Source of the DNA: a virus
Taxonomy: Duplodnaviria > Caudoviricetes
Virus record (IMG/VR): IMGVR_UViG_3300028588_000034
Location: 1 to 46,869 of that record
Reading direction: 5' to 3' (one strand)
DNA: 46,869 nt
Shown: piece by piece, positions 1-46,869 of the stretch
Layout of the letters: each line of letters begins with the position of its first letter
Position numbering within the stretch: the first letter of the stretch is position 1
Notes under the pieces: model-generated
What the model saw: the letters and a program-made list of their open reading frames with translations, nothing else
Databases searched by the model: none
What the model was told of the DNA's origin: nothing
Made by a program: the position numbers and the translations under genes

Positions 1-520
1 TGTCACCGGGCGCGGCTGGCGTTTCGAGCTTAGTCGGGCGCTCGGCCTCAACGCGAACCTGTTCGCGCGCGGGCTCATTGTCCGCCTCGATCTCGGCCGT
101 TGCCGCTGCGGCCCCGCCGATCGTTGCCGCCGCGACGTCTCGGGCATCGCCGCCCGCGTCGAGCGCTGCGCCCGCGCCTTCGATTGCGCCGGCCGCAACG
201 GTGTCCGCCGTCTTAGCCTCGGCGAGTTTCTTCGCCTTGAGATCCTCGGATAGGCCGTCTGCGATCGCGCCGAAAGGATCGGGCGCCTTGGTCGTGGTAG
301 CTGGTTTCCGTGCCATGATATTCTCCGTTGATGCCGCCATAACCCCGGCGGCTTTGGGAACTGGTAGGGCGTAGGCTTCCGGCGGCGGAGGGTTCTCCGC
401 GTCGTCCTGCGCCCATGAGAGAGCCTCATTCAACCCGAGGCCGGATAGCTCGGCGGCGGCTTCGATCGTCGCGCCATCACGGCGAGCGATGCGGAACCTC
501 GTTAGATTGAGGCTCGGCAT
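1..520 (-). CDS. 5' part of junction-spanning hypothetical protein (about 451 aa; continues at 46742 down to 45907)
   Basis: Hand translation: ATG at 520 in TAATG overlap with the upstream stop, MPSLNLTRFRIARRDGATIEAAAELSG..., second in-frame ATG at 316 with GGAGA RBS (MARKPATTTK...), open through the repeat into the 45907..46731 ORF. Confidence 0.8.
   Translation of the reverse strand, partial: MPSLNLTRFRIARRDGATIEAAAELSGLGLNEALSWAQDDAENPPPPEAYALPVPKAAGVMAASTENIMARKPATTTKAPDPFGAIADGLSEDLKAKKLAEAKTADTVAAGAIEGAGAALDAGGDARDVAAATIGGAAAATAEIEADNEPAREQVRVEAERPTKLETPAAPGD
2..127. repeat. 126-bp direct terminal repeat (copy 1), circular-assembly overlap
   Basis: Identical to 46744-46869; nt 1 (T) differs from 46743 (C); a gene reads in frame across the junction. 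Confidence 0.95.
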
Positions 521-993
521 TATTCGAGATCGAATCTCGATGACGTCGCCGCTACGGGATGCCGTGCGGCGGCGATTGCTTTGTTGCCGCCCTCGGCTTT
601 GCCGTTCGCATACTTGCAAGCGATGTTGTGGAAAGGTCTGCGCGGGATTCGCGCGGCGGACTGATAGGTCCGAGCGAAAGGTACGCCGCACCCGGCGCAA
701 ACGTGCCGGTATATTTTGTTGGGATCGGCAATTTCGACCGGCTCAATCTCGGGAAGATCCGTCAATTCAAACTTACGAATGCGGTCCGTTGCGACAAACC
801 ATTCCCGACGAGAATGACTTTCGCGGAAATACAAATGGATTTGCCGCTCGATTCCCATGTCCCCCTCAAGAACCTTAATAAGCTCCAGAGAAACCGGCGA
901 GGCCGTTTGCAATGACTCGACGCGTTGATCGACGTTCAACGCGAACCCTATTTTTATCAAGTCGAGCCCTTTCGCTTCCAGAAAGTAGATCAT
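520..993 (-). CDS. GIY-YIG / T5orf172 (MUG113-like) domain protein with C-terminal Cys motif
   Basis: IYFLEA..LIKIGFA..VDQRVESLQTASP..ERQIHLYF..RREWF; CAGC..C. Confidence 0.8.
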   Translation of the reverse strand: MIYFLEAKGLDLIKIGFALNVDQRVESLQTASPVSLELIKVLEGDMGIERQIHLYFRESHSRREWFVATDRIRKFELTDLPEIEPVEIADPNKIYRHVCAGCGVPFARTYQSAARIPRRPFHNIACKYANGKAEGGNKAIAAARHPVAATSSRFDLE

Positions 994-1205
994 TGCGCCT
1001 TGGCTTTCGCCTCTAGTCCGGCGAGCGCCTCCTCCAGCTTGCGAAGCGTCTTGGTCGTCGCGACGGCCGGATCGGTGTCAGCGCGCCAGAATGTCACCCT
1101 GCCGACCTTTGCCAGGCCGCAAAGCTCAATCGGCGTGATCCGTAACAGGTGGCAACGCGATTTGATCTTGTCGATCGCCTCACGATTGGCGCTCTCAATG
1201 TCCAT
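990..1205 (-). CDS. Cro-like small HTH regulator (71 aa)
   Basis: ITPIELCGLAKVGRVTFWR..TTKTLRKLEEAL; first gene of the leftward operon at a divergent intergenic region; ATGA-coupled to the next gene. Confidence 0.6.
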   Translation of the reverse strand: MDIESANREAIDKIKSRCHLLRITPIELCGLAKVGRVTFWRADTDPAVATTKTLRKLEEALAGLEAKAKAQ

Positions 1206-1208
1206 ATT

Positions 1209-1258
1209 TGAAACCTCGCAAGATATTTGTTGAAACGGCGATGAAACCTCCGTAGAGC
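1209..1258. promoter_or_regulatory. Divergent control region: TGAAAC x3 and a putative rightward promoter TTGAAA-N17-TAGAGC
   Basis: TGAAAC at 1209, 1231, 1242 (22 and 11 bp apart); same motif at 26978 and 26989. Confidence 0.55.
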
Positions 1259-1295
1259 GATGCCAACGCAAACGCAAGCAACGGAGCAACGAAAA

Positions 1296-2495
1296 ATGGC
1301 GAGAAAACCGACGGCAACCTTAGAGGACGCCGCGCCCATGCTGTCACTGATCGACACGCCCGGATTGCCCGCGCCTACCGTGTTGGATCAGGCGCGTGTG
1401 ATCCTGATCGATGCCGAGAAGGCGGATCAGTTTTACGACCGGCTCAAGGTCGAGGCCGACAAATACGAGCCCGACACGACGAGCGCCAAGGGTCGCGACG
1501 CGCTGCGCTCATTTGCCCGCCGGTTCACGACGACCGCGACCTCGCTCGATAAGTCCGCGCTCGAACTCACGGCGGGGATGCGGGCGCAAGTCAAGGTTAT
1601 TAACGATGCGCGTATGCCAATGGTCGAGCGGATCAAGGATCTCGCCGCAATCGTCCGCAAGCCGTTGACCGATTGGGAGGAAGCCGAAGCCGTGCGCGTC
1701 GCCGCGAACGACAAGGTCCTAGCCGATATGCGCGCCGCCGCGTCCGTCACGCCCGAGGATACGAGCGTCACCGTCACGACGCGCGGCCGGGAGATTTACG
1801 CCCGCACGTTCGAGGCTCCGCAATGGCTCTCGCATGAGGCGGACGAGGCGGAGACGGTGAAGGACGCTACCGTCGCGGCTCTCGTGGCGGCGCGTAACCG
1901 GCTCGCGAAAGACGAGGCGGACGCGGCCGAGCTGGAGATCCTTCGCAAGGAGAAGGCCGAGCGCGACGAGCGAGATCGTATCGAGGCGGAGAAGCGCGAG
2001 GAGGCGGCTCGGGTCGAGCGTGAAGCCGAGGAGGCTCGCCAGCGTGAGGCCGAGCGGGTTGAGGCCGAGCGCGTTCGTGTCGAGAACGAGCGGATCGCCG
2101 AGGAACGTCGCGCCGAGGACGAACGTCGTCGCGTTCAATTGGCGGCGGATCAGGCGGCGCAAGCCGAGCGCGATCGTCTGCAAGCCGAGCATGACGAGGC
2201 GATGCGGGTTGAGCGTGAGGCGCGCGAGAAGGTCGAGCGCGACGCGCAAGCCGAGCGCGATCGTGTCGCCGAGGAGCGCCGGGTCGAGGAGGCCGAGCGT
2301 CAGCGGATCGCCGACGAACAGGCGGAACAGGCAAAGGCCGACGCCAAGCGCGCCAATGACCGGGCGCATATTGCGACCGTGATGCGTGAGGCCAAAGAGG
2401 CGATTATGACCTGTGGCGTTACCGAGGATCAGGCTCGCGCGATCGTCACGGCGATCAAGGCCAAGCTGATTCCGCGTGTCGGGATTTCGTTCTGA
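1296..2495 (+). CDS. Long Glu/Arg/Ala-rich coiled-coil phage protein
   Basis: ACGGAG RBS; N-terminal DTTSAKGRDALRSFA..IVRKPLTDWE and C-terminal IVTAIKAKLIPRVGISF recall a family found before phage recombination genes. Confidence 0.75.
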   Translation: MARKPTATLEDAAPMLSLIDTPGLPAPTVLDQARVILIDAEKADQFYDRLKVEADKYEPDTTSAKGRDALRSFARRFTTTATSLDKSALELTAGMRAQVKVINDARMPMVERIKDLAAIVRKPLTDWEEAEAVRVAANDKVLADMRAAASVTPEDTSVTVTTRGREIYARTFEAPQWLSHEADEAETVKDATVAALVAARNRLAKDEADAAELEILRKEKAERDERDRIEAEKREEAARVEREAEEARQREAERVEAERVRVENERIAEERRAEDERRRVQLAADQAAQAERDRLQAEHDEAMRVEREAREKVERDAQAERDRVAEERRVEEAERQRIADEQAEQAKADAKRANDRAHIATVMREAKEAIMTCGVTEDQARAIVTAIKAKLIPRVGISF

Positions 2496-2731
2496 TGGCC
2501 GACGCAATGGATCAGCTCGAACCCGGCGTCGAAACCGCTCAAGCCGACGACGGCAACGGCGGGTATCGGTTCCTCAACCCCGGCGAGTGCATCCGGCTCT
2601 CGCAAGCGATCAGCCTCAAGCGCATTGCCGACACGTTCGCCACGCTCTCGACCGAGGTCTGCAACGATTACGGCGAAACCATCCTCCCCGCGATCACTCG
2701 CGCTATCTCAAATGGAATTGCAGGACGATGA
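2495..2731 (+). CDS. Hypothetical protein
   Basis: TGATG and ATGA coupling to both neighbours. Confidence 0.65.
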   Translation: MADAMDQLEPGVETAQADDGNGGYRFLNPGECIRLSQAISLKRIADTFATLSTEVCNDYGETILPAITRAISNGIAGR

Positions 2732-3777
2732 TAAACCCCTTTGATCTCGCCCCCGGCGAAACCCCCGCCCCGAAGCGCGTCAAGGCTCGCGCGCCCGATC
2801 CGACGCTCGCAAGCTTTAACGAGGACTTCGACCTGTCCGGCGAGAAGCGCGTTCGCCCCGAGCCCGAGGTCGTTCATGCGACCGGAGGGGCGGGGCTTAT
2901 CGTGGTTCCGGGCTTCTATCCGACCGTCACGCCCGACGAGTATTTCACCGAGCCCTGCCCCGCTCCGGCCCTCACGAATAGCGGGATCAAGATCCTCGCC
3001 AAGCCCGGCGCGGCCCCCGCTAAGTTCGCCTACAATCATCCGGCGATTGGACAGCCGCCGGAGGAGCGCAAATCGACCGCCGCGCAATACCGCGGGTCGC
3101 TCGTGCATCGCCTCGCCCTCGATAAGGGGAAGGATTTCGTTATCAGCCCGCACGACGCTTATCGGTCGGCCGAGGCTAAGGCGTGGAAAGCCGACGTCGA
3201 GCGGTCGGGCCGTATGCCGGTCAAGGAAAGCGAATACGTCGTCGCGAGCGACATGGCCGACCGGATCAAGCCGTATATCGTCGAGGCGTGCCAGGGCGAG
3301 CCCTACGAGACGGAGGTCGTGATCGCTTGGACCGAGACGGTCGAGCTTACGCCCTCGCTTCATGTCGAGGTGTGGTGCCGCGCGATGCTCGACGTTTGGT
3401 GTCCGACGCTCGGCCTCGCGCTCGACGTCAAGACGTGCCGGGGCGCGGACGACGACACGGTCGATCGCGCGTTCGCCGACGGCTATGCCGTGCAAGACGC
3501 GTGGTATCTGCGCGGGCTCAACGCACTGGCGGAACAGACGGAAAAGGGTCGAGCCCGGTTCGGCTTCCTGTTCGTCGAGAGCGAGGCCCCATACCTTCCC
3601 CGCGACGTGTCCGCGTCCGAGGCATATCGCCACGGTGCAAAGATGCTGATCGAGCGCGCCTTGTGGCTGTTCGCTCGTGGCATTCACACGCAAGAATGGC
3701 CGGGTTACGAGCCCCACCGCGCCACCCCTACGCCTTGGTTTCTCAAGGCGGCCGAAGCCCTTTCCGAGGAGAATTAA
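2728..3777 (+). CDS. RecE / exonuclease VIII-like PD-(D/E)XK nuclease (DUF3799-like)
   Basis: LTNSGIK, GSLVHRLAL, WCRAMLD, LDVKT, YAVQDAWY, FGFLFVESEAPY, WPGY. Confidence 0.85.
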   Translation: MINPFDLAPGETPAPKRVKARAPDPTLASFNEDFDLSGEKRVRPEPEVVHATGGAGLIVVPGFYPTVTPDEYFTEPCPAPALTNSGIKILAKPGAAPAKFAYNHPAIGQPPEERKSTAAQYRGSLVHRLALDKGKDFVISPHDAYRSAEAKAWKADVERSGRMPVKESEYVVASDMADRIKPYIVEACQGEPYETEVVIAWTETVELTPSLHVEVWCRAMLDVWCPTLGLALDVKTCRGADDDTVDRAFADGYAVQDAWYLRGLNALAEQTEKGRARFGFLFVESEAPYLPRDVSASEAYRHGAKMLIERALWLFARGIHTQEWPGYEPHRATPTPWFLKAAEALSEEN

Positions 3778-3779
3778 TT

Positions 3780-4859
3780 ATGTCGATCAAGATGCCGACG
3801 CGCACGTTCGAGGCGAGCCCCGCCAAGCGCGAAAAGGTCCCCCTCCTCATTGGCCTCATGGGGCCAAGCGGGGGCGGGAAAACGTTCACGGCCCTGCGCC
3901 TCGCGACCGGTATTCAGTCGGTTTCGGGCGGGGAGATCTATTTTATCGACACGGAGAACCGCCGAGCCCTGCACTACGCCGACCGGTTCCAGTTTCAACA
4001 CGTCCCCCTCGACGCGCCGTTCGGCTCGCTCGATTACCTCGCCGCCCTGCAATACTGTGTCGGCAAGGGGGCCGGGGTCGTGATCGTCGATAGCATGTCG
4101 CACGAACACGAGGGGCCGGGCGGCATGATCGACCTACAGGATCAGGTTTTGACCCGGATTACTCGCGGCGACGAGAGCAAGCGGAACTCGATGCAAATGC
4201 TAGCTTGGGCCGAGCCCAAGTCGAAGCGCCGCGCGCTCATAAACGGGATGCTCCAGCTTAACGCCAATTTCATTTTCTGCTTTCGTGCGAAGAACACGAG
4301 CAAGCCTGTCAAAAAGGACGGGAAGAACGCGGTCGAGGCGCAAGGCTTTATGCCGATCGCCGGGGAGGAGTTCGTGTTCGAGCAAACCCTCAACGCGCTC
4401 TTGCTGCCAGGCGCGGGCGGCATCCCGACTTGGCAATCGGATCAGGTCGGCGAACGGACGATGATTAAGCTACCCGAACAGTTCACGAGCCTTCGCAACC
4501 GTAGCGGGCCGCTCGACGAAAAGGTCGGCGCCAATCTCGCGCGCTGGGCGGCTGGCGGTGCGTCGAAGCCCGCGGACGCCTCGACCGATACGCCGCGTCA
4601 CGAGCCCGAGGGGCGATCCGACGCGCAACAAGGCGACCAACACAACGACACGGACGACGATGCGACCGACGACCATCCCGCTCGCGCACTGGCGGACGAG
4701 GCGATCCTCCGTTGTGAGCGTGCCGCGATCGTCGGTGACGTCATCGGGGCGGAGAACGATTTCGCCAAGCATCGCGAGGCCGCGCCGGACGAGATCGTCG
4801 CGGAGGTCGACCGGGCCATCGCGACGGCTAAGGCTCGGCTCAAGGGAGGGGCGGCGTAA
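3780..4859 (+). CDS. Sak4-like AAA ATPase recombinase with acidic C-terminal extension
   Basis: Walker A GPSGGGKT, FIDTE, Walker B VIVDSMSHE; directly follows the exonuclease. Confidence 0.8.
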   Translation: MSIKMPTRTFEASPAKREKVPLLIGLMGPSGGGKTFTALRLATGIQSVSGGEIYFIDTENRRALHYADRFQFQHVPLDAPFGSLDYLAALQYCVGKGAGVVIVDSMSHEHEGPGGMIDLQDQVLTRITRGDESKRNSMQMLAWAEPKSKRRALINGMLQLNANFIFCFRAKNTSKPVKKDGKNAVEAQGFMPIAGEEFVFEQTLNALLLPGAGGIPTWQSDQVGERTMIKLPEQFTSLRNRSGPLDEKVGANLARWAAGGASKPADASTDTPRHEPEGRSDAQQGDQHNDTDDDATDDHPARALADEAILRCERAAIVGDVIGAENDFAKHREAAPDEIVAEVDRAIATAKARLKGGAA

Positions 4860-5053
4860 TGGCGACCAAGCTCAATAACGCTCCACCCCGCCGGTCGGAT
4901 TGGGCGCTCGGCAAGGAAAGTGATTTCCGCGCCGAGTGCCGCGCCCGGTCGAAAGGCGCGAAAGAGGCATGGCTCGCAAATCGCGAGGCATCGAACAACA
5001 CGATCGGGGCGCGCATTGCTCGCGCGTTCCGTCGCATGATCGGAGACGAATAA
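4859..5053 (+). CDS. Hypothetical protein
   Basis: TAATG coupling on both sides. Confidence 0.6.
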   Translation: MATKLNNAPPRRSDWALGKESDFRAECRARSKGAKEAWLANREASNNTIGARIARAFRRMIGDE

Positions 5054-5343
5054 TGGCAAATCGGCAATTCGTGGAATGCAAGTTCCGGCCGCACGACAAG
5101 CGCGGTTATACCTACCTCAATGAGGGCGCCCCGGTCCGCGTCGGGGACGAGGTCAAGGTCCCGGATAAGGACGGGGACGGCTGGCAAAAGGTGACGGTGT
5201 CGGCGATCGACCTCCCCGAGCCGAAGTTCCAGTGCAAGCCGGTGCTGGGCTTGTACGACGGCGCCGCGCGGGACGCGGCGATCCTCGCGAAGGTTCCCGA
5301 GCCGAAGCCTGTCAAAGCTGATCCGTTCGGGCCGCTGCTGTAA
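5053..5343 (+). CDS. Small beta-barrel-like hypothetical protein
   Basis: ATG at 5053 with GGAG RBS; VECKF..GYTY..VRVGDEVKVP. Confidence 0.65.
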   Translation: MANRQFVECKFRPHDKRGYTYLNEGAPVRVGDEVKVPDKDGDGWQKVTVSAIDLPEPKFQCKPVLGLYDGAARDAAILAKVPEPKPVKADPFGPLL

Positions 5344-5504
5344 TGCGGGGCGGGTTGTCGCGATGGCTTCTCGGGCCGGGTCTAAGCCCGACCGAGGAGG
5401 CTCAAGAGAAGCTCGCCGCAATGGTGGCGGAGCGGGCGGCGTCCCCGGCGATCGTTCAATTCCGAAAGCGACGATCCGCCGCCACTAAGGGACACGCCGA
5501 ATAG
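5343..5504 (+). CDS. Small hypothetical protein (53 aa; not in ORF track)
   Basis: TAATG coupling; MRGGLSRWLLG..AQEKLAAMVAERAAS..FRKRRSAATKG; ends directly at a terminator. Confidence 0.55.
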   Translation: MRGGLSRWLLGPGLSPTEEAQEKLAAMVAERAASPAIVQFRKRRSAATKGHAE

Positions 5505-5534
5505 AGGGCCGGGGAGTGATCCCCGGCCCTTTTC
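5505..5534 (+). terminator. Intrinsic terminator between convergent operons
   Basis: AGGGCCGGGGA-GTGA-TCCCCGGCCCT then TTT; perfect 11-bp stem. Confidence 0.85.
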
Positions 5535-5537
5535 GCG

Positions 5538-5774
5538 TCAAGGGGCAGGGCAACGCGCGTTGAGAACTGCAAGCGCCGTCTCGGCCGCCTGTCGGCCGAG
5601 GACAAGCTCGCGGGGGACCGGTCGACCCGATGCCTCGTAAGCAATCGCGGCGGTGACGGCGGTCGCATAGACTTGCCGGCGCTGCGCTGAATATTTGCAG
5701 TAGTCGAGCCCGCCGGTCGTGGTGCAACCGGCGAGGGCGAGGGAGGCGACGACGAGGATGGCTAGGCGCTTCAT
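5538..5774 (-). CDS. Small lipoprotein of the lysis module (spanin-like?)
   Basis: MKRLAILVVASLALAG-C lipobox; last gene after endolysin and holin. Confidence 0.7.
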   Translation of the reverse strand: MKRLAILVVASLALAGCTTTGGLDYCKYSAQRRQVYATAVTAAIAYEASGRPVPRELVLGRQAAETALAVLNARCPAP

Positions 5775-6151
5775 GCGACGGTGTCCTTTGCGACGATCGG
5801 CGGTTGATTGAGTTCGGTTGTCAGGACGGCGACCGGCGACGACTTGGCGAGTTCGACCTCGACGCCCTTTTTGCGGATCGCCCGAATCACGCGCCAGACG
5901 AAGAACGCGAACCCGGCGAGCTGCGAGAGGGTCGCGAGCGTCTCCTCTTTCTGGAGCAATACCCATAGGCCGATGAAATCTTTCGCGGCCATAAGCTTGA
6001 CGACCGACACGATCGCGAGCGCGGAGAACGTGAACAGACTGCCGGCGGTGATGAGCGCCACGCGGATCTTGCTCGGGTCGATCACGAAGCGGACCTTGTC
6101 GCCGTCGAGGTTGACGAAATCGCCCAGGTCGAGGGGGTTCGGGGCAGTCAT
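5771..6151 (-). CDS. Putative holin (2 TM)
   Basis: Two hydrophobic segments, basic C-terminus; TAATG-coupled to the endolysin. Confidence 0.6.
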   Translation of the reverse strand: MTAPNPLDLGDFVNLDGDKVRFVIDPSKIRVALITAGSLFTFSALAIVSVVKLMAAKDFIGLWVLLQKEETLATLSQLAGFAFFVWRVIRAIRKKGVEVELAKSSPVAVLTTELNQPPIVAKDTVA

Positions 6152-6690
6152 TAAACGATCCTTCCAAGCCAACCGAACAGGAAGGCCGCGTTTGCCGACC
6201 GCCCTTCGGTAAGGGTGATATACCGCTCGCCTTGAAGCGCGTTAAGCGCCGCGAGCAATCGAGCCTCGCCGAGTGCGCCGCGCTTCGCCTTGAACGCCTT
6301 GAGGGCCGTGATCGAGGCATTGCCGACCACGCCGTCGACCAAGAGCTTTGCATAATCACGCCCGTTATCGCTCAACGCGTTCAAGGCGCGCTGTAGGAAC
6401 TCGCCCGCGACCCTCGGCCCCATGTTTACGCCCGTGTCGACAAGCTCGGCGGCGATGACTGCCGAGACATTGGCGACCATGCCGAAGCCCGGCGCGACAA
6501 CGTATTGGCCGCGATAGATTTCGAGGGCAGTTGCCTTCGGTAGGTCCTTCATCGCGCCCTTGTAGCCCTGCGACCGAGCTGTCGCGATCGTGATCCCCCA
6601 ATTCGTCTCGCCGCCCGCGTCCTTCGGGTCGTTCACATATCCGCCCTCGTTCTTGAGGACGTCCGCGAGAATGCTGTCGATAGTAATCAT
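6151..6690 (-). CDS. Endolysin, glycoside hydrolase family 108 with peptidoglycan-binding domain
   Basis: EGGYVNDPKDAGGETNWGIT, DTGVNMG, FLQRALN, VDGVVG, FLFGWL. Confidence 0.93.
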   Translation of the reverse strand: MITIDSILADVLKNEGGYVNDPKDAGGETNWGITIATARSQGYKGAMKDLPKATALEIYRGQYVVAPGFGMVANVSAVIAAELVDTGVNMGPRVAGEFLQRALNALSDNGRDYAKLLVDGVVGNASITALKAFKAKRGALGEARLLAALNALQGERYITLTEGRSANAAFLFGWLGRIV

Positions 6691-6725
6691 TTTACGTCTC
6701 CGTTTCGTGGTGTCATGGTGTCCAT

Positions 6726-7241
6726 ATGACAAGCATAACAGGTCGCGGCGGCAAGGTCGTTCACGGACATAAGTCCCGAGGTTTCACGAGTCCGACATAC
6801 AAATCGTGGCTCAACATGAAAAAGCGGTGCAACCGTCCGACGTGCAAAGACTACCCCCAATATGGCGGCCGGGGAATAACCGTCTGCGACCGTTGGGAAC
6901 GATCATTCGTCGCGTTTTTAGCCGATATGGGGGAGCGGCCTTCGCTAGATCACTCGCCGGATCGCGAGAACGTCGAGGGCCATTACGAGCCGGGAAATTG
7001 CCGATGGGCGACAAGCCTTCAACAAAACTCCGAGAACCGAAGCGATCTTTGCCAGGTCGAAATAGGCGGCGTCTCTTACAAGAGCATATCGGCCGCCTGT
7101 CGCGCGCAAGGCGTAAGGCCGTCGACCGTCAATGAACGGGTAAAGCGCGGAATGAGCTTGGTCGAGGCTCTCTCCGTCCGCGCCGGAAAGCTACCTAATC
7201 GGCGCTCGCGGGAAAGCTACCTCCCAAAGAGCAAGCGCTAA
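6726..7241 (+). CDS. HNH-type (beta-beta-alpha-Me) homing endonuclease-like protein with C-terminal HTH
   Basis: WLNMKKRC..YGGRGITVCDRW..DMGERP..DRENVEGHYEPGNCRWAT; YKSISAACRAQGV. Confidence 0.85.
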   Translation: MTSITGRGGKVVHGHKSRGFTSPTYKSWLNMKKRCNRPTCKDYPQYGGRGITVCDRWERSFVAFLADMGERPSLDHSPDRENVEGHYEPGNCRWATSLQQNSENRSDLCQVEIGGVSYKSISAACRAQGVRPSTVNERVKRGMSLVEALSVRAGKLPNRRSRESYLPKSKR

Positions 7242-7247
7242 TCGCCG

Positions 7248-7796
7248 TCATTCCGGTAACTCCGCGTGCGGGAGGTTGCGGAGGCGGTCGTCGGCCTCCC
7301 CGAGAGCGGTCGCCGCACGGTCGGCCGACTCCTGAATAGGTATGCTCGGCGAGTTCGCGGCTAGGACAATCGCCGATCGGGCGCTTTGCCCGACGTTGCG
7401 CCGTAGTCCGATCATTTCCTCGGAGACTAGCCGGACCTCGTCGCGAAGCTCGCGAACTCTTTCCTCGCAAGCCCGCTCTCGCTCGTCGGCCGCCGCCATT
7501 GCGCGATTGAACCGTTCGTCGGCTGCGGCTTGAGCTTCCATGTGTCGAGTTTCGGCGGCTGCGGCGCGGTCCCGAGCATTGTTGCCGGTCGTGACGAGCT
7601 GCTCGCGGAGAGATTTAAGCTCGGTCGCGTAGTGCGTGTTGAGCTTGTCCTCGGCCGTGTTCGCGAGCGCGAGAAGCTCGGCCTTCGACTTCCGGTTCGC
7701 GCTGTAGAGCGCAATCACTCCGCCCGACGTGACCATCGTCCCGAGGGCAATAATCGGCCGGAGCATAGGCTCGACCCAAGCAAGCGCTTCGCTCAT
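7248..7796 (-). CDS. N-terminal TM plus coiled-coil protein (lysis accessory?)
   Basis: Single hydrophobic N-terminal segment then heptad-rich helix; lies upstream of the endolysin. Confidence 0.65.
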   Translation of the reverse strand: MSEALAWVEPMLRPIIALGTMVTSGGVIALYSANRKSKAELLALANTAEDKLNTHYATELKSLREQLVTTGNNARDRAAAAETRHMEAQAAADERFNRAMAAADERERACEERVRELRDEVRLVSEEMIGLRRNVGQSARSAIVLAANSPSIPIQESADRAATALGEADDRLRNLPHAELPE

Positions 7797-8288
7797 TTAC
7801 TGCGTACCTTTGTTGCGAGCCGACGGAACGCCGAGACGCATAGCGTGAGAACGTGAGACGCCGCGCCAAGGCAAATCAAGGCGTCGAGAAAATCCATGTC
7901 CGATCCAAACGAACGCCGCCGCAAGTTGGGCCAGCCCCGCATAGTAGAGGAACCAATAGCCGTCATATTCCGCCTGGAGCGGGTTCGTCGCGACGTTCTG
8001 CCACCCGTGGCAAACGAGTTGCGCGCCGTAGATGACCGCGACAAGGATCTCGGCGAGCGAGTTCTCCTCCCATGCAATCCGCAAGCCGATGACGATCGCC
8101 AGCGCGGAGAGCCAATCGACGGCGGCGAACCATGTCACGGGGTAACACTCGCCCGTGACGATCGCGCCTATCGAGCAAGCCGCCCAATTGAGCGCGAGGA
8201 CATTCACCAAACCGCCCCGCCGGTCGTCACGAGTAACGAGCGCGACGACGCAAGCCGCTGCCAGCCCGACGGGGACGATTTGCCACAT
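7797..8288 (-). CDS. Multi-pass membrane protein (about 5 TM)
   Basis: Several hydrophobic segments in the 163-aa ORF. Confidence 0.7.
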   Translation of the reverse strand: MWQIVPVGLAAACVVALVTRDDRRGGLVNVLALNWAACSIGAIVTGECYPVTWFAAVDWLSALAIVIGLRIAWEENSLAEILVAVIYGAQLVCHGWQNVATNPLQAEYDGYWFLYYAGLAQLAAAFVWIGHGFSRRLDLPWRGVSRSHAMRLGVPSARNKGTQ

Positions 8289-8289
8289 A

Positions 8290-8430
8290 TCAGCCGTTCG
8301 GCTTCTTGGGACCGGGACCGTTGCCCCCGCTAAGTGCCTCCGTGCCGTCGGCTGGCGGCGGTGGAGCGGGCGGAGCGGTAGGCGCCGGATCGGCTTCGGT
8401 CGAGGTTTCGGGTTCGTCGGAAGGCTTCAT
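8290..8430 (-). CDS. Small Pro/acidic peptide (46 aa)
   Basis: AGGAG RBS; MKPSDEPETSTEADPAPTAPPAPPPPADGTEALSGGNGPGPKKPNG. Confidence 0.55.
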   Translation of the reverse strand: MKPSDEPETSTEADPAPTAPPAPPPPADGTEALSGGNGPGPKKPNG

Positions 8431-8442
8431 GGAACTTTCTCC

Positions 8443-8478
8443 TATTGGAGCGGCGGGCATATCAGCGCCGCTCCAATA
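8443..8478. promoter_or_regulatory. 13-bp hairpin abutting the RBS of the peptide gene
   Basis: TATTGGAGCGGCG-N10-CGCCGCTCCAATA. Confidence 0.6.
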
Positions 8479-8488
8479 AGGCGATATG

Positions 8489-10300
8489 CTAGACCCCGCG
8501 GAACACGCGGATATCGTTCCGGCCCTCGGCAACGGACCGCGCCCATTGATTGATGACCGGCTTGACCGCGGCCTGGTAGAGCGCCGCCTTGGGATGCAAC
8601 GGGTTCGTGACGTCGTAGAACGTATCCAGCCCTGCGCCGAGGTCGGGGACGGTTTCGATGCAAGTCCGAAACGACGACCATTCGAGGTCGAGGATCACGC
8701 AATTCTTAGCCGTTGCGATCTCGCGCAAGGTACGGTTGAAGTGCCAAATCCGCTTATAGCCGGTTCGGACCACGCCGCCGCCGGTCCAATCCCGTGAGAC
8801 CATGAAGTCGGCAAGCGTGGCCTTGGGAACCATATCGGCGGTCGGGCTAACCGGCTTCGCCTTGTATGTCGGATAGACCATGTCGCGTGTCGTGCCGCCG
8901 GTTGGGTATGCCGTGGCGTCGCTGAAATAGAACGGGTCAAGCGCCTTGACGCCGGTCGCGCTTGGATTGGCGCGGGGATCAGCGTGGAACCCGGTCGAGA
9001 GAACCGGCTCGGCGCCCATGCTGCGGATATAGTCGATGATTCCAATTAGCGCGTTGAACTGCGCGATCACGCCGCCGTTGTCGTGATAGAAGATCGAACG
9101 ACAATCATTCATCCAAAAGAACGGGAGAACCCACTTAGCCGCGCCCGACATGAACACGGACGAGGCTTGGAGCTGCCCGCTTGCCGAACTCCACGGAGCG
9201 CCCTGGACGGCTTGCAAATCTGCCGGGAACGTCACGCCATCGCCGACGAACAAGTCATTGAGAGCGGCGGTCGCGAACTGGTCGGGTCGCGATCCGTCGG
9301 CGACGTAGGCGCTTGCGGCGTTCGAGCTGCCGATCACGACGATAGGAGCGGTTCGGGGCGTGGCGGTGCTGCCACCGCTGCCCGTGTTCGTTACGTTGCC
9401 CCACGGCTGATTTGCGAGGCTGGCGTCCTGCGATCCGACCGGCGGGGCGGTGGCGAGTAGCGGGCGCGAACCGTTGAGGACCGCGATCCCGCCGCCAGCG
9501 TCCGACCGGGTCAAGCTGATCGCCGTCCCCGCTACAAGCTCGCCCGGCGCGACGTCGCTCCCGCTCCCGCCATGCGCGATGCGAAGATAAGGGCCGTTCG
9601 CGAATATGAACGTCGCCCCCGTGTTCGCTTGTGCGACGATAACCTCGAACGTCGTTTGATCGGCGGGGGCGGGAAAGTCATTGAACCCGATATTGTTGAC
9701 GTTGCCGCCAATGGGGAGGCCGATCGGGAGCTTATAGATTCCCTGAATTGTTTTCTTCGCGCCGAGCGCGTCGGTTGCGATGCCCTGCGAATACTGGAGC
9801 GACGGGGTTACGCTAAAGACGTTCCAGATTGCGCCGTTGAGGTTGATCGTGAGGCGAATGAACGACCCGGCGGGGAATACGACTCCGCTCAATTCGGCGT
9901 TATTGCGATCCGTCACGCGGAGGTAGCCGTCGCCGGTCTGATCCGTCTTGAGGTCGACCGGGCCAGTTATGTCGGTGTCGACGTAGAGTTGCAGCGTCCC
10001 GCCATTGACGAATGCCGGACCTGAAAAGCTCGACTGCAACCGGGTCCGACCGTTCACAATACCGGCGACGGTCGCCACGCCGAACGGCTGGATTTTGCGG
10101 TCGACTGCGTCAATCAACGGCTGGAGCGCGGCTTGCGTATCGGCGAGCGTGCGAAAGACTTGTCCGCCAGGCGTGCCGCCGTCGCCGACGCGGATCGCGC
10201 GCATATCGCGATCGTAACCGATATCCCCCTCGATCATCGGCCCGGCCATAAAAACGCCCGAGCCGTTCGATCCGATATCCGTCGCCGTGGTCTGCACCAT
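8489..10300 (-). CDS. Tail fibre/spike: Mtd-N-like N-terminus plus C-terminal SGNH hydrolase-like domain
   Basis: GDIGYDRDMRAIRVGDGGTPGG; VVIGSSN, AVQGA, FWMND, NPLHP; TAATG-coupled start at 10300 (10309 alternative). Confidence 0.75.
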   Translation of the reverse strand: MVQTTATDIGSNGSGVFMAGPMIEGDIGYDRDMRAIRVGDGGTPGGQVFRTLADTQAALQPLIDAVDRKIQPFGVATVAGIVNGRTRLQSSFSGPAFVNGGTLQLYVDTDITGPVDLKTDQTGDGYLRVTDRNNAELSGVVFPAGSFIRLTINLNGAIWNVFSVTPSLQYSQGIATDALGAKKTIQGIYKLPIGLPIGGNVNNIGFNDFPAPADQTTFEVIVAQANTGATFIFANGPYLRIAHGGSGSDVAPGELVAGTAISLTRSDAGGGIAVLNGSRPLLATAPPVGSQDASLANQPWGNVTNTGSGGSTATPRTAPIVVIGSSNAASAYVADGSRPDQFATAALNDLFVGDGVTFPADLQAVQGAPWSSASGQLQASSVFMSGAAKWVLPFFWMNDCRSIFYHDNGGVIAQFNALIGIIDYIRSMGAEPVLSTGFHADPRANPSATGVKALDPFYFSDATAYPTGGTTRDMVYPTYKAKPVSPTADMVPKATLADFMVSRDWTGGGVVRTGYKRIWHFNRTLREIATAKNCVILDLEWSSFRTCIETVPDLGAGLDTFYDVTNPLHPKAALYQAAVKPVINQWARSVAEGRNDIRVFRGV

Positions 10301-11070
10301 TATCGCCATTCCTCAAAAGTCAGGCCCCACCGTGTAACGGCGGGCGCTTGTCGCTCATAGCCTTCTAGTTTCTGGAATACGCTCCAGTGCATTTGTTCCG
10401 CGGTCGCGGCCGCGGCGCCGGTCGCATCGGTCCCCTCGATAAAGAGGACCGGGAGCGTCGATCCCTTGTCTTGGAATATGTCGTCGAGCCGCTCGACCTC
10501 GGCGTCGAGCAAGTCGCCGAGCGTGGCGGTGAACGCGGTCTTTCGGATGCCGCGCAAGGTCCCGAACCCACCCGAGAACAAAGCCTCGCGACTGCCCGTG
10601 TCGATCGGCGTCCGGCCCGATCCATACTCGTTCCCATAGGTCGGCTGGAACGCGAGCCCGGTCGCGAAATTGCCGATCGTGAGAGGTGGAGAGTTTGCGG
10701 GCTGGATCAGGGAGACGGACAGATAACGCGCGGCAATCGGCGCGGCCCGACGATAAAACGACATTCGCGGTCGAGCCGTGCGGCGGTACGGCGCGGGCAT
10801 GGGGGCGGAGTTGAGCCATACCGTCTCCGTCCCGTTATTGATGCCGCTCGATACGGTCCAAGCCGCTGTATCGGCCGCATTGCTGGAGCCGAGGAACGCG
10901 CTGTCGATCTGCATCGTCGCGCCGAGGTCGAGCGTTAGGACGGCGGCCGAACCCGAGACGCTATCGGTCCAAACCTCCTTAGGATCGTCCGTAAGCAATC
11001 GAGCCTGTCCCGAACCCCGCGACGACGAGACGGAGGCCGGGAGGGGGGCGAGGATTATTAGCGATGCCAT
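10300..11070 (-). CDS. Tail tip structural protein
   Basis: Position in the tail module; beta-rich; LTLDLGA..IDSAFLG. Confidence 0.6.
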   Translation of the reverse strand: MASLIILAPLPASVSSSRGSGQARLLTDDPKEVWTDSVSGSAAVLTLDLGATMQIDSAFLGSSNAADTAAWTVSSGINNGTETVWLNSAPMPAPYRRTARPRMSFYRRAAPIAARYLSVSLIQPANSPPLTIGNFATGLAFQPTYGNEYGSGRTPIDTGSREALFSGGFGTLRGIRKTAFTATLGDLLDAEVERLDDIFQDKGSTLPVLFIEGTDATGAAAATAEQMHWSVFQKLEGYERQAPAVTRWGLTFEEWR

Positions 11071-11079
11071 CGGGTGAAC

Positions 11080-12306
11080 CTATCGCAAAAGCTGGACGCG
11101 CGACACGCGCGGCCGGGTTAGATTGGTCGGAAGGGTCGTGACGCCCCCCGCAACCGTCATCGCGACGTCTTGCGTCGATCCATTGTCGAACGTCACGCGG
11201 AACGTGAACGCGCCGTCGGGGACGCCCTGCGCGCCCCAATCGAATGATAGAGCATCAGCGGCGCGGGTTTGTCCGGCTGGAATGTAGGACGTTGCAACGG
11301 CCCCATCTTCATATTGCCAAAAGGCCGAGTCCTGCGCGCTGCCTACTGTGGGATTGGACGTGCCGCCTGTTCCTGCAAATGGATTAAAGCTTACTGTAAT
11401 TGTGGTTGACGTCATCGCGCCAAAGGTTCGAGATTTAGTAAAACGCGTCCATGCAGGTGACGTATTGAGAGTAATGGAGCTAACACTCTCGGGGCCGGTG
11501 GTTCCGTAATCAAACAGCAGCGCGCGGGAAGCCTGACCCATTGCGACGGCGTCACGAATAAAACATGACTCCGTAAATGTGCGGCCGCTTGGAGATGTAG
11601 GAACCGGCATAAATGCGCTTGGGCTATTGGCAGACGCTACAACATAACGGCTTGCGTCCGATCCCCCTGCCGGATCGGCAATTCCTGGTGTGCGAGTAAC
11701 GCGAACAAGGTTCGTTGGGCTTGTTGTGCTGCAATAATTGATAGCTGACTTTTCGATTAGTAAGCCGGCTAGCACTCCATTGAAATAGTCGAACCGAGGC
11801 GCGTCGATAGGCTCGAACGCGATCAAACCTTCAGCATTTATACGGCTCCCGATCGATGCCCGCTTGAGCGTCGCGCCGCTCGGCATCGCGCCACCGCTAA
11901 AATCGAAATAGGGCAGGGTTAGCGCGCGGGTGCGAACCGTGTCGGGCATCCGATAGAGAACCGTTAGCGCGGTCGTGTCCGACGTTTCGCTTTCGGCCGC
12001 GCGAAGAACGAAAACCGTCGGCGTTGCCTCGTATCCGTAGCGGTCGCCCTGCAACCCGATCACTTGCCCGACAAGGCTCGACCATAGCCCCGCGATCGTG
12101 TGTTCGTCCTTAGCGAGCGGGCCGGAGAGAAAATCGAGCTGGCGGCTCGCCTCGTCCAATGCGGCGGACCGGAGCGCGAGAGGCGACATATACTCGGACG
12201 CCGCGGCCCGCTCGCCCCATTGAGCCACTAAGGCGGCATCCTCCGCCGTGACATAGAGCCCCTCGCTCTTGAGCCATGCCGCGAGCCCTTGGTCGACCGT
12301 CGCCAT
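11080..12306 (-). CDS. Tail protein fused to a spike/carbohydrate-binding-like domain
   Basis: TAATG start MATVDQGLAAWL; RASIGSRINAEG..PRFDY..GLLIEKSAINY..QYEDGAVATSYIP..TRAAD spike-fibre signature. Confidence 0.7.
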   Translation of the reverse strand: MATVDQGLAAWLKSEGLYVTAEDAALVAQWGERAAASEYMSPLALRSAALDEASRQLDFLSGPLAKDEHTIAGLWSSLVGQVIGLQGDRYGYEATPTVFVLRAAESETSDTTALTVLYRMPDTVRTRALTLPYFDFSGGAMPSGATLKRASIGSRINAEGLIAFEPIDAPRFDYFNGVLAGLLIEKSAINYCSTTSPTNLVRVTRTPGIADPAGGSDASRYVVASANSPSAFMPVPTSPSGRTFTESCFIRDAVAMGQASRALLFDYGTTGPESVSSITLNTSPAWTRFTKSRTFGAMTSTTITVSFNPFAGTGGTSNPTVGSAQDSAFWQYEDGAVATSYIPAGQTRAADALSFDWGAQGVPDGAFTFRVTFDNGSTQDVAMTVAGGVTTLPTNLTRPRVSRVQLLR

Positions 12307-14132
12307 TATTGCCCGCCCTGTTTGATTTCGATTACTTCCAGCGCCGAACCCGCTTTTACGATCAGGTCGATATTGTCGTTCTCGACGTTCTCGACGTTGA
12401 AAGCGATCGTATGCAGTCCGGCGGCGAGCTGAATATAGGTAAACGGCGAGATCGTCGATTTCGCGCCGCTCGCCGACCCGTCGAATATGTTCGATTGCTG
12501 CCCGGTCGGATACGAGACGGCGTTGTCGATCATAATGCTGCAATTAAACTGCAAATCGTCGTCGCTCCAAAACATGCCGGAGAACGTGACCTTGAGGAGG
12601 CTGTCGTCCTCGTCTTTGGTGAAGCTGATCGTCGCTAGGGTCGCAATCGTATTTTGCTTTACGCGCTGATCGGCGTTCGTGATCGAGACGCGCGTTTTCT
12701 GGACGGCGGATTGCGAGATCGCGCCGGTTCCGACCTTGCCGTCCTTGACCGTGCCATCCGGGTTGAGCGCTCCAGCGACGACAAGGCCGGTCGCGCTCGT
12801 CGCGGTGTTGTCTGCGCCGGGTGTGGCGGGCTTGTACGCTGCGACCGTGTCGCCGTCTGGATAGAGGACGTCCGTCGCCTGGATCGCCGCGCTGATTTCC
12901 GCGTCGGTGTGTATCCGGTAGTTCCGCTGATAGCCGAGCTTCCGGGACTTGATCGGCGTAAACACTTCCCGGCGCGTGATCTGCCCGATCGAGCGAAAGA
13001 CTTGCACCGTTACGAGCGATTGCCAGCGCGAATTGATCGCCACGAGGTTTTGCCACGTCGACGCGACCGCCTCGCCCGGCTTCCACGTCTTAGGCGTTCC
13101 CGCAACGGCCCATCGCCATTGACGGAAGCGGATCGACCCGGTCGGCGACATGATCCAGATTAGCGAGACGCCGAGACAAAGCCGGTCAAGAACTTGCGCG
13201 ACCGTCTCGCTCGAACTGTCGACGTGAACCCCGGCGAACTCCGGCCGTTGCGCGGTAAAGCCGACAACCTCGTCGACCGGAACGGGATTGGCGATCGTCG
13301 CGGCAACGCGCTCCACGATCTGCGGGACCGTCTCGACGTAAGCCGCTCCGACCTCGCCGAACAGGTCCGCCGTGAGAGGCCCGGAGGCGTCGGTCCACCA
13401 CTTCGCGCACGCGATCGAGGGGGCGACGACGCCCCCGCCCGCCGGCGCGACTGCGACCTGTAGCGCTGCGAACGTGGCGGCTATAGAGCCCTGCCAATCG
13501 AGGACAACGGAGGGCCCTTCCCGCCCCTTGTCCTTGATCCGAACGAACCCGGCGAGAGGAAAGGCCGGATCGCCGAACTCATAGATATTGTTCGCCTTGT
13601 CGAGGATGAACCCTTCGACACTGAACACGCGGCCCCATGATCGGCGCTTGACCCGCCCCGAGATATCGACCGGCCCCTCAAGCCCGCCAGTGCCGGCGAA
13701 CGTCGCGGACAAGAGCGGCTTGTTAAGATCGACGGAAAGGTCGCCGAGCGCGAACGATAGAACCCCGCTCTCGATCGACACGGAGCCTACCGAGCCAACG
13801 AACGCGGTCCCATAAGCGCCCGTGTCGTCATCGCCGGTCGTGATCGTGATCCGCGCGTCTTTCCAGTAGAGCCCGGCGAGGTCGGCCGTGAGCTGTTGGT
13901 CCGCCGAATTGAAGCGCGTCCCGGCTACCTGGGGAATCGCGTTACCGTTCCATCCGTTCGCGTCGAACCCGACCTCGGCGGTAAAGCGAGGAAGCGTTGC
14001 GACCCCGGCCCGCCAATCTCCGAAGCCAAATTGCGAATAGGCTCGCGAGCCGCCGCCCGCGAGCCGGACCGGGACGGGGGCGCCCGTTGCTGGATCAGCC
14101 GGGAACGCTTGGATCAATACGGTTTGCGTCAT
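12306..14132 (-). CDS. Tail tip/hub protein
   Basis: Directly after the tape measure; FAGTGGLEGP..GRVKRRSWGRVFSV. Confidence 0.7.
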   Translation of the reverse strand: MTQTVLIQAFPADPATGAPVPVRLAGGGSRAYSQFGFGDWRAGVATLPRFTAEVGFDANGWNGNAIPQVAGTRFNSADQQLTADLAGLYWKDARITITTGDDDTGAYGTAFVGSVGSVSIESGVLSFALGDLSVDLNKPLLSATFAGTGGLEGPVDISGRVKRRSWGRVFSVEGFILDKANNIYEFGDPAFPLAGFVRIKDKGREGPSVVLDWQGSIAATFAALQVAVAPAGGGVVAPSIACAKWWTDASGPLTADLFGEVGAAYVETVPQIVERVAATIANPVPVDEVVGFTAQRPEFAGVHVDSSSETVAQVLDRLCLGVSLIWIMSPTGSIRFRQWRWAVAGTPKTWKPGEAVASTWQNLVAINSRWQSLVTVQVFRSIGQITRREVFTPIKSRKLGYQRNYRIHTDAEISAAIQATDVLYPDGDTVAAYKPATPGADNTATSATGLVVAGALNPDGTVKDGKVGTGAISQSAVQKTRVSITNADQRVKQNTIATLATISFTKDEDDSLLKVTFSGMFWSDDDLQFNCSIMIDNAVSYPTGQQSNIFDGSASGAKSTISPFTYIQLAAGLHTIAFNVENVENDNIDLIVKAGSALEVIEIKQGGQ

Positions 14133-17100
14133 GCTGCCGCTTTCCTAGCGATCCCGTTGAGGTTCGGCGAATAGTCGTTCGCCGAGCCGGTTCCCCTGAT
14201 CGCTCCGGCGAGATCCTTTACCGCCGCAAGGGTTTGCACCTGTACGTCAACCCCTTCGGAAATAACTGCCGTTTGCGCCGCCATAGCCGCCGCATCGGTG
14301 CCGGTCCCGTTCGCCGCGGCGTTGACCCGGTCCGTCTCCATTTTGATTACGCGCTCGATCGCCGAGAGGGCATCGCCCCGCGCGTTCGTAAACTCCGGCC
14401 CGGCCGTTCCGTATGCGTCGCGAGCCGTCCCGACCTTTTGTTGCAACAGCCCGGCGAGCGTGTCCGCTGCCCCGGCCTTACCCGCCTCGGCATCCTTTTG
14501 CGCCGCGTCGATTTGGACCTGTAGGGCCTTGAGCTTGTCCGCGGCCGAACCCTCGAACAGGTCGCCGAACTTGAGCGAGTTGAGCGTGTCCGAGAGCGAG
14601 CCGAGGCGCGATTTGAGCGTCGACTCGATCAGCGTTGCGCGCTGTTCCGCGTTGAGCTTCTCGACCGCGACGAGGTCGACCCCGTAAGCTTTCGCCAGGC
14701 GGACCCGCTCGCGCCCTGCCGCGTCCTCGGCCGAGAACTGCGCCTTGAGCGCGCCTTGCACGCCGCCGAGCGATGCCTCCAGCGCCTTGACCCCGAGCGC
14801 CTCTTGAACGGCCCGGTCGATATCGGCGTTCGACGAAAGCGCCTTTTGCATGGCGGCCGAAAGTCCCGTTACGCCGCCGTCGAGGATCGCGTCACGGATT
14901 GCGAAGGCAACGGCCTCGGCTTCGGTGTCGAACGCCTCGACCCCCGTCACCTTGCCAGCGCCGGAGGTATCGACGCGATACGCGCCCGCCTTGTGGCCAG
15001 GTCGATAGCCGATCGAGACGCTCGCACTTCCGAGCTGCGCGCCGAGTGCGGCAACGATCGAATTGAGCCCGTCGGCAAGCGACCCGCCAAGCGCGTCCGC
15101 CTGTTCCTTTGCCGCCTTGCCCGAGCCGATCGACGTCCCGGCGACGGCTTGCCCGTTGTTAACGCTTAGGGTCGACGAGCCGAACTTGTCCTTTTTGAAC
15201 AGTCCGCCGATCACGGAACCGACAACCGCGCCGACTTCCTTGCCGAACGGGATCGGGAGGAACGAACCGACCGCGCCGCCGATCTGTGCGCCGACCTTGG
15301 ACGTCTTGAACCCGAGAGCCTTGCCGAGCGGTTGCAAAAACCCGTTGACGACCGCGCCGGTCGCCGCGCCCTCGAACGCCTTGCCCGCGTTCTGCCCGAT
15401 CGAGCGGCCAAAAATCTGCGGGTCCTTGATGCCGAGCTTGCCGAATACCTTGTCGATACCGAGCGCGAACGGGTCGACCTTGTCACCGGGAACCGTCGGG
15501 TTCGGTGTTGGCGTCGGCGTTGCAACCTTGTTCGCCTCGACACGGATCGTCCCGTCCGGCTCGATCGTCGTACCGCCGGGGAGGCCGCTGGAGCTGTTAT
15601 TGTCGTTCGCGGGGGTGTTGATCCCGGCCGCGCGATTGAGCGCGTCGGTGAAGCTGCCGAGTGCCTTCGTCGCGGCGTCGACCGGCGGCTTAATCGTAGC
15701 GAACGACGTCGCGACGATCTTCGACTTATCCGCGACCTCGTCGACCGCGGCGGCCATGCGCTTTCCGGCATCCTTGACCGGCGACACGCCGTTGACCTGA
15801 TCCGTAAGGTCGCGGAACACGCCCCCGAACAAGTTGTCGAAAATCTTGTCGCCCTTGAGCGTGAGGAAGCTGTCGAGGAGCTTTTGCGGAGCCTTGATAA
15901 GCTGCCCGAGGTCTCCGCGCACGAACGCTTGCGTCGCGTCCTGCACTACGCCCTTGATCGAGCCGACCGCCGTTAGATACTTCGCCTGTAGCTCGTTCCT
16001 GATTTCGAGCTGGCGTTGCTCAAGCCGCATGGCTTGGACCGTCGCGAGAACGCTGTCCTTTTGCGCGTCGGTTAGCGGCCCCATCGTCTTTTGAAGGCCC
16101 TGCACCGTCTTGAGCGCGTTCGCCTCGTCGATCCGGCCCGCGGTCAATAGCTGCTGCACCGTCAGCCCGTCGCGCTGATCCTCAATAAAATCGCGATACG
16201 GCTTTTGCAGTCCGGCCGCGATGACGCCCTTAGTGCGCTCGGCGCTTTCGATCAGCCCGTCGAACCCGGTCGGCTTGTTCTTGTTGAGGTCGGCGATGAC
16301 GGCGTCGAGCTGCCCGAATGCCGCTGCGGCCTTATCGGCGAGCGTCTTAGGTTGCTCGAACGACTTCGCGACCTCACGGATCAGCCCGTCGCGAACCGTG
16401 ACCTTTGCCGCCTCCGCGCTCGCGATCAGGTCGGCAAACCCCGCCGGCTTCTTGCGGCCGAGATCGTCGATCAGGTCGTCGAGTTCGCGGATCTTCTTGT
16501 TCGTCTTATCGAGGACAGGGGGAGCCTCGTCGAACTGCCCGACGAGGTTCGCGATCTTGTCCTCGGCATCCCGGCCGAACTCGTCTCGCGCTTCCGTTGA
16601 TTTCGGTTTAGGCGGCTTTTTTGCCTTCGGATCGGCCTTGTACGGCTTGAGGAGTGGATCGACCCCGCCACCCGTGAGCGCCTTGAGCGAGAGCAACCCC
16701 GCGGCCTTGTCGGTGCCGAGCGTGCCGATTCCGAGGAGCGTCGATTTGACGTCGGTTAGCTTCTTGCCCGCGAACGTGCTGCCCGTGGCGAGGCGGTCGA
16801 TCCCTGCGATCGCGTTCGTGATGCCCTTATTTACCGCGGCGGCGTAGGCGGCCGGGTCCTTGTCCGCGTACCCGCTCGCGACGAGCCGCCCCAAGCTTTG
16901 CGTGATGGCGTTGAGCTTCGCTTGCTGCTGATCGACCAATCCGGCCGCGGCGACCGACTTGTCGAAATTGCCGAACCCGCCGATCCCGCCGAGCGAACCA
17001 TTGCCCTGCCCGCCCGTCTTTATAACGAGGTCGGGTTTAGGCTTGAGCGCGTCGATTTTCGCCTGTGCGGCGAGGAGATTGGCTTGCGTCTGGAGCTTGA

Positions 17101-18109
17101 TCGACTCGATCAAAACGACGTTTTGCGTTTTGATCTTGCCGGTCGTGAGGTCGATAACCTTGCCGAGAATGGATTGCGCGTTCCCGAAGCTGTCGGCGGC
17201 CGACGCCGCCTTAGCCATTTTGTCGGCGTTCTCCTCTGCCGCGCTGCCCGCCTGGAATAGCTTCTCGATCATCGGGCCGAGGAAGGCGGCGCCGATCGTG
17301 AGAGCGATGCCCCACGGCCCCACGAGGAACTTGCCGAGGCCGACGAGCGGACCGCTTTGCAGCTCCGACAGTGCAAACCCGAGCTGCCCGGCTTGCTGCC
17401 CGAACGCCCGCGCGACCGACGTCCCGCCCGCGACTTGGAGGCCGAAGTCGCCGAACTGCTGCCCGACGTTGCGGACCGCATAGCCCTGCCGGTTAGTAGC
17501 CCGAATGCTCTCGTCCGTCGCCGATACGCCGTCGCGCTGCGATTTGTTGACCCGCTCGCGCGCGATCACGACGCCTTGAGCGGTGGAGATTACGCGCGCC
17601 TCGGCGTTCGCAAGATCACGGATCACGCGGAGCTGCGCGTCGGCGTCATCGTCGGCGGCTAGGGCGGCTTTGCGGTGCGCGAGTTCTAGGCCAGCGACGG
17701 CGGACGCGGCGCGCGTCTCGGCGAGATCGAGTTGCGTCGACGCTGCTGCCAGCTTGCTACGGGCGGAGGCGGCGGAACTGGCGGCGGCTTCCTGCTGCGA
17801 TCCGGCCCGAGCTGCGGCGGCTCCTAGCCCTTCCTGCGCGGTCCCGGCGTCACGCGCGGCCTTTGCCGCCTCGCGCTGCTCTTGCGCGCCCTCGGCCGTG
17901 GCGCGGGTGGCCTCCCCGGTCTTTCGAGCCGTGTCGGCCTGGGCCTTGCCGCTCGACTCGGTCGCCTGTTCAAGCTCCCGAGCCGCGCCGGCCGCGCCGC
18001 GCTGCGCCGTGCCGAGATCCTCGATCCCGTCGACCCCCTGTTTCGCGGCCGAGACTAGCCCGGTCGCGTCGCCAGTAATCCGGGCCGAAAGATCGAAATC
18101 GCCTGCCAT
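14129..18109 (-). CDS. Tail tape measure protein (1326 aa)
   Basis: Ala/Gly-rich helical; lambda-H-like NVGQQFGDFGLQVAGG..QQAGQL; follows the chaperones. Confidence 0.92.
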   Translation of the reverse strand: MAGDFDLSARITGDATGLVSAAKQGVDGIEDLGTAQRGAAGAARELEQATESSGKAQADTARKTGEATRATAEGAQEQREAAKAARDAGTAQEGLGAAAARAGSQQEAAASSAASARSKLAAASTQLDLAETRAASAVAGLELAHRKAALAADDDADAQLRVIRDLANAEARVISTAQGVVIARERVNKSQRDGVSATDESIRATNRQGYAVRNVGQQFGDFGLQVAGGTSVARAFGQQAGQLGFALSELQSGPLVGLGKFLVGPWGIALTIGAAFLGPMIEKLFQAGSAAEENADKMAKAASAADSFGNAQSILGKVIDLTTGKIKTQNVVLIESIKLQTQANLLAAQAKIDALKPKPDLVIKTGGQGNGSLGGIGGFGNFDKSVAAAGLVDQQQAKLNAITQSLGRLVASGYADKDPAAYAAAVNKGITNAIAGIDRLATGSTFAGKKLTDVKSTLLGIGTLGTDKAAGLLSLKALTGGGVDPLLKPYKADPKAKKPPKPKSTEARDEFGRDAEDKIANLVGQFDEAPPVLDKTNKKIRELDDLIDDLGRKKPAGFADLIASAEAAKVTVRDGLIREVAKSFEQPKTLADKAAAAFGQLDAVIADLNKNKPTGFDGLIESAERTKGVIAAGLQKPYRDFIEDQRDGLTVQQLLTAGRIDEANALKTVQGLQKTMGPLTDAQKDSVLATVQAMRLEQRQLEIRNELQAKYLTAVGSIKGVVQDATQAFVRGDLGQLIKAPQKLLDSFLTLKGDKIFDNLFGGVFRDLTDQVNGVSPVKDAGKRMAAAVDEVADKSKIVATSFATIKPPVDAATKALGSFTDALNRAAGINTPANDNNSSSGLPGGTTIEPDGTIRVEANKVATPTPTPNPTVPGDKVDPFALGIDKVFGKLGIKDPQIFGRSIGQNAGKAFEGAATGAVVNGFLQPLGKALGFKTSKVGAQIGGAVGSFLPIPFGKEVGAVVGSVIGGLFKKDKFGSSTLSVNNGQAVAGTSIGSGKAAKEQADALGGSLADGLNSIVAALGAQLGSASVSIGYRPGHKAGAYRVDTSGAGKVTGVEAFDTEAEAVAFAIRDAILDGGVTGLSAAMQKALSSNADIDRAVQEALGVKALEASLGGVQGALKAQFSAEDAAGRERVRLAKAYGVDLVAVEKLNAEQRATLIESTLKSRLGSLSDTLNSLKFGDLFEGSAADKLKALQVQIDAAQKDAEAGKAGAADTLAGLLQQKVGTARDAYGTAGPEFTNARGDALSAIERVIKMETDRVNAAANGTGTDAAAMAAQTAVISEGVDVQVQTLAAVKDLAGAIRGTGSANDYSPNLNGIARKAAA

Positions 18110-18118
18110 GTCGTTTCC

Positions 18119-18505
18119 CTATCGTCGGCTCGACCAATAGTTGATCGCCTCCGCTTCAAGGATTCGTATATCCGCGAATATGTCCGGTGTCATTGTGACG
18201 CCAAGTGACCTCGCGGAAGCCTCCAATTCCGTCCGGCTGATATTGGTTCGGATCGCGCCCCCCATGCCGAGCGAGAGCCATTGCCACGGCGCGTCACAAA
18301 ACAGCGCGAACGGGATCTGCATGTCAGGCCATAGGGGGATGACGTCGCGAGCCTCGACGCTCTCCCCCCGATTAAACCCCTTCGGGTCGATGCCGAACCG
18401 CTGGCATTCAATCTCGAACGGCGTCAGCTCGTCGGCGTCTCGACCTTTGTCGTCGCGTCGGTAGGCTCGACCGCCGGCCCACTGGCGGCCGAGCCTTCGG
18501 AGTTT
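18119..18505 (-). CDS. Frameshift (-1) extension of tail assembly chaperone (DUF1799-like)
   Basis: Frame open from the slippery site: KLRRLGRQWAGG..LWPDMQIPFALFCDAPWQW..DIRILEAEAINYW. Confidence 0.75.
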   Translation of the reverse strand, partial: KLRRLGRQWAGGRAYRRDDKGRDADELTPFEIECQRFGIDPKGFNRGESVEARDVIPLWPDMQIPFALFCDAPWQWLSLGMGGAIRTNISRTELEASARSLGVTMTPDIFADIRILEAEAINYWSSRR

Positions 18506-19008
18506 CCCTCCCGTGCTGCCAGCTTGCCCTTAACCGCATCCGCGAAGGCGAAAAAGAACGCCTCGGGGAAGCCGGGCCAAGCCAAGAGCTTGCGGGCGTT
18601 CTCGGCGTTGAATGGGACCGGCGCGCGGTTCGTAACGACCTTTTTCCAGCCGTGTGCGACGCGGGTAAAGGTGCGGACGTCACGCTCGCGCGTGGCCTCA
18701 CGGGTCCGCCGGTTGAGCGCGTTTTGCTCCTCCGTGAGCGTGTTGAGCAATGCCGCCGTACCTTCGACGCCATCCTCGGAAAGACGGAGCGCGGCGTTGA
18801 TCCGATCCATTAGCTCGGCGCGTTCCGCCGCAAAGGCGTCCTGCTGCGCGTCGGCGGTCCACTCCTCAAGTTCCTCACGGGTAAGCAATTCGACTTGGAT
18901 CGAAACCTCATGCTCGACGATCTTCGCGTCGCCGTGTTCGTCGCTGTCGAGCCCTTGCCACTTCACCGGGATATGAACGAGGGGCTTCGCGAGTAGGTCA
19001 AACGACAT
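18424..19008 (-). CDS. Tail assembly chaperone (gpG-like)
   Basis: GGAG RBS, MSFDLLAKP; VAHGWK..VPFNAENARKLL..REGN; lies between tail tube and tape measure. Confidence 0.8.
   Translation of the reverse strand: MSFDLLAKPLVHIPVKWQGLDSDEHGDAKIVEHEVSIQVELLTREELEEWTADAQQDAFAAERAELMDRINAALRLSEDGVEGTAALLNTLTEEQNALNRRTREATRERDVRTFTRVAHGWKKVVTNRAPVPFNAENARKLLAWPGFPEAFFFAFADAVKGKLAAREGNSEGSAASGPAVEPTDATTKVETPTS
18502..18508 (-). other. -1 ribosomal frameshift heptamer G GGA AAC
   Basis: X XXY YYZ pattern in the correct phase, linking the two chaperone frames. Confidence 0.8.
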
Positions 19009-19026
19009 GATGCTCTCCAGAATGAC

Positions 19027-19058
19027 AAAGGCCGACGCGGGGTTGTCCCGCGCCGGCC
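19027..19058 (-). terminator. Terminator-like hairpin after the tail tube gene
   Basis: GGCCGGCGCGGG-ACAAC-CCCGCGTCGGCC-TTT on minus. Confidence 0.6.
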
Positions 19059-19087
19059 AATGTTCCCAATTCGCGGCGGACCGCAAA

Positions 19088-20041
19088 CTATTTCGACGTG
19101 ATAAGGATCTCGTCGTTACCCGCGGCCGAAGGGATCGCCGTCACGGAAAGGGTACACATTGCCTTGCCCTGTTCCTCCGACAGCGCCGCGCCACTGATAA
19201 GCAAGCGAGGCGTGTCGATCTGCACGATATTGCCCGGGGCCGAACCCTGGACGCACGTCGCCGGCATCGTCGTGCCGGGTCGGATCTGCGAGAAATAGTT
19301 CTTGGTCGTGAGGTCGGGGACCTCGAACACGACCTCGCCGGAGAGCGAGCGGCCCCGCATGTTGATCCGGTCCGTCGGGCCGATCAGCGAGCGGAACTGA
19401 CGATCGTTGTTCGCCGACATGGTCCAACGGCGGAGCGCCGCGGCATAGGCGCCCATCGTGAACGTGGTGTTTTCCGTCGCGGAGAGGAGTGGGTCGACAT
19501 AGCCGGTCAACGTGACCGCGCCGGGGACGGCTTGCGAGGCGAGCGCCTGGTCCGGGATACCCAGGACGTCGAAATTCCAGACGGGGAACTCGTCGTCCTC
19601 GATCTTGAACCCGAATGTCCCGCGCGAGCCCGCGATCTTCGTCAACAGGTCGTCGATATAGGCCCACATGGTCCCGGTCTTGGTCGCCGCGGTGATAGGC
19701 GCGATCGTGACACTGTTCGCGCCGACGGCCGGGGTCCCCATGCCGCAAAACTGGAGCGGGATCATCCAAGGCGGAACCGTCGTTCCGGCCGCCACGCCGC
19801 CGCCGTGCATTTCCATGTCGAACGTCATCGTCCGCTGGAAACCCGAGAGGACGAACGGGGTTGCGCCGTAATAGGCCGTCTCGATCGCGCGGACCTTTTG
19901 CTCGGCCGTGAGGAACGTCTCGGCAAAGTTGAGAACGCGGAGGGCGTTGAGGACGGTCGTCGGTGCGGCGTCCGTGCCTTCGGTCGTCTCCAGCTTGGCG
20001 AGAATAACCTTCGTAAACCAATCTTTATTTGCGCCGGCCAT
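19088..20041 (-). CDS. Major tail tube protein
   Basis: ILAKLETTEGTDAAP..GSRGTF..GNIVQI..GNDEILIT; position. Confidence 0.85.
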   Translation of the reverse strand: MAGANKDWFTKVILAKLETTEGTDAAPTTVLNALRVLNFAETFLTAEQKVRAIETAYYGATPFVLSGFQRTMTFDMEMHGGGVAAGTTVPPWMIPLQFCGMGTPAVGANSVTIAPITAATKTGTMWAYIDDLLTKIAGSRGTFGFKIEDDEFPVWNFDVLGIPDQALASQAVPGAVTLTGYVDPLLSATENTTFTMGAYAAALRRWTMSANNDRQFRSLIGPTDRINMRGRSLSGEVVFEVPDLTTKNYFSQIRPGTTMPATCVQGSAPGNIVQIDTPRLLISGAALSEEQGKAMCTLSVTAIPSAAGNDEILITSK

Positions 20042-20044
20042 GTC

Positions 20045-20494
20045 TTAGGACTCCGAAGGGGCGGCGGTTGCCGCGTTGATTGCGTCGAGGATGGCGCGCT
20101 TGTTCGCGTCCGTCTCGTGGAACGCGCCCGGCGTGCGTGCCGCGAACTCGACGAGGCGGTCGCGGGTCCAATCCATCGACGGGGTGTTCGCTTTCGCCTC
20201 GGCATCCTCGCGCGCCAAGCGATCCTTGGTCGAGGCGATCAGCTCGTCGGAGATCATGCCGTCGGCGTCGGTCGTCACGCCGTCACGGGCCATCGCTTCG
20301 GCGCGGAGGCGGTGGTTCGCGGGATAGGTCCCGTTCTCCGTCACGATCAGCGCAAAGCCTTCCTCGTTTCGGATCGGGTCGGTCGATTGCGTCTCGGCGA
20401 CCTCGGGCTCGGCGATCGTGCCAGGTGCGGCCGGCGCGGTATCTGCGACGAGATCGTCGGCCCGCGCGTCGGGATTGTTGTCGGTTGCGTCCAT
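20045..20494 (-). CDS. Acidic hypothetical protein with small C-terminal helical (HeH-like) domain
   Basis: GAGGAG RBS; WTRDRLVEFA..ANKRAILDAI. Confidence 0.65.
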   Translation of the reverse strand: MDATDNNPDARADDLVADTAPAAPGTIAEPEVAETQSTDPIRNEEGFALIVTENGTYPANHRLRAEAMARDGVTTDADGMISDELIASTKDRLAREDAEAKANTPSMDWTRDRLVEFAARTPGAFHETDANKRAILDAINAATAAPSES

Positions 20495-20521
20495 GTATCG
20501 GGCTCCTCGGGTTCGCCGTTC

Positions 20522-20560
20522 GGAATACGGCGCGGCGAGACGGCGAGGAACCCTGAAAGC
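20522..20560 (-). promoter_or_regulatory. Putative late promoter (tail operon)
   Basis: GCTTTCAGGGTTCC-N19-TATTCC; identical box and spacing at 26926-26964. Confidence 0.7.
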
Positions 20561-20564
20561 CCGC

Positions 20565-21005
20565 CTAGATCGTGAGGCGATAGGAGGTCGTGAACCGCAC
20601 CTCGCCCCATGCCAGCCCGTTACCGATCTTGACGACGCTGTACCGCGCGTAATCGAGCGCCTTGCCCGCGCCGCGAGGCGTCCAGGCGACGAGCTGGCGT
20701 GTCACGGCTTTGCGGGTCAATTCGAGCTGATCCTTTGCACTGGTCCGAGACGCGCGGGCCGTGCTTTCGACGAACAAGATCCCGATCTCGACCTCGACCC
20801 GTTGGGAGTGTCCCTGTGTCACGCGGTTCTCTAGCCCGACCTCGCGCGTAACGGCGACGAACGCGGCGGGCGGGCTGTAGGCGAGAGTTCCGTCGAGCGC
20901 CTCGCTCGCGTCGAGCGCGTCCGTGACGGAGAGGAAATATCCCATTGCGAGCAAGCGAGCTTGCACGGTCGAGAGATCGACGCCGAAGTCGAGGGGGTCA
21001 GCCAT
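20565..21005 (-). CDS. Tail terminator-like protein (Mu gp37-like position)
   Basis: PPAAFV..LVAWTP..ALDYA..WGEVRFTT; position. Confidence 0.7.
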   Translation of the reverse strand: MADPLDFGVDLSTVQARLLAMGYFLSVTDALDASEALDGTLAYSPPAAFVAVTREVGLENRVTQGHSQRVEVEIGILFVESTARASRTSAKDQLELTRKAVTRQLVAWTPRGAGKALDYARYSVVKIGNGLAWGEVRFTTSYRLTI

Positions 21006-21573
21006 TGCCGTATGCCTTTCGGATGATGCCGCCCCATGCGTCCTTGATATCGGCAACGTCGTCGCTGTCTATGCCGACGAATGGGCGGGCGGGGAGGTTC
21101 GTCACGCGACCATGCGCGCGGACATTCTGCACGGCGGGCTCGTCGAGCGTCGCGCCGAATACCTTCGTTACGACGCGTTCATGCGCGAGAACGACGCTTT
21201 GGCGGTGTGATCCGAATTGGTTTGCCAGCTTCGCCGGGACGTCGAGGCCCTTCGATCCGACCTCCGCGCTCTTGCTGTCGCTCTCGCCCTGGATCGAGCT
21301 TTGGAGCGCCCCGGTGTTGACGAGGATGCGGGCCTTGTTCGGTCCGGTCGGCCCGACCGCGCTCCGAACCTGTCGCTTGGTCTGCGCCCACGGGATGCCG
21401 CCCGGTCCGCGCCCCGTCTCGAACCGGTTAATCGTCGAGGCGAGGAGGATCGACTTTGCGGCCGTCATGAACGGCGAGAGATCCTCGCCCAAGTCGCGGA
21501 GGTTGCGAAGCGCGGCGAGCGGCTTCTCCAGCCCGGCGCCGTCGAACTCCAGCGTCGTTTGGAAGCCCGCCAC
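20998..21573 (-). CDS. Virion morphogenesis / tail completion protein (Mu gpG-like)
   Basis: RFETGRGPGGIPW..ILVNTGALQSSI..LPARPFVGI. Confidence 0.88.
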   Translation of the reverse strand: MAGFQTTLEFDGAGLEKPLAALRNLRDLGEDLSPFMTAAKSILLASTINRFETGRGPGGIPWAQTKRQVRSAVGPTGPNKARILVNTGALQSSIQGESDSKSAEVGSKGLDVPAKLANQFGSHRQSVVLAHERVVTKVFGATLDEPAVQNVRAHGRVTNLPARPFVGIDSDDVADIKDAWGGIIRKAYGNG

Positions 21574-21576
21574 GAA

Positions 21577-22083
21577 CTAGCGCCCCTGCCGCCAGCAAGG
21601 CGCGTAACCGGCCGACCCGGTAAACGTGTCCGTGTATCCGCTCATGGTCTGCGAGGTGAACGTCGGCGCGGCCCGGTCGCCCGATGACATAGGCGACCCG
21701 CCGCTGTTCTCGGGGAGCGCGGTCCCGCCTTCGGGAATCGGGAGGTCGAGCTTGTCCGCGGCGAGCTGCTCAAGCTGGCGGATCGCGGAGTCGTAGGCAA
21801 TCTTGATCGCGTCGGAGAGGTGTCCGCTCGCAACCGCCAGATTGAACCGGGTGAGAGCGCCCACCCACCCCTTGACGATCGAGGGGGCCGACGCGAGCGG
21901 GACGGCATAGCGGCGCGAGATATAGCCCTCGACCTGATCCGTCGCGTCGCTGATCTGCGCCTCAAGCTTCAGCGTGTCATAGGTCGGCGCGACGTTTGGA
22001 ACCGGGACGCCGTCGAACGTGAGGAGCGTCGTCTCGCGCGCTCCGAAGCGCTTCACGTATTCGGCGGAGGTGAGATAGACCAT
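21577..22083 (-). CDS. Head-tail adaptor, Mu gp36 / DUF1320-like
   Basis: YLTSAEYVKRFG..ISDATDQVEGYISRRYAVPL..YDSAIRQLE. Confidence 0.88.
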   Translation of the reverse strand: MVYLTSAEYVKRFGARETTLLTFDGVPVPNVAPTYDTLKLEAQISDATDQVEGYISRRYAVPLASAPSIVKGWVGALTRFNLAVASGHLSDAIKIAYDSAIRQLEQLAADKLDLPIPEGGTALPENSGGSPMSSGDRAAPTFTSQTMSGYTDTFTGSAGYAPCWRQGR

Positions 22084-22101
22084 TGCGCGGGGCTCCAATG
22101 C

Positions 22102-22136
22102 AAAACGCCGCCCCCGCATAGCGGAGACGGCGCGTT
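22102..22136 (-). terminator. Intrinsic terminator
   Basis: CGCCGTCTCCGC-TAT-GCGGGGGCGGCG-TTTT on minus. Confidence 0.7.
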
Positions 22137-22153
22137 GTGGCGATACGGGAGGC

Positions 22154-22687
22154 TTATTGCGAGACTTGCGTCGCCGGTAGCGCCAGCGCGTAAACCTGTG
22201 TCCCTGTCGGCGCGAGGATCGAGATCGGCGCGGACAAGAGGGAGAGGGTCAAGACGCCTTGCCGGCACTGCGCCGAGAACGCCGTATTCGTCGACGAGAT
22301 CACGATACAGTCAATCGCCATCGACCCGGCCGGACCAATGCCGGTGAAGAACATCGGATAGGACGACGCTCCAGCCGGGAGCGGGGTCGACCATGTTCCG
22401 CCGATCAGGCCCGTTGCGCCCGAGACGGTGAACACGCCCGAGCGCGTGATGCGAGGCGCGACCGCGTCACCCCGGCGGAACGTCATCGTTGCGCCTGGAG
22501 CCCCGCCAGGCGCTTCGATGCTCGGGACGCTGTCGGCGGGGGACGGTATCTGCGCTTGCATCTGCGCGAGGGCGGTCGCGGTTTCGGGCGACACTGGCGG
22601 GACGCCATTAACGAGCGTCCCGATCTGCGCTGTAGCTGGTGTGGCGAGGAGGAGGGCCACGAGCCCCCCAAGGATCGCAAGTCTCAT
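22154..22687 (-). CDS. Signal-peptide-bearing beta-rich protein (177 aa)
   Basis: GGGAG RBS; MRLAILGGLVALLLATPATA-Q. Confidence 0.75.
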   Translation of the reverse strand: MRLAILGGLVALLLATPATAQIGTLVNGVPPVSPETATALAQMQAQIPSPADSVPSIEAPGGAPGATMTFRRGDAVAPRITRSGVFTVSGATGLIGGTWSTPLPAGASSYPMFFTGIGPAGSMAIDCIVISSTNTAFSAQCRQGVLTLSLLSAPISILAPTGTQVYALALPATQVSQ

Positions 22688-22710
22688 GGCATTATCTCCC
22701 GGTGGTCGGC

Positions 22711-23787
22711 TTATGCGCCGAAGCTGCTGTTGATGACGGGCGCGGCGGTGTTGGCGGTCGCGCCGTTGGTGTACCGGCAACGGCTGTTGCGCATGTCGTT
22801 GCGATCGGTGATGCGAACGGGCGTGTTCGCCGCGACTGTGGCCGTAACCTTGTTTGTCCAAGTCACATTGTCGGGTGAGCCGTCGAGGAAAACGGAGCCA
22901 GACTGATCGGCGCGCGCAAAGCACGAAAACGAGCCCCATTGAGAAATGTTAGGGCCGCCGTCGCGCGTCGCTCCGGTATAGGTCGCGTTCGCTGCAAGCG
23001 CCGTTGTTGGCTCGGAATAGAACTGCGCCCGCTCGCGTTCCTGCGACCAAAGCCCGCCCGTCGTGTCGCCGCGCAAGCGGTCCCATGTCGCGCCGTTAAA
23101 CACTGTCAGGCGGTCAACAGTGGTTAGGCCGCTTTCGTTTCCTGCGCCATCGGCGGGAGCGCGGACCGCGACGTTGTTACCCGTGCTGTCGACAAACTGC
23201 ACAATGGTACGGCCATAGGGGTCAAGCCACGGGCGAACGTAGTTTCCAACAGCCGTTGCGGTTGCTTGGGTCGTGTTCACGAGGCCGAGCGCAACGGTAC
23301 CCGCCAGCCCGGTTCCGGTCGTTCCGGCGGCGGTATTCGCGTCACGCTGGCGATCAAAGGTGGCGCCATTCCACAGAACGCCGTGGCTACGAACCGGGAG
23401 TGCGCCCGCCTGCGGAGAGCCGTCCCCGAGGTTGCTTGCGCTCGCATTGTTAATACTGCCGAGCAAAATTCCGTTCGGGTCCGTCCGCATTGTTCGCACG
23501 TTCGCGCCGTCCGAACCCGCGACGAGGTTCGGGTTGCCCGCGGGAACGCCGCCGTTCGCGGCCGTTCCTTGCGTGGTCGTTACCATCGTTGACGGCGTCG
23601 TCACTGTCCCCGCGTTGCCGCCGATCGTCGCGATCGAGCCGTCCGCGTTGACGATAAACGTCGTCCCGACCGCCTTCGATCGGCCCGAGCCGTCGACCGT
23701 GTTCGGAGGCGTCACAGGGACGGTTTGCGCGATGGCGATCGAGGGGAGCGCGAGCGCGAGGATTAGGGAGAACCGGGAGAGCTTCAT
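22711..23787 (-). CDS. Signal-peptide-bearing Gly/Thr/Ala/Asn-rich fibre-like protein (358 aa)
   Basis: MKLSRFSLILALALPSIAIA-Q; repeated WNGATFDRQR / FNGATWDRLR. Confidence 0.75.
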   Translation of the reverse strand: MKLSRFSLILALALPSIAIAQTVPVTPPNTVDGSGRSKAVGTTFIVNADGSIATIGGNAGTVTTPSTMVTTTQGTAANGGVPAGNPNLVAGSDGANVRTMRTDPNGILLGSINNASASNLGDGSPQAGALPVRSHGVLWNGATFDRQRDANTAAGTTGTGLAGTVALGLVNTTQATATAVGNYVRPWLDPYGRTIVQFVDSTGNNVAVRAPADGAGNESGLTTVDRLTVFNGATWDRLRGDTTGGLWSQERERAQFYSEPTTALAANATYTGATRDGGPNISQWGSFSCFARADQSGSVFLDGSPDNVTWTNKVTATVAANTPVRITDRNDMRNSRCRYTNGATANTAAPVINSSFGA

Positions 23788-23803
23788 GTCGGGCCTTTCA
23801 ACG

Positions 23804-23839
23804 AAAGAGGGGGCCGAGCCGTTGCGACTCGACCCCCTC
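23804..23839 (-). terminator. Intrinsic terminator
   Basis: GAGGGGGTCGAGTCG-CAA-CGGCTCGGCCCCCTC-TTT on minus. Confidence 0.7.
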
Positions 23840-23861
23840 GGGATTGTAACGGGTCGGCGCG

Positions 23862-24419
23862 TTAAGCGGCCGGGGTATCGCTGCTCGCCTTCGCCTTGCG
23901 GGCGTCCTCGATCAGCTTCACGCGATCCGGGTTCGTGCGCGCGTCGACGAGCGAGATATTCTCCTCGTCGGCGATCGTCACGAGTTCCGCCGTCTTGAGC
24001 GTGTTGAGCGGCTTGTCCTTGAGGTCGGCGTAAGGGGTCGAGCCGGCCTCGTTGGTCTTGCTCGCGTCGATCGCGCGTTGACGCTCCTCGTCGGCATCCT
24101 TGGCGCGCTGGTCGGCCTCGTCACGACCGCGCGACACGAACTCGCGAAGATCGTCTTCGGAGCGGTCCGCCAGGCTGGCGGAGGCGATGGCGAGCGCGGA
24201 CTGCTCCAGCTCGGCGCGGGACATATCGCCGACGTTCTTGTCGACTGCGGTCGGCATGACGAACGGAACGGGCGGCTTCGTCGCGGAGAGGCGCCCCATT
24301 TCCACGAGGACCGATCGCGTACCTGCGTCGACATCCTGCGAAATCTCCTCGCCGAGGGGGTAAACCGTGCCGAGGATCTCGTCGCCGTCGAACTGCGCGT
24401 AAAGGGGGGTGCGATCCAT
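23862..24419 (-). CDS. Post-capsid hypothetical protein with Rho-N/HeH-like helices
   Basis: GGAG RBS; DMSRAELEQ and LKTAELVTIADEENISL motifs. Confidence 0.7.
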   Translation of the reverse strand: MDRTPLYAQFDGDEILGTVYPLGEEISQDVDAGTRSVLVEMGRLSATKPPVPFVMPTAVDKNVGDMSRAELEQSALAIASASLADRSEDDLREFVSRGRDEADQRAKDADEERQRAIDASKTNEAGSTPYADLKDKPLNTLKTAELVTIADEENISLVDARTNPDRVKLIEDARKAKASSDTPAA

Positions 24420-24483
24420 AAGGATTCTCCGTTGGGGGTCTTATTCTAGCCTCGGGGCGGCGCGGGGCCGCCCTCCGGTAGAA

Positions 24484-25467
24484 TTAGAGGACGTTCTGAA
24501 ACAGATACCCGGCGAAAGGCGCGACGCGCTTCTCGACCAAGCTCTCGCCAGTATAGACGCCGACGCCGCCCCAAAGGCCCATTTCGCCGGGGCGATAGAG
24601 GTTCTCGCCCGAGACGATCCCGCCCCACTGGAACGTAGCGAGGAAGTTCGTCGCGCCGTTGTCGAGGCCGAGGCCGGACGAATCCATCGGACCTTGATAA
24701 TGGATCGCGAACGAGTCCGGCCAAATCTGCGAGGTGACGACCGTCTGCCCGCGCTTGCTGGTCTGCTTGAGCGTGTTGCCGACCTCGATCCGCTCCAGGC
24801 CGAGCGCGGTCGCGACTTCCTGTTCCGAGTAGTATTTACCCGAGTTGAGCGAGCCGCCGAGCGCGACGGCGACCTTCGGGTGACGACGCAAGATGTTCAT
24901 GACCTTGCGCGACGTCACGCCGACGTTGCCCGGAACGAGCATGGCGGTCGTTGCGTCGATCACGTCGGCGACTGGGTCCGAGTTGTTGAAGTCCGACCAC
25001 TTGTAGTTGCCAGCGCCGGAGACGGTGCGGTCGCTCGTGTAGCCCGCCTGATAGTTCGCGATGTTCATTGCGAACGCGGCGACGCGGATCTCGCGGTTGA
25101 GCTGATTGACGTCGACGACGTGACGCACGGCGCGCGTCTTGAGCGTGAACGGGATCGACTGATTCCGAGCCGCGGACTCGTCGCGGAACGGGACCTTTTC
25201 GAGGATGCCGTAATCCTTCGTCTCGCCCGGCGTCTCGGTGGCGCTCGACGTGATCTCATTCAGGCGGCCGAGGCGATCGACCTGGTTGTCGTAAACCGTG
25301 AACGCGTCCTCGATCTTGTATTCGGGGTAGCGGAACAGCGGCGCGTCGACCGGCATACGGGGAGCAACGCGATCGGCGATGTAGCCGCGCGCGGTTCGAT
25401 TGATTCCGCTGTAGTCAACCGCGATGGCGACAAGAGCGGGGTTGATGACGAAAGGGGCCTGGGCCAT
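24484..25467 (-). CDS. Major capsid protein
   Basis: NPALVAIAVDY..YIADRVAPRMPV..KWSDFNNSDPVADV..AGYLFQNV; follows protease and cement genes. Confidence 0.88.
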   Translation of the reverse strand: MAQAPFVINPALVAIAVDYSGINRTARGYIADRVAPRMPVDAPLFRYPEYKIEDAFTVYDNQVDRLGRLNEITSSATETPGETKDYGILEKVPFRDESAARNQSIPFTLKTRAVRHVVDVNQLNREIRVAAFAMNIANYQAGYTSDRTVSGAGNYKWSDFNNSDPVADVIDATTAMLVPGNVGVTSRKVMNILRRHPKVAVALGGSLNSGKYYSEQEVATALGLERIEVGNTLKQTSKRGQTVVTSQIWPDSFAIHYQGPMDSSGLGLDNGATNFLATFQWGGIVSGENLYRPGEMGLWGGVGVYTGESLVEKRVAPFAGYLFQNVL

Positions 25468-25506
25468 CGCGATAGGGTCCTCGTTTGGGGCTTGTTGAAG
25501 CGGTTT

Positions 25507-25875
25507 TTAGTAGATGCCGGGCGAGACGACACACGAGCCGATATCGCCGACCACGCCGGAGATTTCAGCGAAGCCGCCGACGAACTGCCCCGCGGCGGTC
25601 GCCTTGATCGCACGGCCCTGCGCGTCCGAGGTGAGAGGATCGCCACGCGCCACGGTCGCGCCATAGGTGACCTCGGCGATATTGCCGTTCATGAACACGC
25701 TCGCGCGCTGCCCGACGTCGGTATCGAGGTCGGACGAAATGCCAGCGATGAACGCCGCGGTCCCCGATGCGGGAACGCCCGTGCCATCGGCCGCGCCATA
25801 GGCAACGAACCGGCGGGCGGGGATGGCCGTGGTGGCCTGTAGAGACTTGGTGAGGAAGCCGGTCGTCTGGCCCAT
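25507..25875 (-). CDS. Capsid cement/decoration protein (DUF2190-like)
   Basis: AIPARRFV..EVTYGATVARGDPLTSDAQGRAI. Confidence 0.85.
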   Translation of the reverse strand: MGQTTGFLTKSLQATTAIPARRFVAYGAADGTGVPASGTAAFIAGISSDLDTDVGQRASVFMNGNIAEVTYGATVARGDPLTSDAQGRAIKATAAGQFVGGFAEISGVVGDIGSCVVSPGIY

Positions 25876-25911
25876 GTCGAGAACTCCTAGTTGAAACGGG
25901 GTTGGGAGGGG

Positions 25912-26919
25912 TTAGCCGACGTGTCCGCCGTCCGACTCCAGCTCGATCGCCGCCTCGAACGAGAGCGACGGGTTCGCCACCATCCGGGCGCGAGCCTTCG
26001 CCGTGAGGTCGCCGGCCTGTTCCGCGATCGGTGCGTCCCGGTCGGTCGTGTCGGCGTTGAACTCGCGCGAGGGCGAGAGGCGCTCGCCGGTCGGGACGCG
26101 CTTCGGGAGCGCTGCGGCCATGAACGTGAGGATATGCGAAACGGCGCTCGCCTTGGTGGCCTTGTCGCCCGCGCCGAACGTGAGGTCCTCCGCTTCCGGG
26201 TCGAACGCGTTGAACGAAAGCTTGAGCGCGTCGGCCTCGGCGGGGAGAACCTTTCCGGCGAGAACGAGCGCGTCGATCGAGGAGCCGTTGCTCGCCTCGA
26301 ACTGATTGCGAACGCGCTTCGCTGCGGCTTCCTCGCGCTCCTTGAGCCGGTCCTCGCGAGCCTTGAACTCGTTGTCGGCGTCAATCTGTGCCTGGGTGCG
26401 TTCCATCGTCGGTTCCTTCGCGTCAAAAATGGTGTGGAAAGGGGTCGGTGCGCCCGCATAGACGAGCGCGTCGGCCGGGTCGCCCAAGATTTCCAGCCCG
26501 TCGAGATCGTCGCCGTCGGCCGAGAATGCGAGAGCCTTCGATAGCGGCTGCATATTGGGGATGCCGGGAGCCGCGCCGCCAAGGAGCCCGACGTGGCGCA
26601 AGGTCCATTTGCCGGGCCGTGGGTTCGCCTCGTGGTGCGGGTCGAAGAACGCGGCGGACCGGTTGAGCCATTCGCCCGACCTGATGCCCTCGATCGCCTT
26701 CGACGTCATGGTCCCGAGTTCGACCATGAGGGAGTTACCCTCGACCTTTGCCCCCGTGATCGTCCCGGCGGCCGGGTCGTCGCTCTTAGGATGACCGAAG
26801 CACAATGCGCGCGGGTTGGCCCCGAAATCGTCATCGACGACCTCGGCCAAATGCTCCGGCTTGATGCCCCGGCTTGCTTTTCCGCCGATGCGGAACGCTT
26901 CAATCCAACGTTTTGCCAT
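25912..26919 (-). CDS. Mu gpI-like prohead protease/scaffold
   Basis: IEAFRIG, FGHPKSDDPAAG, NRSAAF, LRHVGLLGGAAPGI; helical C-terminus. Confidence 0.87.
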   Translation of the reverse strand: MAKRWIEAFRIGGKASRGIKPEHLAEVVDDDFGANPRALCFGHPKSDDPAAGTITGAKVEGNSLMVELGTMTSKAIEGIRSGEWLNRSAAFFDPHHEANPRPGKWTLRHVGLLGGAAPGIPNMQPLSKALAFSADGDDLDGLEILGDPADALVYAGAPTPFHTIFDAKEPTMERTQAQIDADNEFKAREDRLKEREEAAAKRVRNQFEASNGSSIDALVLAGKVLPAEADALKLSFNAFDPEAEDLTFGAGDKATKASAVSHILTFMAAALPKRVPTGERLSPSREFNADTTDRDAPIAEQAGDLTAKARARMVANPSLSFEAAIELESDGGHVG

Positions 26920-26925
26920 CGGCAA

Positions 26926-26964
26926 GAGATACCGCGCGCGAGTTTGGCGCGGAACCCTGAAAGC
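26926..26964 (-). promoter_or_regulatory. Putative late promoter (head operon), probably leaderless
   Basis: GCTTTCAGGGTTCC-N19-TATCTC-N6-ATG; no SD. Confidence 0.7.
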
Positions 26965-26977
26965 GTGGCGGGTCCGA

Positions 26978-27015
26978 TGAAACGCTATTGAAACGTTCGC
27001 GGAACCGTGTATTGG
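26978..27015 (+). promoter_or_regulatory. Putative early promoter/operator of the plus-strand cassette
   Basis: TGAAAC at 26978 and 26989; TTGAAA as possible -35. Confidence 0.5.
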
Positions 27016-27106
27016 TATCGGCGTCGGGTCGCTTTGAGCGACGGCCTAACCCTAGCCCCTCCGGTTCACGACCGGTTGCCGACACAACGCTAGGTAGGAT
27101 TTTCCC

Positions 27107-27301
27107 ATGTTCGATACCGCCGCAATGGATCAGCTCGCCGCACGGGTCCGCGCAAAGCGCGAAGCCCAAGGGCTCGGGCTCAACGTCGGGTTCGTCCAGT
27201 CGGACGGCAAGACGCTCGATAACTACTCGTTCGCCACCAAGGAGCGCGCCGACGCTTTCCGCGCTCGCTTGACCGAACTCGGTCGGACGATCGTCTCGTG
27301 A
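27107..27301 (+). CDS. Hypothetical protein
   Basis: TAGGA RBS; first gene of a coupled chain. Confidence 0.7.
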   Translation: MFDTAAMDQLAARVRAKREAQGLGLNVGFVQSDGKTLDNYSFATKERADAFRARLTELGRTIVS

Positions 27302-27549
27302 GCCCCGCCCGCTACAAGCCGCGCCTGTCGCTCCTCCCGATCGTGCCGGTTCGCTGGCGGTCGCCGTCGCCTAAACCCGACGAGACGATCCGCCGTAGCT
27401 GGCGGCTGTTCCTGTTCGGCGTCGTGCCGGTCGCCACCGTCCCGCGCGGCGTGGTTGCTCCGATCCTCGCCAAGCTGTTTCCGGTCTGTCCGGCTTGCGG
27501 GGATAAGCCCGTCATGTGCCGCAATTGCCTTGAGGGGTCTGTGATATGA
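27298..27549 (+). CDS. Hypothetical protein with C-terminal CxxC..CxxC
   Basis: GTGA coupling; CPAC..CRNC. Confidence 0.55.
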   Translation: MSPARYKPRLSLLPIVPVRWRSPSPKPDETIRRSWRLFLFGVVPVATVPRGVVAPILAKLFPVCPACGDKPVMCRNCLEGSVI

Positions 27550-27728
27550 TGACGCCGAAAGAGATTGGTCAACAGGACTACGCCGAGGCCAAGTCGCGCA
27601 AGGACAACCCCTATCGCAATTCGGGACCGTCGCGGTCGGCGTGGTTCGTTGGCTGGGATTCTGCCGAAGCGGCGGATCTCGTGCGCGCGACGGGTTCGGT
27701 ATTCGGTCGCGCCGTGGTGTGGTCGTGA
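27546..27728 (+). CDS. RMF/CrpP-fold-like small protein
   Basis: GQQDYAEAKSRKDNPY..RSAWFVGW. Confidence 0.6.
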   Translation: MMTPKEIGQQDYAEAKSRKDNPYRNSGPSRSAWFVGWDSAEAADLVRATGSVFGRAVVWS

Positions 27729-27925
27729 GCGATCCCCGTCTCGTCGCCCTTCGGGTGCTGCGCGACTGCGGTGTCGTGTTCACTGGAGCGGGCCGGACCG
27801 ACTTCGGCGGATTGGTGTCCGAAGGCTTGGCGGACGTAACTCGCGTTCTCTGCATCGGCGCGTATCGCTATGACTATAGCCTCACGGCTCGCGGCAAAGC
27901 CCTCGCCGAAAGCATGTGGCCGTGA
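27725..27925 (+). CDS. Hypothetical protein (winged-helix-like tail)
   Basis: GTGA coupling; LVSEGLA..YSLTARGKALA. Confidence 0.55.
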   Translation: MSDPRLVALRVLRDCGVVFTGAGRTDFGGLVSEGLADVTRVLCIGAYRYDYSLTARGKALAESMWP

Positions 27926-28107
27926 TCCGCTACCTCGTCACGACCTTTGCGGGCAAGTCGGGCGCGTACCTGTCCCGCCCCGGCGACTGGGGAAACCTAC
28001 CGCATACGAGCGTCAAGGCCGCGACCGAGGCGGCGAAAGAGGACGCCGGAGCCGCCCCGCATACCGTCGAAACGCGGCACGTCGCGCAACAGAAAAGGAA
28101 ATCCTAA
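27922..28107 (+). CDS. Hypothetical protein
   Basis: GTGA and TAATG coupling. Confidence 0.55.
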   Translation: MIRYLVTTFAGKSGAYLSRPGDWGNLPHTSVKAATEAAKEDAGAAPHTVETRHVAQQKRKS

Positions 28108-28253
28108 TGGCTGACTATCGCGATCGTCCGCCGGTCGACGAGCCGAAGATCATCGATCTAACGCCTCGCCGCGCGCTCGAAATCGCTTTCATCTGGATTT
28201 GCATCCCGACCGCGGGCTATTACGCCGCCGTCGCGCTCGGGCTCGTCTCGTGA
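28107..28253 (+). CDS. Small membrane-anchored protein
   Basis: AGGA RBS; C-terminal hydrophobic segment. Confidence 0.55.
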   Translation: MADYRDRPPVDEPKIIDLTPRRALEIAFIWICIPTAGYYAAVALGLVS

Positions 28254-28405
28254 AGTCGATCCCCGATCAGGTCCGCGAGGCTATGCAAGAGGTCGCGCGA
28301 CTCGCAAAGGCGCGTGGTGACGAGGTCGCGGCCTACAACCTTTCGTCGGCCGCGTTCCTGCTCGACGGCGAGGATCTCGTTAAGCTTCGGAACCTCCTCC
28401 GATGA
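28250..28405 (+). CDS. Hypothetical protein
   Basis: GTGA and ATGA coupling. Confidence 0.55.
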   Translation: MKSIPDQVREAMQEVARLAKARGDEVAAYNLSSAAFLLDGEDLVKLRNLLR

Positions 28406-28905
28406 CCCCGCGCGAGAAGATCGCCGCGATATTTGCGAAGGCGCGGTCGACGACCTCGCCGCACGAGCGGGACAACGCCGTCACGTTGGGGACAAGGCTC
28501 GCGGAAAAGGCGGGCCTCTCGCTCGACCTGTTCGACGTGCCGGGGAGGGTGAAGGCGAAACCGGCGCGGCCGACGATGACGGTTCATGCGGCGGAAGGTG
28601 TCTATTCCGACGCCGCCATGACTGCCGCGTTTATGGCTATGACGGAGGCGCTTCGATCGCAACGGTTCCGGTCGAGCATGTCGGCGCAAACCGAGGCCAT
28701 GCAGCGCGCGACCGAGGAGATCCGAAAGACGTCCGATAAGCTCCAAGAGTTGCGACAGGCGCAATATCGAGCCGGGCTCCAGCCTAAGACGTGCCCGATT
28801 TGTAATTCCCGAATAACTACGGGTGTTCGCCATACTTGCCCGAACGAGCGGCCAAGTTGCCCTGCTTGCGGAGGATTCTCCTCTCTATGTTCGGTGTGTT
28901 CGTGA
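28402..28905 (+). CDS. DUF2786-like N-terminal domain protein with C-terminal Cys clusters
   Basis: REKIAAIFAKARSTTSPHERDNA..LAEKAGLS; CPIC..CPAC..CSVC. Confidence 0.6.
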   Translation: MTPREKIAAIFAKARSTTSPHERDNAVTLGTRLAEKAGLSLDLFDVPGRVKAKPARPTMTVHAAEGVYSDAAMTAAFMAMTEALRSQRFRSSMSAQTEAMQRATEEIRKTSDKLQELRQAQYRAGLQPKTCPICNSRITTGVRHTCPNERPSCPACGGFSSLCSVCS

Positions 28906-29390
28906 GGGTCGACCTCTATACCGACGCCGGGATCAAGGACCGGGTCGCGACATGGGCGACCGTGGCGATCATCCCCGACGCCGCCGGTCCGATCGAGGCG
29001 TCGGGCCGGTTGCGCGCCGACACGCATTGCAGCTCGACCGCCGAACTCCGTGCCATTGCGAACGCGCTCCACAAGCTGCTGCGTAACGGCGATATCAGGC
29101 GGGGCGACGAGGTCCGCGTCTTGACCGATAGCCGGTCGGCGGTCGAGCGAATCTCGGGGCGCGTGGTGAAGCGGCCGGAGTCGACGATGGCAAAGGCGGC
29201 GCTCGTAATCGCGAAGATCGTCGAGGTCCACGGGATTGCGGTGTCGGCGGTCTGGATACCGGGCCACAAGCCCGACGGACACTCGCCGCACGCGCGCTGG
29301 AACAACCGGTGTGACGCGTTGTGTCGGGCGGCTCGGGACGGCGTGAAGCCTCGCCGGCTTGGCCGATTGTCGCTCGGGTGTGCCGCGTGA
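28902..29390 (+). CDS. RNase HI-like protein
   Basis: LYTDAG, STAELRAI, VLTDS, WIPGH, NNRCDAL (D-E-D-D plus His). Confidence 0.88.
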   Translation: MRVDLYTDAGIKDRVATWATVAIIPDAAGPIEASGRLRADTHCSSTAELRAIANALHKLLRNGDIRRGDEVRVLTDSRSAVERISGRVVKRPESTMAKAALVIAKIVEVHGIAVSAVWIPGHKPDGHSPHARWNNRCDALCRAARDGVKPRRLGRLSLGCAA

Positions 29391-30058
29391 AGGTCGTCGT
29401 TCTGTTCGAGGAGAGCGGGGTCGTGCGCGATACCTTCGCGGCGCGCGGACATGAGGCGATCTCCGTTGACCTCCGCCCGGCTCGGCATGGCGGCCCGCAT
29501 ATCGTCGCCGACGTGTTCCCCTTCATTCGTGCGGGGGGACTTCGTGGCGCGCGGCGCGTGATCGCCCATCCGACTTGCACCTATTTGAACAACGCCGGCT
29601 TGCACTGGAACGAGCGGATTTACGGGCGCCACGCTTGCACGCTCCACGCAATCCATACGACCAAGCTCTTATTCAAGCTTCTCGACGACTGGGTCGAGGA
29701 GGAGGGCGACGGCGCCGGCTATGCGGTCGAAAACCCGCAAGGCATCATTGGGACGGAGGTTTGCCCTCCCCATGCCCTGCCGCAAACGCTCCAGCCGTTC
29801 AATTTTCGCGAGGATGCGAGCAAGGCAACGGTGCTTTGGCGCCGCAACCTCCGCAAGTTACGCGCGACCGGTCGTGCGACGCCGCGGATCGTTGACGACG
29901 GCCGGGCGCAATTGGGTCTGTTCGGGACAGGTGTCGAGCGCTGGAGCAACCAAACGGATTCCGGGCAAAACAAGTTGGCGCCCTCGGCCGATCGCTGGTC
30001 GGAGCGGTCGACGACATATCAAGGAATCGCGGACGCGATGGCGGAGCAATGGACATGA
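29387..30058 (+). CDS. Phage DNA cytosine methyltransferase-like protein
   Basis: FEESGVVRDTF, IAHPTCTYL, AVENPQG, SKATVLW, TYQGIADAMAEQW. Confidence 0.78.
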   Translation: MKVVVLFEESGVVRDTFAARGHEAISVDLRPARHGGPHIVADVFPFIRAGGLRGARRVIAHPTCTYLNNAGLHWNERIYGRHACTLHAIHTTKLLFKLLDDWVEEEGDGAGYAVENPQGIIGTEVCPPHALPQTLQPFNFREDASKATVLWRRNLRKLRATGRATPRIVDDGRAQLGLFGTGVERWSNQTDSGQNKLAPSADRWSERSTTYQGIADAMAEQWT

Positions 30059-30270
30059 CGATCAGGACGGACCTAGACGCGGCCCTTGCGGTCGAACTGG
30101 ACAAGCGCCAGGCGGGCAAGCGCGAGAAGCCGGATACGCGTTGGATTATGGGCGGGTCGGCGTTCCAGGCGCTTGCGGCCGAGGAGCGCGACGCCACCTT
30201 ACGCCTCCAGTATCGCGGGTATCCGATCGAGTTGACCGACGAGTTTCCCGGCTGGATTTTACGCTCGTGA
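30055..30270 (+). CDS. Hypothetical protein
   Basis: GGAG RBS, ATGA coupling. Confidence 0.6.
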   Translation: MTIRTDLDAALAVELDKRQAGKREKPDTRWIMGGSAFQALAAEERDATLRLQYRGYPIELTDEFPGWILRS

Positions 30271-30464
30271 ACCGCCCCCTTCTCCGCGAGGACTTCCCTC
30301 TCGCCGTCGCCGGGAACCTGATCCTGTCGCCGATCCGCCGCGAGCCAGTGCTAGTCGCGGCCGACTGCGCCCTCGCCTCGCAAATCGCTTGGTCGCTCAA
30401 CATTGCCGCGGCTCAAGAGGTCGGGTTCGAGCTGCGCCTCGAACCGTGGCTCGTGGTGCATTGA
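30267..30464 (+). CDS. Hypothetical protein
   Basis: GTGA and TGATG coupling. Confidence 0.5.
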   Translation: MNRPLLREDFPLAVAGNLILSPIRREPVLVAADCALASQIAWSLNIAAAQEVGFELRLEPWLVVH

Positions 30465-30646
30465 TGGCATACCCGTATTATCCGACCGCGCGCCCCCGCA
30501 ACGCGTTCGCGCTCCTCCCGCCCGCGCAAAATATCCTCGACCGCGCGCGTCGGGCGGGGGTGAACACGCTGCTACGGCCCGAGGTCGAGGCTTGGCGGCG
30601 TGCTGGTCGGCCCGCGACTTGGATTAATGGGAGGCTCGACCGATGA
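30464..30646 (+). CDS. Hypothetical protein
   Basis: TGATG and ATGA coupling. Confidence 0.5.
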   Translation: MAYPYYPTARPRNAFALLPPAQNILDRARRAGVNTLLRPEVEAWRRAGRPATWINGRLDR

Positions 30647-31107
30647 CGTATCGCCTCTCGCCGATCACGGGTCGAGAAGCCCGCGTTTGGGTGTCCGACG
30701 TGCATCGCCATTTGCCGCGTGTGCATGGCGCGCTGTTTGCGGTCGCGGTCGAACTGGACGGGGTTCGGGTCGGCGCTGCACTTGCTGGCAACCCGGCGCG
30801 GGTATGGCTCGGGACCGGTCGGTTCGTCATTACGCGATGCGCGGTCGTGTCCGGCTTGCCGCTGGTCGGCGATCATGCCGCCCCGGTGTGTTCGATGCTG
30901 TACGGAGCCCTTTGTCGAGCTGGCAAGGCTCTCGGGTATGTCGAGGCGTGGACCTATACCCTACCCGGCGAGGATGGTCGTTCGATCCGTGCGGCGGGGT
31001 TCGAGTATCAAGGCGAGACGAGCGCCGAGGAATGGGATCGGCCTGGTCGAGCCCGCCCCGCTGCGGTCGATCCGCGCGCTAAGGGACGGTGGAGGCGCCG
31101 ACTATGA
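30643..31107 (+). CDS. XF1762-family / Mom-like GNAT-fold protein
   Basis: PITGREARVWV..HRH..GNPAR..CSMLYGA..ALGY..TYTLPGEDGRSIRAAGF..KGRW. Confidence 0.78.
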   Translation: MTYRLSPITGREARVWVSDVHRHLPRVHGALFAVAVELDGVRVGAALAGNPARVWLGTGRFVITRCAVVSGLPLVGDHAAPVCSMLYGALCRAGKALGYVEAWTYTLPGEDGRSIRAAGFEYQGETSAEEWDRPGRARPAAVDPRAKGRWRRRL

Positions 31108-31427
31108 CCGACGACGCCGACGACCTGTTCGCGCCGAGGCCCGCGCCGGTTCGTGTGAAGACGCGGAAAACGCCGCCGAGCCATGCTACTTGCGTTATTC
31201 GGGAAATCGAGCCGGATATTTGCGCGACGCCGATTGTGTCGTTCACATGCCGTTGCGGAGGCTGCGAGGAGATCAAGGCTCCATGCCCAAGCGCGATCGA
31301 CTGTTTCCATTGCGGCGGCCTGGAAACAATGCGCGCCTATGCCCCGCGGTTCACGCCTCCGCATACCGCCGGGCGCCCCTTGACCGAAATCGAGCGCGAA
31401 GGCATGAGGCTCGACAGCCACCGATAG
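31104..31427 (+). CDS. Cys-rich zinc-ribbon-like protein
   Basis: GGAGG RBS; CRCG..CFHCG. Confidence 0.6.
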   Translation: MTDDADDLFAPRPAPVRVKTRKTPPSHATCVIREIEPDICATPIVSFTCRCGGCEEIKAPCPSAIDCFHCGGLETMRAYAPRFTPPHTAGRPLTEIEREGMRLDSHR

Positions 31428-31531
31428 CTCCTCGACCCGCCCGTTCGGATCGACAAAAGGATCGAGGGTTAGACAACGTCCGGGGCCTGTCGTGGATTGT
31501 CGGCGGCGATGAACGACCCCGGAGCCACCCC

Positions 31532-32404
31532 CTAGAACCCGAAGCGCGCAAGCTGGCGACCAATGTCCTCGCGCGACTTAGCCGCGATCACGGCGTCCCA
31601 AATGTCCCCGCCCTGTTGCGCCGTCTTGCGCGGATCGACCGCGGGTAGGCCAGGCATCCGGCCGCCCTCGCGATCGTTCGTCGCCGCGACCATTTGTTCG
31701 AGCTGCGCGGCGATCGGCGCGACGGGAGCGAGGAACACGGGCGGGCCTAGCCGCTTCTTGCGGTCCTCTAGGTCGTCGTCGCTCGTGATGCCGCCAGCGT
31801 AGCGCGCGAGTTGGGATCGGCTCATTTGAACGACGTCGCATCGGCAACGGAAGCCGAGCGGGGGCCAGTAGATCGTCCAAAACGGGTGATCGACGGGGAG
31901 AATGATCCCGTCCCACGCGCGATGATCCGAGTTCTTCGACTTCGGCGGGTGGCGAACGCGATCGTCCTGCACCGTGAAGGCGCGGAGATACGGAAACAGG
32001 TCTTTCGATCGCTGGTATCCGGTCCAACGCCCGGCCGCCCGCGCGAGCCGCATGTTCGTGTCATAGATCAGCTTGACCCGTGTTGCGATCTGCCCGTCGT
32101 CGCCCTCAAGCCACCCCTTCGCCTTGAGCGTCGGGATCACGAGCGATTGAAAGTCGGCGAGCGAGCCTCCGACCGATACCGCGTCGATCAGCGCGTAATA
32201 GAGATCACTGGCGATATCAGTGCCGGCCGTCTGCGCTGCGGTGAAGGCCCGCGCGTATTCCTCCGGGCCTAGCTCGTAATACGGACCGATTGCGGTCGGG
32301 TCCTTGGCGAGGAGCCACGCCTCGATATCGGCCGCGTCGAGCTGGAGCGGGCGGAGCTTCCGGGTCGCTCGGCGGGTGCGGGGATCTTCGCTGTCAAACT
32401 GCAT
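31532..32404 (-). CDS. Minor head protein, Mu gpF / SPP1 gp7 family
   Basis: RAFTAA..IYDTNMR..PYLR..DDRVR..HRAWDGIILPVDHPFW..PPLGFRCRC. Confidence 0.92.
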   Translation of the reverse strand: MQFDSEDPRTRRATRKLRPLQLDAADIEAWLLAKDPTAIGPYYELGPEEYARAFTAAQTAGTDIASDLYYALIDAVSVGGSLADFQSLVIPTLKAKGWLEGDDGQIATRVKLIYDTNMRLARAAGRWTGYQRSKDLFPYLRAFTVQDDRVRHPPKSKNSDHRAWDGIILPVDHPFWTIYWPPLGFRCRCDVVQMSRSQLARYAGGITSDDDLEDRKKRLGPPVFLAPVAPIAAQLEQMVAATNDREGGRMPGLPAVDPRKTAQQGGDIWDAVIAAKSREDIGRQLARFGF

Positions 32405-32420
32405 CCGGGCTGGATACGCG

Positions 32421-32449
32421 AAAGGCCGCCCCTCGGAAAGGGACGGCCT
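32421..32449 (-). terminator. Intrinsic terminator
   Basis: AGGCCGTCCCT-TTCCG-AGGGGCGGCCT then TTCGCGTATC. Confidence 0.6.
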
Positions 32450-32477
32450 CTAAACGGCTCGCGCGTGGTGCGCGGGC

Positions 32478-32735
32478 TTAGGTGTTGCGGTCGGCCGAGC
32501 GCCGCGAGACTCCGGCCTCGTGTCGGTTCGGCTGGTAGAGCGCCGACGAGATACCGACCGAACCGCCGCCGGAAAGCATCGGAGCGGAAACCGGCTGTCG
32601 GATCTGGAACGGTTCGGCGATGACGTCGACCGCGAACAGGACGGCGCGTTCGATCAGGCTCGCCGTATGGCTCGCGAAGCTCGCGGCGGCGATGATGACG
32701 GCGGATAGGATAAATCGAAAATGTCGGAGGGCCAT
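32478..32735 (-). CDS. Small protein with hydrophobic N-terminus (85 aa)
   Basis: AAAGGA RBS; MALRHFRFILSAVIIAAASF..RHEAGVSRRSADRNT. Confidence 0.7.
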   Translation of the reverse strand: MALRHFRFILSAVIIAAASFASHTASLIERAVLFAVDVIAEPFQIRQPVSAPMLSGGGSVGISSALYQPNRHEAGVSRRSADRNT

Positions 32736-32784
32736 GTCGGTTCCTTTCGGTTGGTCGTGATGATCGACCGGGCGACGATACGCG

Positions 32785-32975
32785 AACGGCCCCACCGTTG
32801 CCAGTGGGGCCGAGCGATGCGAGCTAGTCGTTACCCTAGCGATGTGTTTCCCGTTGGTCCCGAAGGACTTTCAGAGCGGAGCGGCCACCTACCTACCTAA
32901 AGCCCTCGGCTGATCTTTATTGGCCCCGAGGGAGCCTAGCGCGTCTCCGAATATCCGCGCCGTCGCAACGTCCGA
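32785..32975 (-). ncRNA. Candidate structured RNA
   Basis: Five consecutive stems including a C(UUCG)G tetraloop and a possible pseudoknot; no credible ORF. Confidence 0.4.
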
Positions 32976-33017
32976 CGTTCTGCAAAACCGCGGCGGAATA
33001 TGCAAGCCCTATGCGCG

Positions 33018-33203
33018 TCAGAACGGCAACCGCAACGCTATCTTTCGTTCTCGCCGCTTGTCCCGCCGGGCTCGGGCTCGACGCTCGCTCGGCGTCATGG
33101 GCGGGAGGTCGCGTTCTTCGGGGAGGCCCGCGTCGAGAGGGTCGAGCCATCCCGCCGCGAACGCCGCCAAGATCCCGGCGGTCCCTCCCCGAACCCGTGT
33201 CAT
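33018..33203 (-). CDS. Small Arg-rich protein (61 aa)
   Basis: ATGA-coupled to the upstream micro-ORF. Confidence 0.5.
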   Translation of the reverse strand: MTRVRGGTAGILAAFAAGWLDPLDAGLPEERDLPPMTPSERRARARRDKRRERKIALRLPF

Positions 33204-33271
33204 CCGGCGATCAGCCCGACGACGATCGCGACGAGGGCGAACGCGAGGATAGCGGCGCGGTAGTGCGTCAC
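33200..33271 (-). CDS. 23-aa single-TM micropeptide
   Basis: GTGA overlap with the portal stop; MTHYRAAILAFALVAIVVGLIAG. Confidence 0.45.
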   Translation of the reverse strand: MTHYRAAILAFALVAIVVGLIAG

Positions 33272-35442
33272 GCGTCGACCTCGTCATCTGCACCGACTAC
33301 GCCGCCCGCCCGTTCGGCAAGGAGCGGGATTGCGAGCGCCTTGGCGAGCGCGGTCGGGTTGAACCGCTCGATCGACTCAAGGATCGCGACACGCGCGCCC
33401 TCGACCGACGTCACGCCTTGCAAAGCGTCCTTCATTCCCTCGCCGATCGCGCGGAACAGTGGCGAATCCTCGCGAACCGATGCCTCGACGAGCCGGTCGA
33501 TCGCGTCGAACTGATCCCCGGCCGTGAAGTCGAGCTTTGCCGGATCGACCGGGTCCGTCTTGATCGGCTCGAACACTTCCGGCCCGAACTTCAATTCGCC
33601 GAGGAAAGGTTCGACCTGGGCGAGATCTAGGTCGGGATAGCCATAGCCGAGCGTGATATGCGGCTTGAACTCGGGATAGTCCGACGACGCGCCGCGCTCG
33701 ATCATGCTGTCGTGACGCCAGCGGAGGCCGGGCGCATTGAACCGGAGAACGATCGCGTCGCCAAAACGCTCGACGAACCGCGGCCCGCCCTCCCGAATAG
33801 TCTCCTCGGCGCCGTCCCATCCCTCGCCGGCCATGTCGAACCAATCGACGGGCGTTTTCGAGTAAAGCACCGTGACGTGCATATCGGGAACCGGCTCCGT
33901 AATGCCGATCGAGCGCGCATAGGCGGCGAGCTTGGTCGCGGTCGACGTCATTGCCTTGCGCGAGACGTAGAGGGCCGAGAACGGCTCGTCGCTGCCCTGC
34001 GCTGCAAACTCGGTGATCTTGGCCTTTTTCGCCGCCTTGATATCGACGACGTTCGAGCCCGGCGCGGCAATAGCGCCCGCCTTTGCCGTAGCGAGCGCCG
34101 CCTCGCGCGCGTTCTTCTCCGCCGTCGTCTCGCGGTCGACCTCGTAGCCGTCGCCGTAGGTGGCCTTGACGCTGTCCTCGCTGCGCTTGATCCCGATGCC
34201 GTCGAGATCAACGTCGCGCTTCGCGACCGCGCTAAGATCCTCGCCAGCCTTGAGGATGCGACGAACGATCGGGGGCTTGACGTCGCCGCCGTGGTTCCAA
34301 CGCGTGATCCATGCCCCGAACGTCGAGCCGATACCGTCCGTAATGAGGTCGGAGTCCGCCTTTACGATCTCCTCCTTGACGCCCGCGTGTTCTGTGGCCT
34401 GATTGGAATTGAGGCCGCTCGATACCCCCTTAGACGTGCCAGGTTGCCCGAGGACAACGCGCATGATCCCCTCGTTATTCTCGGAAACGAAATCCTTGTA
34501 ACCCTGGACATTGTTCCCGCTCCTCGCGCTCTCCATGATCTTGACGAGTTCGCTCTTGAGGTAGTCGGCCGGGAGGAGAACGGCGCTATCCTGCCCGATC
34601 GAAACCGCCGCCTCTAGAAGCTCCGACTTGCGCTTGTTGTCGTCCTTGTCCGCGTCTGCGAACCCGATCGCGACGGTCGGGCGGCCGAGCTTTTCGAGGT
34701 AGAGCGCCCAAAACTTGATCGCGGCGCGCTTGAAGAAAATGGGCCAGTAGCACCAATGCGCGAGGCCGAGCCCGTAGAACGCAAAGTCGTGCGTCCCGCC
34801 AGTGCGGAGCGTTAGGAACTTGTTAGCGGGTAGCTCCTCGCCCTCCAGCGAGGCAAGCGTTCCGATGAACCGCAATTCGCCCTCAAGCGTGAACCCGAAC
34901 CAACGGCGATCGGGGACCACGATATCCTTGAGCCACACGATCGTACGCCCGTCGTGCTGGCGCATTTCATAGACGCCCTCGGCGACGCCGTACCCGTACC
35001 AGATTGTATAGTGGAGCAACCCGGTAACGCGATCAAAACCGAGGCTGTCGATCATGGCGCGGAAGTCGTCGGCCGCCTTGATCGAGCGCGGATCTTTGTC
35101 GTCGCCCGGCACGACCTCGTATTCCTTCGACGTGATCGCCAAGCGCCGCTGCTGGAGCGTCGACATAGCCGTCTCGTCGGAGAGGAGCGCCTCGTAAAGC
35201 TTGAGCCCGCTGCCATCCTTCGCGAGGATCGGGTCGTCGTTCCCCGATATCGCCTTTTGCCATAGCGCGGGAATCCATGACGCGTCCGGCGATCGAGACA
35301 CCATGCCGTTGAGGCTCGGGGGGGCGTTGTCGTCCTGCGGGGACGCCTGTCGGATCGGCGCGACGTCTAACCCGGTGTCGCTGATCGGGTCGAGCATCCC
35401 GACGCGTTCGAGGGGGCGGCGGATGATCGAAGGGAGGGCCAT
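33268..35442 (-). CDS. Portal protein (Mu gp29 / DUF935-like) with inserted Acb1-like 2H phosphoesterase domain
   Basis: LQQRRLAIT, YGYGVAE, YGLGLAHWCYWP, WALYLEKLGRP, VLGQ; insert LYVSRK..MHVTVLYS..LRWRH..GASSDYPEFKPHITL. Confidence 0.9.
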   Translation of the reverse strand: MALPSIIRRPLERVGMLDPISDTGLDVAPIRQASPQDDNAPPSLNGMVSRSPDASWIPALWQKAISGNDDPILAKDGSGLKLYEALLSDETAMSTLQQRRLAITSKEYEVVPGDDKDPRSIKAADDFRAMIDSLGFDRVTGLLHYTIWYGYGVAEGVYEMRQHDGRTIVWLKDIVVPDRRWFGFTLEGELRFIGTLASLEGEELPANKFLTLRTGGTHDFAFYGLGLAHWCYWPIFFKRAAIKFWALYLEKLGRPTVAIGFADADKDDNKRKSELLEAAVSIGQDSAVLLPADYLKSELVKIMESARSGNNVQGYKDFVSENNEGIMRVVLGQPGTSKGVSSGLNSNQATEHAGVKEEIVKADSDLITDGIGSTFGAWITRWNHGGDVKPPIVRRILKAGEDLSAVAKRDVDLDGIGIKRSEDSVKATYGDGYEVDRETTAEKNAREAALATAKAGAIAAPGSNVVDIKAAKKAKITEFAAQGSDEPFSALYVSRKAMTSTATKLAAYARSIGITEPVPDMHVTVLYSKTPVDWFDMAGEGWDGAEETIREGGPRFVERFGDAIVLRFNAPGLRWRHDSMIERGASSDYPEFKPHITLGYGYPDLDLAQVEPFLGELKFGPEVFEPIKTDPVDPAKLDFTAGDQFDAIDRLVEASVREDSPLFRAIGEGMKDALQGVTSVEGARVAILESIERFNPTALAKALAIPLLAERAGGVVGADDEVDA

Positions 35443-37139
35443 TAGAACGCTAGTCCTTGCGTGTTCGAGCGAACGGAGCCGAAGCCGCCCCCGTCATTTT
35501 CCGACTTATCGCGGAACTGGTAACGCGTGTCACGCTCGACGACCGTCAACGTCTCGGCGTGGCCCGCGCTGGCGCTCTCGAACGGGATATGTTCGTTCAA
35601 GGCGAGCTGATTGAGCGCGTCGGCGAACGCGTCGACCTGATCGTCGTGAGAGGCGCGCGGGAAACCGGTCAATTCGTCGAGGAACTCCGGAATCCAATCG
35701 TCGACCCCGGCCTCGTCTGGCGGCCCGTCGTTCACGAGATAAATATGACCGTACTCGGCCTGAATTGCCGCCGGGAGGGCGCGCTCCGTCTTGCTGCCCC
35801 TCGGCCGTTCCATGACGACCGGGAAGCCCGCAAGCGCCTTGACGTATGCCTCGGCCTGGAACTTGCCCGCCGCGGCTGGCTCGATCGGTAGGCGGACGAT
35901 CGTCCCGCGCTTGTCCGTCATCGCGGTTGAAACGACGAGCCGGAGAACTTCGCCAGGCGACAGACGATCGCGCTCGGGTCGGAACACGTAGAAATCCGCG
36001 CCGTGTCGAGCCATCGGCATTCCGACGGTCCAATCGGGATCGCCCTCGCTCTCGCCTTCCTCCGTTGCGCCGAAATCCCACGCTCGGACCCGGTCGCGGA
36101 TCTCGGGGGGAAGCGTGGCCTTGTCGACGATCTTGCCCGCGAACCATGCCCGCTTGAACAATCCGCCCTCGCGCGCGGTCGGCCGCTGCTGATACTGCCC
36201 GGCCCACGCATACGAGCCCTTGATCGTCTTGAGCCGCGCGACCTCTTTCGCCGGGAAGCGCTCGGGGAATAGGAGTTCGCCGTCCATCTTGCGCGGATCG
36301 CGGAACAGCTCAACCCCGTTGTCGTCGAACGTGACGCATCGGCCCGAAACCTGTTGCCCGTTGACCTCGCGCGTTAGCTCGAACTCCATCGGCAGGTTGA
36401 GGTGGCAATAGGGGTAGCCCTCGGCGATGATCGTCCCGGCGACGTCGCGCGCGTGAAGGCGCTGCATGATGATGATAATCGCGGATTTCGTGAGATCGTT
36501 GAGGCGATCCGGTATCGACTCCTTGAATAATTGAACCACGCCCTCGCGGACGTTGTCGCTCTCCGCCTTTTTTACCGAATGGGGATCGTCGATCAGGACG
36601 CGGTCGCCACGGCCGCCCGTCATGCTCTCGAACGCCTTGCCCTCACGGTTGCCCGTGTCGAGGTTCTCGAACTTCTCCTTGGCGTTGCTCGACGGGTCTA
36701 GCTTGACGTGCGGAAAGAGGAGCTTGAACTTGTCGCTCTCGACCAATCGCCGCATCTTCGCGTTGTCGCGCAACACGAGGCCGCGAGAGTAGCTCGACGT
36801 GAGATAGCGATAGCTCGAATCGTGGAGCGCCCATTCCCACGCGGGCCAGAACACGGCGACCATTAGGGATTTCATCATCCCCGGCGGGACGTTGATTAGG
36901 AGGTATTGAATCCGCCCCTCCGTCACGGCCTCAAGGTGCGTCGCGACGGCTTGGACGGCCCACCCGATTTTAAGCTCGGCCTTCGGTTCGAGGATGCTCC
37001 AGAACTCGCGGACGAACCCGGTCAAGGTGGAGCATCGCTCGCGGATCGCCTCGGCGTCGCGAGCGAGATCCTCGGCCTCCTTAGCCTTCCGGCGTCGTTC
37101 CTTCTCCGCCCTGATCTGCGCGCCCGTCGGGAACCGCAT
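35442..37139 (-). CDS. terL: Terminase large subunit
   Basis: INVPPGMMKS, LIDDPH, IIMQRLH, YQQRP, RAWDFG, HDDQVDA; start could be up to 37187. Confidence 0.93.
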   Translation of the reverse strand: MRFPTGAQIRAEKERRRKAKEAEDLARDAEAIRERCSTLTGFVREFWSILEPKAELKIGWAVQAVATHLEAVTEGRIQYLLINVPPGMMKSLMVAVFWPAWEWALHDSSYRYLTSSYSRGLVLRDNAKMRRLVESDKFKLLFPHVKLDPSSNAKEKFENLDTGNREGKAFESMTGGRGDRVLIDDPHSVKKAESDNVREGVVQLFKESIPDRLNDLTKSAIIIIMQRLHARDVAGTIIAEGYPYCHLNLPMEFELTREVNGQQVSGRCVTFDDNGVELFRDPRKMDGELLFPERFPAKEVARLKTIKGSYAWAGQYQQRPTAREGGLFKRAWFAGKIVDKATLPPEIRDRVRAWDFGATEEGESEGDPDWTVGMPMARHGADFYVFRPERDRLSPGEVLRLVVSTAMTDKRGTIVRLPIEPAAAGKFQAEAYVKALAGFPVVMERPRGSKTERALPAAIQAEYGHIYLVNDGPPDEAGVDDWIPEFLDELTGFPRASHDDQVDAFADALNQLALNEHIPFESASAGHAETLTVVERDTRYQFRDKSENDGGGFGSVRSNTQGLAF

Positions 37140-37701
37140 CGGCGCCGCGCCCGGTTGCCCGGTCCATGATTTCGCGAGCGCGCTCAAGTGTTTCTAGCTC
37201 CTGATCTGTTAGGTCCGCCAGCGCGGCGAGATCGACATGCTCGATAGGTCCGCCGGTCGGGCTGGACAAGCCGACGTTACGGCGGAACGCGCCCACCGCG
37301 ACATGCTCGCCGAGCGTCTTGAGGATATCGAGCCGCGTCTTGATCGTCTGTGTCGTCTTGGGGAGATACTCGGCGTCGGTGCGGAGGATCACGATATCGC
37401 GGAGAACGTCGTCGGCCGTGATGCGGAGTTTCTCGTTTCGGGCTTCGGTGAGGCGCTCAACCTCCGCCATGATATGCGGCCGGGCCATGACGTCGGAGCC
37501 GGCGCGCTGCGCGTTGCGGAGGTTGCCCTTGCCGTACCCCGCCAGCAATGCCGATTGCCCGATCACGCGATTGCCGACGCCCATGTAATGCAGGACGAAC
37601 AGGCGCTCCATGTCGGTGAACCCGGCCGCGTCCTTGTGCGCTCGGCCGCGTCGACTGCGCGCCTCCGCTGCTGTCTTTGGGGGCTCTTTCCGCTTCGTCA
37701 T
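37081..37701 (-). CDS. terS: Terminase small subunit
   Basis: FTDMERLFVLHY..ALLAGY..ITADDVL..LGEHV; overlaps the terL start. Confidence 0.85.
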   Translation of the reverse strand: MTKRKEPPKTAAEARSRRGRAHKDAAGFTDMERLFVLHYMGVGNRVIGQSALLAGYGKGNLRNAQRAGSDVMARPHIMAEVERLTEARNEKLRITADDVLRDIVILRTDAEYLPKTTQTIKTRLDILKTLGEHVAVGAFRRNVGLSSPTGGPIEHVDLAALADLTDQELETLERAREIMDRATGRGADAVPDGRADQGGEGTTPEG

Positions 37702-37874
37702 TCGTCGGGCTCCGGTCCGTGTCTCAAGGCTTCCTCAATCGCCGCAAGGGCGAACTCGGTCCATTGATTACCATAGGTTCCGGCGCGGACCGAATGCGCG
37801 GTGTTGGTCCACGCCGCCCCCTTCGCCGCGATGGCGTCGGAGAGGATGGCGCGGGCCTGGGCTTCGATTGTCAA
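37698..37874 (-). CDS. Hypothetical protein
   Basis: TTGA and ATGA coupling. Confidence 0.5.
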   Translation of the reverse strand: MTIEAQARAILSDAIAAKGAAWTNTAHSVRAGTYGNQWTEFALAAIEEALRHGPEPDE

Positions 37875-38068
37875 AACTCGCCCGCCTCTTTGCCGCAAAC
37901 GCTGCAAAGGATCGGCGCGTCCGTGCATGAACCGCAAGGCGGGCTGATATGACACGAGCAATTCTCGCTTTCGGCGAGATACATTTCGCCGTCGCAACGC
38001 ATTCCTGCCATATCGACGCGGTTGCATCGCTCGCCTTCCTCGGTGCCGATCTCTGCCTCAATCGACAT
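37871..38068 (-). CDS. Cys-rich small protein
   Basis: CSCHISPPCGSC..CSVCG; GGAGGG RBS. Confidence 0.7.
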   Translation of the reverse strand: MSIEAEIGTEEGERCNRVDMAGMRCDGEMYLAESENCSCHISPPCGSCTDAPILCSVCGKEAGEF

Positions 38069-38537
38069 AGTTCACGCCCTCCCCGCGGTGCGACTTCGGG
38101 ATCGAGTTGCGGCCGACGCTGGCGATCGGCTTGCGACGCTCCTCGAACGACGCCTTGGCGGCCTCGACCTCGGCGTCTGACGGGTTGAACAGCGCGAGAG
38201 CGTCGGCGCGAGCCTTCACGTCGGCAGGATGCTTGCCGGTGAAGGCGTGAGGCTGGACGTCGAACGGAGGCGCGCAAGTTTCGTGTCGAGCGGGTTGAGC
38301 GGTCCCGCAATGCTCGCACCGATAGGAGCAATGCGGATCGTCGACGATCACGCGATCCCCTCGGTTGCCCGCGATCGTCGGCGGGACTCGCTCAACGCTC
38401 GTGACGACGCCGTCGGTTGTGGTGACGTCGACGAATGACGCGCCGTAGAACAGGCGGTCGCGCGCCAAGTCGCGGGAAAGGTCGGACGGCATGACGCGGC
38501 GAGCTGCGGCGTCGGGGCGGAAACGGTCGGGTTTCAT
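38058..38537 (-). CDS. Hypothetical protein
   Basis: GGAG RBS, MKPDRF; CEHC..HETC. Confidence 0.6.
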   Translation of the reverse strand: MKPDRFRPDAAARRVMPSDLSRDLARDRLFYGASFVDVTTTDGVVTSVERVPPTIAGNRGDRVIVDDPHCSYRCEHCGTAQPARHETCAPPFDVQPHAFTGKHPADVKARADALALFNPSDAEVEAAKASFEERRKPIASVGRNSIPKSHRGEGVNYVD

Positions 38538-38551
38538 GGTCGTAACTCCGA

Positions 38552-38794
38552 TTAGTTGGGTTGACGGGCGGCGTTTAGAACTTCGTAGAAATACAGGGCC
38601 GCGGCGTCGGCCTGGGCGACGAATATCGACCACATTCCGGGTTGACCGGCCTCGGCCATCGCCTTTGCTTCCTGCCACGTCATGCCCGGCGGCGGGACGA
38701 GCCCGACCGCCTTTTGCATGATCCGAAACGCCAGCTCGTCGCGCGGGATCTCGATCGCGAGGATCGTCCGCTTTGCCTTATCGGCCGTCGTCAT
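38552..38794 (-). CDS. Hypothetical protein
   Basis: GAGG RBS, ATGA coupling. Confidence 0.65.
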   Translation of the reverse strand: MTTADKAKRTILAIEIPRDELAFRIMQKAVGLVPPPGMTWQEAKAMAEAGQPGMWSIFVAQADAAALYFYEVLNAARQPN

Positions 38795-38973
38795 ATTCCG
38801 TTCCTCTCGCTGCGGTATTCAAGCCCCTTGATCTTGTTCGTGATGCGGCGGAGTTCCTTGGTCCGCTCCTCACTGGCGGGGCGGGCTTGGACCTCTCGCC
38901 GTTGCGCGACCAGGTCGTCGCGGTTGAGCCGGGGAGCGACGCCGCCGGATGCGGGTTGCGCGCCGCCTCTCAC
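38791..38973 (-). CDS. Hypothetical basic protein
   Basis: GTGA coupling. Confidence 0.55.
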   Translation of the reverse strand: MRGGAQPASGGVAPRLNRDDLVAQRREVQARPASEERTKELRRITNKIKGLEYRSERNGI

Positions 38974-39494
38974 TTCGCGTTCCCTTCGTCATTCGCTGCC
39001 GCAACGGTGGCGAGGGCTTCGGTGGTGTCGCGCGACAGGATTGCCTTCAACCTAGTCGCGCATTCGAGCAATGCGCCGAGGTGCCAGCGCCAGACGAGCG
39101 CGGTCTGGTCGGGAACGCCTTTCTGTTGCTTGACGTATGCCTCGCGACAGGCCGCAACCGCCTGTTCGATACGGTCAACGCGATCGCCCTTCATCGGATC
39201 AGGCCCGATGTCAGGGAAGCCCACCTCCCCCGGCGCTGGCAGTGTCTGCGAGAGGGCGGCGAAGACATCGGAGGCAACGTGAGAAAGGGAAATCGCAGTG
39301 CGGAAGTGCTCGCGTTCGGCAGTGTGGTCAGCCTTGTAGCGCTCATCGTAGAGGTCACGCTCGGCTTTCGTCCCGTCAATAGCGGGGACAGCGGCGTTCA
39401 TGCGGTTACGCGCCTCGACGAATGCAGCATAGGCTACAGCCGCATCGCTCACCGTCTTTAGCAACTCGGGGCTCGGGTTGGGATTGGGGGTCAT
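38970..39494 (-). CDS. Hypothetical protein
   Basis: ATGA coupling at 39494. Confidence 0.6.
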   Translation of the reverse strand: MTPNPNPSPELLKTVSDAAVAYAAFVEARNRMNAAVPAIDGTKAERDLYDERYKADHTAEREHFRTAISLSHVASDVFAALSQTLPAPGEVGFPDIGPDPMKGDRVDRIEQAVAACREAYVKQQKGVPDQTALVWRWHLGALLECATRLKAILSRDTTEALATVAAANDEGNAK

Positions 39495-39649
39495 GCTTTC
39501 GGCTCCCAGATGGCGAACTTGCCGCAGCCGTCGCACTTCCGCTGTTTGTACGTTTTGGACATTTCAGCCGCCCACAGGTGCCAAGCGATGTAGCCTTCCG
39601 GCTGCTGGGCGTGGTCTTCGATGTTCGGACATGGCAGTGAACCACTCAT
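39491..39649 (-). CDS. Small Zn-finger-like protein
   Basis: CP..H..PEGYIAWHLWA..QRKCDGCGKFAIW. Confidence 0.65.
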   Translation of the reverse strand: MSGSLPCPNIEDHAQQPEGYIAWHLWAAEMSKTYKQRKCDGCGKFAIWEPKA

Positions 39650-40269
39650 GCCCCACCTCGGGCGTTGAGGGCGGCGCGGGTGTGCTCTGCCGATTGACGC
39701 ATCATCGCTCCCCAATCCTGCCAGCCGTTGTCGTCGGCTTCCTCCGCCATCCGGTCGAGCGCATCGGCGTCTTCCAACGCCAATCTGTTCGCCTCCTTCG
39801 ACCTCACTAGAACGGCGCGAATATCGGCACGCAGCGCGTTGAAATCAGTGCTCTGCCCATCGCGCCAAGTGAATGCTCCCCCGTCTGCAAACGCGGCAAG
39901 ACGTTTCGCCCCCTCCGCTTCTCGCGTCTGGGTGGCATCGGGAGTGGACAGGTAGGCGAGAGCCCGCGCCCAATACGGATCAAGCCACGCCGCGAAGTCT
40001 GCCGCCAGTTTATTGCGAAGCACGATCTCGCCGTCTTCATTGCAAAACGGCTCCCCCGCACCTTCGCCCGACTTGCAAGGAAGGAAGGCGGGTTCGGCGA
40101 GGTTGCGCGCGATCTCGATCAGCCGGTCGACGTCGTAACCGTCGAACCCCATCGCCGGGGTTGCCTTCGCATGAATGCGCGAGGCCAGGTCGATCAGAAA
40201 GCCCGGCGTCGTGTCGTCAACGGCTCTTGTCGGATCGCTAACGGTATTTGTATCGGTCCTGTCGGACAT
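39646..40269 (-). CDS. Hypothetical protein
   Basis: AAGGA RBS before MSDRTD. Confidence 0.6.
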   Translation of the reverse strand: MSDRTDTNTVSDPTRAVDDTTPGFLIDLASRIHAKATPAMGFDGYDVDRLIEIARNLAEPAFLPCKSGEGAGEPFCNEDGEIVLRNKLAADFAAWLDPYWARALAYLSTPDATQTREAEGAKRLAAFADGGAFTWRDGQSTDFNALRADIRAVLVRSKEANRLALEDADALDRMAEEADDNGWQDWGAMMRQSAEHTRAALNARGGA

Positions 40270-40349
40270 GGTCGGTTCCTTCGACTGTGTTGGGCCGGGT
40301 GACTGCGAATCATCCGGCCCGTTTTCGTTATCAGGTTTTCGGGCCGGCG

Positions 40350-40496
40350 CTAGTCCGCCCATTCTTTGACCGCCGCGACGATCAGTAGAATAATCGGGAG
40401 GAGCATGATCGGCGCCCACGGCGCTCCGTCTTGCCGGAAGATCGCGAAGGTCGCGAATACGATCAACGCGCCGAGGAGGTTGAGTACGCCTGTCAC
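40350..40496 (-). CDS. Small 2-TM membrane protein
   Basis: GTGA coupling; two hydrophobic helices. Confidence 0.55.
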   Translation of the reverse strand: MTGVLNLLGALIVFATFAIFRQDGAPWAPIMLLPIILLIVAAVKEWAD

Positions 40497-40657
40497 GACT
40501 TGGTTCGCTTGCACTCGGCGCAAAGCACATTCTCGCACTTCGCCCGAAGGTCGGCGCCGTCTTTGTACGTCACGACGACCGATCGTTGGCAACCGACGCA
40601 TTCGAGCGTGATCTTGTCGGGCGCTTGCCCTGTCCCTTGGCAATGCCCGCAAATCAC
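40493..40657 (-). CDS. Small Zn-finger protein
   Basis: CGHCQGTG..CVGC..CAEC; GTGA coupling. Confidence 0.6.
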   Translation of the reverse strand: MICGHCQGTGQAPDKITLECVGCQRSVVVTYKDGADLRAKCENVLCAECKRTKS

Positions 40658-41952
40658 TTCGCGGCCCTCCGCATCCCGAGCCGTTCGGCGACCATGTCGA
40701 CAAGGGCGGCTCTCGCATACCATGCCTCGCGGCTGATCGCGGACGGCTGGCGGTCGAATGATGCGGTTACGACCGCGACCGCCGCCTCTCTCGCCTCCTC
40801 CCCATAGAACCGCGGCGACGTCACGACCCGGCAACGCGGACGGACCGCGACCGACCAATCCCCGTTCGTGTGGTGCTGCACCTCGATATACTCCCCGTTC
40901 GGGGTCGCGTCGTGGATCGCCTGGACGAACTCGTCTCGGCTTCGGCGGATTGCGCGCTCGACCTCCATGTCGCCGGGGACGGTTTCGAGCGTCGCGTCGA
41001 TAATCTTGATCGTCGGCGCGAACCGCTCCTCCTTGGCGAGATAGTCGCGGATCTCGGTCAAACGCTCGCGGAACAGCGCGGCAATGTCCCGAGCCGTGTC
41101 CCGCTCGATCTCGACGGCGAGAATACGAGCTCGAGCCTCGTTGCGTTGCGTCGCATTCCCGAGCATCGCGTCCTCGGCTAGTCCGACCTGTCGTTCGAGA
41201 CGCGCGTTCTCGTTCGTGAGGTCGACGATCCGATCGCCTAACCGCATGATCTCGCCGTGTCGGAACTCAAGCCGGCCGATCAGCCGATCCCGTTCCGCCG
41301 TTGCCGCGTCACGCTCGGCGGCCATGCTCGACAGCGCGCCCGCATTGTCGACGATCGCTTGCCGGAATGACTTGGCACACCCCTCTGCCGCGTCGATCCG
41401 TTCGCCCTTGCGCTTGCAAGCCTGATCAAGCGCGTCCCGGTTCGTCGTCATATCCGCCAGTAGGCGGCGCAAACGCTCGCGCTCGGCGTCAACGATGACA
41501 AGCGAGCCCTCCGCGTCGGCGAGCTTGATCGTGAGGGCCGCGACGGTTCCGTCTAGCTCAACAATCCTGCGCGACCGGCGCCCGACCAATTCGACCGCGT
41601 CGTCGACATGACCGCTCCCTCCGCACGTCGGGCAATTCAGGCGGTCGAAACTCGCCATCGCCTCGGCTTCCGTGTCCGCGTGTCCCGCCAGCTTCACCGG
41701 CTCGAACCGCTCCCCGTTGACCTCGACAAACGCGGGCTGTCCGAGATCGGGATCGATCGTCACCGCCAACATCGAAACCATTGGGGCAACGACCACGCCG
41801 TCACCATGCCCGTTACCCCCGATTTTCCGGTCGCTGGGCGCGTTTACGGCATCCCCGGCCACCTCACTACCTTTGCACCACAAATCGCGCTCCACGGCCC
41901 GGTCTGCGGTTACGTCCGCATTATTCCCGGTCTTATTTGCTTCATCACTCAT
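40654..41952 (-). CDS. Coiled-coil hypothetical protein
   Basis: AGGAG RBS; CPTCGGSG followed by a long heptad region. Confidence 0.7.
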   Translation of the reverse strand: MSDEANKTGNNADVTADRAVERDLWCKGSEVAGDAVNAPSDRKIGGNGHGDGVVVAPMVSMLAVTIDPDLGQPAFVEVNGERFEPVKLAGHADTEAEAMASFDRLNCPTCGGSGHVDDAVELVGRRSRRIVELDGTVAALTIKLADAEGSLVIVDAERERLRRLLADMTTNRDALDQACKRKGERIDAAEGCAKSFRQAIVDNAGALSSMAAERDAATAERDRLIGRLEFRHGEIMRLGDRIVDLTNENARLERQVGLAEDAMLGNATQRNEARARILAVEIERDTARDIAALFRERLTEIRDYLAKEERFAPTIKIIDATLETVPGDMEVERAIRRSRDEFVQAIHDATPNGEYIEVQHHTNGDWSVAVRPRCRVVTSPRFYGEEAREAAVAVVTASFDRQPSAISREAWYARAALVDMVAERLGMRRAAK

Positions 41953-41980
41953 GGTCGTAGCTCCTGATTGGTTAAGTCGA

Positions 41981-42334
41981 TCAATGCTTATCGAGGTGTC
42001 GAAACTTGGCCCTCCTTCCGTGAACCGTGCGGTCCGAGCATCCGAGCTTGCGGGCTATGCGAGCCGCGCTCCAGCCACGTTTCGTAAGGCTGGCGATGCG
42101 TCGATCGTCGACCGGTTCCTGTCCGGTTCTGCGGTCGTTTTCCGGCCTGGGGACGTACAACCGCGTTCCCCCGAAATGGAACACGAGCGAGCCGAACAAA
42201 TCATCCCCGAGACGGTCCCGAAGCTTGCCCGAGTGATCGTCGATCGAGTTGGGGACGAACACGCGAGTTCCGCCGACACGGGTCGAGAGGAGGTCGGCGC
42301 GGTCCTTGCCGAGGCGATCGACGATCAGGCTCAT
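41981..42334 (-). CDS. Mor/C-family late transcription activator
   Basis: GGTRVFVP..FGGTRLYVP..GWSAARIARKLGCSDRTV HTH. Confidence 0.8.
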   Translation of the reverse strand: MSLIVDRLGKDRADLLSTRVGGTRVFVPNSIDDHSGKLRDRLGDDLFGSLVFHFGGTRLYVPRPENDRRTGQEPVDDRRIASLTKRGWSAARIARKLGCSDRTVHGRRAKFRHLDKH

Positions 42335-42960
42335 TGCGAAGCGAGGTCCGCGTAAGGCTTGACCGGTCCGTGATACTTGGCTCGCGAGACGAACGAACCG
42401 TCCGACAAACGCCGGATCGGACCGCGCTCCGTTGCGATGCGGAGCCATTGCTCCGGTACGTCGCCCACGTCCTGCCCGGCCGCGACGTTGGCGAGCCATG
42501 CGTCGAACTGGTTCTGTGTGAAGTCCGAGCAAAGCGCAAGGGCGGTGTCGCGGTCCGACGTTGGGGCTCGATAGGTCTTGACGAGGTCGAGGCATTCCTT
42601 GGGGGTCGGGAACCACTTGAGCGTGCGACACGCCTCCCGGCTCATGTGCTGGAGCGCTGCGTTCGGGAAATGACCGAGGAGCGAGACGTAAACCGCGAAC
42701 CGGCGCTTTCCGCTCTCGTCGTCGATCGTCTGCGACGGGAGCGTGTCGCTCAAAAACTCAAGGTGAGTCTCGATCTGATCCCGTGACGCCGCGATCGGCG
42801 GACGGATCGGCTCGGCATCGGCCCATGCCTTGAGCGCTCGGCACTCCTCAAGCGTCGTCGGTGGCGCCAGCCTCACGGAGGGCGCGAGCCTCACGGATTG
42901 CGTTCGTGAACCCGTTTCTCGACCGAGTAGGCGTTGCGCCGTTGCCCCGAACTTTTCCAT
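42331..42960 (-). CDS. Putative helicase loader/inhibitor-like partner of the initiator
   Basis: YVSLLGHFP..ACRTLKWFPTPKECL; follows the O-like gene; start uncertain. Confidence 0.55.
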   Translation of the reverse strand: MEKFGATAQRLLGRETGSRTQSVRLAPSVRLAPPTTLEECRALKAWADAEPIRPPIAASRDQIETHLEFLSDTLPSQTIDDESGKRRFAVYVSLLGHFPNAALQHMSREACRTLKWFPTPKECLDLVKTYRAPTSDRDTALALCSDFTQNQFDAWLANVAAGQDVGDVPEQWLRIATERGPIRRLSDGSFVSRAKYHGPVKPYADLASQ

Positions 42961-43708
42961 TTGCCTGTGCATCCTTCCGTGCGGCTATGTCCGCGATCAT
43001 TGGTGAGAACCGATTGAGACTGTGGCGCTCCTCGGGCTGGTCGAGGACCCGTTGTTCGATTGCCTGGAGCAATTCGGCTTCGGTCAATCCCGTGGCGAGC
43101 CATCCCCGAACGATATCCTGTTGCGCCGCGAGCTTCGCGTGTCGGCTAGGCGGAGCGGATACCCCGCCAGCTCGGAGTATTTTGGCCGTGACCTGTTCGA
43201 CGTGTCCGAACGGATCGGACTTCGCAATTTCGCCCGCGCCTTCAACATCATCTTCTAACGTTGGTTCTGGTTCAGGTTCAGGTTCAGGTTCTGCGTCGGG
43301 AGTCCCGGCCGTTTTTGGACTTGACCCGTCGCCACTCCCGGCGGGACTCCTGTCGCCACTCCCGCCGGGAGTGTTGGTTTTCGCCGCGCCGCGCTTTCCG
43401 CCCTGCGATTTCTTCTCCCAAAGCGAGAACGCCTTTTGAGCCTCCGAAATCGCGCGTTCGTTGCATAGCGAACCGTCTGCGCCGCGGACGAGTTTCCCGG
43501 CCTCGACTAGGTCCTCGACGAGGTCCCGCCAGTTATGGATATCGCCGAGCATGAGAGGCAATTCGGCGACGGGACACGGGCGATTCTGATCCCAAATGTA
43601 GCAACACACGTCGAAGTAAATCGACTTGTGCGTCCGCGTCATTCGAGCGGTGCCAGCGAGCCAATCGGACGGGTAAAAGCCGACGTATGAGTGACGGTTT
43701 ACAGCCAT
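42848..43708 (-). CDS. Replication initiator (DUF1376/YdaU-like, lambda O position)
   Basis: FYPSDWLAGTARMT..YFDVCCYIW..NER..SQGGKRGA; (EP)n linker. Confidence 0.8.
   Translation of the reverse strand: MAVNRHSYVGFYPSDWLAGTARMTRTHKSIYFDVCCYIWDQNRPCPVAELPLMLGDIHNWRDLVEDLVEAGKLVRGADGSLCNERAISEAQKAFSLWEKKSQGGKRGAAKTNTPGGSGDRSPAGSGDGSSPKTAGTPDAEPEPEPEPEPTLEDDVEGAGEIAKSDPFGHVEQVTAKILRAGGVSAPPSRHAKLAAQQDIVRGWLATGLTEAELLQAIEQRVLDQPEERHSLNRFSPMIADIAARKDAQANGKVRGNGATPTRSRNGFTNAIREARALREAGATDDA
43263..43375. repeat. (GGTTCW)x5 and two 24-bp tandem units inside the initiator gene (candidate ori)
   Basis: GTCGCCACTCCCG at 43328 and 43352. Confidence 0.5.
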
Positions 43709-43848
43709 CGGGAATTGCGCCCACGAGTGAGGGCGGGTAAACGCGTCATGTCGTCGGCACTCCTCGCCGGTGATCTGGGCGGGACGGCGTTGGAAGCGTC
43801 GCCCGCCCGCCCTTCATCCTCCCGAACGTAAAATATGGCAAGCGTCAT
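43699..43848 (-). CDS. Small hypothetical protein
   Basis: ATGA coupling with the PAPS-reductase-like stop. Confidence 0.35.
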   Translation of the reverse strand: MTLAIFYVREDEGRAGDASNAVPPRSPARSADDMTRLPALTRGRNSRWL

Positions 43849-44849
43849 AGTCCGCATATCCCTTGGCATTCGTTCCGAAGCCCTTCGGCTGTCCACAACA
43901 TCGGCGGCCGATTGAAATCGACCTCGTCGAGTGGGATGCGGGCGGAGTGCAAATATAGCTTGGTTGTCGTGCCGCGAATCCCGTCTCGGATGGCGTGATC
44001 GAACTCGACGGCTTGGGCGAACTCCTCCGGTGAGTTGTCGCGAAGCTCGCGCCAAAGCTCGTCCGATTGGAACGGACAAAAGAAACAACGGCTTTTCGGC
44101 GCGACAATTCCTCGACGGCGTAGGAACTCGATACAGTCGCCGCGTGACATGCCTTGCGGATAACCGGGAATCGGTTCGCAAAGGGGGTGCCTGTGGTGTA
44201 TCCACCGCTGTTGAGACGTCGTCAGGCGTTCGAGTTCGTCCGTTGTCAGGCCGATCGAAAGCTCGACAATCGGCGACAGTGGCCCGGCCTCGCCTTTTGC
44301 GAGCCCGACCAAGTCTCGAACGCGAGCCGTGATAGGCTCGATCTTATATTCCTTGGTGCATCCGCGCCGAAGCATCCCGAAGGTTTCCCGCTCGGTCTTG
44401 CGCTCGACGATAATCTCGACCTCCTCCTCCGCCATATCGAACAAGGGGAGCGCGCCAAGCACGACCCGCTTTTCGACAGTGACAGGCCCCCGCGTGAAAA
44501 ACGGGGGATTAGCTACTCGTAATGCGGTCCGCCAAAGGTGGCGCGGTGTTGCGGCGCCGCCGAGATCCCGCCAAGAGTCGGAACTCGCAACCACGTCGGC
44601 GCGAAGATCGCCAGCCGATACCGTGACGATTGGGAAGGGAAGTGCGACGTTCGGCGACTGCAAAAACCGCAAATGTTCGTAAACCGCGAGCGGCTCGGCA
44701 AATAGGTCGGAAAAAATCATTTCGTCGAACGGCTCGATCAGGCCCTCCGCCGACAGGAGAGCCATCGTCGTTGACTGCACGCCAGCGCCCATAGAGCCGA
44801 CGCGCACGGCCGGGGAGGCAAGGGGCCATGAAACCGGGGAGCGCTTCAT
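43845..44849 (-). CDS. PAPS-reductase-like (PP-loop, Cys-rich) phage protein
   Basis: SMGAGVQSTTM, CTKEYKIEPI, KSRCFFCPF, ECQGICG. Confidence 0.8.
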   Translation of the reverse strand: MKRSPVSWPLASPAVRVGSMGAGVQSTTMALLSAEGLIEPFDEMIFSDLFAEPLAVYEHLRFLQSPNVALPFPIVTVSAGDLRADVVASSDSWRDLGGAATPRHLWRTALRVANPPFFTRGPVTVEKRVVLGALPLFDMAEEEVEIIVERKTERETFGMLRRGCTKEYKIEPITARVRDLVGLAKGEAGPLSPIVELSIGLTTDELERLTTSQQRWIHHRHPLCEPIPGYPQGMSRGDCIEFLRRRGIVAPKSRCFFCPFQSDELWRELRDNSPEEFAQAVEFDHAIRDGIRGTTTKLYLHSARIPLDEVDFNRPPMLWTAEGLRNECQGICGL

Positions 44850-45361
44850 TAAAGCAACCCCGCCGGTTCCGTCTTCCGGATCTTCACGCGCCGCGGTGCG
44901 GCTGGAGCTGCGAACGGGTCGGCCAGCTTCTCGCGCTTTACTGGCGGCGGGACGATCGCTTTATCGCGCAATCCAGGCAAGAGCGGCGCGTCGATCGAAC
45001 TGAAATCGACCGATTGCCACCCTCCGCCGCGTGATTTCGGAACCGTTTGGATTGCGAGAAAGCGGAACGGATATCGGTCGGCCGCAACGCGAACTTTGAG
45101 CTTCGCGTCTCCCTCCCAGTTTCCTTTGACCTCGTGGATCTCGATCGTCCCGTCCGCGACCATGACGTCGAAATCCGGAACGTAAAACGCGCCATCCGCC
45201 AGGCGGAGCTTGATCCCCTCGAACGCCCACCAAAGGACGTCGCCCGAGAGCTTGAGCGCGTCGAGGTGTGCCGCATATGCCTTTTCCGTGTCGTTCATTT
45301 GGCCCGCCTTGAGGCGCCCCTTTGCGAGCATGGCGGCGCGACCGATATCCGTCGGCTTCAC
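44849..45361 (-). CDS. PD-(D/E)XK nuclease (DUF1064-like)
   Basis: MNDTEKAYA..FYVPDF..IHEVKG; GTGA-coupled start. Confidence 0.8.
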   Translation of the reverse strand: MKPTDIGRAAMLAKGRLKAGQMNDTEKAYAAHLDALKLSGDVLWWAFEGIKLRLADGAFYVPDFDVMVADGTIEIHEVKGNWEGDAKLKVRVAADRYPFRFLAIQTVPKSRGGGWQSVDFSSIDAPLLPGLRDKAIVPPPVKREKLADPFAAPAAPRRVKIRKTEPAGLL

Positions 45362-45483
45362 TTGGCTTTCCTCTGCTCGGCGATGCGCGCTTGCAACGCC
45401 GCCTCTTTTTCCGCGGTCCATCCTGCGCGACGCCTTTCGAGCATCGCGAGGTGGTTTGGGTTGCTGTCGTCGTAGAGTGACAC
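45358..45483 (-). CDS. Small hypothetical protein (41 aa; not in ORF track)
   Basis: GTG start, MSLYDDSNPNHLAMLERRRAGW..; stop overlaps the nuclease start. Confidence 0.45.
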   Translation of the reverse strand: MSLYDDSNPNHLAMLERRRAGWTAEKEAALQARIAEQRKAK

Positions 45484-45489
45484 GACGGT

Positions 45490-45735
45490 TTAGCTATCGA
45501 GGCGCGGGAACGGGACGCGCTGCGCTTCGGCGACGACTTCGGCGATCGAGGTCGCATCGCCGGCGAGGTGAACCGGAGCGCCGTCGACGACGAGCGTCGT
45601 CCCGATAATCGTAACCATCGGATCAGCGCCGCGAATTGAGGCGGGCTTCATTTCGATCAGGTCGAACACGGCGGAAACCTTGTGCGGGTCGACGAACGCG
45701 GGGCGGCCGGTCGGGTAAACTGCAAATCGCAACAT
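45490..45735 (-). CDS. Hypothetical protein
   Basis: GGAGAG RBS. Confidence 0.65.
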   Translation of the reverse strand: MLRFAVYPTGRPAFVDPHKVSAVFDLIEMKPASIRGADPMVTIIGTTLVVDGAPVHLAGDATSIAEVVAEAQRVPFPRLDS

Positions 45736-45775
45736 CGTGACTTCTCTCCGTTCTAGCCGGGATCGGCTATAATCG

Positions 45776-45863
45776 GGGTGGACTAGTTTCCCGACCGAAG
45801 CCCGAAACTAGTCCACCCTCTTTGAGCCGTTCTCTCTCGTTGGTGGACTGCGGGTGGACTAGT
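45776..45863. repeat. 15-bp perfect inverted repeat plus extra direct copies of one arm
   Basis: GGGTGGACTAGTTTC-N13-GAAACTAGTCCACCC; GGTGGACT at 45842; GGGTGGACTAGT at 45852. Confidence 0.85.
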
Positions 45864-45906
45864 CTTGGCGCCGAGACGTCAAAACCTTCCACCCGCAATC
45901 GGTCGA

Positions 45907-46869
45907 TCAACCCTCGTCGTCGAACCGTCGCGCCTCGAACCCGTCGCCGTATTCGTCGGCGAGCTTGCCCGCTTCCTCGCTCGTCATTGCCAGCGCTTCG
46001 GCGGTGTCCCCGGTCCACTCGTCGGTGTCATTGCCGACCGCGACCGTCTTGATCCATTCCGCGTCGGTCGTATCGAACACGCCGAAGATTTTATCGACCA
46101 CTGCGCCAGTACCCGAAATTGCGCTCTCCTCGATCGCATCCTTGACGGCGTTGTCGATAGCACGATCGACCCCGCTCTCCGTCTCGTCCCCGTCCGCGAG
46201 CGCGGCGTCCGAAACCTCCGACCCGGGGAGCGGTTCGGCGGCCCGGGGAGCCGTCTCGGGCTTCGGTTCCGGCTTAGGCGTGGCCTCGAACTGCATCGCG
46301 ACTTGGTCGTCCCCCTGGTCCTGCGATCGGCGCGCGGACATGAACCGCTTGCTATCGGCCGACACGAGGACGACGCGCTGCCCGGCGAGCTTGAGGACGT
46401 CGATCAAGGTGTCGTTATGCACCTCGGCGAGCTTTACCTTGAGTTCGATCGACTCGCCATTGACGGTCCATTTCTTGTCGAGCGTACCCTGTACCGTCTC
46501 GCTGTCCTCTTGAGCGAGAACGAGGACCATTTTCCCGACGACGATCCCGGCGACGCTCTCGCACTGATTGACGATCGCCTGTTTCTCGCTCGGCTTCATC
46601 TGCGCCCACGGTTTAACCTGATGCTTATACTGGTCGAGCATGAGATCGCGGAGATCGCCGAACAGCGTCCCCGTCTCGAACTGCGCCTCGGTGGCGAGGG
46701 TCGTCAATCGCGCGAGGCGGCGGTCGAACACGCTCTCGGGCTCGTCACCGGGCGCGGCTGGCGTTTCGAGCTTAGTCGGGCGCTCGGCCTCAACGCGAAC
46801 CTGTTCGCGCGCGGGCTCATTGTCCGCCTCGATCTCGGCCGTTGCCGCTGCGGCCCCGCCGATCGTTGC
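45907..46869 (-). CDS. 3' part of junction-spanning hypothetical protein
   Basis: GDLRDLMLDQYKHQVKPWAQM..; frame stays open to the window end and joins 1..520. Confidence 0.8.
   Translation of the reverse strand, partial: ATIGGAAAATAEIEADNEPAREQVRVEAERPTKLETPAAPGDEPESVFDRRLARLTTLATEAQFETGTLFGDLRDLMLDQYKHQVKPWAQMKPSEKQAIVNQCESVAGIVVGKMVLVLAQEDSETVQGTLDKKWTVNGESIELKVKLAEVHNDTLIDVLKLAGQRVVLVSADSKRFMSARRSQDQGDDQVAMQFEATPKPEPKPETAPRAAEPLPGSEVSDAALADGDETESGVDRAIDNAVKDAIEESAISGTGAVVDKIFGVFDTTDAEWIKTVAVGNDTDEWTGDTAEALAMTSEEAGKLADEYGDGFEARRFDDEG
46744..46869. repeat. 126-bp direct terminal repeat (copy 2)
   Basis: Identical to 2-127. Confidence 0.95.

Follow-up and report, generated by a model that had tools for sequence, protein, structure and literature searches.

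Why does a phage portal protein carry, within its own chain, a domain that resembles an enzyme directed against bacterial immunity, and when would such a domain act? Acb1 is the type of enzyme that phages use to destroy the alarm nucleotides of bacterial CBASS systems, and a domain of this kind lies inside the portal protein encoded in the DNA analysed here, a stretch of 46,869 nucleotides that we call the window (a virus record of 46.9 kb, rated complete). The portal gene is placed between those of the large terminase and a MuF-type protein in an ordinary head module (Table 1), and its product is a member of the Portal_Mu/DUF935 family by profile, fold match and gene order. Pfam detected no effector domain in the MuF-type protein, no NCBIfam family covers the portal or its Acb1-like domain, and searches of the phage gave no Mu transposase family and no tyrosine integrase, the transposase search having been run without a positive control.

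Table 1. Features of the portal gene and of the head module in the window. Counts out of 103 refer to the fused portals of a 121-portal set (the best 120 of 235, plus one).
Feature	Position	Strand	Support
Terminase large subunit, directly upstream of the portal gene	35442..37187	-	Pfam and PHROGs profiles
Portal ATG, overlapping the stop codon of the terminase large subunit gene	at 35442	-	
Portal gene, 724 aa	33268..35442	-	ORF call
Portal_Mu (PF06074, DUF935, Mu gp29-type) core, residues 81-430	34153..35202	-	Pfam E 1.4e-66
Linker rich in Ala and Lys (residues 434-478), of variable sequence and length	34009..34143	-	alignment
Upstream F-x-A motif (F479-A480-A481, EFAA), candidate prohead-protease site	34000..34008	-	
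Acb1-family 2H phosphodiesterase domain, residues 489-630	33553..33978	-	Pfam PF23474, 7T26 match
First HxT motif (H522, T524)	33871..33879	-	H and T each in 101/103
Second HxT motif (H595, T597)	33652..33660	-	H in 103/103, T in 96, S in 6
E625, equivalent of Acb1 E141 (adenine contact)	33568..33570	-	94-95/103
Downstream F-x-A motif (F639-T640-A641, DFTA), candidate protease site; the ancestral one of the two, at the foot of the C-terminal domain	33520..33528	-	
C-terminal four-helix domain, residues 642-724, native to the portal family	33271..33519	-	empty alleles, B3, model
MuF-type minor head protein	31532..32404	-	Pfam PF04233 E 2.4e-9
Head maturation protease/scaffold	25912..26925	-	phrog_976 E 5.2e-38
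Protease F-x-A motif at 134	26518..26526	-	conserved in 3 full-length relatives
Protease F-x-A motif at 250	26170..26178	-	conserved in 3 full-length relatives
Protease F-x-A motif at 289	26053..26061	-	conserved in 3 full-length relatives
Major capsid protein	24484..25467	-	phrog_1005

Sequence and structure searches both place Acb1 first, far above LigT, in agreement with the family call of the original prediction. Pfam Acb1 (PF23474) matches residues 490-630 with E 1.8e-33 (115.7 bits, against a cut-off of 27), the top matches of an Atlas search with the domain are Acb1 (0.97), and the solved relatives found by sequence are the Pam3 portal tail (8HDS, E 4.9e-20) and FBB1 Acb1 (7T26, E 3.5e-11), to which the domain is only 32% identical. 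The domain model (pLDDT 86) matches 7T26 with a Z of 15.9 and an rmsd of 1.9 over 130 residues, and PDE-9 with a Z of 14.2, whereas LigT-like proteins reach a Z of at most 10.5 with an rmsd of about 4. Foldseek, which had been suggested as a check, also gives Acb1 as the best structural match (E 1.7e-8, against 2e-4 for LigT). A LigT or RNA-repair enzyme as the best match was rejected, being about 5 Z units below Acb1 and having no LigT Pfam match in the portal at E 0.001; no LigT appears among the solved relatives of the domain sequence up to E 10. All the sequence motifs quoted earlier for the insert are present in the 724-aa portal, and the HVT and HIT motifs, at the nucleotide positions given for them, are residues 522-524 and 595-597.

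Is the domain truly part of the portal, or a neighbour joined to it by read-through? A search with the portal core gave 235 proteins, and the best 120 of these plus one from the domain search make up a set of 121 portals, of which 103 have the Acb1-like domain and 18 do not. Thus, 102 other proteins share the architecture of the window's portal. All 18 portals without the domain (the empty alleles) end in the same helical domain of about 85 residues (E at most 4e-23), and all of them also keep the linker and an F-x-A motif. In addition, a Logan contig covers the portal gene fully with zero differences, its run, X1, being possibly not independent of the window. Read-through or a chimera was rejected on these grounds, and the survey of DUF935 portals bears out the earlier view of a genuine insertion, with homologues behind it. 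The domain is accessory, and the portal works without it.

The full portal model (pLDDT 77) shows the core, the Acb1-like domain and the C-terminal helices as separate units, connected by low-confidence joints at 456-467, 479-486 and 634-640, the first two with pLDDT below 50. The best structures for the core are the JBD30 and Mu portals: residues 34-433 of the model match residues 6-409 (of 526) of the former with a Z of 21.5 and residues 6-401 (of 512) of Mu gp29 with a Z of 19.9. In the predicted model the portal fold match ends at about residue 433, the end of the crown. The helical C-terminus had been described as gp29-like, and this holds by position and by way of the phage B3 portal, which the C-terminal-domain profile matches with E 1.6e-6 (10 sequences); it does not hold by profile to Mu gp29 itself, which scores -4.8 and was rejected as a profile relative. 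The same profile matches 10 of 80 prophage portals (the best 80 of 167).

The insert falls in the tail region that is missing from the solved Mu and JBD30 portals. Since the portal fold ends at about residue 433 and the crown faces the procapsid interior (PMC11445458, available text), the tail would leave the crown inside the prohead, and the insert is predicted to be lumenal. For Mu, the available text of PMC11915804 assigns the missing 124 gp29 residues to protease I, citing Grimaud 1996. One Mu model stops at residue 401 and another at 388, and the tails missing from cryo-EM may be flexible and not cut.

Two F-x-A motifs bracket the domain. In the 103 fused portals (from the best 120 of 235, plus one), an F or Y precedes the domain in every case, and a full F/Y-x-A stands 3-16 residues before it in 85; the 18 upstream motifs that lack the Ala read FGV, FDV, FDI or FGI. 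The downstream F-x-A is present in 101 of the 103. Filled alleles accordingly have two sites, with a median spacing of 160 residues, and 7 of the 18 empty alleles in the same set hold both motifs side by side. As a control, upstream F/Y-x-A was found in only 3 of the 42 fusions on DUF1073 portals, which carry the same domain group and were among the 73 matches of the domain search. Outgroup portal tails of at least 90 residues have one F[ASGN][AE] site in 55 of 60 cases, these being the best 80 of 167 minus 19 short-tailed portals and L090, the portal of a prophage in a Sphingomonas MAG.

Motifs of the same type are abundant in the head maturation protease/scaffold. When tripeptides are ranked in 41 outgroup protease/scaffolds, FAE and FSE are the two commonest, FAE occurring 125 times in 38 of the 41 proteins (13-fold over composition) and FSE 64 times (21-fold), although counts over related sequences such as these and those in the portals are not independent. 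As controls, 9,324 aa of capsid sequence contain no FAE at all, and terminase contains it at 0.74 per 1000. Likewise, the protease of the window and three relatives have 36 F-small-A motifs in 1300 aa, whereas their capsid proteins have none in 1310 aa, the window's major capsid protein included. Where the protease domain ends, and also within the scaffold, there are conserved copies of the motif (Table 1).

The portal motif also appears to vary together with that of the cognate protease. In L090, the domain is flanked by VSLAA and ISLAE, and the protease repeats VSFAA, ISLSE, VSFAE and ISFGE. Mu gpI contains [AVS]LSA five times, and gp29 contains it once, as ALSA at 428-431, in the matching place. 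In the DUF1073 fusions, D[ASG] is found just upstream of the domain in 35 of 42, and in Pam3 a motif of this type also occurs close to the N-terminus of both the portal and the capsid protein, a lead from two phages only. Because no mapped cleavage site for the B3/Mu-type prohead protease family was found in the open-licence literature, including the available part of PMC10612066, we infer the role of the motif from where it occurs. From general knowledge of prohead proteases, the distribution would be that expected of maturation cleavage sites, and the protease of the window is the likely cutter of the portal tail.

Alternatively, the motifs may be structural or only partly cut, with the domain remaining permanently on the portal ring and acting from it. 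Such a tether would fit the possibility that missing density means flexibility, and the imperfect upstream motifs of 18 of the 103 fused portals. The enrichment of the motif in the cognate protease and its co-variation with it, the second motif gained on the opposite flank of the insert, and the cleavage of the Mu tail reported in the available text of PMC11915804 nevertheless make a tether distinctly unlikely. Accordingly, the original prediction of an enzyme on a dodecameric ring stands as regards fusion to the portal, while its staying there is doubtful in view of the missing tail and the two candidate sites.

We propose, with a probability of about 45%, that the prohead protease cuts at both F-x-A motifs during head maturation and frees an enzyme that degrades CBASS nucleotides late in infection. 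The portal would be made late, with 12 domains per ring; cutting would free an Acb1-like enzyme of about 18 kDa, which would degrade CBASS cyclic nucleotides mainly in the producer cell. Twelve copies per head would be made exactly when the protease appears, and the small signals could reach the enzyme equally in the cytoplasm and inside the prohead. What would be the reason for coupling such an enzyme to the protease? According to the available text of a preprint by Hobbs and Kranzusch (10.64898/2026.03.04.709575), prohead protease activity itself activates many CD-NTases, late, and this would provide the reason. The link between CBASS and head assembly is consequently firmer than had been claimed.

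This proposal supposes that the domain cuts CBASS signals. Of the active-site residues named for Acb1 (7T26/7T27) in the available text of Hobbs 2022 (PMC9117128), the catalytic tetrad H44/T46/H113/T115 is intact, as H522/T524/H595/T597. Acb1 Y12 corresponds to Y492, kept in 102 of the 103 fused portals of the 121-portal set, and F107 to Y589, where 99 of 103 have Y, F, W or H. In the alignment, the W74 column would hold E558; F560, two residues further on, is a candidate W74 equivalent (F or L in 100 of 103). The column of the lid residue Trp147 holds P631 in the window's portal, and the Trp is kept in only 9 of the 103 Mu-type fusions, against 29 of the 42 DUF1073 fusions. The missing lid Trp marks the domain as Acb1-like rather than canonical Acb1, and because of it cleavage of cyclic oligonucleotides is not assured. 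Judging from residues and model, the domain is probably active as an enzyme, with an uncertain substrate range.

The domain could therefore be a 2H enzyme whose substrate is different or more restricted: it may act on signals outside CBASS or on RNA ends with a 2',3'-cyclic phosphate, or be a lidless variant that avoids Panoptes-type decoys. It could also be mainly a nucleotide binder. Besides the lid Trp, lost in 94 of 103, and the low identity to FBB1 Acb1, the head-fused 2H domains form a branch of their own, apart from T4-type Acb1. An RNase activity was also proposed in the available text of Iyer 2017 (PMC5512222). Several relevant observations come from the accessible part of Doherty 2025 (10.1101/2025.08.21.671373): viral 2H enzymes differ in substrate range, even inside the Acb1 structural group, there are viral 2H groups that cut not one of 18 assayed signals, and lidless T4 Acb1 is inactive in the Panoptes assay. 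In the same source, however, PDE-9 without its lid still cuts 3'3'-cGAMP, and it is the core, not the lid, that determines 2H specificity. The nearest structures, Acb1 and PDE-9, are both cGAMP cutters and score well above the LigT-like proteins, the equivalents of Y12, F107 and E141 are retained, and no RNA ligase family was found among the 93 ORFs compared with PHROGs, apart from the family label of the Acb1-like domain itself. On balance, we regard a different substrate as improbable.

Where and when the domain would act is a separate matter. The available texts of Iyer 2017 (PMC5512222) and Iyer 2022 (PMC9503650) propose a model in which, applied here, the excised domain would be trapped in the head, packaged, injected with the DNA, and active early in the next cell. 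The predicted lumenal position of the portal tail suits this model, a folded domain of 18 kDa may not pass the prohead pores, and the same domain clade occurs on MuF-like proteins, a DUF2213 protease and three portal families, all of them head proteins. Against it, CBASS fires late (10.64898/2026.03.04.709575, available text), and only about 12 molecules would be delivered per infection. We consider injection unlikely as the main route, although it and late release are not mutually exclusive.

Late release by the protease may be an instance of a wider arrangement. Besides the 42 DUF1073 portals, the 73 matches of the domain search place the same domain group on one HK97-type portal, a second Mu-type portal, the DUF2213 protease and the MuF-like proteins. 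It is tempting to propose, at somewhat less than even odds, that Acb1 is a protease-released cassette placed beside the phage's own protease sites, so that the enzyme that trips protease-sensing CBASS would release the antidote at the same step, at a constant ratio to the heads made. Such a cassette would cover the F-x-A motifs on both sides in the clade of the window's portal, [VI]S[LF]A in L090 and D-A/S in DUF1073 portals. The L090 portal is distant, yet its domain is at the same site and groups among the clade's domains in a careful tree of 82 rows (including 24 of the 103 Mu-type domains); hence, a transfer of the cassette between portals is likely. The careful tree and a quick tree of the domains agree only roughly, and a DUF1073 portal is suggested as the donor.

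How does this compare with known systems? With Acb1 (T4 gp57B; FBB1, 7T26/7T27) the domain shares the fold, the HxT/HxT tetrad and the three further contacts, but it is a predicted enzyme inside a structural protein, lacks Trp147 and has a longer loop past the first HxT (DWFDMAGEGW). PDE-9 of Burkholderia phage BCSR5 (9Q2G/9Q2Y, Doherty 2025) belongs to the Acb1 structural group and shows that such an enzyme may lack the C-terminal lid; it stands alone, has an N-terminal lid and is 17% identical to the window's domain. The Mu gp29, B3 and JBD30 portals (PF06074) share the core, linker, motif, C-terminal helical domain and a tail missing from virion models, but have no insert, and the Mu motif reads [AVS]LSA. 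The closest relatives of the domain, at 42-54% identity, are on DUF1073 (PF06381) portals: Pam3 gp3 (8HDS), phiPSA1, RHEph04 and Ssp-JY40. There, too, it follows the crown, behind a short motif of which their head proteins have further copies. However, that portal family is unrelated at the sequence level, the lid Trp is usual, and the domain is C-terminal with one D-A/S motif, whereas in the window's portal it is internal with two F-x-A motifs.

Pam3 is a cultured model for this sister architecture. The 8HDS entry, a match by sequence, is not among the listed structural matches of the domain model, a gap that may fit an Acb1-like domain unmodelled in the Pam3 virion, although absence from a list is no proof. 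The available parts of the Pam3 paper and supplement (PMC9942802) contain no mention of the domain, and no virion peptide data for Pam3 were found in the literature searched (the same supplement and PMC9382816, as available).

Fusions of 2H domains to portals, with a counter-signalling role, are already in print, and DUF1073 versions are common. In its available text, Iyer 2017 (PMC5512222) described 2H domains fused to MuF or portal proteins that could degrade counter-invader nucleotides, and Iyer 2022 (PMC9503650) repeated the idea, with injection. The window's protein, a head protein with a fused 2H domain, is of this kind; those texts, as far as available, assume injection, and in them the portal family goes unnamed and neither an internal insertion nor protease sites are mentioned. 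The possible novelty of a DUF935-Acb1 fusion is reduced by these precedents, and may survive in that no description of such a fusion, its flanking motifs or a bench test was found in the open-licence literature. New relative to that literature is the insert in the missing Mu-type tail, bracketed by two F-x-A motifs. If the proposal is true, the head-assembly pathway times and doses counter-defence, and the motif, offered here as the cleavage motif of B3/Mu-type head proteases, defines their cleavage rule. It would also unite CBASS protease sensing, the tail loss of Mu-type portals and the Acb1-like domains on portals, and it offers a concrete version of the 2017 prediction, with exact candidate cut sites and near-identical phage pairs that differ in having the domain. 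Should the domain turn out to be inactive, or to stay uncut, this is one more portal-2H fusion.

As to its distribution, the clade forms a single branch with strong support within the B3-like portals, in a tree whose P0062 row is a long, uninformative branch. A GTDB scan for a host found distant portals only, of which the best 80 of 167 were kept and one has the domain, and no cultured member of the clade was found among 100 GenBank phage records matching the portal core (best identity 37.8%). In a quick tree of the portal core, 13 changes are required to account for the empty state, and strong branches force at least 10 of them. Because the domain is present in every one of the 22 rows to one side of the midpoint root and 7 of the 18 empty alleles keep both motifs, repeated loss is favoured, and repeated independent gains within the clade are less likely. 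Two near-identical portal pairs differ in the domain (P0010/P0079 and P0011/P0080), and recombination between filled and empty alleles may have taken place. Panoptes is triggered by Acb1, according to the available text of Doherty 2025 (10.1101/2025.08.21.671373), and, speculatively, repeated loss of the domain together with decay of its lid would fit a cost of this sort.

Some portals of the outgroup, the B3-like prophages, stop directly after the crown, with neither a tail nor a C-terminal domain (L037, L038, L043, L048, L051, L053, L059, L061, L062, L063, L071, L073, and L081 (Magnetococcales)), and they show that the portal tail is dispensable. Short tails are present in 19 of the 80 portals that were the best of 167, a contig end being the cause in a few. 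At the other extreme, the portals of L025, L027, and L096 continue for 289–359 residues beyond the F-x-A-type motif, versus the usual 100–120; these long tails are possibly portal–MuF fusions or may hold a different cargo.

The motif itself varies. In the portal tails of L049, L095, L085, and L094, L-[AS]-E replaces F-A-E, and LAE is also abundant in the proteases of L049 and L095. The latter pair is a further case of co-variation between the portal-tail motif and the protease. In the Sphingomonas prophage, the genes for the portal (L090:4836-6857) and the protease (L102:1381-2319) lie on opposite strands about 15 kb apart.

In Roseobacter phage DSS3P8, an Acb1-like gene that stands alone (L021:2998-3450) is annotated as a prohead protease, apparently a mis-annotation inherited from a fusion. 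Among the related Acb1 domains, a subgroup near that of the window has HVTE instead of HVTV following the first histidine (L006:1002-1457, which is P0007-like, and also P0003 and P0004). This histidine is replaced by Gln in P0003, and the first motif is lost in P0173.

The window (1-46869) combines Mu-type head genes, a Terminase_2 small subunit, lambdoid-type replication genes, and an exonuclease resembling RecE. A search for a tyrosine integrase found none, and a separate search for Mu transposase, run without a positive control, gave no match. The minus-strand head module is interrupted between MuF and the protease by plus-strand genes (26900-31500), and the PAPS-reductase-like gene elsewhere possibly provides an additional DNA modification function.

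Coordinates of outgroup portals with unusual tails and of accessory genes in the window
Feature	Position	Strand	Remark
Crown-ending portals (the 13 listed above, L037 to L081 (Magnetococcales))	around 4800-6130		no tail, no C-terminal domain
L025 portal	4893-7106		long tail after motif, without Acb1
L027 portal	4917-7151		long tail after motif, without Acb1
L096 portal	4917-6983		long tail after motif, without Acb1
DUF2786 gene	within 26900-31500	+	part of plus-strand block
RNase H-like gene	28836-29390	+	part of plus-strand block
Methyltransferase-like gene	29321-30058	+	phrog_757; part of plus-strand block
Mom-like DNA modification gene	30643-31107	+	part of plus-strand block
PAPS-reductase-like gene	43845-44849	-	phrog_424
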